A stretch of DNA of 44,175 nucleotides from the IMG/VR virus record IMGVR_UViG_3300045988_062919; one strand, written 5' to 3'. Positions within the stretch are counted from its first letter, which is position 1; each line of letters starts with the position of its first letter. The notes beneath the pieces are model-generated. The model was not told where the DNA came from. It saw only the letters and a program-made list of their open reading frames with translations, and did not search any database. Of the stretch, positions 1 through 44,175 are shown piece after piece. Both the position numbers and the translations under genes were made by a program. The DNA comes from a virus.

Positions 1-55
1 CGATATGCAGATGGGCTTGTCCCTAAAGGCTATCGAAGGACACTTGGGGTTATCT
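1..55. repeat. Terminal overlap: bases 1..55 are identical to 44121..44175 (circular closure or assembly overlap)
   Basis: Direct comparison of the first and last 55 nt. The polB reading frame is continuous across the junction. Confidence 0.95.
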
Positions 56-1483
56 GTTGAGGAGTCCACCGTACCTTTTGACATCGACAGGGCATTGACC
101 GAAGCGGAGCTGAAAGAAACTGCTAAGTATTGTATGCACGATGTTGACACTACAGAGCGGTTGGTGGAGCTTCGGAAGGATTACCTCAAGAACAAAATCC
201 ATATCGGAAAACTTGCAGGTCTGGACGATGTGAAAGCCATGGGCATGACAAACGCCAAGCTAACTGCGGCTCTGTTGAAAGCAACGAAGCAACCTCATGA
301 CGATGAACGCAAGTATGTGTACCCCGATCACCTCAAGCGTGAGTATATCCCGCAGGAAATCTTTGATTTCTTTGACAAGATGTATGACCCTGAGATTTCC
401 GACAAGGAGCTGTTTAGCGACAAGCAGACCTTTTCCATTGGGGAGTGTCCGGGTGTTGTGGGGTACGGCGGGATTCATGCCGCCATTCCCAATTACTTTT
501 TCGAGGAAACCGCAGACCGGGTTATCCGCAACAAAGATGTGGCGAGCTACTATCCCCACCTCATGACACTGTGCGGCTACACCTCCCGCAATATTCCTTC
601 GGCGCAGGTATTTGAAGATGTGCTGGAAACCAGAATGAAAGCCAAAGCAAGCGGCGATAAAGCCACCGCCAATGCGCTCAAGCTGGTTGTGAACACGACC
701 TATGGCGCACTGCTGAACAAGTACAACGACCTGTTTGACCCTCTGATGGGACGCTCTGTGTGTATCACCGGGCAGTTGTTTCTGCTGGAACTGGCTGAAC
801 ACCTCTACGCCGATATTCCGGGGCTGAAAATAGTCCAACTCAATACAGACGGTATCATGGTCGAGTGCGACCGGGCAGACCTTGGAAAACTGGACGAAAT
901 CTGTGACGAATGGCAACAGCGGACAGGATTTGAGCTGGAAGAAGATTCCGTTGTGAAGATTGCGCAGAAAGATGTAAACAACTACATCGAAGTTCAGCCA
1001 AGCGGAGAGGTCAAGGAAAAAGGCGGCTACCTTGTCAAAGGTATCTCCAATGTGGGCGCATGGAAAATCAACAATTCCTGCTGTATCGTGGCAACCGCCC
1101 TCCGGGAGTTTTTTGTCAACGGTACGCCAGTGGAGGACACCATCAACGGCTGTGACGATATTTTCCAGTTCCAGATTATTGCAAAAGCTGGTGTGAAGTA
1201 TCGTGAAGCATATCACCTTGTCGATGGTGAGCAAGTCCCGGTACAAAAAGTGAACCGAGTCTATGCTACGGCAGACGAGCGTTACGGGAAGCTGTTCAAG
1301 ATTAAGGCTGAGAACGATTCAACGGCGAAGATCGAAATGCTTCCTGACCGCTGTATCATCGACAATGACAATCACCTGACTATAGCCGATGTGGATAAGA
1401 CCTTTTACATCGAAATGGCAAAGAAACGGGTCAATGACTTTTTAGGCATAAAACCCGAAAAGAAAAAAGGAGGACGCAAAAAG
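2..1483 (+). CDS. Family B DNA polymerase, C-terminal part (continues from 43807..44175 across the circular junction). It has no stop codon of its own before erf.
   Basis: Motifs YCMHDVDTT (Exo III-like), DVASYYPHLM (motif A), KLVVNTTYGAL (motif B, KxxxNSxYG-like) and LNTDGI (motif C, DTD-like). The frame is shared with the N-terminal fragment at the window end. Confidence 0.8.
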
Positions 1484-2206
1484 ATGGCTACTACAGCTAA
1501 GAAAACCGAAACCGTTGCAATGAATGTGTATCAGAAATTGCTCACCGCAAGAGCGAAGTTCCTCGAAGCGGATGTGCAGAAGACAGGCAAAAATATGCAC
1601 CTGTCCTTCAAGTACTTTGAACTGGACGATATTGTCCCCACTGCGACTCGAATTTTTGGCGAGGTCGGTCTGATTCCTGTTGTAAACTTCACCTCTGGCA
1701 TTGCCACCATGACAATCGTGAACACCGACAATCCTTGGGAGGAAAGCATTAAGTTTGAAGCTCCCTTCAACCAGATCGCTCCCATCGTGAGCAACACCGG
1801 GAAACAGGCTACCAACGAAATGCAAGCCCTTGGCTCGTCTATCACCTATATGCGCCGTTACCTGTATATGATTGCTCTTGACATCTGTGAGAGCGACAGT
1901 TTTGACGCAAATGTGGGTAAGCCTGTGTCTGCTCCCGCCGCTGATAGTGCTCCGAAAGCTCCTGCCACTCCCCAACAGAGACAGGAAGTGAAAGCGGAAC
2001 TGACCGCTCCGACAGACAATGCCACCACCTTGCAGATTAAGGGTCTCAAGAGCGTCTTGAAGAAGCTCAAGGACGCTGACCCCACCAAGGAGGAAATGAT
2101 CGCTCAGATTGCGGTGCAGACCAAGGGCTTTACGGAAATCAGCAAATCTGATTGTGAGACCCTTATCACCAAAATCACCACCATGCTGGAAGGGAGTAAC
2201 AAATGA
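1484..2206 (+). CDS. erf: ERF-family single-strand annealing protein (recombinase)
   Basis: GGAGG at 1469..1473 and ATG at 1484. Sequence LSFKYFELDDIV...GSSITYMRRYLY resembles the ERF family. It is followed by a YqaJ-type exonuclease. It lies in the same frame as polB with no intervening stop. Confidence 0.75.
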   Translation: MATTAKKTETVAMNVYQKLLTARAKFLEADVQKTGKNMHLSFKYFELDDIVPTATRIFGEVGLIPVVNFTSGIATMTIVNTDNPWEESIKFEAPFNQIAPIVSNTGKQATNEMQALGSSITYMRRYLYMIALDICESDSFDANVGKPVSAPAADSAPKAPATPQQRQEVKAELTAPTDNATTLQIKGLKSVLKKLKDADPTKEEMIAQIAVQTKGFTEISKSDCETLITKITTMLEGSNK

Positions 2207-3228
2207 TGAAATGGCTTGACTCTAACCAGATTCAGATTACACCGCCGAAGCGTACCAAGAAAGTGACCGGCACACGCTTCGCCACCATTCTCGGTCTGAA
2301 CCCTTGGTCTACTCCTTTTGAAATGTGGTGCGCTATTACCAAGACCTATGAGAAGCCCTTCGAGGACACCATCTATACCGCCGCTGGTAAAGCCATCGAG
2401 CCGAAACAGGCCGAGTATATGAAAAAGTCCTACGGCATGGATTTGATTACCCCTACCGACCGTTACGGTGAGGATTACTTCAACAAGACTCGGGGTGATT
2501 TCTTCCCCGAAAATCCTCACTTTGGCGGTATGTGGGACTACCTCGGAGTGGACGAGGAGGGCAAGGTCGATACCGTCCTCGAAATGAAAACCACCAAGCG
2601 CATTGAGGATTGGCAGAATGACGCTCCCGAATACTACGCTCTACAGGCGGCTCTCTACGCATACTTGCTTGGAGTGGATAATGTAATCATGGTCGCTTCC
2701 TTCCTTGAGGAGAAGGACTACGCAGACCCCACCAAGTATGTTCCCAACATCAAGAATACCATTACGGTGGAGTTTAAGGTGTCTGAGCGTTACCCGGATT
2801 TTGCGAGAATGGTAGCCGAGGTAGGGTCTTGGTGGGGTGAGTATGTGGCTGGCGGTATTTCCCCAGTCTATGACGAGAAGAAGGACGCTGAGATTTTGGC
2901 GGCTCTGCGTACTCACAATCTCACCCCTGACACCGACATCAACGCTCTTATTAAGGAAGCGGAAGGACTCAAGGCAGAGGTGGACAAAGCCACTTCCGCA
3001 ATCGCTGACAAGGAGAAGCGTCTGAAAGAGGTCAACGACATCATCAAGGAACACGCTATAAAGCAGTTCCGGGACGGTGACAAAAAGGTGGAGATCAAGG
3101 GGTCTGCCTACACATGGACAGTCTCTCGCTCCGAAACCACTACGATAGACAAAAAGGCACTGGAAGCTGACGGTCTGCTTGAGAAGTATCAGAAAAAATC
3201 TGAGCAGTACCGCATGACTGTGAAATAA
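2203..3228 (+). CDS. YqaJ/lambda-Exo-like recombination exonuclease (PD-(D/E)xK) with a C-terminal coiled-coil extension
   Basis: N-terminus TGTRFATILGLNPWSTPFEMW and LEMKTTK (ExK) are typical of YqaJ viral recombinase exonucleases. ATGA start/stop overlap with erf. Confidence 0.75.
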   Translation: MMKWLDSNQIQITPPKRTKKVTGTRFATILGLNPWSTPFEMWCAITKTYEKPFEDTIYTAAGKAIEPKQAEYMKKSYGMDLITPTDRYGEDYFNKTRGDFFPENPHFGGMWDYLGVDEEGKVDTVLEMKTTKRIEDWQNDAPEYYALQAALYAYLLGVDNVIMVASFLEEKDYADPTKYVPNIKNTITVEFKVSERYPDFARMVAEVGSWWGEYVAGGISPVYDEKKDAEILAALRTHNLTPDTDINALIKEAEGLKAEVDKATSAIADKEKRLKEVNDIIKEHAIKQFRDGDKKVEIKGSAYTWTVSRSETTTIDKKALEADGLLEKYQKKSEQYRMTVK

Positions 3229-3242
3229 GGAGGATTTTCACC

Positions 3243-3719
3243 ATGAAATTTCAGAAATTTGTAAAGGCTCTTGGTTCTGACGGTATCGTCTACAATCGCA
3301 AGAACGGCGAACGCTAGCTCGCTTCCGACAAGGTGTTTATGAAAATCCCGGAGGATATTCGTAGCGTCACCTGCACCGAGGTTGCCGATATGCCCGAATT
3401 TGTAGAGAACATCATCAATTACGACAGCTTCACCGACCCCTGTGACCTCCACAAGGCTGTCATGCCGTATGCCGATGGCGTTATCAAGGATTGCGTTCGT
3501 ATCTACGCTACGGAGGGCGCACAGAACAAGGTCGCAATCGACAATAGTGCCTACGCCCTCATTGAGCGAAAAGACATCGTGGAAATGTTTGTCAAGCACA
3601 ACGCTGAGAAGGAAACCAGCGAGGGCAAGGCTCTGGTTATCAAGCGTCCTGCGAAGTTCTCCTCTGCCGAGAACGAAGAAGCACTTGGTCTGATTTTCCC
3701 GACCGATTACGAGGAATAA
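3243..3719 (+). CDS. Hypothetical protein interrupted by an in-frame TAG at 3315..3317
   Basis: GGAGG at 3229..3233 lies 9 nt upstream of ATG 3243. ORF 3333..3719 is in the same frame and has no RBS of its own. Confidence 0.5.
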
Positions 3720-3729
3720 GGAGGACGCT

Positions 3730-3831
3730 ATGTATATTGACCCTTTCGTTGCCGGTGTAATCACCACCATTCTGGTGGAACTGATGTTGATTGTCGGCCA
3801 CGCCATGTATGTGAGTTCTAAGAAGAAATAA
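3730..3831 (+). CDS. Small hydrophobic peptide (33 aa)
   Basis: GGAGG upstream of ATG 3730. Sequence MYIDPFVAGVITTILVELMLIVGHAMYVSSKKK has one predicted TM segment. Confidence 0.4.
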   Translation: MYIDPFVAGVITTILVELMLIVGHAMYVSSKKK

Positions 3832-3845
3832 GGAGGATAAAGACA

Positions 3846-4082
3846 ATGACAAGCAAAACCAAAGCTCAGTTGGAGCAGGAAATTAAAAACAGCCGTGAGC
3901 AGATCGAGTGTCTGAAATTAGAGCTGGAAAAGGCAAACCGTGTTGAAACGAAGGACGATGCCGCACAAGAACTTTATGAGGTGTATGAAGCCTATACAAA
4001 AGCCGGTTTCACTGAGGAACAGGCTTGGGAGCTTACGAAAATCATTGTGAACAATGGCACGACAAAGCGTGGCCTGTTTTAA
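3846..4082 (+). CDS. Hypothetical coiled-coil protein
   Basis: GGAGG RBS and tight packing with neighbouring genes. Confidence 0.6.
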   Translation: MTSKTKAQLEQEIKNSREQIECLKLELEKANRVETKDDAAQELYEVYEAYTKAGFTEEQAWELTKIIVNNGTTKRGLF

Positions 4083-4096
4083 GGAGGATAAAGACA

Positions 4097-4630
4097 ATGG
4101 CAAGAATCCCTATGACAAGCGGGTTTACTCTCATTCCCGAAGGAACCTATGTGTTCCGAGTATATGGTGCGACCTATGACGAGGAGTTTGGCAAGATCGA
4201 GGTAATGCTGGTGAACGCCGCTGGTATGACCCACACCGAGCGTTTTTCCATCAAAGACAAGAATGACGAGCTGAATGAAAAGGCTCTGAACGCTTTCTCC
4301 TACTTTGCCAAAACGGTAATGGGTGATTACACCTTGGAGGACATTGACCCCTCTGAGCTTATCGACCACTTCATCTGCGCCGAGGTCGTTCACACTAAGC
4401 TCCCGTCCAACAAAGACCCCAACAAGATGGTTACTTTCGCCAATTTTGGTGACAAGTCCCCGGCAGAATACTTCGACACTGAGCCTGTCGCTCGTGCTCT
4501 GACGCTTGGCAAAGAGGGGGCTACTGCTCCTGTTACCCCTAAAGCCACTGCCGCTCCTACCCCCTCTCCCACTCCTGCGGCGCAACCCGCAAAGGGGCTT
4601 GACCTTGACGCACTGCTCGGCGGTCTGTAA
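4097..4630 (+). CDS. Hypothetical protein, DUF669-like (recombination-module associated)
   Basis: AAGGAGG lies 8 nt upstream of ATG 4097. N-terminus FTLIPEGTYVFRV resembles DUF669 phage proteins. Low-complexity P/A/T tail. Confidence 0.55.
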   Translation: MARIPMTSGFTLIPEGTYVFRVYGATYDEEFGKIEVMLVNAAGMTHTERFSIKDKNDELNEKALNAFSYFAKTVMGDYTLEDIDPSELIDHFICAEVVHTKLPSNKDPNKMVTFANFGDKSPAEYFDTEPVARALTLGKEGATAPVTPKATAAPTPSPTPAAQPAKGLDLDALLGGL

Positions 4631-4632
4631 GC

Positions 4633-4833
4633 GTGGGCATAAAGTGTTGCAAAGATTGTATAGCACCTAAACGCCATGCGGGTTGTCATGCCACTTGCGC
4701 CGAATACCTCTCCGAGAAGAAAGCACACGATGAACTCAGGGAGAAAGAGCGCAAGTGGCGTGAAGCCGCAAATAGTTTGTATGCGCAAAGGTCAAAAGGT
4801 GTTCAGAGGGCTTTGCGGAGCAGGAGGAAATGA
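4633..4833 (+). CDS. Small Cys-rich protein
   Basis: GTG start directly after the preceding stop. Sequence CCKDC...HAGCHATC. Confidence 0.5.
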   Translation: MGIKCCKDCIAPKRHAGCHATCAEYLSEKKAHDELREKERKWREAANSLYAQRSKGVQRALRSRRK

Positions 4834-4834
4834 A

Positions 4835-5122
4835 ATGGAGATTGCTAAGGACGATAAAGGGAAAGCCAAGCTGTCCCTTGTCCCTGTTCAAATTATCCGT
4901 GATATTGCGGTTGTCCGGGAGTATGGAACGGAAAAATACCATGACCCGGATAATTGGAGGAAAGTCGAACTGCAACGGTATGTAGACGCTTTTTACCGCC
5001 ACTGGCTTTCCTTCATTGAAGATCACCGCTCAAAGGACGCTGAGAGCGGTATCGAACATTACAAGTACATGGCCTGTAATATGGCGTTTATCTGTGAACT
5101 GATGAAGGAGGGAGACCAATGA
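4835..5122 (+). CDS. DUF5664 / dATP-dGTP diphosphohydrolase N-terminal-like protein
   Basis: The pattern KGKAKLSLVP...REYGTEKY..NWRK...YRHW...ESGIEHY matches my recollection of this phage family. GGAGG RBS. Confidence 0.55.
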   Translation: MEIAKDDKGKAKLSLVPVQIIRDIAVVREYGTEKYHDPDNWRKVELQRYVDAFYRHWLSFIEDHRSKDAESGIEHYKYMACNMAFICELMKEGDQ

Positions 5123-5691
5123 CAGAACGGGAAAGATTGCAGTTATTTGAAGCCGCTGGTTTTGACAAGATTATCTCTCAGGACTTCAAAACCTATCTGC
5201 TGGCGAATGGGTTCTTTCGCTCCCCGGCAAGCACAAAATACCATGGAGCCTACGAGGGAGGGCTGTTCGACCATTCTCTGATGGTGATGAACTCTCTGGT
5301 AGACCTGTCTGCGAAGAATGGTCTGAAATGGCAGAGAGCCGAAAGCCCCTTCATCGTAGGTATGTTCCATGACCTGTGTAAAATCGACCAGTACCGCCAC
5401 CCGGTTAAAGAAACCATTGCAGATTGGTATGGGGAGTGTCCTGTCTATGACGAACAGGCGTGGGAATACAACCCCGACACTGCTATCAAAGGACATGGTG
5501 ACAAGTCGGTCATTCTTCTCTCTCAGTACATGACGCTGACCGAGGAGGAAGTCATGTGCGTTCTTTATCACATGGGTGCTTTCACCGACCGGGAACATTG
5601 GCGTGAGTTCACCAACACTGTACAGAGATTCCCGAATGTGCTCTGGACGCACCATGCGGATATGATCGCTTCCCATGTGGTAGGTGTCTGA
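5119..5691 (+). CDS. HD-domain phosphohydrolase
   Basis: STKYHGAYEGGLFDHS ... FHDLCK ... GHGDKS (H..HD..D pattern). ATGA overlap with the upstream gene. Confidence 0.75.
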   Translation: MTERERLQLFEAAGFDKIISQDFKTYLLANGFFRSPASTKYHGAYEGGLFDHSLMVMNSLVDLSAKNGLKWQRAESPFIVGMFHDLCKIDQYRHPVKETIADWYGECPVYDEQAWEYNPDTAIKGHGDKSVILLSQYMTLTEEEVMCVLYHMGAFTDREHWREFTNTVQRFPNVLWTHHADMIASHVVGV

Positions 5692-5692
5692 T

Positions 5693-6028
5693 ATGCCGGT
5701 TTTCAAAAGAAACAGGGGTCACATCTTCGGAGTACAGTTCAGCGCAAAGGAACAGAAAGCCATAGACGCTGAAATTCTTCGCCAATGCGCCGAGTTCGAT
5801 AAAAAGAATGAGCATGAAATGGACGCTCTGATTTTATGGCTACTCCATGAAAAGTTCGGTTTTGGGAAGAAACGCTTACGGGCTTTTTATGACAGCTTTT
5901 CCACCGAACTGGACGCTCTTGTGAAACGGTATGAAATGGGTGACGAGGACAAAGCGTGGCTGTGCGCTTACAAATTAAAACAATACGGTATTGATATTGC
6001 CGAATGGAATGAGGAGGTCAGAGAATGA
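5693..6028 (+). CDS. Hypothetical protein
   Basis: ORF in an operon context. ATG 5693 lies 2 nt after the preceding stop. Confidence 0.55.
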   Translation: MPVFKRNRGHIFGVQFSAKEQKAIDAEILRQCAEFDKKNEHEMDALILWLLHEKFGFGKKRLRAFYDSFSTELDALVKRYEMGDEDKAWLCAYKLKQYGIDIAEWNEEVRE

Positions 6029-6255
6029 ACTACAGGCTGAAAAATACGAACGGAAAGGTGACTTTCCTGCTTCGCACTGGAAAAGACTTGGTGAAAAACC
6101 AGATGGCGATTGCGTCTGCCCAGCACATCATCAACCATGGGAAGCTGATGAAATCGGATGTCAGCGGCTACCCCATCAACATCGACAACAAATGGTACTT
6201 TGAGGGCGAGGTTTCCAAGAGGACAGCTCCCCGCAAAGCGGAGGGTGAAGAATGA
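6025..6255 (+). CDS. Hypothetical protein
   Basis: GGAGG RBS and ATGA overlap. Confidence 0.55.
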   Translation: MNYRLKNTNGKVTFLLRTGKDLVKNQMAIASAQHIINHGKLMKSDVSGYPINIDNKWYFEGEVSKRTAPRKAEGEE

Positions 6256-6545
6256 GGACATACTATTCTGACTATATCCAGCACTGCATGAGATTCTATG
6301 CCAGACACCCCAACCCGAAGTTTCGTTCTGACGCTGATAAGCAGAACTGGTATGCCTGTGAACACGCTCTAAAGGGTTTCACTGACGCTGACAGGGACAT
6401 TCTGCTGTTTATTTACCGGGAGGGTGATACCATTCCCGATAATGTTTACAGGGTGTCTGTGCAGAAAAACATCAAGCGGGACAAGATTTGGGCTTTGGTA
6501 AACGAGTTGGAGCACAAAATTGCAAAAAGGAGGAGCCTGATTTGA
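6252..6545 (+). CDS. Hypothetical protein, possibly a small sigma-region-4-like or late transcription regulator
   Basis: GGAGGG RBS. The functional guess rests only on a weak resemblance to small phage regulator families. Confidence 0.45.
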   Translation: MRTYYSDYIQHCMRFYARHPNPKFRSDADKQNWYACEHALKGFTDADRDILLFIYREGDTIPDNVYRVSVQKNIKRDKIWALVNELEHKIAKRRSLI

Positions 6546-7330
6546 CACGATACGAGAACATACCCGAAGAATTGAAAAGGTTGAATCAATGGGTCTGTAC
6601 TCGCAGTGACAGCAAGGTTCCGATGAAAGCATTTGAGCGAGAAGCCGCTTCCTCCACCAATCCAGAAACATGGTCTTCCTTCGACACGGCTCTCAAGGCT
6701 GTGTCGGAGGGACACTATGATTACTGTGGGTTCGTCTTCAACGACAATGGCTATGTGGGGATTGATATAGACGATGGCTACGATCAAGACGGTTTCCTGT
6801 CCCCGCTGGCGGCTGAAATTATAGGGTTGTGTGAGAGCTACACCGAGAAGTCCAAGAGCGGCAGGGGCTTTCACATTCTACTTAAAGGGACACTCCCTTT
6901 TAAGGGAAAAAACAACCTCGCAGGAGTGGAGATTTACAAGGCGGCTCGGTACTTCATCATGACTGGCGATACACTCTTATACGACACCATTGAAGAAGAC
7001 CAAGGTGCGATTGACTATGTGGTAGAGAAGTTCTTTCCCGAAACCAGAGAGGAAAAAGACGGGGAGCGGTACGGAGGTCGGATTTATTCACCGATATGGG
7101 CATGGCCTGAGAACAACCGAATCAAACTTCGTCCCGTTTATCCCCGGATTCCAGACGGGAGCAGGAACATCTGTCTGACCTCGCTGGCGGGTATGCTACA
7201 CAATCTGGGTTACAGCAAGCAACAGATTTACGATGAACTTCTGTATGCGAACATGGTAGCCTGTGACCCACCCCTTGACCGAAATGAGATTAGAACTATC
7301 TGCAACAGTGTCACCAGATACAAAAGATAG
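6542..7330 (+). CDS. Bifunctional primase-polymerase (prim-pol) with a PriCT-1-like C-terminal domain
   Basis: GIDIDDGYD ... SGRGFHILLKG ... GVEIYKAARYF, and C-terminal NICLTSLAGMLHNLGYS...EIRTICNSVTRY. TTG start 6542 lies 7 nt after AGGAGG. The gene ends in TAG. Confidence 0.7.
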   Translation: MTRYENIPEELKRLNQWVCTRSDSKVPMKAFEREAASSTNPETWSSFDTALKAVSEGHYDYCGFVFNDNGYVGIDIDDGYDQDGFLSPLAAEIIGLCESYTEKSKSGRGFHILLKGTLPFKGKNNLAGVEIYKAARYFIMTGDTLLYDTIEEDQGAIDYVVEKFFPETREEKDGERYGGRIYSPIWAWPENNRIKLRPVYPRIPDGSRNICLTSLAGMLHNLGYSKQQIYDELLYANMVACDPPLDRNEIRTICNSVTRYKR

Positions 7331-7369
7331 GATATAACACAAAAAAGATAAAAATTATTCCCGCAAGGG

Positions 7370-7398
7370 TTGACAATCAATCTTTTTCGTGTTATTAT
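7370..7398 (+). promoter_or_regulatory. Sigma-70-type promoter (TTGACA, 17 nt spacer, TATTAT) driving the mazF-like/dam/thyX block
   Basis: TTGACA at 7370..7375 and TATTAT at 7393..7398, within a 119-nt intergenic gap. Confidence 0.6.
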
Positions 7399-7449
7399 CT
7401 AATCATAAAAGGACAATAGATTGTCTTAATTAGATTGGGAGGTAATTTT

Positions 7450-7917
7450 ATGGTTCAAGAATATTGCCGGGGAGACATTTTCTTCATCACAGAAGGTACA
7501 CACACTGGCTCGGAGCAGAGCGGCGGCAGACCCGGTGTTATCGTCTCGAACGATCTCGGCAACAAGCACTCGCCCAATGTAGAAGTTGTATTCCTCACCT
7601 CACGAGAAAAGAAGCCCATGCCGACCCATGTGGAGGTGCTGTGCAAAGTTCCGTCTACTGCTCTCTGTGAGAACATTCAGACGGTCTCAAAAGAGCGGCT
7701 GGGCACTTTCATCCGCTCCTGCACTACGAGCGAAATGAAGAATATCGACCATGCGCTCCTATGTTCGCTCGGTCTTCACGCTCCTGCGGCTGTCGGGGGG
7801 GGGACTCAGGTTTCCACTTCTCCTTCGACAGAGGTTTCAAAGGCCGAAATCGAGCGGGATTTGTTCAAGAGTCTGTATGAACAGCTTTCAGACAAAGTGA
7901 TGGTGAGTAAACCTTGA
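7450..7917 (+). CDS. MazF/PemK (EndoA-like) endoribonuclease toxin domain with a ~45-aa C-terminal extension. No adjacent antitoxin ORF.
   Basis: RGDIFF...GSEQSGGRPGVIVSNDLGNKHSPNVEVVFLTS...PTHVEV...ENIQTVSKERL closely follows the MazF/EndoA pattern. GGGAGG RBS. Confidence 0.75.
   Translation: MVQEYCRGDIFFITEGTHTGSEQSGGRPGVIVSNDLGNKHSPNVEVVFLTSREKKPMPTHVEVLCKVPSTALCENIQTVSKERLGTFIRSCTTSEMKNIDHALLCSLGLHAPAAVGGGTQVSTSPSTEVSKAEIERDLFKSLYEQLSDKVMVSKP
7795..7803 (+). repeat. G9 homopolymer inside the C-terminal extension of the mazF-like gene
   Basis: Counted directly (encodes GGG in AAVGGGTQ). Confidence 0.9.
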
Positions 7918-8379
7918 ACACTGATGTAATGTTTAGTAGCAAAACCGATGATTGGGCAACACCACAAGATTTCTTTGATAAATTGGATTTTGAATTTCAG
8001 TTCACCCTCGACCCATGCGCCGATCTTCATAACCACAAGTGCGCTCGGTATTACAACCGGGAGCAGGACGGTCTAATTCATGATTGGGGGGGAACGAGTA
8101 TTCTGCAATCCCCCATACGGAAAAGAAATCGCAAAATGGGTTCAAAAATCTTTTGAGGAAAGTCGTAAGAAAAACACGCTCGTGGTTATGCTCATTCCAG
8201 CAAGAACTGACACAAAGTATTTTCACGACTTCATATACGGGAAGGCCGAGATAAGATTCATTCGTGGGCGGTTAAAGTTTGGAAATGCGAAAACCGCCGC
8301 TCCTTTCCCCTCCATGGTCGTGATATTCAGAAATGAGGAGGATTCCAATGACAGTAACACTCATACAGGCAACGCCTGA
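7914..8379 (+). pseudogene. Phage Dam-family DNA N6-adenine methyltransferase, split by a frameshift at a G7 tract (8086..8092)
   Basis: ORF 7914..8156 carries DDWATPQDFFDKLDFEFQFTLDPCA...LIHDWGG. ORF 8080..8379, in the +1 frame, carries RVFCNPPYG...MLIPARTDTKYFH. Removing one G gives a continuous HDWGERVFCNPPYG. Confidence 0.8.
8086..8092 (+). repeat. G7 homopolymer at the dam frame break
   Basis: Counted directly. Confidence 0.9.
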
Positions 8380-8962
8380 CCCCATCGAAACCATTGCGAA
8401 AATCGCAAGTATCTGCTATGACAGCGACCCCAAGAACCCGCTCGGACTGGTGAAACACCTGTACCGCAATGGACATCACAGTGTCTTTGAACACATCTAT
8501 TTTACCTTCAAAATCGAGGGTATCTCTCGTGCCTGTTCTCACCAGCTCGTGCGGCACCGGCACTGTAGTTTCACTCAGAGGTCTCAGAGGTACTGTTCCG
8601 AGGACGGTTTCAAAGTCGTGTGTCCCGGCACTGTCGTTGCCATGGGTGGGCAGTATGACTACGGAACCGTAGTGAATCGTATCTCAGAGTTTTACGAAGA
8701 AGCTCAACAGGTCGGTATTCCCAACGAGGACGCAAGGTACATTCTCCCCAACGCCTGTGAGACCTCGATGTATCTCTCCTGCAACTTGAGAGAGCTTATT
8801 CACATGGCGAATGAGCGGCTGTGCATGAGAGCACAGTGGGAAATCCGGGAGCTGGTACAACAGATGGTCTACTGTGTGAACGCTGACCTGTGGTTTATGT
8901 TGGTTCCCAAGTGCAAGAGCGGTCGTATCATCTGCAATGACCCCTGCGGTATGGAGGTGTGA
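8348..8962 (+). CDS. thyX: FAD-dependent thymidylate synthase ThyX
   Basis: ThyX signature RHRHCSFTQRSQRY (RHRxxSxxxxSQRY), plus HHSVFEH. GGAGG RBS. Confidence 0.9.
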   Translation: MTVTLIQATPDPIETIAKIASICYDSDPKNPLGLVKHLYRNGHHSVFEHIYFTFKIEGISRACSHQLVRHRHCSFTQRSQRYCSEDGFKVVCPGTVVAMGGQYDYGTVVNRISEFYEEAQQVGIPNEDARYILPNACETSMYLSCNLRELIHMANERLCMRAQWEIRELVQQMVYCVNADLWFMLVPKCKSGRIICNDPCGMEV

Positions 8963-8965
8963 CGC

Positions 8966-9289
8966 ATGAAGATTATCATTCTCGGTGTTCCTTACACTGT
9001 TCTGTATAAATCACCTATAGAAGACAAGTTTCTCCGAGAGTGTGACGGTTATTGCGATAAAAGCTCCCATAAAATCGTAATCAATACCGAAAATGGAGAC
9101 CTTGATGATTTTCCTCGGTATCAGAAACAATGCTTACGGCATGAAATTATTCACGCATTTATGTTCGAGTCAGGCTTGGGTGCGAATTGAGAACATAAAC
9201 CCATCGGACATGAGGAGACAACGATAGACTGGATTGCCGCTCAGTTCCCAAAGCTCCTCGAAGTTTTTGAGAAAGTAGGTGCTTTATGA
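8966..9289 (+). CDS. Small HExxH (metallopeptidase-like) protein interrupted by an in-frame TGA at 9188..9190
   Basis: HEIIHAF motif. After the TGA the same frame continues for 32 codons (EHKPIGHEETTIDWIAAQFPKLLEVFEKVGAL) to a TGA at 9287, which overlaps the next start (ATGA). Confidence 0.5.
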
Positions 9290-9447
9290 TGGACAAAAGC
9301 AATAAAATCTGTCCTCTATTCTACATTTGTCCCGAGTGCAATACTCTTGAGTCGTGTCTGTGCCGCAAAGAGGATTGCGCATGGTGGGTCGAGGATAAAC
9401 AGAAATGCGCTATTGCAGTAGGAGGTGAACGCAGTCGTGGCAAGTGA
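9286..9447 (+). CDS. Small Cys-rich protein (53 aa)
   Basis: CPLFYICPECNTLESCLCRKEDCAWW. It fills the gap before the primase gene. Confidence 0.4.
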   Translation: MMDKSNKICPLFYICPECNTLESCLCRKEDCAWWVEDKQKCAIAVGGERSRGK

Positions 9448-10960
9448 TAGAGAGCTTTTTGAACTCCGAAACGGAAGGGTCATTATGGACGAAGACCTAT
9501 CCGAAAAAATGTATATCATCAAGTCATATCACCCTGAGAAAGCCGATGAAACCAGTTCCGGGTTTGAATGGTCGGAAATGGGCATGGCAAACCTGTTTGG
9601 TATGCTCTACAACCGGGAAGCCCGATACTGCACAGAGCATAAGAGCTGGTACACCTACTTCGAGGGCGCATGGCGCAAAGACGAAGGGGCGATCCTTGTC
9701 TCTGAGAAAATCAAGGACTTTGTGCGGCTGATGATTCTCTACTGCGGGGAGATCGTGGATGATGAAATCCGAAAAGCCTACACCTCTTTTGTGAACAAAA
9801 TGGGTGACAGGCGCATGAGGGACAGAATACTCAAAGACGCTACAGGCGAGCTTCGTATCTCTGCCACTGAGTTTGACGCTGACCCATACCTTATAAACTG
9901 TCTGAACGGCACCTACTCCCTCCGGGATTTTTCTTTTCGGGAAGCTAAGTGGGATGATTTTCTCACCATGCAGACCAACTTCCGTCACACCGTCCGCAGA
10001 GACATCAAGTGCGACCGATGGGAACTGTTCATTGACGAGGTTACACAGGGCGATAAGGACAAGGCTGACTTCCTGCAACGCTCTCTCGGCTACTCTATCC
10101 TCGGCATGAGCAACGAGGAGTGTATGTTTATCCTGCATGGTAAAACGACCCGCAACGGAAAATCCACACTGCTCAACACGATTGAAACCATGCTTGGTGA
10201 TTACGCCAAGGTTGCACCTGTCGGTATGATCTGCCGGGGAGACAGGCAGAAGGACGCAGAAGCGGCTTCCCCTACCCTTGCTGGTCTAAAAGGCAAGCGG
10301 TTTGTTACCATGTCGGAAAGCAATGAGTACGGTAAACTGGACGAGGAGAAAATCAAGCAGTTTACAGGCGGTGAAGAAATCTCAGCTCGTGCGCTGTACC
10401 AGTCTGCGATTACTTTCAAGCCGCAATTCACGCTCTGGCTCTCCTGTAACGACCTGCCGATGGTAACAGACAAGAGCCTGTTCGCTTCCGAGCGTATCAA
10501 AGTGATTGAGTTCAACCGGCACTTCTCCCCCGCCGAACAGGACACGCACCTCAAAGACGAGCTGACTTCTCAGGAAGCCATGAGCGGCATTTTCATGTGG
10601 CTCGTGCGTGGGTACATCAAGTACAAAGAGAATGGTCTCACCATGTCAGAGCCGCTGAGGTCTGTTGTGGCGGAGTATGAGCGGGATAATGACCTTGTAC
10701 TCCAATTCCTCGAAAACCGCTGTGTGCGTGTGCCAGAGGACGAGCACAACCCGCTTGGGGAGAAGAACAAGCGCACGATAATTAAGGCCAAAGATCTCTA
10801 TCTGGCTTTCAAGATGTGGGCGAAATCTGAGGGTGCTTATGTGCTCTCTGCAAGAAAATTCAACTCTGAAATGGAGCGTCACCCCGAATGGTTTGACCGC
10901 AAATCGACTTCCAGCGGGTTCGTGATCTATTGGGGGTTGAAGCTCAAGGAGGTCGTGTGA
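9437..10960 (+). CDS. Phage/plasmid primase-helicase, P4/D5 family (SF3 NTPase). Start uncertain (9425, 9437 or 9485).
   Basis: D5_N-like region (DADPYLINCLNGTY), Walker A GKTTRNGKST, and FVTMSE.. / ..GGEEISARALY...FKPQFTLWLSCNDLP, typical of the primase C-terminal (P4) family. Confidence 0.8.
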   Translation: MASDRELFELRNGRVIMDEDLSEKMYIIKSYHPEKADETSSGFEWSEMGMANLFGMLYNREARYCTEHKSWYTYFEGAWRKDEGAILVSEKIKDFVRLMILYCGEIVDDEIRKAYTSFVNKMGDRRMRDRILKDATGELRISATEFDADPYLINCLNGTYSLRDFSFREAKWDDFLTMQTNFRHTVRRDIKCDRWELFIDEVTQGDKDKADFLQRSLGYSILGMSNEECMFILHGKTTRNGKSTLLNTIETMLGDYAKVAPVGMICRGDRQKDAEAASPTLAGLKGKRFVTMSESNEYGKLDEEKIKQFTGGEEISARALYQSAITFKPQFTLWLSCNDLPMVTDKSLFASERIKVIEFNRHFSPAEQDTHLKDELTSQEAMSGIFMWLVRGYIKYKENGLTMSEPLRSVVAEYERDNDLVLQFLENRCVRVPEDEHNPLGEKNKRTIIKAKDLYLAFKMWAKSEGAYVLSARKFNSEMERHPEWFDRKSTSSGFVIYWGLKLKEVV

Positions 10961-11289
10961 TGATTTCTCTCGGAAATTACTATCACTTTGCCGCAAGTGA
11001 AATCGAGTGTGTAGAGGTTTCTACTGTCAAAGCCGAATACCCCTATCGTATCACTGTCTATCTCAAAAGCGGTGCTTCTCGTTCTGTAAATTACAAGAAC
11101 GAGCAGAATCGCAACTCTGCGAGAGATAATCTCATTCGACAGATTGAGCATGAACGCAAGGCTGACTATGAACGCCTATACAATGCAGTAAGTCTTCTTA
11201 GTTATAATGTGAAAACCATCAATGGTAGACAGCTTCGCATTTGGAGACAGCTTCGAGACTTGCTGGGTGTCAAGATTACGGAGGAATAG
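10960..11289 (+). CDS. Hypothetical protein
   Basis: GGAGG RBS and ATGA-type overlap. The gene ends in TAG. Confidence 0.55.
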   Translation: MISLGNYYHFAASEIECVEVSTVKAEYPYRITVYLKSGASRSVNYKNEQNRNSARDNLIRQIEHERKADYERLYNAVSLLSYNVKTINGRQLRIWRQLRDLLGVKITEE

Positions 11290-11291
11290 AC

Positions 11292-11462
11292 ATGAAAGTA
11301 ACCAAATGCACTGGTGAGGGTTAAGGCTCTTGCAAAAGGTGTTCGGATAAAGGCAAATGGAACAGAATGTGGTGTTGTTTTCTATACAAAATAGATGGTT
11401 ACGAGGGGTGTTATTGCGCCGATTGTGTGAAAGAGATTGAAAAGGAAGGACAAAATGAATGA
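11292..11462 (+). CDS. Small Cys-rich protein interrupted by an in-frame TAA at 11322..11324
   Basis: MKVTKCTGEG-TAA-GSCKRCSDKGKWNRMWCCFLYKIDGYEGCYCADCVKEIEKEGQNE. The Cys-rich pattern continues across the stop in a single frame. Confidence 0.4.
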
Positions 11463-11598
11463 ACTTTTGGGACTGATCGCAGACATCAATCCAACTGAAA
11501 TTGCGGCACATATCGCAGACGGAAATCTCGCTGAATGGTGTGAGATTTGGCGGCAGGTAACGACTGTTGCGGCTGAGAACCTCAAACAATCCGAATAG
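11455..11598 (+). CDS. Small hypothetical protein (47 aa)
   Basis: AAGGAAGGA upstream of the start. ATGAATGA overlap with the preceding ORF. Confidence 0.35.
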   Translation: MNELLGLIADINPTEIAAHIADGNLAEWCEIWRQVTTVAAENLKQSE

Positions 11599-11678
11599 GA
11601 TTGAAAAATAATCAAAAACGACATTTGGAAAGTAGTCTGGAATGGATTGTAATTTGTCTTTTTGAGAGGTTATAGATG

Positions 11679-11784
11679 AAGTAGTTAAAGTAGTTCAAAT
11701 CTTGAATTTGCGTAAAAGTCCTCTATAAGGGGGTCTATATAGTAAAAGTTTACGCAAAAACCGATTTTTAACTACTTCAACTAC
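11679..11784. repeat. Nested-palindrome element, copy A (outer inverted repeat AAGTAGTTAAAGTAGTT / AACTACTTCAACTAC; inner inverted repeat TTTGCGTAAA / TTTACGCAAA)
   Basis: Read directly. Homologous to the copies at 16038..16146 and 38552..38687. Confidence 0.85.
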
Positions 11785-11854
11785 GCAATAAGAACAAGAA
11801 GAAAGAGGACTCTTTTGGCTCGAAAAGAGGACTCTCAGAGGAGGTAAAACGACT

Positions 11855-12457
11855 ATGGCAGTGAAGAAAAACCCCGATGGTGAGAACAAGCCGCAGGTGA
11901 TTAAGAAGAAGCCGAGGGGCGGTAACTCCCCTGTGATTGGTATGAATGGGTACGATTTGGAGCCGGGTGACAATACGAAGTATCTGCAAGACTCCATGTA
12001 CCTGATGAACTTGCCTGACATTGATTTACATGATGTAGAGCAAGTGACAAATCGACTGAATGAGTATTTTGAGTTCATGGCTTCCAGTGATATGAAACCT
12101 ACGGTTTCTGGTATGGCATTGGCGTTGAACGGTATGAGCAGACGGACTTTGATTGCCATTGTGAACGACTATGCCACTGGTGGGTCTGGATATAAGACTG
12201 CGTTGCCGCAGGAAGTAGCACTCGTAATAAAAAAAGCTCATAGAGTTATGGAGGTTCTTTGGGAGAATTACTCGCAAAACGGCAAGATCAATCCCGTCAT
12301 GGGTATCTTCCTCGGCAAGAACAACTATGGCTATCAGGACAAGACCGAATATGTTGTCACTCCGAATGTTCAGCAGGACAACGACTATGACCCCGACTCT
12401 ATCAGACAGCGATACCTTATCGACTCTGAAAGCGACTCCGACTCTGAAAGCGACTAA
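11855..12457 (+). CDS. terS: Terminase small subunit
   Basis: It sits at the head of the packaging/morphogenesis block. KPTVSGMALALNGMSRRTL resembles the TerS HTH region. Acidic SESDSDSESD tail. Confidence 0.6.
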   Translation: MAVKKNPDGENKPQVIKKKPRGGNSPVIGMNGYDLEPGDNTKYLQDSMYLMNLPDIDLHDVEQVTNRLNEYFEFMASSDMKPTVSGMALALNGMSRRTLIAIVNDYATGGSGYKTALPQEVALVIKKAHRVMEVLWENYSQNGKINPVMGIFLGKNNYGYQDKTEYVVTPNVQQDNDYDPDSIRQRYLIDSESDSDSESD

Positions 12458-12472
12458 CGACTATCGACTATG

Positions 12473-12525
12473 AAACCGCCGCTCGTATTCTCTGGTTTCC
12501 ACCGGGGAAAAGCGGCGGTTTTTCT
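12473..12525 (+). terminator. Hairpin plus T-run after terS
   Basis: ACCGCCGCT (12475..12483) pairs with AGCGGCGGT (12511..12519) and is followed by TTTTT. The loop is large (27 nt). Confidence 0.5.
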
Positions 12526-12653
12526 ATTGGGGGCAGATCGTCCCCCGGTGGAGGTGGAGCCGGTGGAGCGTTGGCGGGTTTTTGGTTTTTCCCTATATAA
12601 TGTATAAGAGATAATGAACAATCCGAAAAAGATAAAATTTTTCTGAAAACCTC

Positions 12654-12682
12654 TTGACAATTCGGAAAAGCTGAATTATACT
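12654..12682 (+). promoter_or_regulatory. Sigma-70-type promoter of the accessory island (TTGACA, 17 nt spacer, TATACT)
   Basis: TTGACAATTCGGAAAAG closely resembles the -35 region of the promoter at 40747. Confidence 0.55.
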
Positions 12683-12737
12683 ATAATCGTAACAGGACAG
12701 CAAACAATCCGAATGAGATTATATGGAGGTTTTCAAA

Positions 12738-12968
12738 ATGAGAAAATACGAATTGACCCCGGCAGACGGTAGAAAAAGCTTTTACGGGAAAGCGGTTGTA
12801 ATTGTGGAGGACAACGGGACAGAAACGCTATACAGTTACGAGACGCCCATTATTAAAAGGCTTGTTTCCGGGGAATTAGTCAAGCTGTGGAACGATTGGA
12901 CAGCAACGACAGGCCGACGCATTAAAGCATTTTGCGGATTAAGCAAAGCGGAATATATGAGCTTGTAA
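12738..12968 (+). CDS. Hypothetical protein (accessory island)
   Basis: GGAGG at 12725..12729 lies 8 nt upstream of ATG 12738. Confidence 0.55.
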   Translation: MRKYELTPADGRKSFYGKAVVIVEDNGTETLYSYETPIIKRLVSGELVKLWNDWTATTGRRIKAFCGLSKAEYMSL

Positions 12969-12984
12969 GAGGAGGTAAAAGACA

Positions 12985-13305
12985 ATGAAAGTTAAAACCA
13001 CGAGAAAAGCCGTTATAAATGGTTCTGTAAATGTTCGTTCTGCGGGGTATTGTGATCTATGCTATTTGCTCAATAATCACTCCCCCATTGCTTACACCTG
13101 CGGTGTATATGGCTGGAATTTCGATGTTTACGAGGTGTACGGCGTGACAATCTGCACAGGGTATAGAAATATGCCGGGGGCAAGGCTTGAAGGCATTAGA
13201 GAATACAACGAAAAAGCGAAAGCTATTCTTTCATGGGAAAACAAAGCCCCGTATGAAAAAAGCGGGAACAAGTGGAAAAGCTGTTGCAAGAGTTTTGCAA
13301 GCTGA
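12985..13305 (+). CDS. Hypothetical protein. An alternative C-terminus in the -1 frame, reached through the A6 run at 13256..13261, would end at 13319.
   Basis: GGAGG RBS. The -1 frame after the A-run reads KKREQVEKLLQEFCKLNGGY and stops 2 nt before the next ATG. Confidence 0.55.
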   Translation: MKVKTTRKAVINGSVNVRSAGYCDLCYLLNNHSPIAYTCGVYGWNFDVYEVYGVTICTGYRNMPGARLEGIREYNEKAKAILSWENKAPYEKSGNKWKSCCKSFAS

Positions 13306-13321
13306 ACGGAGGTTATTAAAA

Positions 13322-13666
13322 ATGAGGGCTTACACCTTTACCGAAAACGGCTACACATTCAAGCGTATAAACAAAACACAAGCACGGCGGGCATATAATA
13401 ACGGGTTGCGCGTGGTGGTTTGTCCTGTCAATTTGCGCCCCGGTTACCCGTGGCACCCGGAAATAATCGTTTCTGGAAAGTCCGGGGTAACATTTGAGGA
13501 AATGTTAAACGCCTTTATTTTCTACAATATTCGAGATAATGAAACGAGCAAATATCCCGCCTATTATATCCCGGTTGAAACGGTGGACAGGTTCACCGGG
13601 AAAATGCCCACGGCGGGAACATTGGGAACGGTGGAGCAATACGCATATAGCTATATGGAGGGCTGA
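13322..13666 (+). CDS. Hypothetical protein (accessory island)
   Basis: GGAGG at 13308..13312 and ATG at 13322. Confidence 0.55.
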   Translation: MRAYTFTENGYTFKRINKTQARRAYNNGLRVVVCPVNLRPGYPWHPEIIVSGKSGVTFEEMLNAFIFYNIRDNETSKYPAYYIPVETVDRFTGKMPTAGTLGTVEQYAYSYMEG

Positions 13667-13669
13667 AAA

Positions 13670-14017
13670 ATGGCAAAATACATATTCAGAACAACGGCAA
13701 CAATGAAACCATACAATAATAAAAATTGGTGGATTGGTGGCGATATTATCCCGACAAAACACATTGAAGCGGATAGCGTGAAAGACGCTTTACAGGTTTT
13801 CCGGGAGATTGTGGACAATCAGCATTATATCAGTATTTCAGACAGGGCATTAAAGAACAAAAGCCCTATGTATAGAGATACTGAGGACGGGGACGCTTTA
13901 CAAGTCGGTTATGTTATCACCGGCAAAACGGAATTTCAACGGGATTCCGGGGAATGGGTTACACAATATATAGATTTGTGGGTTGAAATTATAACCACAG
14001 TCGCAACGATTTTTTAA
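13670..14017 (+). CDS. Hypothetical protein (accessory island)
   Basis: GGAGGG RBS and tight spacing. Confidence 0.55.
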   Translation: MAKYIFRTTATMKPYNNKNWWIGGDIIPTKHIEADSVKDALQVFREIVDNQHYISISDRALKNKSPMYRDTEDGDALQVGYVITGKTEFQRDSGEWVTQYIDLWVEIITTVATIF

Positions 14018-14029
14018 GGGGGGTTCATC

Positions 14030-14323
14030 ATGAGAAATTACAATCAGATTGCAACAGACAATCTAAACGCACTTATGAAAGAAATAGCGGAATATACCCG
14101 GATGGCTGAGGAGATCAGCGCAACGCTTGACGGGTTGACAGACAAACTAAAAAAGCATATGGAGGAAAACGGGCTTGAAAGTATCGCCGGGAATGAACAC
14201 AAGGCAAGCTATAAAGCCGTGACAAGTTCCCGAATTGATACAACGGCATTAAAGCGGGATATGCCCGATATAGCCGCAACATATACCAAAACGACAGTTA
14301 CAAAACGCTTTAGATTCGTGTAA
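14030..14323 (+). CDS. Hypothetical coiled-coil protein (accessory island)
   Basis: RBS-like GGGGGG upstream of the start. Confidence 0.5.
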   Translation: MRNYNQIATDNLNALMKEIAEYTRMAEEISATLDGLTDKLKKHMEENGLESIAGNEHKASYKAVTSSRIDTTALKRDMPDIAATYTKTTVTKRFRFV

Positions 14324-14338
14324 TAGGAGGGTTGAACA

Positions 14339-14539
14339 ATGTATAAAAGTGTTTATGATCTGTCCCCCGCCGAAATGGAAGAATTAAGACAATCGTATTT
14401 TTATCAGTTACAAAACGAAAGCCCGGAAATATTGCAAGGCATTACAGACCCCGAACAAATATCAGACGATATTATACAAGAACAGTATAGCGGCGTTTCT
14501 TTTGTGGATGATGATTTTTTCTGTAATATGAAGGGTTAA
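14339..14539 (+). CDS. Hypothetical acidic protein (accessory island)
   Basis: GGAGGG RBS. Confidence 0.5.
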   Translation: MYKSVYDLSPAEMEELRQSYFYQLQNESPEILQGITDPEQISDDIIQEQYSGVSFVDDDFFCNMKG

Positions 14540-14542
14540 AAA

Positions 14543-14611
14543 ATGGGGCTTGTGATTTTGCTTGTGTTTCCGTTTATGCTGATGGCTGAGATTCTGAAAA
14601 GAAATAAATAA
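14543..14611 (+). CDS. Possible 22-aa hydrophobic peptide
   Basis: MGLVILLVFPFMLMAEILKRNK, immediately before a terminator. No clear RBS. Confidence 0.25.
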   Translation: MGLVILLVFPFMLMAEILKRNK

Positions 14612-14619
14612 TACATATA

Positions 14620-14646
14620 CCCCGCCTATATTGGGCGGGGTTTTTC
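14620..14646 (+). terminator. Rho-independent terminator
   Basis: CCCCGCC-TATATTG-GGCGGGG followed by TTTTTCT. Confidence 0.8.
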
Positions 14647-14672
14647 TATGCCCTCTATAATCGGCCTGTATT

Positions 14673-14696
14673 GCCCTGTGGAGGGCTTTTTATTTT
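14673..14696 (+). terminator. Second tandem rho-independent terminator
   Basis: GCCCT-GTGG-AGGGC followed by TTTTTATTTT. Confidence 0.6.
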
Positions 14697-15135
14697 GGGG
14701 GTATTCCCTATATACCCGGCTATTATATGGGCTTGTATGGCTTGCTATGGGCTTATATGCAAGGGCTTTATATAATGGGCTTTATATTGTGAGCGTTGCG
14801 TTATTGCGCGGGCTTGTTATGTTGTGCGCTTGTGTTCTTGCGTTTCTCTGTTATGTTCTTGTGTTATGGGCTTGTGTGTTGTGTTCTTGTGTGCGCTATG
14901 GGATAATATAGCGGCTTGCGCTGTCCTGCATTGTGGGCGGTTTGTTTGGTGTCGTTGGGGTGTCCTCTATTGGGTATTATGATAATACTATTTTTAGAGT
15001 TGTGTTTTTCTGTTTTGATAGTGCTATCAAGTGGGCGGGGGTTCAATGATAGCGGAGCGAATAGCCCCGGAGGGCATACCCCCGGAGGGGGACAGCGACC
15101 CGCCGCACGAGCCGCAGGGAGTGGCTTGAGTAGCC
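14697..15135 (+). other. Non-coding, strongly G+T-skewed degenerate-repeat region followed by a GC-rich structured segment
   Basis: No RBS-preceded ORF. Contains repeated TATGGGCTT-like and TGTTCTTG-like units and palindromes at 14974..14988 and 15015..15030. Confidence 0.6.
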
Positions 15136-15183
15136 GAAAAATCGAAAAAGAAACAAAAAGGATATAAAGTTATCTTATAAGTA

Positions 15184-15213
15184 TTGACAACACACTCTGT
15201 TATATGATAATAT
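15184..15213 (+). promoter_or_regulatory. Sigma-70-type promoter (TTGACA with an extended -10, TGaTAATAT) for the Xre/recombinase operon
   Basis: TTGACA at 15184..15189 and TG at 15205..15206 preceding TAATAT. Confidence 0.55.
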
Positions 15214-15243
15214 TATCTCACAAAGACAAAGGAGGAATTTCCA

Positions 15244-15459
15244 ATGGCAGTTTTGAACGATATTGAAATTGATGTGAAGACCCTGTGCGTGCAGAACCGC
15301 ACCACTCAGGAGCAAATCGCAAAGGCTGTTGGCACAACGGGTCAGTATGTCAACCGGGTCATTCACAAAGAGGACGGTCTTATCAATCGCACTTTCATCA
15401 ACATCATGGAAGCTCTTGGTTACGACATCAAACTGACTTATGTTCCACGAGAACCGTAA
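15244..15459 (+). CDS. Xre-family helix-turn-helix DNA-binding protein
   Basis: TQEQIAKAVGTTGQYVNRVIH HTH pattern. GGAGG RBS. Confidence 0.7.
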   Translation: MAVLNDIEIDVKTLCVQNRTTQEQIAKAVGTTGQYVNRVIHKEDGLINRTFINIMEALGYDIKLTYVPREP

Positions 15460-15474
15460 TAGGAGGTGAACCAC

Positions 15475-16047
15475 ATGAAAGTGGGTTATGTGCGGGTGAG
15501 CACCGTTGAGCAAAACCTTGCTCGGCAGTTGGAGCTGATGAAGACCCTCGGTGTGGAGAAAATCTACTGTGACAAAATGAGTGGGAAAAACACAGAGCGT
15601 ACCGAGTTTAAGGAAATGATGGAGTTTCTGCGAGAGGGTGACACCCTGTATGTGGAGTCCTTCTCCCGGCTTTCCAGAAGCACCCTCGATTTCTTAAACA
15701 CTGTGAGCAGGTTACAGGCCAAGAGTGTGAATCTTGTGTCCGACAAGGAAAAGATGGATATGTCCACTCCGCAAGGTAAGTTTATGGTGACGGTGTTTGC
15801 CGCACTCTCCGAGCTGGAACGAACCAGTATGCTCGAGAGACAGCGGGAGGGTATCGAGATTGCCAAGGCCGAGGGGAAATACAAAGGGCGAAAACCCATT
15901 CCCGCCAACGAAAAGTTCTTTGCGGTGGCAAACGCTTGGGCGGGAGGTAAGATTGCTCTCAAAGACGCAATCCGGGAGTCTGGTATGTCCTCCTCCACTT
16001 TCTTTCGCAAATGCAAGCAGTTTGAAATCAGCAAAAGAAGTAGTTAA
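15475..16047 (+). CDS. Small serine recombinase (resolvase/invertase, Hin/Gin-like) with a C-terminal HTH
   Basis: MKVGYVRVSTVEQN (catalytic Ser motif), LYVESFSRLSRS, ALSELERTSMLERQREG, about 190 aa. AGGAGG lies 8 nt upstream of the start. Confidence 0.85.
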   Translation: MKVGYVRVSTVEQNLARQLELMKTLGVEKIYCDKMSGKNTERTEFKEMMEFLREGDTLYVESFSRLSRSTLDFLNTVSRLQAKSVNLVSDKEKMDMSTPQGKFMVTVFAALSELERTSMLERQREGIEIAKAEGKYKGRKPIPANEKFFAVANAWAGGKIALKDAIRESGMSSSTFFRKCKQFEISKRSS

Positions 16048-16146
16048 AGTAGTGGAAAATCAGGTTTTGCGTGTAACTTCCTCTTAGCATACGCATATAT
16101 AGCAAAAGTTTACGGAAAAATCGAAAATCAACTACTTTAACTACTT
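16038..16146. repeat. Nested-palindrome element, copy B. It overlaps the last codons and the stop codon of the serine recombinase gene.
   Basis: AAGTAGTTAAAGTAGT ... AACTACTTTAACTACTT, with inner arms TTTTGCGTGTAACTT / AAGTTTACGGAAAA. Confidence 0.85.
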
Positions 16147-16163
16147 GATGGGAGGGAAACGCC

Positions 16164-16739
16164 ATGGGGCGATACGATAATTTTCACAACACTAAGAATA
16201 TTGAAAAGGCGCAGAAAAAGCTCGATAAGCTCTTGAGCAAGCGAAAGCCCGACCAGTATCAAATTGATCTGGCAAGGGAAGCTCTCGACAATGCGAAATT
16301 GTTTGAAAGCTGTCAGATTTTTAAGAGCTTCAACGGTCGTGCGCCGAATGAGAACATTATGTTCAGTGACGATAACCGAGTGATATGGTTCATCAAGTAT
16401 CTCATTCCCTATGACGAAATCACTTCGTATTCCATCGTGGAGAATGTGGTACAAAAAGCTCAAACCCAGACCAAGAGCAAAGGCGTTATCTCACGAGCTA
16501 TCATCGGAGGAGCGATTGCAGGCGGGGTTGGTGCGGTCGTTGGGGCGGCTTCTGCGGGGTCACAGTCTCAAACAACCTACTACACCGAGGGCGAAGGATT
16601 CTTCTTGCAAATTTTCACCAAGGGCGGAGACCGATATAGCTGTCATATCGAAAGTGACGGTTTTATTTCAAACAAAGTACACCCGAAATGGCTTGAGCTT
16701 GGAACGAAGTTGCAATCCATCATTGACGGGAAGGTGTAA
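16164..16739 (+). CDS. Hypothetical protein with a central glycine-zipper segment (moron-like position between the recombinase and terL)
   Basis: GGGAGGG RBS. Sequence IIGGAIAGGVGAVVGAASAG. Confidence 0.6.
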   Translation: MGRYDNFHNTKNIEKAQKKLDKLLSKRKPDQYQIDLAREALDNAKLFESCQIFKSFNGRAPNENIMFSDDNRVIWFIKYLIPYDEITSYSIVENVVQKAQTQTKSKGVISRAIIGGAIAGGVGAVVGAASAGSQSQTTYYTEGEGFFLQIFTKGGDRYSCHIESDGFISNKVHPKWLELGTKLQSIIDGKV

Positions 16740-16752
16740 AATTGATTTAGAA

Positions 16753-16807
16753 TGGCGCATGATTGCGAGAGCGTAATGCTCAAACGGTCATGCGTCATTT
16801 TTCTTTT
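16753..16807 (+). promoter_or_regulatory. Terminator-like leader RNA motif, copy 1 (immediately upstream of terL)
   Basis: GGCGCATGA...TCATGCGTC stem with one G-U pair, an inner hairpin GAGC-GTAAT-GCTC, and a T-run ending at the terL RBS. Confidence 0.55.
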
Positions 16808-16816
16808 GGAGGTATT

Positions 16817-18457
16817 ATGCGAAAGTTACTTGAGACAATTTTTGAAAAAATCAAAAAGAGCCATGAGTACCAGTCCATGGAAGACCTGTACTACATGAGC
16901 AAGGAAGCCATGAAAACCGACAGCGACCTTGGCGTAGAATTTTTGAAGCTACTGTCAGCAGAATGTGAGAAAACCATGCGCAATACCGCCATATCCGGGG
17001 AGCAGGTGCGGCTGGTTTATGATTTGCACAAGCGTGTATGCCTGACCGCCGCTCCTTACGATTTTGACAGCTACCTCCTCTATGTGGAGTGGAACCGAGA
17101 CCCGGAGAAAAAGTTCTACCCTCCCCGCAGGAAGGTGCTGAAACGGGTGGTAGACGCTCTGCAAGAGCTGGCAGACGATAAACTGGATTTGTTGGCGGTC
17201 TCTCTTCCACCGGGCGCAGGAAAAACCACTCTGGCTATCTTCTACCTCACATGGCTCGGCGGGAAAATTCCCAATGACCCTATCCTGACCGGCTCGCACT
17301 CCAACAGCTTTGTCCGAGGGGTATACGATGAATGTCTGCGCATATTTGACCGCAACGGAGACTATCTGTGGCACGATGTTTTCCCCGACATCAAGGTGTC
17401 CAACACCAACGCAAAAGACTGCCGCATTGACCTTGACAAGAGACAGCGTTTTGAGACCTTGGAGTTCACCTCTATCGGAACTGGCAATGCTGGTCTGTAT
17501 CGTGCGGCTACTCTGCTCTACTGTGATGACTTGGTATCTGGTATTGAAGTTGCTCTGTCCAAGGAGCGATTGGACAAGCTGTGGGAGACCTACACCACTG
17601 ACTTGAGACAGCGTAAAATCGGAGATCACTGTAAAGAACTTCACATTGCAACCCGTTGGTCTGTCCACGATGTCATTGGTCGGCTTGAGCGGGAGTATAT
17701 CGACAGTGACCGGGCAAAATTCATTGTGATTCCCGCTCTTGATGAAAACGATGAATCCAATTTTGACTATGCTTATGGCGTGGGGTTCAACACAAGATTT
17801 TATCACGAGCAGAGGAACATCATGGACGATGTGAGCTGGCGAGCACTGTATATGAACGAGCCGATTGAGCGTGAGGGCTTGGTTTATGCACAAGACGAGC
17901 TTCGCCGCTACTTCGAGTTGCCGAAGGAAGACCCTGACGCAATCATTGGTATCTGCGACACCAAGGACAAAGGAGCGGACTACGCTTTCCTGCCGGTGGC
18001 GTATGTGTATGGGCAGGATTATTATATTGACGATTGCGTGTGCGACAATGGGCTACCCAATATCGTGGACGCTCGGCTGACGGAAATCCTTATGCGGGAC
18101 AAGGTGAAATCCTGCCGGTTCGAGTCTAATTCCGCTGGGCGGCGGGTCGCTGAGAAAATACAGGAGGAAGTAAAGAAAAAAGGCGGTATCACGCACATCA
18201 CCACCAAGTTCACCACTGCTAACAAGGAAACGAAAATCATCGTAAACAGCGCATGGGTCAAGGAACACTGCCTGTTCAAAGACGCTTCTCTCTACCAGCG
18301 GAAGTCAGACTACGGCAAGATGATGGATATGCTCTGCTCTTACACAATGGCTGGTAAGAATAAGCACGATGATGTTCCCGATGGCATGGCAATGCTGGCT
18401 GAATATGCCCAAAGCCTGAGCGGACAAAAGGTGGAAGTTTTCAAACGACCTTGGTAA
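16817..18457 (+). CDS. terL: Terminase large subunit
   Basis: Walker A LPPGAGKTT, Walker B LLYCDD, nuclease-domain-like C-terminus. GGAGG RBS. Confidence 0.85.
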   Translation: MRKLLETIFEKIKKSHEYQSMEDLYYMSKEAMKTDSDLGVEFLKLLSAECEKTMRNTAISGEQVRLVYDLHKRVCLTAAPYDFDSYLLYVEWNRDPEKKFYPPRRKVLKRVVDALQELADDKLDLLAVSLPPGAGKTTLAIFYLTWLGGKIPNDPILTGSHSNSFVRGVYDECLRIFDRNGDYLWHDVFPDIKVSNTNAKDCRIDLDKRQRFETLEFTSIGTGNAGLYRAATLLYCDDLVSGIEVALSKERLDKLWETYTTDLRQRKIGDHCKELHIATRWSVHDVIGRLEREYIDSDRAKFIVIPALDENDESNFDYAYGVGFNTRFYHEQRNIMDDVSWRALYMNEPIEREGLVYAQDELRRYFELPKEDPDAIIGICDTKDKGADYAFLPVAYVYGQDYYIDDCVCDNGLPNIVDARLTEILMRDKVKSCRFESNSAGRRVAEKIQEEVKKKGGITHITTKFTTANKETKIIVNSAWVKEHCLFKDASLYQRKSDYGKMMDMLCSYTMAGKNKHDDVPDGMAMLAEYAQSLSGQKVEVFKRPW

Positions 18458-18511
18458 TTCACAATTCCCACCGAGTTTTCAACAAATAATTCTCGAAACA
18501 AGAATCATAAC

Positions 18512-18540
18512 TTGACTTTCGGGAATTAAAATGCTATAAT
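18512..18540 (+). promoter_or_regulatory. Near-consensus sigma-70 promoter (TTGACT, 17 nt spacer, TATAAT) between terL and portal
   Basis: Read directly: TTGACT at 18512..18517 and TATAAT at 18535..18540. Confidence 0.6.
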
Positions 18541-18566
18541 ATATGCGAAAAGTTATAGTTTGAGTT

Positions 18567-18625
18567 TGGCGCATGATTGCGAGTATGGCGAAAGCCCTAC
18601 GAACAGTCATGCGTCTTTTTATTTT
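18567..18625 (+). promoter_or_regulatory. Terminator-like leader RNA motif, copy 2 (immediately upstream of portal)
   Basis: Same GGCGCATGATTGCGAG...GTCATGCGTC+T-run as copy 1. The inner hairpin here is GGC-GAAA-GCC. Confidence 0.55.
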
Positions 18626-18646
18626 AGAGGAAAGGAGGGAGCAATC

Positions 18647-20107
18647 TTGGGAAATGTGATCGACACCTCAAAGCCGGTGAGCAAAACCCGGCAAATGAGC
18701 GGCAGACGGGTTATCAAGTCCAGCGTGAAGGAGATTACCAACGAGAATGTGGTTACGGTTTTGCAGAAAGCCCTCAACGACCACGCTCTCAACCGCAGTG
18801 AGATTGATTACTTGTGGAAGTACTACAAGGGCGAGCAACCCATTCAGAATCGGACGAAAGAAGTCCGTCCCGAAATCTGCAACAGGATTGTGGAGAACCG
18901 GGCGAACGAGATTGTTTCCTTCAAGGTCGGTTATCTCTGCGGAGAACCCATCCAGTATATCGGCAGAAGCACTGAGGAAAGCGTCACCTCTGGTATTACG
19001 GCTCTGAATGAGCTGATGTTTGCCGAGGACAAAGCCACGCAAGACCAAGAGATTGTGGAATGGCAGATGATTTGCGGAACCGCTTTTCGCTTGGTGTTGC
19101 CCGATGAATCGGATGATGAAGACGAGTCCCCGTTTGAAATGTACACGCTCGACCCCCGTGACACCTTCGTTGTGTATTCCAATGAAATCGGAAACAAGCC
19201 GCTGATGGCGGTAAAGTACAGCAAAGACGAGGACGAGGTAACGCACTATTCCGTTTACACCGAGAACTACTACTGGCTGATTGATGGGGACATCATCAAT
19301 CGGGAGGAGTCCAAGGCTCATGCTCTGGACATGATTCCGATTTTTGAGTACCCGGCAAACAACGCTCGGCTTGGCTCTTTTGAGATTGTCCTTCCTCTTC
19401 TGGACGCAATCAACAACACTGAGTCTAACCGTATGGATGGCGTGGAGCAGTTCATTCAAGCGTTCTGGAAATTCATCGGTTGCCACATCGAGAAAGAGAA
19501 ATTCAAAGAATTTCTTGCGGAGGGTGCAATTCTCGTACCGCCTAACGACAATGGCGGCAACATTGATGTTGACCTCGTTGTGAAGGAACTGAATCAGGGG
19601 CAGACGCAGACGCTCAAAGACGATCTGTACAACGCTGTCCTCACCATCTGCGGTATGCCCAACAGAAACGGCGGCAGTTCTACTTCCGACACCGGGGCGG
19701 CGGTGCTCCTGCGTGATGGCTGGTCGCTTGCGGAAGCGAGGGCAAAAGACAGCGAGCATATGTTCAAAAAAGCCGAAAAGAAAATGCTCAAGCTGGTTCT
19801 CCGTATCTGCCGAGACCTGTCTGACATCAATCTCCGCTTGAAGGACATCGAATTGCAGTTTACCAGACGCAATTATGAGAACATTCAGAGCAAGTCTCAG
19901 GTGTTGGTGGCCATGCTACAGCAGTCGAAGATTCACCCTCTGTTGGCGTTCCAGCACAGCGGCCTATTCGTAGACCCGGAAAGGGCGTACACCATGAGCA
20001 TGGAGTATTACGAGGAACAGCAGGAAAAGCTGGCGCAACAGCAGATGGCGGCGCAGAACAACCCGAACAATCCGAAAAACCCGGACAGTTCGGACGAAGA
20101 CGAATAA
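18647..20107 (+). CDS. Portal protein (SPP1 gp6-like)
   Basis: TTG start 8 nt after GGAGG. Size and position after terL. LWKYYKGEQPI and a conserved central region. Confidence 0.8.
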   Translation: MGNVIDTSKPVSKTRQMSGRRVIKSSVKEITNENVVTVLQKALNDHALNRSEIDYLWKYYKGEQPIQNRTKEVRPEICNRIVENRANEIVSFKVGYLCGEPIQYIGRSTEESVTSGITALNELMFAEDKATQDQEIVEWQMICGTAFRLVLPDESDDEDESPFEMYTLDPRDTFVVYSNEIGNKPLMAVKYSKDEDEVTHYSVYTENYYWLIDGDIINREESKAHALDMIPIFEYPANNARLGSFEIVLPLLDAINNTESNRMDGVEQFIQAFWKFIGCHIEKEKFKEFLAEGAILVPPNDNGGNIDVDLVVKELNQGQTQTLKDDLYNAVLTICGMPNRNGGSSTSDTGAAVLLRDGWSLAEARAKDSEHMFKKAEKKMLKLVLRICRDLSDINLRLKDIELQFTRRNYENIQSKSQVLVAMLQQSKIHPLLAFQHSGLFVDPERAYTMSMEYYEEQQEKLAQQQMAAQNNPNNPKNPDSSDEDE

Positions 20108-20227
20108 TTAAAGCGATTTTCGCTTGGTTATGGTGAGGGAACACCTTAAAACGCAACAGGGAGACAACCCTTCAAACAGAAAACTGTGTAGAGTGAACTA
20201 CCTATGAAACGCAAGGAGGAAATCAGT

Positions 20228-20803
20228 ATGAACCTTAAAGAAGTGCTTGGGGACGCTTACAAAGAGGGTATGGCCTTTGAAGAGGTCGAAGCCGCTTTGG
20301 AAAAGGTAACTGTCCCGGAAGACCATTCCGCTGAAATTGAAAGGCTGAAAAATGCCCTCTCCAAGAGCAACAGCGAAGCCGCTGGGTATAAGAAACAGCT
20401 CCGGGAGAAAATGACCGAGGACGAGCAGAAAAAGCAGAAGGAACAGGAGGAGCGAGAGGAACTTCAAAGCAAGTACGACAAGCTCCTGCGTGAGTCTGTT
20501 ATCGCCAAGAACAAAGCGAAGCTGGTTGCTCTCGGTTACGAAGAAGCCCTTGCAGATGAAACCGCCGAAGCTATGGCAGACGGCAAAATCGAAAAGGTCT
20601 TTGCCAATCAGAAGAAGCACCTTGAAGCCTTTGAGAAAAAGGTTCGTGCTGAAGCTCTGAAAAACACCCCTAAGCCTACCCCCGATGGGGACGGCAAAAC
20701 CATGACGCTTAAGACTCTCCGTGAAATGTCTCCTGCCGACAGACTCAAGTTCTCGCAGGAACACCCGGAGGAATACAAAGAACTTTATACAGGAGGTAAC
20801 TAA
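20228..20803 (+). CDS. Scaffolding protein
   Basis: Highly charged coiled coil (EQKKQKEQEEREELQ), located between portal and capsid. Confidence 0.7.
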   Translation: MNLKEVLGDAYKEGMAFEEVEAALEKVTVPEDHSAEIERLKNALSKSNSEAAGYKKQLREKMTEDEQKKQKEQEEREELQSKYDKLLRESVIAKNKAKLVALGYEEALADETAEAMADGKIEKVFANQKKHLEAFEKKVRAEALKNTPKPTPDGDGKTMTLKTLREMSPADRLKFSQEHPEEYKELYTGGN

Positions 20804-20805
20804 TC

Positions 20806-21738
20806 ATGGGACATAAGATTTACGATAACTTTTATCTGTCGAATGAGATTGAAGACCAGTTCAATTCTCACCTCGACCTCCAGCAGTTCTGCACGGTGGA
20901 TAACTCCCTCGTGGGTACGGCTGGTATGACCCGCAAAATCAACCGTTACAGCGCAACCAGCGCAACTCAGAAGCTGGCTATGGGTGAGGGCAACACTCAG
21001 AGCGTTGAGGTCACTTACTCTCCCTTTGAGTACAAAATCCTCATGGCTCAGAACCGCTTCGAGTATTATGACGAGCAGGAAATGACCGACCCCATGCTGG
21101 TGCCTGTCGGCGTTCGTCACATGGGTACGGATATGTTCAACACCGTCAATGCGGACATTTTTGCCGAGTTCAACAAGGCTACGCAGGTCGTTGTTGTCTC
21201 CGCCCTCGGCTTTGACGCTTTCGCTGACGCACAGGCTATGTTCAACCTTGAGAACATTGAGGGCGTGAGCTTCTTCGCTTTCGTGTCCCCCAGCGATGTA
21301 ACCGCTCTGCGTAAGGCACTGGGTCAGAGCTTGCAGTATGTTGAGTCTTTCGCCCGTAGCGGCTATGTCGGTACTGTGGCGGGTGTCAACATCTACACCA
21401 AGAAAGACGCTGTTTCCGGCACTATCTGTGTGGCTACGAAACAGGCTGTCACTCTGTTCAACAAAAAGGGTGTCGAGGTTGAGACCCCGCCCCGTGACGC
21501 TGGTGACGCTAACATTCGTAAGAACACCATTCTCAGTCGCAAGTATTATCTTCCCGCTCTGACGGACGCTCGTTACGCCGTCAAGATTGTCAAGGGTACT
21601 GCGGCGGCAAGCACCGATGCCACGGTTACGGCGAGTAAGACCTACTACGCCAAGAGCGGTCTTGGCTATGTGGCGGTTGTTCCCGCAGAGGGTGATAGTC
21701 CGAACACCAAGGGTTGGTACGAAATCACTGCGGCGTAA
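20806..21738 (+). CDS. Major capsid protein
   Basis: Position after the scaffold gene, about 310 aa, strong RBS. Confidence 0.75.
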   Translation: MGHKIYDNFYLSNEIEDQFNSHLDLQQFCTVDNSLVGTAGMTRKINRYSATSATQKLAMGEGNTQSVEVTYSPFEYKILMAQNRFEYYDEQEMTDPMLVPVGVRHMGTDMFNTVNADIFAEFNKATQVVVVSALGFDAFADAQAMFNLENIEGVSFFAFVSPSDVTALRKALGQSLQYVESFARSGYVGTVAGVNIYTKKDAVSGTICVATKQAVTLFNKKGVEVETPPRDAGDANIRKNTILSRKYYLPALTDARYAVKIVKGTAAASTDATVTASKTYYAKSGLGYVAVVPAEGDSPNTKGWYEITAA

Positions 21739-21755
21739 GTTAGGAGGTGGACAAC

Positions 21756-22091
21756 ATGACTGATACTGAAAAACTGACGGCTCTGAAAGCTATGGTCGGT
21801 GATTCTGACACGGACGAAGTGTTATCCACCTACCTTAAATTGTCCGGCAGTAAGATTCTCGCAAAAGCGTACCCGTATGACGATACCGTGACAGAAGTTC
21901 CCATCAAGTACGAGTACCTGCAAATCGAAATCGCCGCCTATATGCTCAACAAGCGAGGTGCAGAGGGTCAGACCTCTCATACCGAAAATGGTATTACAAG
22001 ACAGTACGAAAGTGCTGATGTCCCCGCTTCTATGCTCAAGACGATTACTCCCCATGTGGGTACTTTCTCCTCAAAGGAGGAAAACCCATGA
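21756..22091 (+). CDS. Head-tail connector (gp6-like head-tail adaptor)
   Basis: Position and size. Sequence LTALKAMVGDSDTDEVLSTYLKLSGSKIL. Confidence 0.6.
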   Translation: MTDTEKLTALKAMVGDSDTDEVLSTYLKLSGSKILAKAYPYDDTVTEVPIKYEYLQIEIAAYMLNKRGAEGQTSHTENGITRQYESADVPASMLKTITPHVGTFSSKEENP

Positions 22092-22492
22092 GGTGTATGC
22101 AGAGAAATAAGGTTGTTTTCTACTACGCTTTGTTTTCGGAGCGTGTTTCCATCGTTGACGAGTACGGAAATGATACGGGTGAGTACGATGTGCGACACGG
22201 AAACCCCATTAAGAGTTCTGCCAATATCTCGGCGGCAAAAGGCGAAACGCAGACTCGACAATTTGGTGAGAATGTGTCCTACGACAAAGTAATCGCTATG
22301 GACAATGACTCACCTCCCATTGACGAATACTCGATTTTATGGATTGACATAATGCCGGAACTCAATGCAGACGGCTCTTTGGCGGTCGATAGTGAGGGCA
22401 AGGTTAAAACCCCTCATGATTACATCGTCAAGAAAGTCGCAAGGAGTTTGAACAGCGTGTCATACGCAGTAAGCAAGGTGAATGTTACATGA
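22088..22492 (+). CDS. Head-tail joining / head closure protein (putative)
   Basis: Synteny only. Confidence 0.45.
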   Translation: MRCMQRNKVVFYYALFSERVSIVDEYGNDTGEYDVRHGNPIKSSANISAAKGETQTRQFGENVSYDKVIAMDNDSPPIDEYSILWIDIMPELNADGSLAVDSEGKVKTPHDYIVKKVARSLNSVSYAVSKVNVT

Positions 22493-22501
22493 GGGTAAAG
22501 C

Positions 22502-23041
22502 ATGGGCAGGAAAGTTATTTCATTTGGCTTATCGGAGCAGGATATAGACCGTGCCATAAAAGAACTGGCACAGTACAAAGAGGGGTTTAAGCGCAAGTGC
22601 GAGGAGCTTCTAAGACGGGTAGCCGAAAGGTTAGCCGAGGAAGCGCAGAGCGGCTTTAATAGGGCAATCGTTGACGATTTGACCGAGAAAAGCGGCAATC
22701 CCCGCAAAGCAAGCGTCAATGTTCGGGCAGAGAACCGTGGAGATTACTTCGCTGTTGTCGCTGACGGAACGGACGCTGTGTGGGTTGAGTTCGGTGCGGG
22801 TGTTTATCACAACGGCTCGGCTGGCTCGTCCCCAAACCCTTTCGCTACTACTACGGGCGTTCCCAATCCCCCGATAGCCATAGGTACTTTCGGTAGGAAC
22901 GGTAGAAAACAGGCATGGGGTTTTTATGAGGACGGAGAGTTGAAAATCACTCATGGTACTCCTGCGGCAATGCCGATGTACAATGCCGTTCAGACCGTAA
23001 GCCGAGAGGTCGTACAGATTGCAGGGGAGGTGTTCGCATGA
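22502..23041 (+). CDS. HK97 gp10-like neck/tail-completion protein
   Basis: Synteny, plus the VWVEFGAGV motif region. Confidence 0.5.
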   Translation: MGRKVISFGLSEQDIDRAIKELAQYKEGFKRKCEELLRRVAERLAEEAQSGFNRAIVDDLTEKSGNPRKASVNVRAENRGDYFAVVADGTDAVWVEFGAGVYHNGSAGSSPNPFATTTGVPNPPIAIGTFGRNGRKQAWGFYEDGELKITHGTPAAMPMYNAVQTVSREVVQIAGEVFA

Positions 23042-23442
23042 TTGACGCAGAACAGGAAATTTTCTCAGAGATTTCCGCAAAGGTACGGGCGAAATACCCG
23101 AAAATCTTTATAACTGGCGAATATGTCAGCGCACCATCTTCTTTTCCTTGCATATCTCTCGTGGAGATAGACAATGCCACATTCCGAAACTCTCAGACGC
23201 AGAGTGGGCAGGAAAACCATGCCGCAGTCATGTATGAGCTGAACGTCTACTCCAACCGCACTAAAGGGAGAAAGGCTGAGTGTAAAGAAATCACCGGATT
23301 TATTGATGAAATTCTGATGGGTCTGAATTTCACCAGAACCATGCTTGAGCCTGTTCCCAACCAAGACAATGCGACCATCTATCGTATGCTCGGACGATAC
23401 CGAGCTGTGATTTCTAAAGAAAAGACAATTTACAGGAGGTAA
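23038..23442 (+). CDS. Tail terminator / tail completion protein (putative)
   Basis: Synteny immediately upstream of the major tail protein. Confidence 0.45.
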   Translation: MIDAEQEIFSEISAKVRAKYPKIFITGEYVSAPSSFPCISLVEIDNATFRNSQTQSGQENHAAVMYELNVYSNRTKGRKAECKEITGFIDEILMGLNFTRTMLEPVPNQDNATIYRMLGRYRAVISKEKTIYRR

Positions 23443-23448
23443 TGAATC

Positions 23449-23880
23449 ATGGCGATTTCTACTTACAAGATTTTCCTTATGAAGAAGTCCAGTAAGGGTG
23501 ATACTTACGAGAAATTGATTGACATTAAAGAATTTCCTGATCTCGGCGGCGCACCTGAAATGCTGGAAACCACTACCCTGTCTGACAATATGCAGACCTA
23601 TATTCCGGGTGTTCAGTCTCTCGACGCCCTTGAGTTCACGGCGAACTACACCAAAGTGGACTTTACCAAGCTGAAAGCTCTTGAAGGTCAGGAAATCGAC
23701 TTTGCCGTTTGGTTTGGCGGTACTGGCGAGGGTAACATTCTTACCCCCACCGGCTCTGACGGTAAATTTGAGTTCAAGGGTCAACTCTCCGTATTCCCGG
23801 TTGGCGGCGGTGTCAACGAAGTCGTGGACATGACTATCACTATTGCTCCGTCCACTCCCATCACTGCGGCTGGGGACTAA
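23449..23880 (+). CDS. Major tail protein
   Basis: Position before the chaperone pair and tape measure. Strong RBS. Confidence 0.7.
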   Translation: MAISTYKIFLMKKSSKGDTYEKLIDIKEFPDLGGAPEMLETTTLSDNMQTYIPGVQSLDALEFTANYTKVDFTKLKALEGQEIDFAVWFGGTGEGNILTPTGSDGKFEFKGQLSVFPVGGGVNEVVDMTITIAPSTPITAAGD

Positions 23881-23909
23881 TAACTAAGATTTAACAGGAG
23901 GACAGACAA

Positions 23910-24239
23910 ATGGCAAAACAGTTGCATTTCACCTATGACGGTAAGGATTACACGCTGGAATTTACCCGCAGAACGGTTGCGGAAATGGAGAAGAAGGGCT
24001 TTATCGCTTCTGACATCACCGAGAAGCCTATGACTACTCTCCCTGCGCTGTTTGCAGGTGCGTTCCTTGCCCATCATCGTTTCGTCAAGAGCGACATCAT
24101 TGACAACATCTATTCCAAACTTACCAAGAAAGAAGACCTGATCGGCAAGCTCGCTGAAATGTATAACGAGCCGATTCTGACTCTGGTAGAGGAGCCAGAG
24201 GAAGCCGAGGGAAACTTGGACTGGACAGCGACTTGGTAA
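23910..24239 (+). CDS. Tail assembly chaperone (gpG-like)
   Basis: Located upstream of the tape measure. The overlapping -1 ORF is reached via a slippery site. Confidence 0.75.
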   Translation: MAKQLHFTYDGKDYTLEFTRRTVAEMEKKGFIASDITEKPMTTLPALFAGAFLAHHRFVKSDIIDNIYSKLTKKEDLIGKLAEMYNEPILTLVEEPEEAEGNLDWTATW

Positions 24240-24676
24240 GTGAATCGCTGTCCTCCACTGAGGGGAGTGGTGGTAGTTCTGCCACTGCTCCCCTCTCCAC
24301 TTACACGGAAAAATTCAACGAGTTGTTTCCCCATTACCTGTCCTTCGGCATGACCGAGGAGCAGTATTGGGATAAAGATTGTACGCTTGTGGCGGCGTAC
24401 CGTAAAGCGGAAGAACTCAGAATGAATCGCAGAAATCAGGAAATGTGGCTACAAGGCGCATATTTCTATGACGCTTTGTGCCGGGTGTCCCCAATCCTAC
24501 ACGCTTTTGCCAAAAAGGGCGCAAAGCCTGTTCCGTACCTCTCAGAAGCCTATGCGCTCACTGAGAAACAAATTGAACTCCGAGAGGAGGAACACGCCAA
24601 GGGGGTGTACGACAAGGGTAAGAAACTGATGGAAGGATTCATGGCAAGCCACAATAAAAAGTTTGAAGGGAAGTGA
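23910..24676 (+). CDS. Tail assembly chaperone frameshift product (gpGT-like; -1 shift at 24209..24215)
   Basis: The -1 frame ORF (to 24676) has no RBS or start of its own. This is the conserved G/GT arrangement before the tape measure. Confidence 0.65.
24209..24215 (+). promoter_or_regulatory. Programmed -1 ribosomal frameshift slippery heptamer G_GGA_AAC
   Basis: X_XXY_YYZ phased correctly with the gpG frame. The -1 frame is open through to 24676. Confidence 0.7.
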
Positions 24677-24681
24677 GCATT

Positions 24682-27600
24682 ATGTCTACCACAATCGAGC
24701 AGTTGGAGCTTGAAATACAATCTAATTCTACATCTGCCGTTGGCGGGATAGACGCACTTTCCGAGTCTCTGAGACGGTTGAAAGCCGCTACCGCTCCTGT
24801 AAGCAAGGGCGGCGTTGGGCTTGGTGCACTGTCTAACTCTTTGAAGAAATTCAGCCAGAGTGTTTCTGGTTTGACCGGGCTTACTCTTGCAAGGGAGCAG
24901 GTGCAGGGGCTTGTAGACGCTCTCAAACCTTTGGAGAGCGTTCAAAAATCCGGGTTCAATTCTCTGGCTTCCGGGCTGGATAAGCTCGTAAAAATTGCTC
25001 CTCAGATCGACACTGTTACAGAATCGCTGAAAAAGACTGACCTTGATTCTTTCGCAGACCAATGCAACCGAGTTGCTACCGCTATCACCCCTCTTGCCAC
25101 TCAGATGGAGAAGGTGGCGGCTGGTTTCTCTGCCTTTCCTGCCAAGATTCAGAGGTTGCTCAAGGGGAACACGAACCTTGCCGCAAGCAACACTGTGCTG
25201 GGCAAATCCTATGTGAACCTTGCCGCAAAAATCAGTGCGGCTTACATTGGGCTGAAATCCATCACGAGCGTTATTGCCGGGTGGATTACCGCTTCAAACA
25301 GCTACATCGAAAACCTCAACCTGTTCAATGTGTCCATGGGGCAGTATGCAGAGGAAGCCCGAAATTACGCAGAGCAGGTCGGAGAAGTCATGGGTATCAA
25401 CCCCGGCGAGTGGATGCGCAATCAGGGTGTCTTTATGACAATCACTGAGGGCTTCGGCGTTGCGAGCGACCGGGCTTACACCATGAGCAAAAACCTCACC
25501 CAGCTCACCTACGATTTGGCTTCGTTCTTCAATATCAGCACCTCTGACGCTTTCCAAAAGTTGGAGTCTGGTATTTCCGGTGAGCTTGAGCCGCTTCGTA
25601 GGCTTGGTTACGACCTGTCTGTGGCTCGTCTGCAACAGGAAGCATACAACCTTGGCATTGAGAAAAGCGTTACGGCAATGACTCAGGCTGAAAAAGCCGA
25701 GTTGCGCTACTACGCAATCATGACGCAGGTTACAAACGCACAGGGCGATATGGCTCGTACACTGGAAGCCCCGGCAAACCAGCTTCGTATTCTGCAAGCT
25801 CAGGTGGAACAGGCCACTCGTGCGCTGGGTAATCTGTTCCTTCCCATTCTGAAAGCTATCCTGCCGTATGCAATCGCTCTGGCGAAAGCAATCCGCATGG
25901 TCGCTGAAATTATTGCCGGTTTCTTCGGTGTCTCGATTCCTGAGTTTGACATGGGGACAGACGCAATCGGCGGCGTAGCGAGCGGCGCAGGTGAAGCGGC
26001 TGACGGTTTGGGAGATGCTTCCAAAAAGGCAAAAGAGCTGAAAAACGCACTGCTCGGTATTGACGAGCTGAATGTTATCTCTCCCCCGGAGGATTCCAGT
26101 GGCGGTGCCGGTGGTGCTGGCGGCATTGGCGGCGGGGGCGGTCTTGGCTTTGAGCTTCCCACCTATGACTTCATTGCAGACGCAGTGAACGAACAGGTTG
26201 ACAAGATCATGGCGAAAATTCAGCCCTTCCTCGATTGGGTAAGGGAAAACATTGACGAAATCCTTGCCGGTGTGCTTGCCATTGGAGCGGCTTTCCTTGC
26301 TTGGAGAATCGCCAAGGGTGTGCAGGACTTCCTGCGGTGGCTGTCCACCATGAAGGGATTTAACATCACAGGCAGTATTGCTTTCAAAATTGCGGGGCTT
26401 GGCCTGTTCTTGGACGCATGGAACACCATGAAGGAAGCCATTCAAGACATCATGGCGAACGGCCCCAACTTCACCAATGTTACCAAGCTCATAAGCGGTT
26501 TCGCAGAAGCCCTCGGTGCGGCGTTCCTGCTCTTTGGCAATATCAAGATGGCGGGAGCCATGTTGGTTATTTCCGGGCTTACGGGTATTGTCTCCGCTAT
26601 CAGCGACATGGTGAACAACGGTGTGAATTGGGACAATGCGCTGTTTCTGGTGAAAAACCTCGGCCTGTTCCTGAGTGGGCTGGGTATGCTGACAGGAAAC
26701 ACAAAGCTGGCTGGCATTGGTCTGATTATCAGCGGTGCTACGCTCATTGTGGACAACCTCAAAGGATTCCTTGAAGCAATCAGAACCGGCGATTGGTCGA
26801 ATGTCAACATGGTGGAGGTTGCCGCTGGTGCGCTCATGCTGGTCGGTGGGTTTATCCTCACTCTCAAGAAACTGGACGCACTGAAAGACAGCGCAAACGC
26901 AGGTCAAGCGGCAAAACAGGCACTTGAAACGGTAACTGACACAACCTCCAAAATCGACACTACAGTCAGCACCGGCCTTTCTCCCAAGCTCACTTCTCTG
27001 GCGAAAAACCTTGGGTTGGGTCTGGTAGTCATAGCGGAAGTCACAGCGGCGGCACTGCTCATCGTAGGTGCAATCGCACTGCTCGGTATGGAACTGGAAC
27101 AGGTCGGTATTGCTTGGGAACCTGTCATTGCCAATGGTGAGACGGTTGCAATCGCAATCGGTCTTGGTGCGGCGATCTTGGGCGCAGTCGGTTTAGCCGC
27201 TTATGCCCTCGGTACAGGCGGTGCGACCGTTGCGCTGAACATCGGTATCGGTACTGCCATTTTGCTGGAACTCGGTGTAGCCGCTGGACTGTTCATCGTT
27301 GAGATATGGGCTATCGGTAAGGGCTTGGACGAAATCGGTCAGGCATGGCAACCCGTTCTGGATAACGGAGAAGCTATTGCAACCGCTATTGGTATCGGCA
27401 CTGGTCTACTGGTCGGTATCGGCGTTGTTACGGCGGCTCTCGGCGTAGCTACCGTTGCTTCGGCAGGTCTGTTGCCTTTGGCTATCGGGCTTGGTACAGC
27501 TCTGCTTGTGGAGCTTGCGGCGGCATTTATCCTCTTTGTGGAAAGTCTGGTCGCTGTAGCGGACGAGCTGAACTATCGGCTCGACCCGCCTTTGATGGCG

Positions 27601-28863
27601 TTGAACGAAAAGCTCCCCGGCTTGTCCAGCAATATGAGCGATTTCGTTGACTTCATGACGGAGTTTGCAGGACAGGTGGTGCGGTACACAGAGGTGTCCG
27701 CTATCGCTGGCCTGAGCGCAACGATTGACACCATCATCGGCTGGTTTACGCAAGACCCCGTTGAGAAGCTGGCAAATGATGTGGAGAACATTTCCGAACA
27801 GACCTCCAACCTCAACGACAAACTGGCAATCGCTGTTCCTGAGTTGCAGACTGCCGCAGACCTGTTGCAGGAATATAAAGACCTCCTGACGCAGATTGAA
27901 AACCTGTGTGATAGCAATGTGGAGCTATCCACTGGTATGTTTGTCAACATGAAGGAGGTCGGACAGAGCCTTGTAACCGGCTTTGTGGACGGTATTCAGT
28001 CGAAATCCGGGGACTTCAAAAATGCGGCGAGGGATTTAGTAGAGGGCTTCAAGACACAGCTCACCAGCAGTGCCGAGACCTGCCGCTCCACCATGACCGC
28101 ATGGGCTTCTAATGTAAAGAACTGGTTCACGCAGAGCAGTTACGGCGCAATCAACCGTACCACCTTCCAGAACTACGCAAAAGATGTGGTGTCTGGCTTC
28201 GCTTCTGGTATCACCAGCTCCTACAACAGCTCGAAGTCCAGCATGACTTCTTGGGCTTCCAATGTGAAATCGTGGTTCAGCGACATTGCTTCCCGCAGTG
28301 CGTTCTACGAAATCGCAAGGGATGTTGTGAACGGCTTTAACTCTGGTATCAACGACCTGTACTACACTTCCCGCCGCTATATGCGTGAGTGGGCAAATGA
28401 CGCAATCGCCGCATTTAAGTCTGAATTGGATTCCAATTCTCCCTCCAAGGTGTTTGAACGCATTGGCGGGGACACCGTTCTTGGCTACAACAACGGGATT
28501 ACCACTCTTGGAAAGACCACCAAGGGCGTTGTGGACAGTTGGGCAAACTCCTTCACCAGCGTAAGCCCTGTCATGCGGTTTGCGGTAGACACCTCCGCTC
28601 TCAAATATTACACCAGTGATTCGTTCGCCAAGTCGGTATCTGCCGATGTAACAAGCAACCGCAATCTCTCTGTCACCGGCTTTGAGGAGTGCATGAAGGA
28701 GTTCTACAAGGAGTATGTCGAACCCACGCTGTCCCAGATGGCAGACGATATGCGCCGACAGGCTGATAAAAACGAGCAGACCATTGTTCAGATCGGCAAT
28801 CGCACTGTCACTGACGCTGTAACCACTCAGCGCAAAGCCAACGGTTATGTGTTCGTGAAGTAA
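24682..28863 (+). CDS. Tail tape measure protein
   Basis: About 1393 aa, with a coiled-coil N-terminus and long Gly/Ala-rich hydrophobic segments, located after G/GT. Confidence 0.85.
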   Translation: MSTTIEQLELEIQSNSTSAVGGIDALSESLRRLKAATAPVSKGGVGLGALSNSLKKFSQSVSGLTGLTLAREQVQGLVDALKPLESVQKSGFNSLASGLDKLVKIAPQIDTVTESLKKTDLDSFADQCNRVATAITPLATQMEKVAAGFSAFPAKIQRLLKGNTNLAASNTVLGKSYVNLAAKISAAYIGLKSITSVIAGWITASNSYIENLNLFNVSMGQYAEEARNYAEQVGEVMGINPGEWMRNQGVFMTITEGFGVASDRAYTMSKNLTQLTYDLASFFNISTSDAFQKLESGISGELEPLRRLGYDLSVARLQQEAYNLGIEKSVTAMTQAEKAELRYYAIMTQVTNAQGDMARTLEAPANQLRILQAQVEQATRALGNLFLPILKAILPYAIALAKAIRMVAEIIAGFFGVSIPEFDMGTDAIGGVASGAGEAADGLGDASKKAKELKNALLGIDELNVISPPEDSSGGAGGAGGIGGGGGLGFELPTYDFIADAVNEQVDKIMAKIQPFLDWVRENIDEILAGVLAIGAAFLAWRIAKGVQDFLRWLSTMKGFNITGSIAFKIAGLGLFLDAWNTMKEAIQDIMANGPNFTNVTKLISGFAEALGAAFLLFGNIKMAGAMLVISGLTGIVSAISDMVNNGVNWDNALFLVKNLGLFLSGLGMLTGNTKLAGIGLIISGATLIVDNLKGFLEAIRTGDWSNVNMVEVAAGALMLVGGFILTLKKLDALKDSANAGQAAKQALETVTDTTSKIDTTVSTGLSPKLTSLAKNLGLGLVVIAEVTAAALLIVGAIALLGMELEQVGIAWEPVIANGETVAIAIGLGAAILGAVGLAAYALGTGGATVALNIGIGTAILLELGVAAGLFIVEIWAIGKGLDEIGQAWQPVLDNGEAIATAIGIGTGLLVGIGVVTAALGVATVASAGLLPLAIGLGTALLVELAAAFILFVESLVAVADELNYRLDPPLMALNEKLPGLSSNMSDFVDFMTEFAGQVVRYTEVSAIAGLSATIDTIIGWFTQDPVEKLANDVENISEQTSNLNDKLAIAVPELQTAADLLQEYKDLLTQIENLCDSNVELSTGMFVNMKEVGQSLVTGFVDGIQSKSGDFKNAARDLVEGFKTQLTSSAETCRSTMTAWASNVKNWFTQSSYGAINRTTFQNYAKDVVSGFASGITSSYNSSKSSMTSWASNVKSWFSDIASRSAFYEIARDVVNGFNSGINDLYYTSRRYMREWANDAIAAFKSELDSNSPSKVFERIGGDTVLGYNNGITTLGKTTKGVVDSWANSFTSVSPVMRFAVDTSALKYYTSDSFAKSVSADVTSNRNLSVTGFEECMKEFYKEYVEPTLSQMADDMRRQADKNEQTIVQIGNRTVTDAVTTQRKANGYVFVK

Positions 28864-28875
28864 GGAGGTGCGGAA

Positions 28876-29247
28876 ATGTCCTATATCGCAATCAATGGCT
28901 ACGAGCTACCCCCTCCGAAGCGAGGGGTGCGCCCCATTGTAACCACTGTCGTGGACGCTGGCAGAAACGCCAACGGCTCGGTTGTCGGTCAGCGTGTGGG
29001 TCGAGACCAGTACAAGATTGACGGTCTTGAATGGCCTTGGCTCACCGCTGAACAGTGGAGGCAGATTCTAAACGCATTGAGCAATTTCTTTGTTTATGTA
29101 ACTTTCGTAGACCCCGTTACCAATTCCCGGAAGACCATCAAAATGTACCCCGGCGATAGGACGGGAGAACCTTATTGGACAGACAATAGCGGAAAACCGA
29201 CACACTACAGGAATTGTAAAGTGAATCTGGTGGACTGCGGAGAGTAA
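28876..29247 (+). CDS. Small tail component (distal-tail-like, putative)
   Basis: Synteny directly after the tape measure. Confidence 0.45.
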   Translation: MSYIAINGYELPPPKRGVRPIVTTVVDAGRNANGSVVGQRVGRDQYKIDGLEWPWLTAEQWRQILNALSNFFVYVTFVDPVTNSRKTIKMYPGDRTGEPYWTDNSGKPTHYRNCKVNLVDCGE

Positions 29248-29259
29248 GGAGGGGATTTT

Positions 29260-31509
29260 ATGCAGAAGGTTTCAAAGGCATACAAGGAAAGCATGAAATC
29301 CTCTCTCCGGGAGAGAGCATACATCATGCTCTCTTTCGGTCTTATTAACCAAGAAGCACAGGCAAAAGCCACCGTTGAGGAGGGCGATTTTGCGTACTAC
29401 GCAAACGCCAAAAATGTTCTCGGTGAAAAAAGTGACGATACGGTCTACGCTACCCTTGAGGAAAACTTCACCAAGGTGGACGGGTCGATGTTTTTCCTCC
29501 CACGGAGAAACCAGTCGGGCGCATACCTTGACACCGGGATTATCAGCGACAAGCTCCTGACAGAAGCAATTTTCGAGCTTACGATCAACCTCAATATCGT
29601 GGCTACCGATTTCAAGGGTATCACCATCAATTTCGGGGAGAACCACCCTGTGGATTTTGACATGGTAAGCAGTAGCGGACAGGTCATAGAGTTCCGGGAC
29701 AACGACCAAGCGGTTTTCTCCACTGAGGAAGTACTGACAGACACAACGCAGGTGCGGCTCATATTCTACACCATGAAGAACCCTCAGAGCCGGGTGCGTA
29801 TTTACTCCATCCGCTTCGGGTATGGACTGGTGTACTACAACCAAGATGTCATGAGTTCTTCCCTTGAGAGCTATGTGTCTCCCATTGGGGCAGATGTGCC
29901 GCAGATCGATTTCTCGGTACAGCTCAAAAATTACGACCACTATTTCAATGTGGACAATCCCGAGTCTGCGATAAACTTCCTTGAAACCGGGCAGGAAATG
30001 GAAATCTACTACGGCTACCAGCTCCCAAAGACCGGGGAGATTGAGTGGATTCGTGGAAACCGCCTGTTGTGCTCTGAATGGGAGTCGGACGATTACACTG
30101 CCACTATCCGCTGTCAAGACATTTTCAGAAATATGGATTCCGAGTACTACAAGGGAATGTACAACAGCGCAGGTGTGAGCTACTACGAGCTGACAGAAGA
30201 TGTCCTGCGGGACGCAGGAATGACCGATTATTATATCGACCCCCAGCTCAGGACGCTTTTCACCAAGAACCCCATACCGAGGGTACAGCACAAAGAAGCG
30301 TTACAGATTATTGCCAACGCTTGCAGGTGTGTTCTCACACAGACCAGATTTGGCGCTATCCAGATTAAATCCAATTTCGTCCCGGAAGCCACCGCAAGCG
30401 CAAAGACCCAAGCGGCGTATTCCAATGCGGACAAGATTCTGGACGATAGCGTCAAGGACGAATACGCTTCGCTGAATACGAACTACACCACGGCTGACGG
30501 GAAGATGTTCTTCCTGCCCCGCAATCTCAGCGGCAAAACATTCAACACCGGCTTCGTATCTGCGGAGCTGTCTGATGAAAACGGGCGGTTTGCAAGTAAC
30601 CCCGTGGTTACGATTGAGCAGGAAGTGGCCTGTATGTACTACGGCGCAAAGTTTGTGTTCGGCAATGCGATTCCTGCGGAGTTTGTTATCCGCACCTACA
30701 ACGACCGTCAGCTTGTGACGGAGTACACGGTAGGCACAGACGAAATCGAACGGGTCACGATACTGCATATCGACCTTGACGATTTTGACACCATGGAGAT
30801 CGAGTTCACCAAAACAGCAGAGCCGTACAACCGCATTGTGCTGAACAATTTTAGTTTTGGCGATATTACGGATTTCACCATGACCCGAACCGACATGACC
30901 TCCTCACCAAAAGCCATCAAACAGGAGCTTATCAAGGAGGTAATCGTCCCCTGTTACAGCTACCAGAACGGTACACAGGAAGATAACCTTGTCGGTGAAG
31001 ATGTGGAGGTCAAAGCCGGTGATGTGGAAACCTTCTTTATTGGCGAACCCTCCTACGGCTTCCGGGCGGTTCTGGAAGACACGATAGGCGGCGTTACGAT
31101 TGAGGATTGGGGCAACTACTACATCACGGTGCGGTTCAGCGTGACAGGGAAATACCGCTTGGAGATTTACGGCTACCGATACAAAATCGTGGAGCGGTAC
31201 GCAGTCAAAACCCTTAACAACCGGGGTAAGACCATCAAGTGGGAAAACCCTCTGATGTCCGACATTGACATGGCTACCGACCTTGCGAACTGGTTGGGCG
31301 ATTATTACGCTTCCGGCATTGAGTACGAATACGACACGAGAGGAAACCCGGAGATTGATGTGAACGACATCGTGTATCAGGAAAACGAGTTCCACAACGA
31401 CATGAAGGTGAACATCTACCGGCAGACCCTCAATTTCAATCAAAGTTTTTCGGGCAAGGTGACTGCCCGAAGGGTAGGAGGTGCGAAATATGGCTTGGCA
31501 AACCCCTAA
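29260..31509 (+). CDS. Tail tip / baseplate protein with an internal duplication
   Basis: Synteny. Repeated segments FTKVDGSMFFLPRRNQSGAYLDTGIISDKL and YTTADGKMFFLPRNLSGKTFNTGFVSAEL. Confidence 0.55.
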   Translation: MQKVSKAYKESMKSSLRERAYIMLSFGLINQEAQAKATVEEGDFAYYANAKNVLGEKSDDTVYATLEENFTKVDGSMFFLPRRNQSGAYLDTGIISDKLLTEAIFELTINLNIVATDFKGITINFGENHPVDFDMVSSSGQVIEFRDNDQAVFSTEEVLTDTTQVRLIFYTMKNPQSRVRIYSIRFGYGLVYYNQDVMSSSLESYVSPIGADVPQIDFSVQLKNYDHYFNVDNPESAINFLETGQEMEIYYGYQLPKTGEIEWIRGNRLLCSEWESDDYTATIRCQDIFRNMDSEYYKGMYNSAGVSYYELTEDVLRDAGMTDYYIDPQLRTLFTKNPIPRVQHKEALQIIANACRCVLTQTRFGAIQIKSNFVPEATASAKTQAAYSNADKILDDSVKDEYASLNTNYTTADGKMFFLPRNLSGKTFNTGFVSAELSDENGRFASNPVVTIEQEVACMYYGAKFVFGNAIPAEFVIRTYNDRQLVTEYTVGTDEIERVTILHIDLDDFDTMEIEFTKTAEPYNRIVLNNFSFGDITDFTMTRTDMTSSPKAIKQELIKEVIVPCYSYQNGTQEDNLVGEDVEVKAGDVETFFIGEPSYGFRAVLEDTIGGVTIEDWGNYYITVRFSVTGKYRLEIYGYRYKIVERYAVKTLNNRGKTIKWENPLMSDIDMATDLANWLGDYYASGIEYEYDTRGNPEIDVNDIVYQENEFHNDMKVNIYRQTLNFNQSFSGKVTARRVGGAKYGLANP

Positions 31510-31921
31510 AACCGATTGGCATGGGGCTACAGATTCCGCAGGTAATTACACAGGGGACAGGTTTAATGCGGCAGATTTCAACCGTATCAAAAACAACCTT
31601 GACTACCTGCGGGATTTGGCAAGCCGCCTGTATGACGAGTTTACTATCGTCTCCCTTGGGGAAGACCGCACCCCGGCAGATTACTTCTACGCTGACGAAA
31701 TCAATCAGCTTGAGGAGAATCTGAAAACGGTGAACAACGGCTCCCTCAACATGGATTACGGCAACCCGCCAATCTATGTTGACAACGGGAATGTGATGGA
31801 TTTTTACGAACTCAACCGGCTGGAAGGGGCGATTCTCGACCTCTACGACAGGCTCACCAATGAGTTCGAGGGGAGACGGATGTTCACATGGAATTTTGGA
31901 ATGAAGGGAGGAGAACTGTAA
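31490..31921 (+). CDS. Tail fibre-associated protein
   Basis: GGAGG RBS. MAWQTPKTDW N-terminus, paralogous in style to the next gene (MAWELLPVNY). Confidence 0.5.
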   Translation: MAWQTPKTDWHGATDSAGNYTGDRFNAADFNRIKNNLDYLRDLASRLYDEFTIVSLGEDRTPADYFYADEINQLEENLKTVNNGSLNMDYGNPPIYVDNGNVMDFYELNRLEGAILDLYDRLTNEFEGRRMFTWNFGMKGGEL

Positions 31922-32616
31922 TGGCATGGGAACTTTTACCAGTCAATTACACGGACGCTACTTGGAGTGGGCTAAAGCGGTACACCGAAATCCAAAACGG
32001 TGACGGAACGGTCTCGTTCCAAGATGTGACGGTGTACAGCCAGAAAGAAAACTCGTTCTTCGGGGCAAAGGAAGCCAACCGCATGAACGAAGCTCTGAAC
32101 ACCCTCATGTCGATGGTAGAGAGCGGCACAGACCTCTATACCGCCTTTCAGAATTACTTCAACACGCAGAAGGGCTTGTTTGAGGACACCGCAGACGCTA
32201 CACAGGCTGGTTTTACCGCTTATATTGCGAAGCTGGAAGCCGAGGGTGACGGTATCGTTGAGACCATCAAAACAGATTACCGCAATGAGATCACCGCCTT
32301 TGAAAACCAGCAGGAACAGCTATTCAACACTTGGTTTGAGTTTATCAAGAGTCAGCTCGGTGACGATGTGGCGGGAAACCTGCAAAACCAGATTGATTCG
32401 CTCGATGTGAAGACAGACGGTTTTGACCCCCGCAACACCGTTTTCTCTGCCGATGGGCAGACCATCACCGAGACTTACGGCGATAAGAAAATCGAAACCA
32501 CTTTCGTTTCGGCAGATAAAATCGTCCAAAAGCTGTATGAGAACGAGCTGTTGACCCTGACAAAGACCGTCACCTTCGGCAGTGATGGGCTGACAATTAG
32601 CGAGGAGGTAAAGTAA
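31921..32616 (+). CDS. Tail fibre protein (coiled-coil shaft)
   Basis: Synteny and coiled-coil composition. Confidence 0.5.
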   Translation: MAWELLPVNYTDATWSGLKRYTEIQNGDGTVSFQDVTVYSQKENSFFGAKEANRMNEALNTLMSMVESGTDLYTAFQNYFNTQKGLFEDTADATQAGFTAYIAKLEAEGDGIVETIKTDYRNEITAFENQQEQLFNTWFEFIKSQLGDDVAGNLQNQIDSLDVKTDGFDPRNTVFSADGQTITETYGDKKIETTFVSADKIVQKLYENELLTLTKTVTFGSDGLTISEEVK

Positions 32617-34551
32617 ATGAGCTGGGCAGAAGCAAAATGGGTGGTAGATAATATCCTGCAAAAGACAGGACAGGCACCCAACAACATGAGAGCGTTTACC
32701 GCTTTCGCAAAATCCAGCACCACCATTGGGCTGAGATTTCTGGAACCCGAAGACAGCTATGACAGCGCAGATAATCTGCTCTGTTCGGTCGGCGGCGTAA
32801 TGATTCGCATGGGCGAAGATGGCTACCCCGCCAGCACCACCGAAGGTACGCTGGTTATTGACAACAAAGAGCTTGGGAAATATGTGACCGAGGAGTACAC
32901 CGTGAGCAGTCTGACCGAGGGGAAGACCTACTACTTCTCCGCTTTCCCGTATTCCTCTCAGGGCGTGTATAACCTGTCGAGCAATGAGAAAAATCGGGCG
33001 AGTGCCGCTCCTGCCGATGGGGAAACGGCGAATGTCACCATCAACATTGACAATGACAGCGCATTTAACAGCGTCACTATCACCTGCGTGGACGAGACGG
33101 ACGGGCAGTACACCAAGACCGCCACGCTCACCAAGACGCAGAAAAAGGCTTCTTTCACCGTCCCCATCGGACACACCTATCACATCGAGTACGGTGCGGA
33201 GGACGGGTATTCCAAGCCTGAGAACACCGAAGCCAAGGTGTCTGTGGCGGGTGCTGTATCGAACTATGAAGCAACCTACTACTATTTCACCGCCACCATT
33301 GATGTCACCTACCCGGCAGGAGCGACCTGTACCTGCTCCCTCGATGGCACGACCTATACCGCAACCGGCACCAGCGGCAGGTATCAGTTCAAGGTACACA
33401 AGGTCGGCACATGGACTGTGAAAGCGACCAGCGGCGGCGAGTCCGCTTTCGAGCAGGTTGTAATCACCTCGGACGGGCAGAGCGAAACGGTGGAGCTGTC
33501 TTTTGTGAAAATCTTCGGTATCAGCCGGGATATTAAAGCGTCCTCCCCTGTGTGGGCGAGAACCGACATGGCAGTGGGCATGACCGCCACCGCTTCTATC
33601 GGCACAAACGCTGGTCACAGCGATTTCGATGATGTCATGCCTTGGAAGGGCATGGTGCGGGAAACCCTCCCTGCCAACGATGTGATGGTGAAAATCCCGA
33701 AATTTTACTACCGCCGCTATCGTGAGGGGACGGTTGAGCATATTCAGATCGCAGACAAGCCTACGGCTGGTTTCTCGGTACACCCCCTGTTCAATCATGC
33801 AGGTCGGGAGTGCGACCACGCCTATGTGGGTGCGTACAAAACTTCCAGCAACAATAAATCCGTCTCCGGGGCAAGTCCGCAAGCGTCACAGACAAGAGCC
33901 ACTTTCCGCAGTAACGCCAAGGCGAAGGGCGCAGGATGGAGCCTGATTGACATTGCGGCGGTATCTGCCATTCAAATGCTCATGCTGGTGGAGTTTGCAA
34001 ACAACAATGTGCAGAGCGTTATCGGCAGAGGATATTGTGACGGAGACAGCGGCCCGCTGAGAACCGGGTCTTGCAACAGCGTTCCCAACCTCACCGGCAG
34101 ACCTTCTGGCACAGACGGTAAGACCGGCGTTGTCTACAGAGGTATCGAGGACTTCTGGGGCAATGTGTGGGAATGGGTCGATGGCGTGAACTGGAACGAC
34201 GGCACTTACTATATCTGCAACGACCCTTCCAAGTACGCTGACGATACTGCAACCGGCTACACCCAGCTTTCCTTCAAAGGAGCGACAAACTGGGGTAGCT
34301 CCTATATCACTGAGGAGGGTCTGGACACCGGGGCAAATCCCCATGTCATGCTTCCTTCTGCGGCTGGTAGCGGCAGTGAGTCCACCTATATGTGTGACGC
34401 TTGTTGGAGTAGCACAGGATGGCGAGTGTTCCCACGCGGCGGTGATTGGGCTTATGGGTCGTCTTGCGGTCTCTTTGCGGCTACTTTGTACACCGCTTCG
34501 TCTAATTCCTACACGAACGTTGGCTCTCGCCTGCTTTATATCCCCTCCTGA
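32617..34551 (+). CDS. Receptor-binding tail fibre protein with a C-terminal FGE-sulfatase/C-type-lectin-fold domain (the DGR target)
   Basis: GIEDFWGNVWEWVDG motif. The C-terminal ~40 codons are the DGR variable repeat. Confidence 0.8.
   Translation: MSWAEAKWVVDNILQKTGQAPNNMRAFTAFAKSSTTIGLRFLEPEDSYDSADNLLCSVGGVMIRMGEDGYPASTTEGTLVIDNKELGKYVTEEYTVSSLTEGKTYYFSAFPYSSQGVYNLSSNEKNRASAAPADGETANVTINIDNDSAFNSVTITCVDETDGQYTKTATLTKTQKKASFTVPIGHTYHIEYGAEDGYSKPENTEAKVSVAGAVSNYEATYYYFTATIDVTYPAGATCTCSLDGTTYTATGTSGRYQFKVHKVGTWTVKATSGGESAFEQVVITSDGQSETVELSFVKIFGISRDIKASSPVWARTDMAVGMTATASIGTNAGHSDFDDVMPWKGMVRETLPANDVMVKIPKFYYRRYREGTVEHIQIADKPTAGFSVHPLFNHAGRECDHAYVGAYKTSSNNKSVSGASPQASQTRATFRSNAKAKGAGWSLIDIAAVSAIQMLMLVEFANNNVQSVIGRGYCDGDSGPLRTGSCNSVPNLTGRPSGTDGKTGVVYRGIEDFWGNVWEWVDGVNWNDGTYYICNDPSKYADDTATGYTQLSFKGATNWGSSYITEEGLDTGANPHVMLPSAAGSGSESTYMCDACWSSTGWRVFPRGGDWAYGSSCGLFAATLYTASSNSYTNVGSRLLYIPS
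34418..34537 (+). repeat. DGR variable repeat (VR)
   Basis: Gap-free 120-nt alignment to the TR. All 19 differences fall at TR adenines. Confidence 0.9.
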
Positions 34552-34555
34552 GGGT

Positions 34556-34576
34556 GTGGGGGATTCCCTCCCCCAC
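34556..34576 (+). other. GC-rich hairpin downstream of the VR (DGR target-recognition hairpin/cruciform candidate)
   Basis: GTGGGGGA-TTCCC-TCCCCCAC: 8-bp stem, 5-nt loop, 19 nt after the VR end. Confidence 0.6.
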
Positions 34577-34629
34577 ATAAGTGGGTGAACACACCATATT
34601 GAAAATCGAAACACGCTAAGGCGAACAGT

Positions 34630-34749
34630 AAAAGCGAGTGTTCCAACACGGCGGTAATTGGAATAATGGGTCGAATTGCGGTCTCTTTACGGCTAATTTG
34701 AACAACACTTCGTCTAATTCCAACACGAACATTGGCTCTCGCCTACTTT
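34630..34749 (+). repeat. DGR template repeat (TR)
   Basis: Non-coding copy of the VR. Adenine-rich, with AAT/AAC at the positions that vary in the VR. Confidence 0.9.
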
Positions 34750-34864
34750 TGTTAAACGGTAAAAATCATCAAATACTGTTTCGCCGTACCCATTGGTAAA
34801 AAATAGTTTGGAGGGACAGGGTTAGTAGGTTCACTCTCGAAAGCCCTGTAAGAAACAAAAGCAG

Positions 34865-35953
34865 ATGAAAAGGTTTGGATTCCTCTATGAACGGATAGTT
34901 TCAGTGGAAAATTGCAGACTGGCTATCCTCAACGCTTCTCAAAAGAAGAAAAAGCGAAAAATGGTGAAAGAAGTCCTTGATAATTTGGAGTATTACGCCA
35001 ACGACCTTTCCGAGCGAATGAGCCGCATGGATTTTCTCTCCCCATATAAGACCCGTATTATCAAGGACGGGTTATCTGGAAAAGAACGGGAACTGCAAGT
35101 CCCGGCGTTCTACCCCGACCAGTGCGCACACCACGCCATTATGCAGATTCTCAAGCCGATTATTGAGAAATCGTCCTACCGATGGAGTTGCGCCAATATC
35201 CCCAACCGGGGCATTGACCTTGCTTGCAAGGGTGTGGAGAGAGCCACTGTGCGGGACAGGAAACACGCAAAATATTGCGTGAAAATGGACATTAGCAAGT
35301 TCTACCCATCTATTCCTCATGGCAAGCTGAAAGCCCGACTGCGGGAGAAAATCAAAGACGAAAAGGCTTTGCAAATCATCTTCAAGGTGATTGACTCCCA
35401 CAATCCGGGGCTTCCCATCGAGAACTATACTTCCCCTTGGCTGGCAGAACTATACCTGCAACCGCTGGATTACCTTATCAAGCAAAAGCACCGAATACGG
35501 CACTATATCCGCTACGCTGACGATCTGGTGCTGATAGACAGCAACAAACGAAAGCTGAGGAAAGCTCTTCACGATATTTTCCTGTTTGTGGAGGAGCTGG
35601 GTATGACGGTGAAACACGACTACCAGTTGTTTCGTATTCAGCCATACTGCAAGGAAAGGACAGGCCGCAGGGGACGAAAGATAGATTTCGTAGGGAGGTG
35701 TTTCGGAATTGGTTTTACCACCATCCGAAAGAGAAGGGCGTTGGCACTTATGCGGCAGAGCAGGTTTATTCAAAAGCTACAGCGGCAGAACCGGCCTGTC
35801 TCATACAGAATGGCTTCCGGGTTTCTCTCCCGGTGCGCCTGTTTCAAGCACACCAACTCATACGCCATGAAGAAAAAGTACTACGAAACGGTCAACATCA
35901 AAAAGTTAAAGGAGGTTGTCAGCAATGAGAGTAAGAGGAAATGTCTCGCCTAA
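34865..35953 (+). CDS. DGR reverse transcriptase
   Basis: RT motifs including IRYADDLVL (YADD box) and GLPIENYTSPWLAELYL (resembles the DGR-type GxxxSQ motif region). Adjacent to the TR. Confidence 0.85.
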   Translation: MKRFGFLYERIVSVENCRLAILNASQKKKKRKMVKEVLDNLEYYANDLSERMSRMDFLSPYKTRIIKDGLSGKERELQVPAFYPDQCAHHAIMQILKPIIEKSSYRWSCANIPNRGIDLACKGVERATVRDRKHAKYCVKMDISKFYPSIPHGKLKARLREKIKDEKALQIIFKVIDSHNPGLPIENYTSPWLAELYLQPLDYLIKQKHRIRHYIRYADDLVLIDSNKRKLRKALHDIFLFVEELGMTVKHDYQLFRIQPYCKERTGRRGRKIDFVGRCFGIGFTTIRKRRALALMRQSRFIQKLQRQNRPVSYRMASGFLSRCACFKHTNSYAMKKKYYETVNIKKLKEVVSNESKRKCLA

Positions 35954-36242
35954 CTCGCTTAGTATTGAGCCGTTCGCACCCATGCCGGGATATGTGGAAG
36001 TTCGTCTGCGGGAGAACATCAAAGAGGTCACGGAAGTCGATGAAATGACGGAGCAGGAAATCCCGATGTTCGAGTATGACGAATATACCTTCCATCTGGC
36101 GAACAAAGAGGGTCTGCGGGAGGAAATCGAAGGAAATCTGAGCGACTGGCTTGTCACTGGCAGGACGCTTGAAATCAACGAGGGCGCAAGCATTGTACAG
36201 GACATGAAAGAAGCTCTGGAAATTGTGGGGGTGAATGTATGA
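35916..36242 (+). CDS. Hypothetical acidic protein (XkdW-like position)
   Basis: AAGGAGG RBS. It overlaps the RT 3' end by 38 nt. Confidence 0.5.
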   Translation: MSAMRVRGNVSPNSLSIEPFAPMPGYVEVRLRENIKEVTEVDEMTEQEIPMFEYDEYTFHLANKEGLREEIEGNLSDWLVTGRTLEINEGASIVQDMKEALEIVGVNV

Positions 36243-36664
36243 GCATGATCGAACAGGCACAGGCAATCCGGGAAGCTATGGACTACGCAGGAGCAAGCCT
36301 TGACGAGGACACCGCTCTGATTTGCGTTGCGCTCTACCGCCCATGGGAAGTTGGCGTTGCGTATAAGCAGAACGACCGCTTCACCTACGGCGTAAACAGT
36401 GTGGGAGACCCCCAGCTTTACAAGGTGGCACAGGCACACACCTCTCAGGCTGACTGGCTACCCGATAAGACCTCGGCGTTGTACACCCCAATCGGGCTTG
36501 ACGAGAGTGGCTACCCCATCTGGTCGAAGCCCACGGGGGCGCATGACGCTTACAACAAAGGGGACATCGTGAACTACAACGGCAAGCTGTACCAGTCTAC
36601 GATTGACGGAAACACTTGGTCTCCCGATGAATACCCGACAGGTTGGGTCGAATACACCGAGTAA
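36239..36664 (+). CDS. Small protein with carbohydrate-binding (CBM5/12-like) repeats
   Basis: Aromatic-rich repeats YKVAQAHTSQADWLP and NGKLYQSTIDGNTWSPDEYPTGW. Confidence 0.5.
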   Translation: MSMIEQAQAIREAMDYAGASLDEDTALICVALYRPWEVGVAYKQNDRFTYGVNSVGDPQLYKVAQAHTSQADWLPDKTSALYTPIGLDESGYPIWSKPTGAHDAYNKGDIVNYNGKLYQSTIDGNTWSPDEYPTGWVEYTE

Positions 36665-36685
36665 ACACAGAGAGGATAACAGGAA

Positions 36686-37009
36686 ATGATTTCGGAAACC
36701 ACGCTGATTATCAGTATCGTTACCGCCGTATTTGCAAGCACCGGCTTTTGGGCATTTATCACCTTTCTTATTCAGAGGAAAGACAAGAAGGAGAGCACAG
36801 AAGGGAAAATGCTCAGAGGACTTGGGCATGACCGTATTTGTTACCTTGGGGCTTGCTATATCAAGCAAGGGTTCATCACCAAGGACGATTACGAGAATTT
36901 GCATGACTATCTGTACCTTCCCTACAAAGAACTCGGCGGTAACGGTATGGCTGAAAAAATCATGAAAGAAGTGGAAAGGCTTCCGCTTCTCAAAGACAAG
37001 GAGGATTAA
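36686..37009 (+). CDS. Membrane protein of the lysis module (possible holin or lysis accessory)
   Basis: One N-terminal TM segment (LIISIVTAVFASTGFWAFITFLI), directly upstream of the endolysin. Confidence 0.45.
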   Translation: MISETTLIISIVTAVFASTGFWAFITFLIQRKDKKESTEGKMLRGLGHDRICYLGACYIKQGFITKDDYENLHDYLYLPYKELGGNGMAEKIMKEVERLPLLKDKED

Positions 37010-37012
37010 ACC

Positions 37013-37963
37013 ATGACCTACACAAACAGTCCGTTGGTGAGCTACACAAAGCTGTCACCAAACCATTCCGGGCAGAGGACGCACAGCATTGACCGAATTA
37101 CTCCTCACTGCGTCGTGGGGCAGTGTTCGGTGGAAACGCTGGGGAACATCTTCTTGCCCACTTCCAGACAGGCAAGCTGTAACTACGGTATTGGTTCTGA
37201 CGGCAGAGTCGGTATGTACTGCGAGGAGAAGAACCGCTCGTGGTGTTCTTCCAGCAATGCAAACGACCAGAGAGCCGTTACCATCGAGTGCGCTTCCGAC
37301 ACCTCCGCTCCCTATGCGTTCAAAACGGTTGTCTACAACAAGCTCATTGACTTGTGTGTGGACATCTGCAAGCGCAACGGCAAAAAGAAACTGCTCTGGC
37401 TGGGGGACAAAAACAAGACGTTGAACTACAACCCGAAAGCTGATGAAATGGTGCTCACCGTACACCGCTGGTTCGCCAATAAGAGCTGTCCCGGCGATTG
37501 GATGTACAACCGCATGGGAGACCTCGCCAAGGCCGTCACAGAGCGTCTGAGCGGCGTTTCTGGTGGAGGTAGTACAACTGCACCCCCTACCTCTAAAACG
37601 CTCTACAGAGTGCGTAAGAGCTGGTCTGACGCTAAGAGCCAGATTGGTGCTTACTCTGTTCTGGAAAACGCCAAGAAACAGGCCGACTTGAACCCCGGAT
37701 ATGAGGTGTATGATGAAAACGGTAAAGTGGTATATGGCGGTAAGACCGCCGTGACAACCCCATTCAAACCGTACACTGTGCGTGTGACAATTCCTGATTT
37801 GTATATCCGCAAGGGAGCGGGTACGAATTACGGAACCAACGGCTTCATCAAGCCGGGTGTCTACACCATCGTGGCAGAGCAGAGCGGTCAGGGTGCTTCC
37901 GAGTGGGGCAAGCTGAAATCCGGGGCTGGCTGGATTTCTCTTGACTATGCGAAGAAGCTCTAA
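37013..37963 (+). CDS. Endolysin: N-acetylmuramoyl-L-alanine amidase (Amidase_2/PGRP-like) with a C-terminal SH3-like wall-binding domain
   Basis: ITPHCVVGQ...NYGIGSDGRV...AVTIECA...HRWFANKSCPG, with a C-terminal SH3-like segment YIRKGAGTNYG...GKLKSGAGWISLDY. Confidence 0.8.
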   Translation: MTYTNSPLVSYTKLSPNHSGQRTHSIDRITPHCVVGQCSVETLGNIFLPTSRQASCNYGIGSDGRVGMYCEEKNRSWCSSSNANDQRAVTIECASDTSAPYAFKTVVYNKLIDLCVDICKRNGKKKLLWLGDKNKTLNYNPKADEMVLTVHRWFANKSCPGDWMYNRMGDLAKAVTERLSGVSGGGSTTAPPTSKTLYRVRKSWSDAKSQIGAYSVLENAKKQADLNPGYEVYDENGKVVYGGKTAVTTPFKPYTVRVTIPDLYIRKGAGTNYGTNGFIKPGVYTIVAEQSGQGASEWGKLKSGAGWISLDYAKKL

Positions 37964-38262
37964 TGGCAAGGCGCAGACGGAAGAAGCAAAAAGCCCCTTG
38001 GGAATTTTCCAAGAAAATTGTGGTCGTAGTATTCTCCATCAACATTGTGGTGATTGTGTTCTCCATCATTATGATGTGGCGCACCTGCGACCTCTCTCCG
38101 ATGGCATACCTCATTCCAGCAGTTGCCGCAGAGACCGCAACAGGGACAGGCTTCTACTACTCCAAGGCCAAGGTTGAGAACCGTATAAAGCTGATGAAGC
38201 ATTACAACATCGAACCGTCCGAACAATCTTTCAACGAACAAGGAGGATATTACAATGGTTGA
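37963..38262 (+). CDS. Holin-like membrane protein
   Basis: Basic N-terminus followed by two hydrophobic segments. ATGA-style overlap with the endolysin stop. Confidence 0.5.
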   Translation: MARRRRKKQKAPWEFSKKIVVVVFSINIVVIVFSIIMMWRTCDLSPMAYLIPAVAAETATGTGFYYSKAKVENRIKLMKHYNIEPSEQSFNEQGGYYNG

Positions 38263-38557
38263 TCTTACCCCTATCATCACCGCAGTTCTGACCCTCATTT
38301 TCTCGCTGATTACCGCTTTCCTCATTCCCTATATCAAGACCAAGGTGAGTGCGGAACAATTCGCCACCATCAAGCTGTGGGTGCAGGTCGCTGTACAGGC
38401 GGCAGAAATGCTCTATGTCGGTAGCGGCAGAGGAGAGGAAAAGAAGAAATATGTGATTGAGTTTCTGAACAGCAAGGGGTTCACGCTGAACGCAGAGGAG
38501 ATTGAAAACCTCATTGAATCCGCTGTCTTGGAGCTGAAACAGCCGCAGGTAAAGTAG
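38255..38557 (+). CDS. Holin (LL-H-like family)
   Basis: N-terminal TM segment IITAVLTLIFSLITAFLIPYI, and YVIEFLNSKG, typical of LL-H-type holins. Its stop codon lies inside repeat element C. Confidence 0.6.
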   Translation: MVDLTPIITAVLTLIFSLITAFLIPYIKTKVSAEQFATIKLWVQVAVQAAEMLYVGSGRGEEKKKYVIEFLNSKGFTLNAEEIENLIESAVLELKQPQVK

Positions 38558-38687
38558 TTAAAGTAGTTAAAGTAGTTAAAGTAGTTAAAGTAGTTAAAAA
38601 TCGGTTTTTGCGTAAACTTTCTCTATATACACGCGTACTATGCAAAAGTTACACGCAAAAACCAAAGAACAACTACTTTAACTACTT
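38552..38687. repeat. Nested-palindrome element, copy C, with a 5x tandem GTAGTTAAA array (38554..38598) in its left arm
   Basis: Read directly. The right arm AACTACTTTAACTACTT is at 38671..38687. Confidence 0.9.
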
Positions 38688-38723
38688 GTATAAGAACAAG
38701 AAGAATAACTTACAAACAAAACA

Positions 38724-38754
38724 AGAGGAGGTAGGCGTTTAACCTACCTCCTCT
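38724..38754 (-). terminator. Rho-independent terminator of the integrase gene (12-bp perfect stem)
   Basis: AGAGGAGGTAGG-CGTTTAA-CCTACCTCCTCT. On the minus strand it is followed by UGUUUUGUUUGU. Confidence 0.7.
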
Positions 38755-40286
38755 ATATTCATAACAAACCCGAAACAGTGTTTTACAAAAAACAAGGTGT
38801 TCGGATTTGCACCTTTTGGTGGAGCCATACACGCTATATCCGAACACGAAAGCGTGGCTGTGTTTTGCCCGGAGATATTGAAAGTGAAGACGATTCTCCG
38901 TCCCTTTTCTCCATCATCGTAAACATACACCGAGTTCACCAGAGTATCTACCACTCTGCGCCGATACTCAATATCATCTATATCACCACTCTTGAACGAA
39001 TTGAGCCAGTGCATTATGCGCTCTTTCGTCAGGAGTGGTTTTTTCATTTCCTCACGAGCAATCTTCCCCTCCAAGTCGTTCTTCTCAGCTTCCAGCTCGT
39101 CCATTCGTTCCTTGGTGGTGGGTGTGATTATCCCCTGTTCGATAGCGTTCATGAGGTTTTTTATTTTCTTCTTAATGTCTTTCAGCTCATTTTGAAGTCC
39201 ATTGAGATAGGAGGTATCAGCCGACTCCTTTTCAATAATCTCCATGGTCTTTCTGGCAATGCGTTCTATGGTTTCATCATTCAATACATTCTGAACGGTG
39301 AACCGCACCACCAGTTCCTCTATCCAATCCTTTTTCTCCACCGCCTTTTTGCATTTGTGATTCCGCTTACGGTCAATGCACTTGTAGTAGTGGTGGAGCT
39401 TGCCCGATCTGGAAGTGCCGCTTTCTCCGACCATGGAAGAGCCGCAATGACCGCAGAACAATTTTGTAGTGAGAAGGTAATCGTCTTTAGCCTTATTCCT
39501 CGCACGAGCCGAATAGTTGTGCCTTAGAGTGGCCTGTACTTTCTCGAACAGCTCCCGGCTTATGATAGGCGGCACACCGTCCTCCACTACAACATCTGCG
39601 AAGCGATAGACCCCGATGTACCTGTCGTTTTTCAACATTGTGCGCAGACTGTTTTTGTTAAAGGCGTTCCCTCGTGAGGTTTTATACCCTCGTCTGTTAC
39701 ACTCGTTGATAATCTGAGTTGCCGACATACCATCGGCATACATCTGAAAGATTTCCTGCACAATTTTCGCCCCAACAGGGTCGATTTTATACTTCCTGTC
39801 TTCCCCTACAGTGTAGCCCAAGGGCATACCTGCCCCTCCTACGGCAAGGCACTGTAGGGCATTTTCTTTTAATCCTCGCTTGATGTTCCGAGACAGGTTC
39901 TCCGAATAGTATTCTGCGTACCCTTCCAGCACTGATTCCAGAATAATCCCTTCCGGGGTATCAGGCATGGGCTGTTTGGCGTAATAGACTTTCACGCCAT
40001 TCTTTTTCAGCTTTGCTTTGTAGATGGCTGAATCGTATCGGTTTCGGGCAAAGCGGTCAAGGGTGTACATTATCACCGCTTCAAATTGCCCCTTTTCGCT
40101 GTCTTTTATGAGCCTTTGAAAGTTTGGACGATTATCGGTTTTACCTGAGATTGCTCTGTCGCAATATTCACCGATGATCGTCATTCCATTTTTCAGTGCA
40201 AAGTCGTGACACTCACGAAGCTGTCCTTCTATGGATTCCTCTCTCTGGTTATGGCTCGAATATCTGGCATAGATTACCGCTTTCGT
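38739..40286 (-). CDS. int: Large serine recombinase (integrase). There is no canonical start codon upstream of the catalytic-serine region; the putative start is ACG at 40284..40286.
   Basis: KAVIYARYSSHNQREESIEGQ (catalytic Ser motif) is encoded at 40185..40283, in frame with the 481-aa ORF. Also a recombinase domain, a zinc-ribbon-like CGHCG...YYKC segment and a coiled coil. GGAGG lies 7 nt upstream of the ACG. Confidence 0.75.
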   Translation of the reverse strand, partial: TKAVIYARYSSHNQREESIEGQLRECHDFALKNGMTIIGEYCDRAISGKTDNRPNFQRLIKDSEKGQFEAVIMYTLDRFARNRYDSAIYKAKLKKNGVKVYYAKQPMPDTPEGIILESVLEGYAEYYSENLSRNIKRGLKENALQCLAVGGAGMPLGYTVGEDRKYKIDPVGAKIVQEIFQMYADGMSATQIINECNRRGYKTSRGNAFNKNSLRTMLKNDRYIGVYRFADVVVEDGVPPIISRELFEKVQATLRHNYSARARNKAKDDYLLTTKLFCGHCGSSMVGESGTSRSGKLHHYYKCIDRKRNHKCKKAVEKKDWIEELVVRFTVQNVLNDETIERIARKTMEIIEKESADTSYLNGLQNELKDIKKKIKNLMNAIEQGIITPTTKERMDELEAEKNDLEGKIAREEMKKPLLTKERIMHWLNSFKSGDIDDIEYRRRVVDTLVNSVYVYDDGEKGRRIVFTFNISGQNTATLSCSDIACMAPPKGANPNTLFFVKHCFGFVMNIEEVG

Positions 40287-40307
40287 AGTATCACCTCCAA
40301 GTACTTC

Positions 40308-40697
40308 TTACGCCTGAGCAATTCTATGGGGATTATCTTCGCTGTGCGCAGAAGATTCTTTATCCCCCTCTAATTCTTCTCGGTTTTCAAATTCATACAC
40401 CATAGCCATGAACTCATGCTTGGTTCGTCTGGAAAGAGAGCGATAGACCCTGAGAATGTCTTTCTCGTCCTCGTTCTGCGGCTCGTTCTGCGGCGCAAGG
40501 TCTTCTTCGTCCATGAAGAAATCGAGGACAGAGCAATGCAGTATCTTTGCCATTTCCACCATTTCATCTTCTTTTGGAAGCGACCCCTTATTGATGGCAC
40601 TGGTGAACGAAGACGAGCCTTTGACCTGCTTCACGACAGCGGCGAGATTTGTCCCACGCTGAATACAAATTCGATTGATGTTTTCTCTGAAAGACAT
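40308..40697 (-). CDS. CI-like repressor (Xre HTH)
   Basis: The N-terminal HTH is divergent from a Cro-like gene. Located directly upstream of int on the same strand. Confidence 0.7.
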   Translation of the reverse strand: MSFRENINRICIQRGTNLAAVVKQVKGSSSFTSAINKGSLPKEDEMVEMAKILHCSVLDFFMDEEDLAPQNEPQNEDEKDILRVYRSLSRRTKHEFMAMVYEFENREELEGDKESSAHSEDNPHRIAQA

Positions 40698-40746
40698 GAT
40701 GATTCTCCTTTCACAAATTTTAATTTAGATTTTTTGAATTTGCCTA

Positions 40747-40775
40747 TTGACAATTCGCAAAAGAAGAACTATAAT
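40747..40775 (+). promoter_or_regulatory. Consensus sigma-70 promoter (TTGACA, 17 nt spacer, TATAAT), rightward early promoter in the immunity region
   Basis: Read directly: TTGACA at 40747..40752 and TATAAT at 40770..40775. Confidence 0.65.
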
Positions 40776-40944
40776 AAGACCAAGAAGTTCGGGATTTCCG
40801 AATTGACAATAAGAAACCGACCCCCTTGAAAGTGGCAATTTCGAGGAGGGGCGAGGATTGAGTAGTCCTATAAGAATAATAACATCAATTCGCTTTGTTG
40901 TCAAGGCAATTCCCGTTTTCTGAATTGCGAAAGGAGGTAAAAAT

Positions 40945-41139
40945 ATGAGCTACATTCAGGAACGAATGAAGAAGCTCGGTGTCAAGCAAGTGGATTTGAT
41001 TCTCGAACTGCGTAAGCGAGGTATCACAGTTCAGCCACCCGAAATGTCGAGCATTATCCGGGGTGTCTACACCTACCCCAAGGCAAAGGTGGTTCTTGAT
41101 GAATGTGACAAAATCCTCTCTGAATGTGAATCTCAGTGA
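40945..41139 (+). CDS. Cro-like / Xre-type small HTH regulator
   Basis: GGAGG RBS. Divergent from the CI-like gene. Sequence GVKQVDLILELRKRGITV. Confidence 0.6.
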   Translation: MSYIQERMKKLGVKQVDLILELRKRGITVQPPEMSSIIRGVYTYPKAKVVLDECDKILSECESQ

Positions 41140-41275
41140 TTCGCAGATTACAGACCTCGCAAGACCACTGGTGGGTATTTTGCAGAAGTTCTACGAAGAC
41201 CCGAAAAATGAGGAGGATTTTCAAAAATGGCTACGCAATGTAGAGAAAGCAAAAGAAAACCAAGACGCAACCTGA
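41123..41275 (+). CDS. Small hypothetical protein (start uncertain)
   Basis: In-frame GTG at 41123. It overlaps the neighbouring genes on both sides. Confidence 0.3.
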   Translation, partial: NVNLSDSQITDLARPLVGILQKFYEDPKNEEDFQKWLRNVEKAKENQDAT

Positions 41276-41874
41276 TACGCCTGTATGGTGTTCTCGTAGG
41301 GCTGGCGGTCGCAGGAATGGCGATAGGCTTTGCTATTGGGAAATTCACCGCTCCGCAGAAAACGGTGACAATCACCGAGAAGGTGGAAGTCTCGGTGTAT
41401 GAGTCTGGTGCGCTTCCCAAAAACGCAGATGTGTTTCTGTATGACATTCCGTTATCAGATTCTTTGCAGAGATACATTTACGAAATTTGCGCAGAGAAAA
41501 GCGTCCCGGTAACGCTGGCTCTCGCCATGATTGAGCATGAGAGCGGCTTCAACCCGGAAGTTGTCAGTTCCACAAACGATTACGGTCTCATGCAGATCAA
41601 CGCTGTAAACCATGATTGGCTTGAGGAGCAATACCGAACCGCAGACTTCCTCAACCCTTATCAGAACGCTTTTTGCGGTATCACGATTATTGGCGGTTAC
41701 ATCGAAAAATATGGTGATTATGGCAAGGCTCTGATGGCGTACAACATGGGTGATTATGGAGCGCAAAAGGCTTGGGAAAGCGGAGTTACCAATACAAATT
41801 ACTCCTCCACGATTCTTGAGCTTATGCAGGAGTACGAGGAGGTGTCACACAATGCCAAGCACGATGGAGCTTAA
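41227..41874 (+). CDS. Membrane-anchored lytic transglycosylase (SLT domain)
   Basis: N-terminal TM segment, then EHESGFNP...DYGLMQIN...AYNMG (SLT catalytic Glu and motifs). GAGGAGG RBS. Confidence 0.75.
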   Translation: MATQCRESKRKPRRNLIRLYGVLVGLAVAGMAIGFAIGKFTAPQKTVTITEKVEVSVYESGALPKNADVFLYDIPLSDSLQRYIYEICAEKSVPVTLALAMIEHESGFNPEVVSSTNDYGLMQINAVNHDWLEEQYRTADFLNPYQNAFCGITIIGGYIEKYGDYGKALMAYNMGDYGAQKAWESGVTNTNYSSTILELMQEYEEVSHNAKHDGA

Positions 41875-42022
41875 AGACGGAAAGGTCGAGACCCTTTTCT
41901 CAGAGCATGATTTTGCCTATCTGGTGGAGCGATACATGGGTTACGAAGCGGCTGACTACTTCCGCTCCCGCATGAAGGAGCTGGAACGCTACAGAGAGGA
42001 GGACGAGAAGTATGACGAATAA
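41852..42022 (+). CDS. Small hypothetical protein (56 aa)
   Basis: GAGGAGG upstream of ATG 41852. Confidence 0.4.
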   Translation: MPSTMELKDGKVETLFSEHDFAYLVERYMGYEAADYFRSRMKELERYREEDEKYDE

Positions 42023-42407
42023 GAAGCTCGGCAACGATTTTGAGTCCGCTTTCTGTGAAATCCTCTTTGAGCAGGGCTTCTGGTGTCACAACCTCGCTCA
42101 GAATCAGGCAGGTCAACCGGCAGATGTGATTGCGGTTAGAAACGGCAAAGCATATCTCATTGACTGTAAGGTGTGTTCGAGAGGAAGATTCACATTTTCC
42201 AGAATTGAGGACAATCAGCACACTGCTATGAAAGCATGGCAGAACAGCGGAAATGGAAAGGGCTGGTTCGCTCTCCTGTGTTCAGACCGCATTCTCATGC
42301 TTGATTACGAAACGCTGAAACGCCTTTCTAAAACTCAATCGAGTATCGGCTTTGACAAAATGTGCTTTTACGGGTGCGCTCTGGAAGCGTGGGTGGTGTT
42401 CGCATGA
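42012..42407 (+). CDS. RecU-like Holliday junction resolvase
   Basis: GNDFES...GFWCHNL...QPADVIAV...YLIDCKVC...RIEDNQ pattern. Confidence 0.65.
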   Translation: MTNKKLGNDFESAFCEILFEQGFWCHNLAQNQAGQPADVIAVRNGKAYLIDCKVCSRGRFTFSRIEDNQHTAMKAWQNSGNGKGWFALLCSDRILMLDYETLKRLSKTQSSIGFDKMCFYGCALEAWVVFA

Positions 42408-43795
42408 TTATCACCGTTTCCAACACACTTACAATCGAAAACCCATCGGCAGAAATGCAAATATGGTGCAAAAAGCACCTGACGATTCCCAACCCGGATT
42501 ATGCCAAAAAAGCTCGCATGAATCTGTGGCTCGGTAACACCCCAAAGGTTCTCAGCCTGTATGAGCAGAGAGGAAACACCCTTATCCTGCCTTTCGGGAC
42601 GCTGAGGACACTACCTGATTCTGTGAAGGAGAACGCCCTGTTTGTGGGCGATTTCCAAGCCCCTGAGAGGGTTTTGTATGGAGGGGTAGATATTCCCCTG
42701 TATGACTACCAAAAGGTCGCTGTGGACGCTGTGGCGGCTGGACAGTACGGTATTCTGCAAAGCCCCGCAGGTAGCGGTAAAACGCAGATGGGGATAGCTC
42801 TTGTAAAGCGATTTGAAAAGAAAGCCCTCTGGCTTACCCATACGCTTGACCTGCTCAGACAGAGCAAGGAACGAGCGGAACGATACATGGACAAACGGCT
42901 GATTGGCACAATCACCGAGGGCAAGGTCAACATTGGAAGCGGTATCACATTCGCTACCATTCAGACCATGTGCAAACTCGACCTCTCCCAGTATAAAAAC
43001 CTGTGGGACACCGTCATTGTGGACGAGTGCCACCGTTGTTCCGGGACACCCACCGCTATGACGCAGTTTTACAAGGTTTTGAACAGTTTAGCGGCTCGAC
43101 ATAAAATCGGTCTCTCAGCTACCGTACACAGGTCAGACGGTATGATTGAAGCCACCTACGCACTTCTCGGTCATGTGATCTACACCGTTCCTGATGAAGC
43201 CGTTGGTGACAAGATTATGAAAGTCGGTATTCTCCCTGTTTCAACAGGAGTGGAGCTTGGACGAGCGTGTCTGAATACTGACGGTACGCTGAATTACTCA
43301 AAGCTGATTACTTACCTCACCGAAAATCTTTGCCGGGAAGAAATTATCGTCAACGCAATCAAGCTCAACGAGGGCAAGAGCTGTCTAATTCTCTCTGACA
43401 GGCTCAATCACTTGGAGCACCTTATGAGCTGGCTCCCGGCGCACATGAGACGGGACGCTGTGATGGTGAGCGGAAAAATGACAACGAAAAAGGGCAAGGC
43501 CGAACGGGAAAAAGCCATTGAGGATATGCGGGTAGGAAAGAAAAAGTACCTGTTCGCTACCTACTCACTGGCAAAAGAAGGCTTGGATATACCTCGCTTA
43601 GAGCGGCTGTTCCTCACTACACCTCAAAAGGATTATGCGGTGGTGACACAGAGCATTGGCAGAATCGCTCGTGTCTGTGAGGGCAAGACAGACCCCATTG
43701 TCTATGATTTTGTTGACAATATCGCTTACCTTGTAAAGTCCTACAAGAAGCGTTGCACGACCTACCGTAAGAACGGTTGCTATTTTGTGGAATAG
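42404..43795 (+). CDS. SF2 DEAD/DEAH-box helicase
   Basis: Walker A SPAGSGKT, DECH box (VIVDECHR), SAT-like GLSATV, and a C-terminal helicase domain (ATYSLAKEGLDIP...QSIGRIAR). Confidence 0.8.
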   Translation: MIITVSNTLTIENPSAEMQIWCKKHLTIPNPDYAKKARMNLWLGNTPKVLSLYEQRGNTLILPFGTLRTLPDSVKENALFVGDFQAPERVLYGGVDIPLYDYQKVAVDAVAAGQYGILQSPAGSGKTQMGIALVKRFEKKALWLTHTLDLLRQSKERAERYMDKRLIGTITEGKVNIGSGITFATIQTMCKLDLSQYKNLWDTVIVDECHRCSGTPTAMTQFYKVLNSLAARHKIGLSATVHRSDGMIEATYALLGHVIYTVPDEAVGDKIMKVGILPVSTGVELGRACLNTDGTLNYSKLITYLTENLCREEIIVNAIKLNEGKSCLILSDRLNHLEHLMSWLPAHMRRDAVMVSGKMTTKKGKAEREKAIEDMRVGKKKYLFATYSLAKEGLDIPRLERLFLTTPQKDYAVVTQSIGRIARVCEGKTDPIVYDFVDNIAYLVKSYKKRCTTYRKNGCYFVE

Positions 43796-43806
43796 GAGGT
43801 GAGACA

Positions 43807-44175
43807 GTGAGATTGATTGTTTACGATGTAGAGGTCTTTTGTGAAGACTGGCTGGTGGTTCTCAAAGATATGGAAAGCGGCAAATATACCGTTGTCCATA
43901 ACGATAATGAGGTGTTGAAGCAGTGTATCACAGAGGACAACATCTATGTCGGATTTAACAGCAAGCACTACGATCAGTTCATCATCAAAGCAATCTGCTG
44001 TGGGTTTATTCCGCAGGAGGTGAAACAGGTCAACGATTACCTTATTGGCGGCGGTCAGGGCTGGGAATACCCACCTCTGAAAGACTTCTTTTTCCGCTTC
44101 AACAATGTGGACATCAAAGACGATATGCAGATGGGCTTGTCCCTAAAGGCTATCGAAGGACACTTGGGGTTATCT
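43807..44175 (+). CDS. Family B DNA polymerase, N-terminal exonuclease part (continues at position 2 across the circular junction)
   Basis: GGAGGTG RBS and GTG at 43807. VYDVEVF (Exo I DxE) and NSKHYDQFI (Exo II). The frame is continuous into the 5..2206 ORF. Confidence 0.8.
   Translation, partial: MRLIVYDVEVFCEDWLVVLKDMESGKYTVVHNDNEVLKQCITEDNIYVGFNSKHYDQFIIKAICCGFIPQEVKQVNDYLIGGGQGWEYPPLKDFFFRFNNVDIKDDMQMGLSLKAIEGHLGLS
44121..44175. repeat. Terminal overlap copy (identical to 1..55)
   Basis: Direct comparison. Confidence 0.95.

Follow-up and report, generated by a model that had tools for sequence, protein, structure and literature searches.

Hundreds of phages from gut Clostridia carry, at matching operon boundaries, members of a large and apparently undescribed family of nested-palindrome elements, and three such members lie in the viral genome analyzed here (IMGVR_UViG_3300045988_062919; 44,175 nucleotides; hereafter, the window). 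The outer arms of each element carry short direct repeats (i.e., iterons), and the pattern of their conservation across lineages shows that they are read as sequence and not as a helix. The same pattern points to a predicted reader, namely, a sequence-specific DNA-binding protein encoded in the phage genome. We tentatively interpret the elements as candidate protein-bound boundary or operator sites that gate transcription between operons and secondarily act as recombination joints, an interpretation that we consider possible rather than probable.

Architecture of the three elements

The initial annotation had described three nested palindromes, and these were recovered at the positions given below, at about 105 bp each and with the nested architecture that it had proposed. 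None of the three is assigned to a strand.

Element A, 11679 to 11784: outer arms 11679 to 11695 and 11770 to 11784; A/T spacers 11696 to 11706 and 11761 to 11769; inner arms 11707 to 11719 and 11744 to 11760; center 11720 to 11743
Element B, 16038 to 16146: outer arms 16038 to 16053 and 16130 to 16146; inner arms 16065 to 16079 and 16104 to 16120; center 16080 to 16103
Element C, 38552 to 38687: core dyad 38579 to 38687; outer arms 38579 to 38595 and 38671 to 38687; spacers 38596 to 38604 and 38662 to 38670; inner arms 38605 to 38619 and 38644 to 38661; center 38620 to 38643

Each element is composed of two inverted half-units placed across a center of variable length. A half-unit contains two 7-bp iterons with a 9-bp spacing (AAGTAGT-NN-AAGTAGT), an A/T tract, a further conserved box TTTTGCGT(R)TAAC that differs in sequence from the outer iteron, and a TATA-like box. 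Across the family, the center ranges from 23 to 35 bp and the whole element from 103 to 116 bp, and a GC core (CGCGCG or GGGGG) is common in the center. The outer 14-mer GTAGTTAAAGTAGT (two mismatches or fewer) has 10 matches in the window versus 0.13 expected; all 10 lie inside A, B, and C, and this count was reached in 0 of 100 shuffles. Tandem expansion of the left outer repeat gives copy C 5.4 units of the 9-mer TAAAGTAGT (38550 to 38598), on this side only.

The arms are interchangeable, as had been proposed: the right arm of A and the left arm of C are 92% complementary over 52 nt. The center box (CCTCT...TATAG) is co-oriented in A, B, and C, in agreement with the initial annotation. The A/T spacers are not co-oriented: on the coding strand, both spacers of A are T-rich, and both spacers of B and of C are A-rich. 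Over its whole length, A is closer to the reverse complement of C (51.2) than to C itself (45.3), and full-length B and C are co-oriented (56.1 versus 48.5). The two spacers of any one element are systematically non-complementary and position-specific.

Genes flanking the elements

The genes around A, B, and C match those described in the initial annotation, which had placed the elements at module boundaries. The features concerned are as follows.

9425 to 10960, plus strand: D5/P4-family primase-helicase, 0.7 kb upstream of A; candidate iteron-binding initiator
11855 to 12457, plus strand: small terminase (terS) of the P22 gp3 family, always directly downstream of A
15244 to 15459, plus strand: XRE-like HTH gene HTH71 (71 aa), conserved upstream of B
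15466 to 16047, plus strand: small serine recombinase (resolvase/invertase type), abutting B
16164 to 16739, plus strand: first gene past B, a variable slot
16763 to 18457, plus strand: large terminase (terL), start of the structural block
38255 to 38557, plus strand: holin, the last late gene, with its stop codon within the repeat array of C
38739 to 40184, minus strand: large serine integrase, with a terminator hairpin at 38724 to 38754
Near 38815 to 38825: putative attP crossover, outside C

The gene order is primase, small open reading frames (ORFs), A, and gp3-family terS at the first boundary; small serine recombinase, B, a 191-aa ORF, and terL at the second; and holin, C, and the minus-strand large serine integrase at the third. 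The recombinase stop codon (16045 to 16047) lies inside the left arm of B, and the ribosome-binding site (RBS) of the next gene starts approximately 6 nt beyond the right arm, ahead of the ATG at 16164. In near-identical relatives, unrelated genes are substituted in this slot (16164 to 16739). The terS product scored 28.9 bits against the Pfam model GP3_package, slightly under the cut-off; it has 3546 homologues, most of them with PF16677, one of which is labeled "DNA-packaging protein" by NCBI, and its orthologue in the sister family described below scored 40.8 bits against the same model. The genome is a circular assembly, and its GC-skew profile tracks gene orientation only.

Distribution of the family and lineage-specific iterons

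Absence from all relatives, which the initial annotation had named as the mark of a chance local duplication, was not observed. The AAGTAGT-type element was found in 163 IMG/VR phage loci at three fixed syntenic positions (i.e., ahead of terS of the P22 gp3 type, ahead of the terL block, and where the lysis genes end), and it is also carried by prophages of Roseburia, Dorea, Criibacterium, Clostridium, and Oscillospiraceae. Candidate lysogens include Dorea ammoniilytica Sanger_02 (NZ_JAOQJV010000002.1, at approximately 138 to 142 kb), Criibacterium bergeronii CCRI-22567, and Anaerotruncus sp. DFI.9.16. Orthologues of A lie 150 nt or less upstream of terS in 71 loci, those of B number about 63 copies, and those of C have either holin and integrase or lysin and holin as their neighbors. 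Genomes carry one to three elements; one lineage lacks B, which is thus dispensable there, and on one contig (L142) terS alone is flanked by two elements. A megablast search with 20 kb against cultured phages gave no matches, and a literature search by sequence did not find the element.

The elements sit between co-directional genes, with the upstream stop codon in the left arm and the downstream RBS following within 2 to 6 nt or after about 20 nt. At all three positions, the center box is co-oriented with transcription. Each element forms an island of >90% identity amid modules that are 50 to 60% identical. Half-units without a partner made up 5 of 422, all of them in contigs that otherwise showed no sign of the family. 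The same 9-mer repeat also flanks hairpins in Prevotella and Marseilla (Bacteroidota) chromosomes.

More distant phages carry a sister family with the same architecture and a GGTGAGT-NN-GGTGAGT outer repeat (at least 121 loci), located before gp3-type terS and at the lysis/integrase end. None of 284 loci, a count that includes two loci each from five sister-family contigs, mixes AAGTAGT and GGTGAGT. All copies within a genome share one iteron type, the type differs between phage lineages, and in both families the two direct repeats of one arm stay mutually identical. One iteron type per genome and a different type in each lineage would be the signature of a genome-encoded sequence-specific binder, and such a concerted, genome-wide switch implies a trans-acting reader. 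This lineage-specific behavior of the outer arms had been missed in the initial annotation.

Transcription signals and RNA structure

No T-run terminator was called in A, B, or C by a terminator scan, in agreement with the initial annotation; on each strand, the inner stem gives way to a run of A. When -35 and -10 hexamers 16 to 18 bp apart were required, no credible sigma-70 promoter was found inside the three elements: the best matches reached only 9/12 and borrowed non-conserved flanking bases (11662 and 16022), and the TTGCGT and TATA boxes of the elements are 10 to 11 bp apart. True sigma-70 promoters are present elsewhere in the genome (40747 and 12654). An ECF-type promoter (AAC-N16-CGT) was also considered by eye and fits the CGCGCG-centered copies only, not A.

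The predicted folds are stable on both strands (-31 to -51 kcal/mol; z-scores, -4 to -9), as is trivially true of any palindrome, and the two strands are equal in stability. Arm complementarity was 18.1 within an element versus 20.8 between elements (permutation p = 1.0). No compensatory changes were seen between the arms: at the variable positions 6 and 7, each arm changes without regard to the other, with 6 double changes at position 6 versus 7 expected. A.A and U.U mismatches occur at position 6 in about half of the elements. No G.U versus A.C bias was detected in the arms, and an Rfam covariance-model search of the elements gave only sub-threshold miRNA-like hits (E about 0.4). The lack of compensatory changes, the lower complementarity within than between elements, and the absence of strand bias do not support the earlier suggestion of a double-stranded RNA (dsRNA) processing site, insofar as such a site is defined by structure only.

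Mosaic joints at the elements

At least two independent events have left mosaic breakpoints precisely at the right edge of B. In two independent groups, sequences are 98 to 99% identical across the left flank and all of B and show no identity from the right arm and RBS onward. One hybrid combining the left part of B with the right part of A was also found (L118). The breakpoints and the hybrid lend real support to the module exchange proposed in the initial annotation, at a minimum as an effect that the elements have. Since its conservation far exceeds that of the flanking genes, the element may serve as a homologous-exchange joint for modules, and we regard this as a secondary role.

The initial annotation had also suggested a search for alternative junctions; the A-B cassette was inverted or deleted in none of about 30 assemblies. 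In comparisons of prophage and phage forms, homology ends at ...TTTGGTGGAG, approximately 130 bp past C, which stays intact; this phage/host junction rules out an attP inside C. Three further candidates were rejected. An apparent excised mini-circle (3300029381_000158; L118/L204) is a recombinant, since its two HTH genes differ and no repeat period is present; a putative satellite (L002) arose by a deletion that joined terL to the lysin; and the variable region left of A is no element-mediated joint, since its breakpoint lies 225 bp upstream of the element.

Candidate binding proteins

Several phage proteins were considered as readers of the iterons. HTH71 was rejected since its close homologues occur in phages without the motif within 4 kb and since it is absent from sister-family loci. 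The small serine recombinase does not track the motif, as resD-type enzymes occur with both iteron types. The immunity region contains TTGACAATTCGCAAAAG-type boxes and no GTAGT, which excludes CI/Cro operators. Within the family, the HTH of TerS does not co-vary with the motif: its predicted HTH helix (assigned by eye from the alignment) and basic N terminus vary (RRTL, RRRL, RQWL, and others), in contrast to the constant iteron. The C-terminal domain of the primase-helicase varies as well (67 to 95%) and the motif does not; the domain is uninformative on motif variants. A very conserved 201-aa early protein (4025 to 4630) looks SSB-like with an acidic tail rather than like a specific binder. 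Resemblances to hix half-sites, dif/dif_SL arms, RTP Ter sites, Rok AACTA motifs, and REP GTAG, as judged by inspection, fail in spacing or orientation.

Possible functions

On the basis of the iteron comparison, each element may be a cis-acting DNA site for a phage-encoded protein, and the resulting nucleoprotein complex would gate RNA polymerase passing between co-directional transcription units. The gated junctions would be those from the replication genes to terS, from the terS/accessory cassette to the terL structural block, and from the lysis end to the integrase or host DNA. These junctions are too tight to accommodate an independent promoter or terminator. Such a mode of action would be comparable to that of multi-copy operators, such as the SPBRE-MrpR system of SPbeta and the stoperators of L5-like mycobacteriophages. 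Several observations argue against gating, however. The variable length of the center (23 to 35 bp) is at odds with a rigid complex across both halves, even though no half stands alone in the family. The non-complementarity and position specificity of the spacers are not predicted by a plain operator model. B is dispensable in one lineage, the element lies between lysin and holin in some others (i.e., inside the expected late operon), and C in the window has no downstream gene to gate. The 9-mer-flanked hairpins of Prevotella and Marseilla chromosomes are not explained by a phage-encoded binder, and HTH71, the recombinases, and the CI operators neither match nor track the motif. A more ambitious version, which we consider rather improbable, is an undescribed phage genome-punctuation system in which a protein reads lineage-specific iterons on obligate dyads at operon borders, times the late and lysis genes, and provides joints for module swapping. 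In such a system, the gates could open as replication titrates the binder, and temperate Clostridia phages would possess an integron-like exchange grammar.

Other readings give the elements a role in replication, RNA processing, or packaging. As origin-like sites, their iterons would be bound by the D5/P4-family primase-helicase or a partner, the inverted sets would direct head-to-head helicase loading at a TATA-rich center that melts easily, and the extra copies would be secondary origins or initiator-bound fork barriers. This is a doubtful reading. In its favor, the closest cultured homologue of the primase is that of Lactobacillus phage A2 (31% identity), which likewise encodes a P4/D5-family primase-helicase and has an annotated rep_origin just past the primase gene (AJ251789/NC_004112). 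That origin follows the same design, with inverted sets of short direct repeats (10-bp iterons as doublets 12 bp apart, plus a single copy) and an A/T-rich center. In the elements too, short direct-repeat arrays flank an A/T-rich region, and the region downstream of the primase gene showed no other iteron cluster. The primase-helicase ranks among the best-conserved proteins of the family (80 to 98%), with a clean split between iteron types (59 to 63%), and one initiator can have two binding regions per genome, as shown by SPP1 G38P, which binds the origin-like regions oriL and oriR (PMC5737612). However, the A2 origin is approximately 240 bp long, contains a single iteron kind, is a single-copy locus, and abuts the primase gene, whereas the elements are 105 bp long, have two box types (the inner box being unlike the outer iteron), are present in three copies per genome, and frequently carry a GC core. 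Moreover, A is tied to terS (150 nt or less) and not to the primase gene, which lies 0.7 to 3.4 kb away with variable genes between; variation in the primase C-terminal domain is not mirrored by the motif; and the co-orientation of the center with transcription is left unexplained. At the RNA level, the elements would form imperfect hairpins of approximately 45 bp in polycistronic mRNA that are cut by host RNase III or act as exonuclease barriers, uncoupling the stability of neighboring cistrons, as in the dsRNA idea of the initial annotation. Early mRNAs of T7 and SP82/SPO1 contain several such sequence-similar RNase III hairpins with internal loops between cistrons, and the T7 and SP82 sites are sequence-conserved too. 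The elements are alike in being several similar long hairpins with internal loops between the cistrons of operons. The tight fit of stop codon and RBS suggests that B and the lysin/holin copy are probably transcribed, the folds are stable, and the obligate dyad, variable loop, and constant internal loops suit a hairpin; a universal host enzyme would also explain why no phage protein tracks the element. We nonetheless consider this unlikely. There is no compensatory covariation even though flanking proteins have diverged to 50 to 60% identity, neither a G.U bias nor a difference in stability between strands is seen, and Rfam gives no match. Unlike the T7, SP82, and SPO1 hairpins, the elements have individually conserved repeat units; the repeats within an arm are kept identical and switch together between families, neither of which a helix needs, and the one-sided tandem expansion cannot pair. 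Small-terminase (pac-like) sites, in which the 9-bp-spaced iterons would wrap a gp3-type TerS ring, with A as the packaging start and B and C as extras, are improbable. TerS rings recognize short, repeated boxes that lie close to the terS gene itself (e.g., SPP1 pacL/pacR, lambda cosB, and P1 pac hexamers), and A lies 150 nt or less upstream of gp3-family terS in 71 and 77 cases of the two families (148 of 148 classified). TerS identity also splits by iteron type (50 to 98% versus 39 to 44%), and terS alone stands between two elements in L142. On the other hand, the TerS HTH helix (by eye) and basic N terminus vary widely against an invariant iteron in the AAGTAGT family, three sites per genome, of which two are distant from terS, make no sense for packaging, and known pac sites are not perfect dyads.

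The remaining readings concern DNA mobility. A selfish or passive repeat, either a MITE-like one or a functionless linker homogenized by homologous recombination between phages, is very improbable. The elements do have terminal inverted repeats and the size of a MITE, form >90% identity islands between modules that are 50 to 60% identical, and coincide at their edges with breakpoints, and similar repeat-flanked palindromes occur in Bacteroidota chromosomes. The MITE suggested in the initial annotation is not supported, however, given the absence of empty sites among 175 elements with homologous flanks, of target-site duplications at the flanks of A, B, and C, and of solitary halves or scattered copies. 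Positions are fixed by strict synteny, element sequences are position-specific (i.e., orthologous), no transposase gene is present among the annotated ORFs of the genome, and the concerted switch of iteron type implies a trans-acting reader. The least probable reading is that of sites (res/six/hix-like, or attC-like when folded) for the adjacent serine recombinases, which would excise, invert, or exchange the bracketed cassettes. A small serine recombinase adjoins B in 27 of 29 cases and does not adjoin A, C is located beside the large serine integrase, and A is inverted relative to B by spacer polarity. The length of approximately 105 bp, within the size range of res/six sites, the several sub-sites, and the A/T tracts are also consistent with this reading, as are the breakpoints exactly at the right arm of B and the single B/A hybrid. 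Against it, the recombinases beside B belong to three families that are about 30% mutually identical and share the same invariant boxes, and resD-type enzymes that are 68 to 74% identical occur with both iteron types. One lineage has the recombinase without B, and attP lies approximately 130 bp to the right of C. In addition, no inverted or deleted cassettes were found in about 30 assemblies, there is no second element behind the swapped gene, and a central crossover dinucleotide inside a dimer-sized inverted repeat is lacking. The recombinase-site role that the initial annotation had listed is thus not supported.

Comparison with known phage intergenic repeats

Hardly any experiments have addressed the temperate phages of gut Clostridia, abundant as they are. 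In hundreds of their genomes, the element family stands at the same three junctions, with a conservation above that of any neighboring gene. With at least two iteron dialects, it provides a concrete handle for finding its regulator or initiator, and it may help to delimit operons in metagenomic phage contigs and to account for the positions of mosaic joints. If gating of late transcription or origin marking is correct, the elements would be a target for the control of prophage induction in cultured hosts (e.g., Dorea, Criibacterium, and Anaerotruncus).

For the gating interpretation, the nearest parallels are repeats that act as operators. Stoperators of L5-like mycobacteriophages are 13-bp asymmetric sites present in at least 24 copies. 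The SPBRE repeats in intergenic regions of the Bacillus prophage SPbeta are binding sites of the master repressor MrpR; they have a 15-bp motif, lie in promoter regions, and number about 10 copies (PMC10516654). The elements resemble both in that a conserved motif recurs in several intergenic regions of one temperate phage and that motif and lineage co-vary. In SPBRE and stoperators, a phage-encoded protein reads the motif and controls prophage transcription, as the predicted binder would do here; the elements differ in being 105-bp obligate dyads with two kinds of boxes in one to three copies.

As for the secondary role in module exchange, lambdoid phages have conserved intergenic boundary or linker sequences at which recombination shuffles modules. 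The PeSL cassettes of T4-type phages (PMC2839356 and PMC4122927) are likewise short, conserved intergenic stem-loop cassettes between modules, and recombination shuffles these modules with breakpoints that coincide with the cassette. In contrast to the elements, which have neither, PeSLs contain a strong sigma-70 early promoter and a working terminator; they also occur in dozens of copies in hyperplastic regions, whereas the elements number three per genome at fixed positions and carry lineage-specific iterons.

Three nested palindromes at operon borders

The genes around three nested-palindrome elements (A, upstream of terS; B, before the terL block; and C, at the lysis end) are arranged as follows.

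40747 and 40904: perfect sigma-70 promoters of the immunity region
After the immunity region: early, recombination, and replication genes, ending with the primase-helicase
9425-10960: D5/P4-type primase-helicase, upstream of A
11679-11784: element A
11855-12457: small terminase (terS), P22-gp3 family, directly after A
12654 and 15184: sigma-70 promoters of the small ORFs after terS; terminator at 14619
15244-15459: XRE-like HTH gene, 71 aa (HTH71)
15466-16047: small serine recombinase, its stop codon within the left arm of B
16038-16146: element B
After B: 191-aa ORF (RBS starting about 6 nt and ATG 18 nt past B)
Between this ORF and C, in order: terL, structural genes, diversity-generating retroelement (DGR), lysin, and holin (stop codon in C)
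38552-38687: element C
After C, opposite strand: integrase terminator and large serine integrase

The borders named in the initial annotation (i.e., early genes/terS, recombinase/terL block, and lysis/integrase) are all seen in this gene map, and every one of the three elements contains the nested palindrome described there (outer arms, A/T spacers, inner arms, and centre; mean column identity, 74%). With up to 2 mismatches allowed, the outer 14-mer GTAGTTAAAGTAGT has 10 matches, all inside A, B, or C (0.13 expected; 0 of 100 shuffles reached 10). The A right arm, described as the reverse complement of the C left arm, is 92% complementary to it across 52 nt. In copy C, the left side alone has an array of 5.4 tandem 9-mers. 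The centre box CCTCT...TATAG follows the direction of transcription at all three positions, so that the common orientation proposed initially holds for the centre; it does not hold for the A/T spacers. On the coding strand, A has T-rich spacers on both sides, and B and C have A-rich ones on both; because of this polarity, A fits the reverse complement of C better than C itself, while B and C are co-oriented. Since the spacers of one element are not mutual inverted copies, self-complementarity is below average. Terminator and promoter scans detected neither a T-run terminator, as previously noted, nor a credible sigma-70 promoter inside any element.

A large family with two iteron types

An exact 16-mer scan of IMG/VR yielded at least 118 stretches, and the matches listed included 84 complete elements (63 distinct). 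A profile search recovered 113 copies at first and 175 later, and a gapped pattern located the element in prophages of Roseburia, Dorea ammoniilytica, Criibacterium bergeronii, Clostridium, Oscillospiraceae, and Erysipelotrichaceae. The element, whose absence from relatives had been considered, is therefore present in IMG/VR phages and in prophages and is a large family rather than a local duplication. By context, 71 copies of the window's type (AAGTAGT) lie directly upstream of terS, approximately 63 between HTH/recombinase genes and the terL block, and approximately 24 at the lysis end (the holin/integrase gap or, in another lineage, the gap between lysin and an 88-aa holin). Same-position copies of different phages are more alike than the copies of one genome; thus, the triplication is ancient, and the copies at each position are orthologues. 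Four conserved boxes are nearly invariant, while the flanking proteins are often just 50 to 65% identical.

In a fecal phage scaffold (primase, 62% identical), 27 nt separate a 109-bp element from the gp3-type terS downstream. This element matches the window's family in architecture, centre (TATACGCGCGTATATAG), and inner box type (TGCCTATAAC), whereas its outer repeats are GGTGAGT-TA-GGTGAGT rather than AAGTAGT-TA-AAGTAGT. A GGTGAGT-variant scan returned at least 120 stretches, and this sister family comprises at least 121 loci (L261, at 3738-3846, and at least 120 IMG/VR loci, L262-L381; primase approximately 60% and terS approximately 42% identical). Among the matches listed (121 loci), 77 copies are upstream of terS and 8 beside an integrase; one contig carries two, the first ahead of terS and the second downstream of the DGR, the lysin, and an 86-aa gene. 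None of the 284 loci examined among the matches listed contains both iteron types (five sister-family contigs gave two loci each). In both families, the two direct repeats of an arm are mutually identical, which a helix would not need; together with the one-sided expansion in C, this indicates iterons that are read unit by unit by a same-genome factor.

Several related sequences were also observed. L261 has an additional GGTGAT-AAA-GGTGAGT doublet at 3663-3680, approximately 58 nt upstream of its element. L002 (IMGVR_UViG_3300007802_000118) derives by deletion from a related phage: the terL N terminus, Walker A motif included, is joined to the lysin C terminus (608-1420); the whole structural region is gone and all three elements are kept. 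Chromosomes of Prevotella, Marseilla, and Tannerellaceae contain palindromes flanked by tandem copies of the phage 9-mer GTAGTTAAA, with an unrelated inner hairpin, amid housekeeping genes (Fur, signal peptidase, PNPase, and MatE; L119, L121, L122, L127, L129-L131, L133, L139, L143, and L144).

Candidate roles of the element

Long hairpins are predicted for the elements, as for any palindrome, and an RNA hairpin or RNase III site was among the roles first proposed. Across 57 distinct elements, own-arm complementarity was 18.1 versus 20.8 with the right arms of other elements (permutation p = 1.0), and no preference for G.U over A.C was found. Variable positions 6 and 7 of the outer repeat changed independently in the two arms, predicted stability was equal for the two strands (-38.0 versus -38.3 kcal/mol; p = 0.66), and an Rfam search of the elements gave no family match. 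It is therefore the sequence, and not the pairing, that is constrained, and we regard an RNA-level site as unlikely. A MITE-like origin, also suggested initially, is not supported: 175 elements with homologous flanks included 0 empty sites, target duplications were not visible, and there were no solitary halves (5 of 422 half-units were partnerless, on contigs without other signs of the family). Selfish or linker-only sequence is a very unlikely description. The proposed recombinase site is less probable still. Although 27 of 29 B copies abut a small recombinase gene, the boxes are invariant despite three recombinase arrangements/families (190 aa, left; 251 aa, right; 191 aa, approximately 300 bp right), one lineage has the HTH and recombinase genes without B, resD-type enzymes 68 to 74% identical occur with both iteron types, and the A-B cassette is inverted or deleted in 0 of approximately 30 assemblies. 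Nor is attP inside C: the inferred crossover falls at ...TTTGGTGGAG, approximately 130 bp right of C, which is intact in integrated relatives. Comparison of phage-form and integrated relatives (L117, L132, and L008) places this crossover at approximately 38796-38825, in the 3'-terminal part of the large serine integrase ORF; the adjoining host sequence resembles the 3' terminus of a tRNA or tmRNA gene.

The element is a conserved, obligately dyad-symmetric DNA element with lineage-specific iterons and a second box, set tightly between co-directional genes at each of three operon borders. We propose that a phage-encoded protein binds it and that the bound element would act on transcription across these borders. 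At copy B and the lysin/holin copy, the gap is too tight for a promoter or terminator apart from the element; therefore, polymerase would have to pass through the element or start in it. The unit upstream of B has its own constitutive-looking promoter at 15184, from which transcription would otherwise continue into the late genes. Such a gating or operator function is the reading we favour, although only tentatively. In SPbeta, SPBRE elements in intergenic regions are bound by the repressor MrpR (PMC10516654). They are a precedent for intergenic elements under a phage regulator. Stoperators provide a second precedent for an operator. HTH71 was rejected as the binder, since homologues 62 to 65% identical occur with no motif within 4 kb and sister-family loci contain no homologue of it; CI/Cro operators differ in appearance from the element boxes.

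An origin-like site, a somewhat improbable role, would resemble the phage A2 origin, in which inverted iteron doublets surround an A/T-rich centre right after a homologous primase; in SPP1, G38P binds two regions (PMC5737612). The primase-helicases are 80 to 98% identical within an iteron type and 59 to 63% across types, and their C terminus is merely 67 to 95% conserved. TerS identity is 50 to 98% within and 39 to 44% across types, and several further early proteins also separate by type. The predicted TerS HTH helix, located by eye in the alignment, differs among members of the family; recognition by TerS as a pac site seems quite unlikely. Most of the 3546 homologues of the window's small terminase carry PF16677. 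A literature search by sequence found the element in none of the papers searched. Multi-copy cis elements of phages are already known, while this architecture, its distribution, and the two iteron dialects appear undescribed.

Recombination joints

In two independent phage groups, 98 to 99% identity extends through the recombinase gene and all of B and is lost at the right outer arm/RBS (element position 100 to 104 of 109 in both), with unrelated first genes beyond. One contig is a B-left::A-right hybrid with its crossover within the shared TTTTGCGTGTAACTTCCTCT; a mini-circle was rejected, and it is a recombinant between lineages. These breakpoints agree with the module-exchange linkers of the initial annotation; the variable region left of A, however, stops 225 bp short of the element, and thus not all nearby joints use it. 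That the elements serve as joints for module exchange, comparable to the T4 PeSLs, is supported as a by-product of whatever primary function they have. Phages otherwise 94 to 99% identical (L066 and L073) have unrelated sequence at 10966-11454, a replaceable segment of approximately 0.5 kb from the primase gene to a conserved 47-aa ORF upstream of A.

Other features of the genome

The assembly is circularly closed (44,120 bp), with an exact 55-nt terminal direct repeat at 1-55 and 44121-44175. The sigma-70 promoter regions at 12650-12683 and 40743-40776 are 82% identical across 34 nt (TTGACAATTCG.AAAAG...TATA.T); a unit within the A-B cassette probably has its operator in common with the rightward promoter of the immunity region. 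A small ORF of the cassette contains a short imperfect tandem repeat (TGTGTTCTTGTGT; period, 13 to 15) at 14839-14892. Among the early genes are a PemK/MazF-like endoribonuclease toxin (7435-7917), with no obvious antitoxin in the annotation, and a Dam-type adenine methyltransferase in two overlapping ORFs (7914-8156 and 8080-8379) matching the N- and C-terminal halves of the Pfam model; a frameshift, whether genuine or programmed, or an error in sequencing could account for the split. The DGR (32617-35953) is complete, and one is present in sister-family phages too (L279). Its parts in the window are as follows.

34422-34537: variable repeat, 3' end of a 644-aa ORF
34634-34749: template repeat, 86% identical to the variable repeat
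34782-34868: Rfam RT-18/RT-17 RNA, directly upstream of the reverse transcriptase
34865-35953: reverse transcriptase

Follow-up and report, generated by a model that had tools for sequence, protein, structure and literature searches.

The known paradigms for the control of phage late genes are N and Q of lambda and the RinA/ArpU-type activators; to our knowledge, late-gene control in the temperate phages of gut Bacillota is essentially uncharacterised. The element described here occurs twice, as copies T1 and T2, in a 44,175-nt stretch of viral DNA (IMG/VR record IMGVR_UViG_3300045988_062919; the whole of this stretch is referred to as the window), where it lies immediately ahead of the genes for the large terminase subunit (terL) and the portal protein respectively. 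The arrangement at T2 is like that of lambda PR′/6S RNA/tR′/Q: a strong, constitutive-looking promoter and a very short leader lead to a strong terminator directly ahead of the late structural operon, and this likeness implies that the terminator would have to be overridden. However, no Q-family protein is found among the scanned ORFs of the window, a −10-like pause element is not enriched and T1 has no promoter. Furthermore, in lambda specificity does not reside in the sequence of tR′, whereas in the present case it is the terminator that is conserved and that appears to be two-state.

The element shares with lambda N/nut boxB and HK022 put a small (5-bp) hairpin in the nascent RNA as a possible recognition element, and with nut and put the presence of two copies per genome before different transcription units; as in put, there are two adjacent stem-loops, here in the alternative fold. 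However, the loop is of 4 nt (UGAU/UUAU) and not the GNRA-like pentaloop of boxB, an N-like gene was not recognised, and the hairpin overlaps the terminator that would have to be suppressed instead of lying upstream of distant terminators, as in nut. T7 and SP82 have intercistronic RNase III sites that resemble the coaxial, interrupted helix of T1 and T2, being likewise repeated, sequence-conserved and interrupted hairpins of ~20 bp between phage genes, but unlike T1 and T2 they have neither an obligatory U-tract nor a known competing 5′-arm hairpin. The terminators that flank morons and the stoperators of mycobacteriophages are also comparable, as oriented elements at module boundaries which would silence lytic genes against read-through from genes that the prophage expresses; stoperators, however, are asymmetric DNA sites bound by a repressor, with one fixed sequence per genome, whereas the present element acts as an RNA hairpin and its copies within one genome differ.

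The HMP-PP (thiS) riboswitch was recognised from a terminator whose conservation was unusually high and which had a mutually exclusive second fold, the apical stem being shared between the two (PMC6478431), and the two-state reading put forward below follows the same logic. The likenesses extend to the involvement of the lower 5′ arm in the second fold, the retention of the inner hairpin (P2), a switch of ~50 nt and the particular set of genes downstream (PMC6478431). However, T1 and T2 have no sequence or covariance-model similarity to this riboswitch, their ON-state stem would be a simple one of 4–5 bp with a variable UNAU loop and no evident pseudoknot core, and the genes downstream are terL and portal in place of thiamin genes.

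Two copies of the element and their surroundings

T1 and T2 occupy positions 16751..16807 and 18565..18625 respectively, both on the + strand. The exact 16-mer GGCGCATGATTGCGAG is found at 16754 and 18568 on the + strand and nowhere else in the window, and GTCATGCGTC has exact occurrences at 16787 and 18606 alone. The two copies fold to a similar stability (T1, −28.5 kcal/mol, z −5.7; T2, −28.4 kcal/mol, z −4.7), and none of 200 shuffles gave a fold that was as good or better. The outer stem, P1, pairs 16754–16765 with 16785–16796 in T1 and 18568–18579 with 18604–18615 in T2, and reads GGCGCAUGAUUG / CRGUCAUGCGUC. A small internal loop separates it from the inner hairpin, which in T1 pairs 16769–16772 with 16778–16781 (GAGC-GUAAU-GCUC) and in T2 spans 18583–18600, with a GAAA loop (GUA/GGC-GAAA-GCC/UAC). 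The stems are followed by U-tracts at 16797–16807 and 18616–18625. When a covariance model built from relatives was run against the window, T1 and T2 were matched at 63.2 bits (E 3e-14) and 52.5 bits (E 2e-11), scores which are far above chance, and the next-best match was the antisense of T1 at 15.6 bits.

The first-pass annotation, which had been made from the letters of the window alone, placed two copies of a terminator-shaped motif directly before the ribosome-binding sites (RBS) of terL and portal; the exact, window-unique repeats lie where it had put them, and in both the U-tract leads directly towards the Shine-Dalgarno sequence. It had also described a G-U pair in the closing stem and an inner hairpin that changes its sequence and keeps its pairing. 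Both features are present as described, the former in each copy and accompanied by further U.G wobbles and the latter with GUAAU and GAAA loops, but the closing stem, given as 9 bp, is in fact 12 bp long.

The gene downstream of T1 is terL (16817..18457, +; PHROG 38, E 6e-62) and that downstream of T2 encodes a portal protein of the SPP1 Gp6 type (18647..20107, +; Pfam SPP1_portal, E 2e-103), with which the head and tail operon opens. The U-tract of T1 leads into the Shine-Dalgarno sequence GGAGGT at 16808 and the ATG of terL at 16817, and that of T2 into AGGAGGG at 18633 and the TTG of portal at 18647, such that only 1–8 nt separate U-tract and RBS in the window. As the gap between hairpin and RBS leaves no room for a promoter, terL can be transcribed only by read-through of T1, and, with the U-tract of T2 adjoining the RBS in the same way, every transcript from the portal promoter must cross T2. 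The latter promoter was found by a promoter scan at 18512..18540 (+) and is a near-consensus sigma-70 sequence, TTGACT-17-TGcTATAAT, with 11/12 matches and an extended TG; 27 nt lie between the end of its −10 box and the stem of T2, which starts at 18568, so that an RNA terminated at T2 is predicted to be about 75–85 nt long. This arrangement recurs among the relatives, where 87% of the unique portal copies had a promoter scoring 10/12 or better within the 120 nt upstream, as against 2% of the terL copies. The portal copies nearly always have a promoter spacer of 17 nt, and the gap from −10 box to hairpin is 25–35 nt (median 29 nt). The terL copies are intercistronic and lie, as judged by eye, ~10–20 nt past the stop codon of the preceding ORF, which is variable. 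A promoter overlapping T1, from which transcription would start within the stem, was considered and rejected; −10-like hexamers adjoin the terL copies in a minority of cases only (by eye), and a matching −35 box was not found. An inverted repeat, TAATTCTCGAAA / TTTCGGGAATTA, has its arms on either side of the portal promoter's −35 box (18487..18528, from an inverted-repeat search); its arms change together among relatives and it is probably an operator, as far as this can be read from sequence comparison. Pairing of 18459–18470 with 18648–18659 was no better than in shuffles.

The unit that runs into T1 (15184..16739, +) has its promoter at 15184–15211 and encodes, all on the + strand, a 71-aa Xre-type helix-turn-helix (HTH) protein (15244–15459), a small serine recombinase (15466–16047) and a glycine-zipper protein (16164–16739). 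A candidate terS, based on weak GP3_package and PHROG 606 matches, is found 4.4 kb upstream of terL (11855–12457), and is followed by a strong terminator of its own and then by a cargo region that has promoters of its own.

Relatives of the element and the terminator fold

More than 119 loci were obtained when IMG/VR was scanned for a 15-mer of the 5′ arm, and the whole hairpin, U-tract, RBS and start codon were present in 84 of the 139 matches to this 15-mer; together with the window's own two copies, these make up the 86 full instances considered here. The gene downstream is portal in 43 and terL in 30 of the 86, and in more distant contigs the element sometimes precedes genes for an HNH endonuclease, a metallophosphoesterase, an HExxH protein, an arginine-rich 64-aa protein or a tape-measure-like protein. 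The 15-mer is unchanged even in contigs in which the portal protein is just 42–48% identical to that of the window. To avoid selection on the motif, 77 loci were picked by portal homology alone (62–100% identity), and in nearly all of them the covariance model (R1) found exactly two matches on the + strand, one ~1.9 kb upstream of portal, before terL, and one ~80 nt upstream of portal.

The exact terL protein of the window is matched on metagenome contigs only, and a scan of contigs with the 15-mer for a host gave chance matches only, among the matches listed. Judged by portal identity, the nearest relative in culture is Clostridium phage Maintenon, which infects [Clostridium] innocuum and has a portal protein 42% identical to that of the window; a small, unrelated terminator lies ahead of its portal gene. 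Unrelated terminators are likewise found at the same position in distant relatives (L306–308). One of these unrelated terminators, in L306–308, again has a copy of its own 3′ arm embedded in its loop.

The motif was found in none of the GenBank phage records searched, and in the literature searched its sequence appears in no paper and no such motif is described. Rfam 15 gave no relevant match in the window at gathering score, around T1 or T2 at E <= 10 or in six relatives at E <= 1. T1 and T2 are members of a widespread and undescribed family of cis-acting RNAs in uncultured phages of gut Bacillota.

Among 83 distinct sequences, the terminator fold is paired in 98.3% of cells and 12 of its 16 pairs show changes on both sides, although these counts are inflated by kinship, there being ~6–7 distinct stem types that differ mostly by transitions. 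None of 500 shuffles equalled the observed values, and controls in which the fold was slid along the alignment were 34–53% paired. The same hairpin was returned independently by RNAalifold, at −27.4 kcal/mol and with 14 of 18 pairs compensated, and the mean over the 86 relatives is ~−29 kcal/mol. A U-tract of at least 6 U per 10 nt follows the stem in all 83 distinct copies (mean 7.8), and from the stem it is a median of 15 nt to the start of the Shine-Dalgarno sequence and 26 nt to the start codon. The predicted structure therefore has the complete anatomy of a Rho-independent terminator, namely a stable stem-loop and a U-tract on the sense strand. A U.G wobble at columns 13–72 is conserved in 64 of the 83 sequences; such wobbles, which would be C.A on the other strand, and the asymmetry of the scores between strands indicate that the element functions on the sense RNA.

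The first-pass annotation had argued from the two copies for a structure at the level of RNA, had not recognised it as a known Rfam family, and had proposed a search of other phages with a covariance model and for further homologues with compensatory changes. The strand-specific match (63.2 against 15.6 bits) and the genuine covariation bear out the former point, and Rfam gave no match at gathering score or at the relaxed E-values. The covariance model recovered the T1/T2 pair in nearly all of the 77 portal-selected loci, and the 83 distinct sequences, with 12 of 16 pairs compensated, supply the homologues.

A second fold in the 5′ arm

The 5′ arm of the terminator is also complementary to itself, in the form GYGCR-UNAU-YGCRC. 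In T1 the alternative hairpin lies at 16756..16767 (+) and is composed of a first segment CGCA (seg1, 16756–16759), a loop UGAU (16760–16763) and a second segment UGCG (seg2, 16764–16767); in T2 it lies at 18570–18581 (+). The last two positions of seg2 (16766–16767 and 18580–18581) are paired with seg1 in this hairpin and unpaired in the terminator fold. Seg1 is contested between seg2 and the 3′ arm of the terminator. Several variants of the arm occur, namely GUGCA-UGAU-UGCAC, GUGCG-UUAU-CGCAC, CACA-UGAU-UGUG and GUACG-UUAU-CGUAC, and there is in addition a shifted variant, CGUAA-UGAU-UUACG, in which the stem sequence is different and the alternative pairing is kept.

The pairing of seg1 with seg2 was absent from the covariance model used for the alignment, and its column statistics were taken from the same 83 sequences. 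Pair 6–17 is UA in 45 and CG in 36 sequences, with a single mismatch, and its column 17 has no partner when the terminator is formed. Pair 9–14 is AU in 57, GC in 22 and GU in two, pair 7–16 is GC in 80 and AU and GU in one each, and pair 8–15 is invariant. When seg1, seg2 and the 3′ arm are read together as triples, the three positions change in concert (UAA 45 and CGG 37; AUU 59 and GCC 23; GCC 78 and AUU 3). As the 5′-arm hairpin covaries independently, including at a position which the terminator leaves unpaired, both folds appear to be under selection. Two competing folds, each with covariation, are the signature of an attenuator/antiterminator switch, here read from aligned sequences. 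The first-pass annotation, which had proposed conditional read-through by protein-dependent or RNA-mediated antitermination or a riboswitch-like attenuator, did not include this second hairpin; its interpretation is supported in part.

When hairpins were taken solely as preceding a portal homologue, 91% of 5′ arms as against 25% of 3′ arms could pair with themselves over 4 bp or more around a loop of 4 nt, and shuffled arms had a mean of 3.0 bp; a mirror structure in the 3′ arm is unsupported in the alignment of relatives. The T1-type and T2-type copies of one genome often differ in their stem, each being complementary within itself, and 13 genomes carry GUGCG-UUAU-CGCAC at terL and GUGCA-UGAU-UGCAC at portal. 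Such differences within a genome, with the pairing kept, suggest that the constraint is on base pairing and not on a fixed sequence for recognition by a protein. In minimum-free-energy folds of the nascent transcript the small hairpin appears beside P2 in 71 of the 86 relatives; its mean stability is −5.7 kcal/mol, compared with −29 kcal/mol for the completed terminator.

The proposed switch and its alternatives

It is proposed that T1 and T2 are conditional terminators with a built-in antiterminator in the 5′ arm, which would gate the packaging and head genes, a reading to which we give an even chance of being correct. In the nascent RNA the small 5′-arm hairpin (seg1-UNAU-seg2, 4–5 bp) and P2 would form first; the emerging 3′ arm would then displace seg2, and the terminator of ~−29 kcal/mol would be complete as the polymerase reaches the U-tract, with P2 remaining intact in both states. 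By default, transcription would end before the packaging and head genes, T1 stopping transcripts from the variable cargo genes and T2 those of the constitutive-looking sigma-70 promoter, from which a short RNA of ~80 nt would result. During lytic growth an effector would hold the 5′-arm hairpin, or block strand invasion, and so permit read-through.

Candidates for such an effector were sought in the window and its relatives. Scans of the window ORFs against Pfam and PHROGs gave no antiterminator, N-like or Q-like family, and the product of 6252–6545, which had been named earlier as an example of a phage early protein that might act on the element, has no family match and is found in one related locus only, most loci ending short of that region. 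Among 92 loci, only the 71-aa Xre-type HTH protein, found upstream of terL in 66, and the small serine recombinase, found there in 46, are linked to the module; both were rejected as trans-acting factors, being DNA-binding types of which neither is universal. A sigma-dependent pause like that used with Q was also rejected, at least 5/6 matches to a −10-like hexamer being found in 34% of leaders and 33% of shuffled ones. Attenuation by a leader peptide or ribosome was discounted as the ATG at 18543 precedes the point where transcription probably begins, and the small ORFs that relatives have in their leaders showed, by inspection, no conservation. By inspection, too, the G.A pattern of the internal loop is inconsistent and does not fit a K-turn or loop E. 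The element travels with the terL–portal module whilst the genes upstream vary, which makes a host factor, or one encoded in the module, likelier than a product of the variable early region.

Several observations weigh against the proposed switch. No antiterminator family was matched in the scanned ORFs, and the covariation derives from few stem types among related sequences. In addition, the small hairpin is weak, and its loop is a toehold for strand invasion, so that by itself the hairpin may barely reduce termination. It is also the case that unrelated terminators occupy the same site in L306–308 and Maintenon, and plain termination may thus be the conserved function. The weak hairpin, the few stem types and these unrelated terminators together make a constitutive, tuned terminator a serious rival, albeit one that we consider somewhat unlikely. 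Under this explanation T1 and T2 would be constitutive and perhaps leaky, insulating the module from transcription of cargo (moron) genes and fixing a ratio of expression, and the 5′-arm hairpin would merely tune the efficiency or prevent mispairing with the changing upstream sequence. The full terminator anatomy in every copy agrees with it, as do the position of T1 exactly at the junction of variable cargo and conserved terL and the negative outcome of the effector search in the scanned ORFs. However, ordinary constitutive terminators would not be expected to keep their sequence as the portal protein drops to 42% identity, nor to maintain a second fold by triple covariation, and a strong stop placed 25–35 nt past a consensus promoter and before the whole head operon would be hard to understand unless it could be overridden.

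A more specific proposal is that the terminator contains a sensor, in which the 5′-arm hairpin and P2, possibly with a pseudoknot between loop and 3′ arm, would recognise either a small molecule or a factor of host or phage origin in the short time that precedes invasion by the 3′ arm. We regard this as unlikely. The scarcity of conserved nucleotides that neither fold pairs argues against a ligand pocket, whether in this sensor or in the switch proposed above.

It is less likely again that the element serves the processing or stability of RNA, either as an RNase III site or 5′ stabiliser, by which the mRNAs of terL and portal would be uncoupled from the RNA upstream, or as a small RNA of ~80 nt with a conserved hairpin for binding or titrating a protein. 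The interrupted helix of ~20 bp, in which 12 bp and 4–6 bp are stacked coaxially around an internal loop, is compatible with RNase III, but the invariant U-tract and the covariation of seg1 with seg2 would be left unexplained. Promoter, short leader and terminator are likewise the anatomy of a small RNA gene, yet the single-stranded leader is not conserved, and T1, which has no promoter, cannot be such a gene. Finally, it is highly improbable that the selected feature is a DNA site, such as an operator or “stoperator” for an HTH dimer, or recombination, module-exchange or pac-related repeats flanking terL: the 14-bp palindrome GYGCR-N4-YGCRC is of the right size for such a dimer, an Xre-type HTH gene and a serine recombinase gene are linked to the module, and the incongruent identities of terL and portal between loci (86% and 65% in L309/L310, but 63–64% and 74–75% in L262–275) point to recombination between the two genes, but the half-sites differ between the copies of one genome and are complementary within each, and pairs 6–17 and 9–14 are almost never mismatched, as a degenerate operator would not need, on which two grounds a DNA palindrome or operator was rejected, whilst G.U wobbles are tolerated, the sense strand alone scores, the spacing between arms varies from ~6 to 55 nt and is incompatible with a dimer that bridges them, and the U-tract and RBS spacing are conserved.

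Returning to the conditional terminator with its 5′-arm antiterminator, the covariation of two folds leads to a precise hypothesis, which is centred on seg2. Comparison of the relatives identifies T1 and T2 as an RNA motif that is real, widespread and hitherto undescribed, and its two competing folds, for which the evidence is unusually clear, place it in the terminator/antiterminator class. It is a cis-element of ~55 nt that lends itself to modelling; hundreds of phage genomes from metagenomes carry it, neither Rfam nor the GenBank phages searched contain it, and its covariance model could be used to annotate the starts of late operons in viral dark matter. Were the terminator to contain a sensor, it would represent a new riboswitch-like or nut-like class that times or licenses the expression of packaging and head genes across a large clade of gut phages. 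If an effector exists, the element would constitute a new antitermination or riboswitch system and, in addition, a compact means of making termination conditional in Firmicutes.

The portal promoter and its candidate regulator

Operator-like palindromes are found at the portal promoters, both in the window, where they lie at 18487-18528 and the near-consensus sigma-70 promoter itself at 18512-18540 (+), and in related loci from other phage contigs, for example L030, L046, L097 and L258. In the promoter class to which the window belongs the -35 box is flanked on both sides by inverted-repeat arms, and the arms bracketing this box covary among the relatives (TTCGCAAAA/TTTTGCGAA and TTCGTAAAA/TTTTACGAA). 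A second class of portal promoter carries a 434-like sequence, CACAAGATATTGTG, in its spacer, sometimes with a second copy downstream of the -10 element.

The portal promoter has a candidate regulator in the 71-aa Xre-type HTH protein encoded at 15244-15459. Its gene is followed by one (15466-16047) for a DNA-invertase-type serine recombinase of 193 aa. Together the two (15184-16047) have their own promoter and are linked to the terL module: of the 92 related loci, 66 encode the HTH protein at a distance of 0.35-1.7 kb upstream of terL, and 46 encode the recombinase upstream of terL.

Gene content and repeats elsewhere in the window

The candidate small terminase gene (11855-12518 region) and terL, the large terminase subunit gene (16817-18457, +), are separated by approximately 4.3 kb of cargo genes. 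This cargo region extends over 12600-16740 with promoters at 12654 and 15184, and terminators between the two terminase genes are located at 12476-12518 and 14619-14641. In the Clostridium phage Maintenon, terS and terL are set apart in the same way. In several related loci (L262, L265, L278, L281, L313 and others) the last gene before T1, the copy of the terminator-like hairpin motif preceding terL (in the window at 16751-16807, +), is frequently a short ORF (roughly 35-40 aa) whose product has a hydrophobic N-terminus and a tail rich in Arg/Lys, e.g., MWVLAILIFPFAVLYEIVKMNEQSYHRGKRKRRKRF, as read from a flank translated by hand; the window has no such ORF.

A 9-nt unit, AAGTAGTTA, occurs repeatedly in the window. 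The 16-mer AAGTAGTTAAAGTAGT has eight exact matches there against 0.01 expected, and the sites of the two repeats are at 11679-11694, at 16038-16053 (+) and 16131-16146 (-), and at 38552-38594 (+) and 38672-38687 (-). The 16-mer matches are arranged as inverted pairs, each enclosing about 77-80 nt, one of which directly follows the small serine recombinase gene whilst the other is directly upstream of a large serine recombinase gene. Each pair may represent recombinase sites or a small segment capable of inversion.

Beside the tail genes is a 362-aa ORF (34865-35953), which we presume to encode the reverse transcriptase of a diversity-generating retroelement; directly upstream of it are matches to the Rfam RNAs RT-18 and RT-17 (49.3 and 42.2 bits, respectively), matches and ORF together falling within 34782-35953. 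The phage also encodes a PemK/MazF-like toxin (7435-7917), a ThyX thymidylate synthase (8333-8962) and a protein of 733 aa carrying an Erf domain at its C-terminus (5-2206).

Pairings at the portal start and the motif in other settings

The 5' arm of T2, the motif copy preceding the portal gene (18565-18625, +), contains CAUGAUUGC (18572-18580), which is complementary to GCAAUCUUG (18641-18649), a stretch covering the spacer after the Shine-Dalgarno sequence together with the UUG start codon of portal. The region where portal translation begins reads GCAAUCAUGGG or GCAGUCAUGG in close relatives and resembles the 3' arm of the hairpin. The complementarity between 5' arm and portal start, present in the closer relatives only, could offer a third way of pairing or be coincidental. 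The 12 nt directly after the terL stop (18459-18470) are 92% complementary to the first portal codons (18648-18659), a pairing with a score not above that of shuffles and only patchy conservation.

In L003 and L067 two copies of the motif, 3984 nt apart, surround a gene set other than terL and portal, with genes for an Arg-rich 64-aa protein, an HTH_17 protein, a 592-aa protein, a GP3_package protein and a DUF5055 protein between the copies, and the second copy upstream of a tape-measure-like protein of >960 aa. Hence the motif also occurs outside the terL/portal pair. At the position of T2, approximately 80 nt upstream of portal and likewise downstream of a promoter, L306-L308 carry a terminator of unrelated sequence. 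Its loop holds AAGCA, which duplicates part of the terminator's own 3' arm, and thus the design in which a competitor is housed within the terminator may have arisen more than once.

Follow-up and report, generated by a model that had tools for sequence, protein, structure and literature searches.

A probable Avd-less diversity-generating retroelement at the tail-fibre gene of a gut Clostridia phage

What is the function of a reverse transcriptase gene that follows a phage tail-fibre gene and a non-coding copy of that gene's 3' end? Such a locus lies in the window analysed here, a 44,175-nt stretch of viral DNA (IMG/VR record IMGVR_UViG_3300045988_062919), where the fibre gene follows the genes for the tape measure and the distal tail and precedes those for holin and endolysin. 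A sequence-only reading had proposed a complete diversity-generating retroelement (DGR) that diversifies the fibre tip. Our results point to a DGR of the accessory-gene-less type (a target ending in a variable repeat, VR; a template repeat, TR; and a reverse transcriptase, RT) in a temperate siphovirus-like phage of gut Clostridia (Oscillospiraceae/Acutalibacter relatives), a reading that we hold with a probability of about 90%. The features are collected in Table 1.

Table 1. Features of the fibre-gene locus (window coordinates)
Feature	Position	Strand	Basis or remark
DGR target, tail fibre / receptor-binding protein, 644 aa	32617..34551	+	ORF; phrog_5302; AF2/Foldseek
Variable domain, predicted C-type-lectin fold	about aa 355-644, 33679..34548	+	phrog_5302; AF2 model
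Variable repeat (VR)	34422..34537	+	codons 602-641 of 644-codon target; 16 mismatches to TR, all at TR A
Candidate IMH, invariant VR 3' end TTGGCTCTCGCCTGCTTT	34520..34537	+	no variation in 8 loci
GC-rich hairpin/cruciform GTGTGGGGGA ttccc TCCCCCACAT	34554..34578	+	16 nt past end of VR/TR homology
TR-bracketing RNA duplex, 5' strand GGCGAACAGTA	34620..34630	+	pairs with 34774-34785
Template repeat (TR)	34634..34749	+	non-coding, 29 adenines
TR-bracketing RNA duplex, 3' strand TACTGT[T]TCGCC, one unpaired T	34774..34785	+	covariation
Structured spacer RNA, Rfam RT-18 (RF03021)	34787..34864	+	49.3 bits vs gathering score 41.3, E 7e-8
Spacer RNA parts	stem-loop 34787-34798; A-run 34799-34804 (A6)	+	fold and covariation
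Spacer RNA helices	34806-09/34853-56, 34816-22/34843-49, 34828-29/34837-38	+	fold and covariation
DGR reverse transcriptase, 362 aa	34865..35953	+	RVT_1 E 5.6e-14; phrog_1423 E 2.8e-82
orfX, 105 aa, acidic (pI 4.3), candidate cassette-linked gene	35925..36242	+	overlaps RT 3' end by 29 nt

Positions 34418..34537 align without gaps to 34630..34749 at an offset of 212. The 19 mismatches described earlier were recounted, and all 19 fell at TR adenines (hypergeometric P = 1.4e-13) in a 120-nt TR that contains 33 A, 34 T, 28 C and 25 G. The abrupt end of the identity at 34537/34749 and the proposed AAT/AAC codon design were also found: read in the VR frame, the TR holds 10 such codons, and 29 of its 33 adenines occupy codon position 1 or 2. 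The proposed repeat length of 120 bp stood only for a 116-nt core, as the first four bases (34418-34421) are probably not homologous. The VR reads GATG there and the TR AAAA, with TAA AAG in frame at this point of the TR, and the TR counterpart abuts the 5' strand of the TR-bracketing RNA duplex. Across the window and seven related IMG/VR contigs (8 loci, used as a proxy for reads of the window's phage), VR positions 34418, 34420 and 34421 were identical in 8/8 loci and 34419 deviated in a single locus, L003, which with an overall identity of about 84% diverges most. An independent repeat search recovered 34422-34537 and 34634-34749 (116 nt, 86% identical). We therefore take the core as 116 nt, in which all 16 mismatches fall within 29 TR adenines (P = 3.9e-12). 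The gap between VR and TR is 96 nt (34538-34633), with 78 nt from the target stop codon to 34630. No further TR copy was present on either strand of the window. A 53-aa ORF at 34638..34799 was rejected as a gene, being merely the TR translated in the VR frame.

The sequence-only reading had suggested a check for polymorphism restricted to TR-adenine positions. Run by proxy on the related contigs, this check favoured a DGR. Two contigs (L002 and L006) were 99.6% identical to the window outside the VR and 13-15% different inside it. At least three alleles were found at 23 VR columns across the 8 loci, compared with at most one such column in any other 120-bp bin, and 33 columns varied in the VR versus 4 in the TR. 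The TR of L006 equals that of the window, and the TRs of the other loci are nearly identical to it. VR/TR mismatches fell at A in 158 of 160 cases over the 8 loci, window included; VR sites varied only where the cognate TR carries A, and TR polymorphisms at repeat indices 46, 55 and 86 were mirrored in each cognate VR. At the C-terminus of 54 target homologues the non-consensus columns likewise coincided with adenine-containing TR codons. Judged by this proxy, diversification occurs in the population.

The RT ORF with its YADD box (Y217-D220) was present as described and starts 115 nt 3' of the TR. Among solved structures its best match was the Bordetella bRT (8ub7, E 1e-17), with weaker scores for group II RTs (8.8e-12) and retron RTs (1e-4), as expected of the DGR-type RT that had been claimed; identity to Brt was only 26% over 284 aa (E 8e-22). 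The bRT adenine-mutagenesis residues R74 and I181 are kept as R75 and I185, and G182 and Q187 correspond to E186 and P191. For the motif [I/V/L]GxxxSQ (versus QGxxxSP) the family consensus is IGNYTSP, which has the DGR-type Ile and ends in Pro as in group II RTs, and the window copy reads IENYTSP. A bRT with the Q187P change still performs adenine mutagenesis. By its best structural match, the window RT most probably belongs to the DGR clade. Among 80 bacterial-genome relatives of this RT, a crude repeat finder detected VR-TR-RT arrangements with adenine-biased mismatches adjoining the RT in 38 (A share of mismatches 80-100%), and such pairs were found beside RT relatives as low as 35% identity.

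These observations bear on a simpler explanation, namely that the end of the fibre gene was duplicated and its copies diverged normally, the RT next to them being an unrelated one (retron, group II or defence). NCBIfam gave sub-threshold RT matches only, the best of them to a group II intron RT/maturase (89 bits versus a cut-off of 300), and some RT homologues are labelled "retron-type" or "maturase family" in the databases, as this explanation would have it. Ordinary divergence is however contradicted by the present data, and we regard it as extremely improbable: the 19/19 mismatches at A (P about 1e-13) are matched by an A bias in 7 close and 38 more distant loci, the VR is multi-allelic beside an almost invariant TR, and the best structural homologue of the RT is bRT. 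Furthermore, there is no intron RNA domain and no retron msr/msd at the locus, and the RNA beside the TR matches RT-18 and is laid out like the DGR cPRT Stop.

A second question is whether the DGR of the window is still active. Two changes in its RT are private: G186E (codon 35420-35422, GGG to GAG) and Q363stop (35951-35953, CAA to TAA), by which the last 3 aa are lost. Gly186 was present in every homologue from which the motif was extracted (120 matches listed) and in 6 close loci whose RT was read, and the early stop was absent from the listed homologues whose C-terminus was read (120 listed) and from the same close loci. The current activity of the window RT copy is therefore uncertain. 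The DGR may have been disabled recently, the RT being crippled by G186E together with the loss of its last three residues and the VR being a frozen allele; we lean against this while taking it seriously. The bRT counterpart of residue 186, G182, touches the template base together with I181, and of the 19 private substitutions located outside a recombinant patch the RT carries 3, two of which alter the protein. On the other hand, three private changes in 1.1 kb are near the expectation of about 2, and a single assembly or sequencing error might have produced the change. The RT ORF is otherwise intact, as are the TR, the RNA structures, the hairpin and the target. The natural G186E allele would offer a ready-made test of the template-contacting glycine.

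The target ORF of 644 aa with the VR near its C-terminus was confirmed, and the GNVWEW motif that had been pointed out is present. The match to phrog_5302 ("tail protein", E 3.4e-70) covers aa 355-644. Pfam FGE-sulfatase did not match the target. The C-type-lectin fold postulated for the fibre C-terminus was examined by modelling, as had been suggested. The fragment aa 330-644 was modelled with AF2 at pLDDT 70.7, residues 142-174 of the fragment being disordered. The best Foldseek PDB match of the model was the Thermus aquaticus protein TaqVP (5vf4, E 1.1e-8, TMq 0.55), followed by the FGE-fold protein PvdO and Mtd. The sequence match to 5vf4 is weak and takes in GNVWEWV. The two proteins share this segment and a variable C-terminal stretch, although they are only 18% identical, TaqVP is a cellular protein and not a phage fibre, and the window model is of moderate confidence. 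The target C-terminus thus models as a C-type-lectin fold of the TaqVP type.

Downstream of the VR, the GC hairpin reported earlier is real, with arms at 34554-34563 and 34569-34578 and a loop at 34564-34568; the proposed 34556..34576 comprises the inner 8 bp of this 10-bp stem. Its DNA fold has an energy of -15.4 kcal/mol (z = -2.75). Throughout the RT family the hairpin keeps its position, and substitutions in the two arms compensate each other (for instance GTGCGGGGGA/TCCCCCGCAT, TTAAGGGGGAG/TTCCCCCTTAA and GTAAGGGGAAG/CTTCCCCTTAC). In BPP-1 the equivalent hairpin is needed for retrohoming, and a GRNA tetraloop has been reported on the sense strand of phage DGR hairpins (PMC3240598). The loop found here, TTCCC (TTTC in relatives), does not fit a sense-strand GRNA tetraloop. 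The invariant 18-nt end of the VR differs from its TR copy only at 34533 (G, versus A at 34745). Position 34533 is G in 8/8 loci and the G/A difference from the TR is fixed in 7/8, so this mismatch looks like an IMH/IMH* difference and not a diversified site. From this invariant end and the one fixed difference, and by analogy with BPP-1, the segment is a candidate IMH.

The structure of the RNA around the TR is conserved, with strong covariation. All 38 family loci have the 11-bp duplex bracketing the TR, of which at least 10 sequence variants were seen, fully compensatory. The mean helix score was 10.5 for strands of the same locus, and lower when strands of different loci (5.4) or shuffled strands (4.1) were paired. 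At its GGCG/CGCC end, GC pairs covary to AU in one locus (L015). In the spacer RNA, 96.5% of the cells in 29 sequences pair and 13 of 21 pairs show changes in both partners; 0/500 shuffles reached the observed values and slid controls paired at 42-55%. The RT-17 model also exceeded its threshold at the spacer (42.2 versus 40.4), below RT-18, and RT-18 lay directly 5' of the RT start in 12/17 distant DGR loci. The whole-RNA MFE was no better than that of shuffles (z = -0.48), and no convincing template:primer duplex or conserved priming adenosine was identified. The cPRT Stop of BPP-1 consists of a duplex joining TR-upstream and TR-downstream sequences, a stem-loop and then adenosines (Handa et al., bioRxiv 10.1101/2023.10.23.563531). 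The same order of duplex, stem-loop and A-run was seen in 38/38 family loci. When RT-18 was first described, it was an orphan motif "near RT genes", and RT-10 alone was linked to a DGR (Weinberg et al. 2017, PMC5737381). In the present family an RT-18 spacer above the curated gathering threshold has helices that covary.

The description of the DGR as complete holds for an Avd-less architecture and fails as to Avd, which was not detectable. Searches with PF22296 and PF05635 found no Avd in 115 small ORFs of the window or in 75 ORFs of 9 relatives, while the BPP-1 Avd used as positive control was recovered at 7e-36. As Avd is poorly conserved, a divergent form may have escaped the search. DGRs do not universally need Avd, which is missing from 26% of those catalogued. 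It is essential in the only DGR studied biochemically, so the BPP-1 mechanism is not simply transferable to the DGR of the window.

Does another protein belong to this cassette? Pfam, PHROG and NCBIfam gave no match for orfX, which a profile search located directly 3' of the RT in 15/16 close and 34/105 distant RT loci. Its overlap with the RT stop codon suggests translational coupling. Its AF2 model (pLDDT 78.6) combines a beta-sheet with helices and matched no PDB fold, which predicts something other than an Avd-like helical bundle. One proposal is that the lineage runs without Avd by means of a larger structured spacer RNA (RT-18), fused to a cPRT-Stop-like duplex, with orfX as an accessory whose translation is coupled to that of the RT; we consider it rather unlikely. 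If true, orfX would be a previously undescribed DGR accessory factor and the orphan RT-18 motif would gain a function. Alternatively orfX may stand outside the retroelement as a partner of the fibre tip (a chaperone or adaptor of the C-type-lectin domain) located after the TR-RT module, and on this the evidence is evenly balanced. The protein is acidic and not Avd-like, was always found with the target C-domain as well as the RT and was not detectable in 71/105 distant RT loci; in the Butyrivibrio phage Arawn, orfX is missing although the phage carries a DGR of this RT clade with A-biased mismatches. A role with the fibre is harder to reconcile with the overlapped RT stop codon and with the place of orfX immediately behind the RT, which is kept at RT identities as low as 35-40%, where all other neighbours differ and the phage genes flanking RT-orfX are not conserved. 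Furthermore, orfX homologues from a motif search had an RT alongside in 9/9 assessable loci, none lacking it.

For the DGR reading we propose the following mechanism, largely by analogy with BPP-1. A transcript from about 34612 into the RT gene would be assembled with the RT as an RNP, in which the 11-bp duplex (34620-30 with 34774-85) closes the TR into a loop of about 145 nt. Beyond the duplex would follow a 4-bp stem-loop, the A-run and the remainder of the RT-18 fold. As in the BPP-1 cPRT Stop, this assembly may set the TR 3' end for cis-primed cDNA synthesis and halt synthesis at the TR 5' end; the proposed halt would account for the fact that VR/TR homology starts at 34634, immediately beyond the duplex. 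The RT would copy the TR faithfully save at adenines, and the cDNA would replace the VR (34422..34537), for which the invariant 3' segment, acting as IMH, and the downstream GC hairpin would serve as guides. About 17 codons, mostly AAY, would be randomised on the ligand-binding face of the C-type-lectin domain, the core making available protein variants of the order of 1e15, which might allow receptor switching.

The DGR of the window shares with that of BPP-1 (mtd-VR, avd, TR, brt) a VR that ends a tail-fibre gene of C-type-lectin fold, TR/VR differences that are specific to adenines and sit in AAY codons, a GC-rich hairpin downstream of the VR and an RT whose nearest solved homologue is bRT. 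The avd:Sp duplex of BPP-1 is likewise 11 bp long and leaves a single U of the spacer strand unpaired; a stem-loop and A-minor adenosines come next. Unlike BPP-1, the window has no avd (96 nt separate VR and TR, in place of a whole avd gene), its spacer RNA matches RT-18 and not RT-10, the motif-B glutamine is replaced by proline, and the sense strand of the hairpin shows no GRNA loop. The cassette corresponds to architecture A, in which target-VR, TR and RT share a strand and avd, HRDC and MSL are all missing. This architecture makes up 29% of 372 DGRs; an Avd-independent mechanism was inferred for it, and the survey described no RNA elements of this class (Wu et al. 2018, PMC5758913). CH1 of the same survey is an acidic accessory protein of 160-169 aa from Bacteroides elements, whereas orfX has 105 aa and belongs to elements of Firmicutes phages.

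An Avd-less tail-fibre DGR is an ordinary representative of a very common class, with tens of thousands of phage DGRs with tail-protein targets catalogued (Roux et al. 2021, PMC8144416), and its identity as a DGR adds little new. Of mechanistic use are the lack of Avd, the conserved spacer RNA and the small RT-linked gene. The Avd-dependent BPP-1 is the sole DGR to have been dissected, while about a quarter of DGRs have no Avd. This family offers a compact Avd-less cassette in which VR to orfX take up about 1.9 kb, the cPRT-Stop layout of the RNA is kept and covariation is strong, as well as a functional context for Rfam RT-18 and a testable candidate partner protein. Minimal cassettes without Avd are attractive for engineered targeted mutagenesis. 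The window resembles the gut phage DGR clades of Roux et al. 2021 (PMC8144416) in its gut Firmicutes phage setting, tail-protein target, C-type-lectin VR domain and population-level activity. DGR-bearing lineages among phage relatives include LBR48, Arawn and crAss-like, Bordetella and Bacteroides phages, and in Arawn 6/6 mismatches fell at A in the best 80-nt window.

Ungapped alignment of the template repeat (TR, 34630..34749) with the variable repeat (VR, 34418..34537), at an offset of 212, gave 19 mismatches, all 19 of them at TR adenines. The TR contains 33 A, 34 T, 28 C and 25 G, for which the adenine-only placement has a hypergeometric P of 1.4e-13. The sequence-only reading had counted the same mismatches and described a complete diversity-generating retroelement (DGR) that diversifies the tip of a tail fibre; that reading of the locus is real and was correctly interpreted. 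An independent repeat search recovered the pair 34422-34537 and 34634-34749 (116 nt, 86% identity). Read in the VR frame, the TR holds ten AAT/AAC codons, and 29 of its 33 adenines occupy codon positions 1 or 2. Identity ended at 34537/34749, as had been claimed. With the start set at 34418, the first four bases of the repeat (GATG in the VR versus AAAA in the TR) are probably non-homologous. The TR here reads TAA AAG in frame, these four bases adjoin a strand of an RNA duplex, and VR positions 34418, 34420 and 34421 were invariant among eight related loci, with 34419 changed only in the most divergent (L003). The core without them retains 16 mismatches among 29 adenines (P = 3.9e-12). TR A34745 faces G34533, a G fixed in every VR of the eight loci and lying within an 18-nt segment free of any variation; this fixed G/A difference is what one would expect of an IMH/IMH* difference. 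No second VR was found in the window.

Restriction of variation to TR-adenine sites had been proposed as the decisive check, by read mapping; the outcome was positive, from related assemblies instead of reads. Seven IMG/VR contigs (L001-L007) were recovered through an exact 40-mer of the TR. They match the window at 84-99% identity across more than 10 kb, and each has its own VR and TR with 15-24 mismatches per pair. Over these seven and the window, 158 of 160 VR/TR mismatches fell at A. L002 and L006 differed from the window at 0.4% of sites outside the VR and at 13-15% inside it. At least three alleles were present at 23 VR columns among the eight genomes, as against at most one such column in any other 120-bp bin of the 3.5-kb alignment, and only 4 TR columns were variable. 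Three of the TR polymorphisms were the most telling part of this comparison. Where TR index 55 is C or G, the VR of that locus carries the same base; where index 46 is T or index 86 is G, the VR is fixed at that position, and in loci with a TR A at these positions the VRs vary there. No near-identical DNA was found among 50,697 GenBank phage records. In a further IMG/VR relative (L120:49-297), many positions at which all other TRs carry A are occupied by G, C or T in the RT-adjacent repeat, as in CAGGCGCGG and GGGCTCGAGCC. This TR seems to have been overwritten by VR-like sequence; the contig stops before the VR. Separately, comparison with four close loci showed 52 substitutions private to the window outside the VR, of which 33 are concentrated in 115 nt (28099-28212) near the 3' end of the tape-measure gene; this looks like a small recombinant (mosaic) patch.

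The 644-aa target ORF ending at 34551 and its GNVWEW motif were both found. The tape-measure and distal tail genes come before this ORF, and genes for a CBM5/12 protein, a holin and an amidase endolysin come after it; residues 355-644 of the target match phrog_5302 ('tail protein'). Pfam returned no FGE-sulfatase or DUF1566 match on the target, and the fold was therefore shown by modelling. Residues 330-644 were modelled with AlphaFold2 and 53 homologues (mean pLDDT 70.7), and the model had as its best PDB match the DGR variable protein TaqVP (5vf4; E 1.1e-8, probability 1.00, TMq 0.55), followed by the FGE-fold protein PvdO (0.045) and Mtd of Bordetella phage BPP-1 (0.13). A weak sequence match to 5vf4 passes through GNVWEWV. 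Over the last 45 residues of a 54-homologue alignment, the non-consensus columns were those of adenine-containing TR codons. Theoretical diversity is 2.3e17 protein sequences with the boundaries of the sequence-only reading, and about 3e15 for the core with the two edge codons divided out.

The GC hairpin reported after the stop codon of the target was recovered (Table). Nearly all loci of the RT family carry a GC-rich stem of 7-11 bp, 16-23 nt past the end of homology, with compensatory changes (for example T-A to C-G) and some stems of wholly different sequence. BPP-1 retrohoming requires a GC stem of 7-10 bp located 4-34 bp from the VR (PMC3240598), and the window hairpin agrees with that element in stem and placement. 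It differs from the published GRNA loop consensus, the loop being TTCCC or TTTC with GRNA on the opposite strand only. The closest relatives have TTTCC and several other relatives TTTC; the window loop (34564-34568) owes its TTCCC to a private T-to-C change at 34566.

Features of the DGR cassette and their coordinates.
Feature	Coordinates	Location or sequence	Remark
Target-site hairpin	34554-34578	GTGTGGGGGA-ttccc-TCCCCCACAT	DNA fold -15.4 kcal/mol, z = -2.75
TR-bracketing duplex	34620-34630 and 34774-34785	GGCGAACAGTA with TACTGT[T]TCGCC	3' strand directly 5' of RT-18
RT-18 (RF03021)	34787-34864	TR-RT spacer	Rfam 49.3 bits vs gathering score 41.3
G186E	35420-35422	motif-B glycine, GGG to GAG at 35421	private to window
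Premature stop	35951-35953	CAA to TAA, last three RT residues lost	private to window
orfX	35925..36242	105 aa, acidic, pI 4.3	overlaps RT stop

The reverse transcriptase (RT) ORF with its YADD box was present at 34865..35953 and encodes 362 aa. It matched RVT_1 in Pfam and phrog_1423 in PHROGs (2.8e-82); NCBIfam has no DGR RT model, and its RT matches, all far under cut-off, were left out of the classification. Against all PDB sequences the best match was the Bordetella DGR RT (8ub7, E 1e-17), followed by group II RTs at 8.8e-12 and weaker and by the retron Ec86 RT at 1e-4. Direct BLASTP against the BPP-1 enzyme Brt (bRT) gave 26% identity from residue 2 on (E 8e-22). R74 and I181 of bRT, which promote adenine mutagenesis (PMC7826257), are kept as R75 and I185. 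Motif B of the family is IGNYTSP, with the DGR-type Ile kept and a Pro as in group II RTs; since bRT Q187P keeps mutagenesis (PMC7826257), this may be a variant of the DGR motif and need not contradict a DGR assignment. Searching 185,579 species genomes with the RT profile yielded 359 relatives, led by an Acutalibacter MAG (91%), Lacrimispora defluvii (81%) and an Oscillospiraceae MAG (80%). In 38 of 80 retained loci, a crude seed-and-extend finder picked up the VR-TR-RT order with 80-100% adenine-biased mismatches. The GenBank phage relatives, all below 60% identity, were Lactobacillus phage LBR48, Butyrivibrio phages, crAss-like phages and Bacteroides, Faecalibacterium and Bordetella phages; in Butyrivibrio phage Arawn, a separate A-only repeat was present (all 6 mismatches at A in the best 80-nt window).

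Two changes in the RT are private to the window (Table). Position 186 is Gly in every readable one of 120 listed homologues and in the six close loci with an extracted RT; the equivalent bRT G182 touches the templating base along with I181. An early stop occurs in none of the readable C-termini of the 120 listed homologues or of the six close extracted RTs. Only 3 of the 19 private substitutions outside the recombinant patch fall in the RT, which is no significant enrichment. Judged from these sequences, the window RT might be a currently inactive copy, a possibility of appreciable weight that we nevertheless place clearly below even odds.

Very many phage DGRs acting on tail proteins of gut Firmicutes phages are already on record (PMC8144416), and the added value of this one lies in its Avd-less mechanism: a cPRT-Stop-like RNA, the RT-18 assignment and the cassette-linked orfX. 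The gap between VR and TR is too small for a gene. The bAvd and 23S-IVP families matched none of the window's 115 ORFs of 75-190 aa and, in nine relatives, none of the 75 ORFs lying up to 4 kb from the RT, under a search that scored the BPP-1 Avd positive control at 7.3e-36. Absence of Avd from the window cassette is thus probable, and falls short of certain because Avd is poorly conserved. Such Avd-less cassettes constitute Architecture A, 29% of 372 DGRs, for which an Avd-independent mechanism was inferred (Wu et al., PMC5758913).

The Rfam motif RT-18 fills the TR-RT spacer. Motifs RT-1 to RT-19 were described only as near RT genes; RT-10 was tied to BPP-1, and a DGR role for others was offered as speculation (Weinberg et al., PMC5737381). 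Of 17 distant loci with A-biased repeats and an RT of 35-40% identity, 12 have RT-18 immediately before the start of the RT. A second element pairs 34774-34785 with 34620-34630, a strand that ends at the first base of the TR as first delimited, and the TR therefore forms the loop of a long-range helix. Our claims on RNA structure are based on covariation; a thermodynamic fold of the whole TR RNA was uninformative (z = -0.48). For the RT-18 helices plus the GGCG/CGCC end of the duplex, 96.5% of cells pair across 29 family sequences (slid controls, 42-55%), 13 of 21 pairs were changed on both sides, and none of 500 shuffles reached the observed values. The remainder of the duplex was scored by a custom script because MAFFT misaligned its 5' strand in divergent loci. 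The helix was present in 38 of 38 family loci, in at least 10 different fully compensatory versions such as GGCGATATAACTTAG/TTAAGTTATATCGCC and GGCGGCACTATATT/AGTATAGTGCCGCC, with a mean score of 10.5 for own-locus pairs, 5.4 for cross-locus pairs and 4.1 for shuffles.

This arrangement has the same order as the BPP-1 'cPRT Stop': a duplex (11 bp, one U of the spacer strand being unpaired), a stem-loop and an adenosine run. In BPP-1 the duplex together with its stem-loop and A-minor adenosines is required for cis-primed reverse transcription and blocks the polymerase at the TR 5' end; the survey of this element took in only DGRs with Avd (bioRxiv 10.1101/2023.10.23.563531). On inspection by eye, no conserved priming adenosine was found 2-3 nt ahead of the duplex: the window has suitable adenines at 34771-34773, where close relatives have GTC. 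The same inspection gave no ground for claiming that the TR 3' end forms a template:primer duplex with 34750-34773. No sigma-70-like promoter was found in 34300-36300.

By a profile from 14 homologues, the small ORF orfX directly follows the RT at 15 of 16 close and 34 of 105 distant loci; Arawn lacks it. At the distant loci with orfX, conservation is recognisable only for the target C-domain, the RT and orfX, and not for the neighbouring tail and lysis genes. The homologue search gave only close relatives among the best 120 matches listed. A degenerate-motif scan of IMG/VR found 11 homologues, with a same-strand RT in all 9 that had enough sequence. orfX had no match in Pfam, PHROG, NCBIfam or GenBank phages. 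Its model (pLDDT 78.6) shows a beta-sheet followed by helices, resembles only uncharacterised viral proteins and has no PDB match. An accessory role is possible for orfX, in which case it would loosely resemble CH1, the acidic protein of Avd-less Bacteroides DGRs; just as probably, orfX may be a partner of the fibre tip.

The window is a temperate phage, with genes for an SPP1-type portal, a tape-measure protein, a large serine recombinase, ERF/YqaJ recombination proteins and a D5-type primase. Intergenic DNA contains three copies (11676-11803, 16037-16149 and 38579-38688) of an imperfect palindrome of about 110 nt, with ends AGTAGTTAAAGTAGTT ... AACTACTTTAACTACTT; the copies are 70-80% alike in both orientations. 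Two copies adjoin the genes for a small resolvase (15466-16047) and the large serine recombinase (38739-40184, minus strand), and the elements could be recombination or regulatory sites. The window's small-ORF set also gave two Pfam Dam (PF05869) matches, apparently from the adjacent, overlapping ORFs 7914-8156 and 8080-8379 in different frames; this putative attribution would suggest a frameshifted or split methyltransferase gene. The ORF before these two, 7435-7917, is probably the source of a PemK/MazF-like toxin match from that scan.
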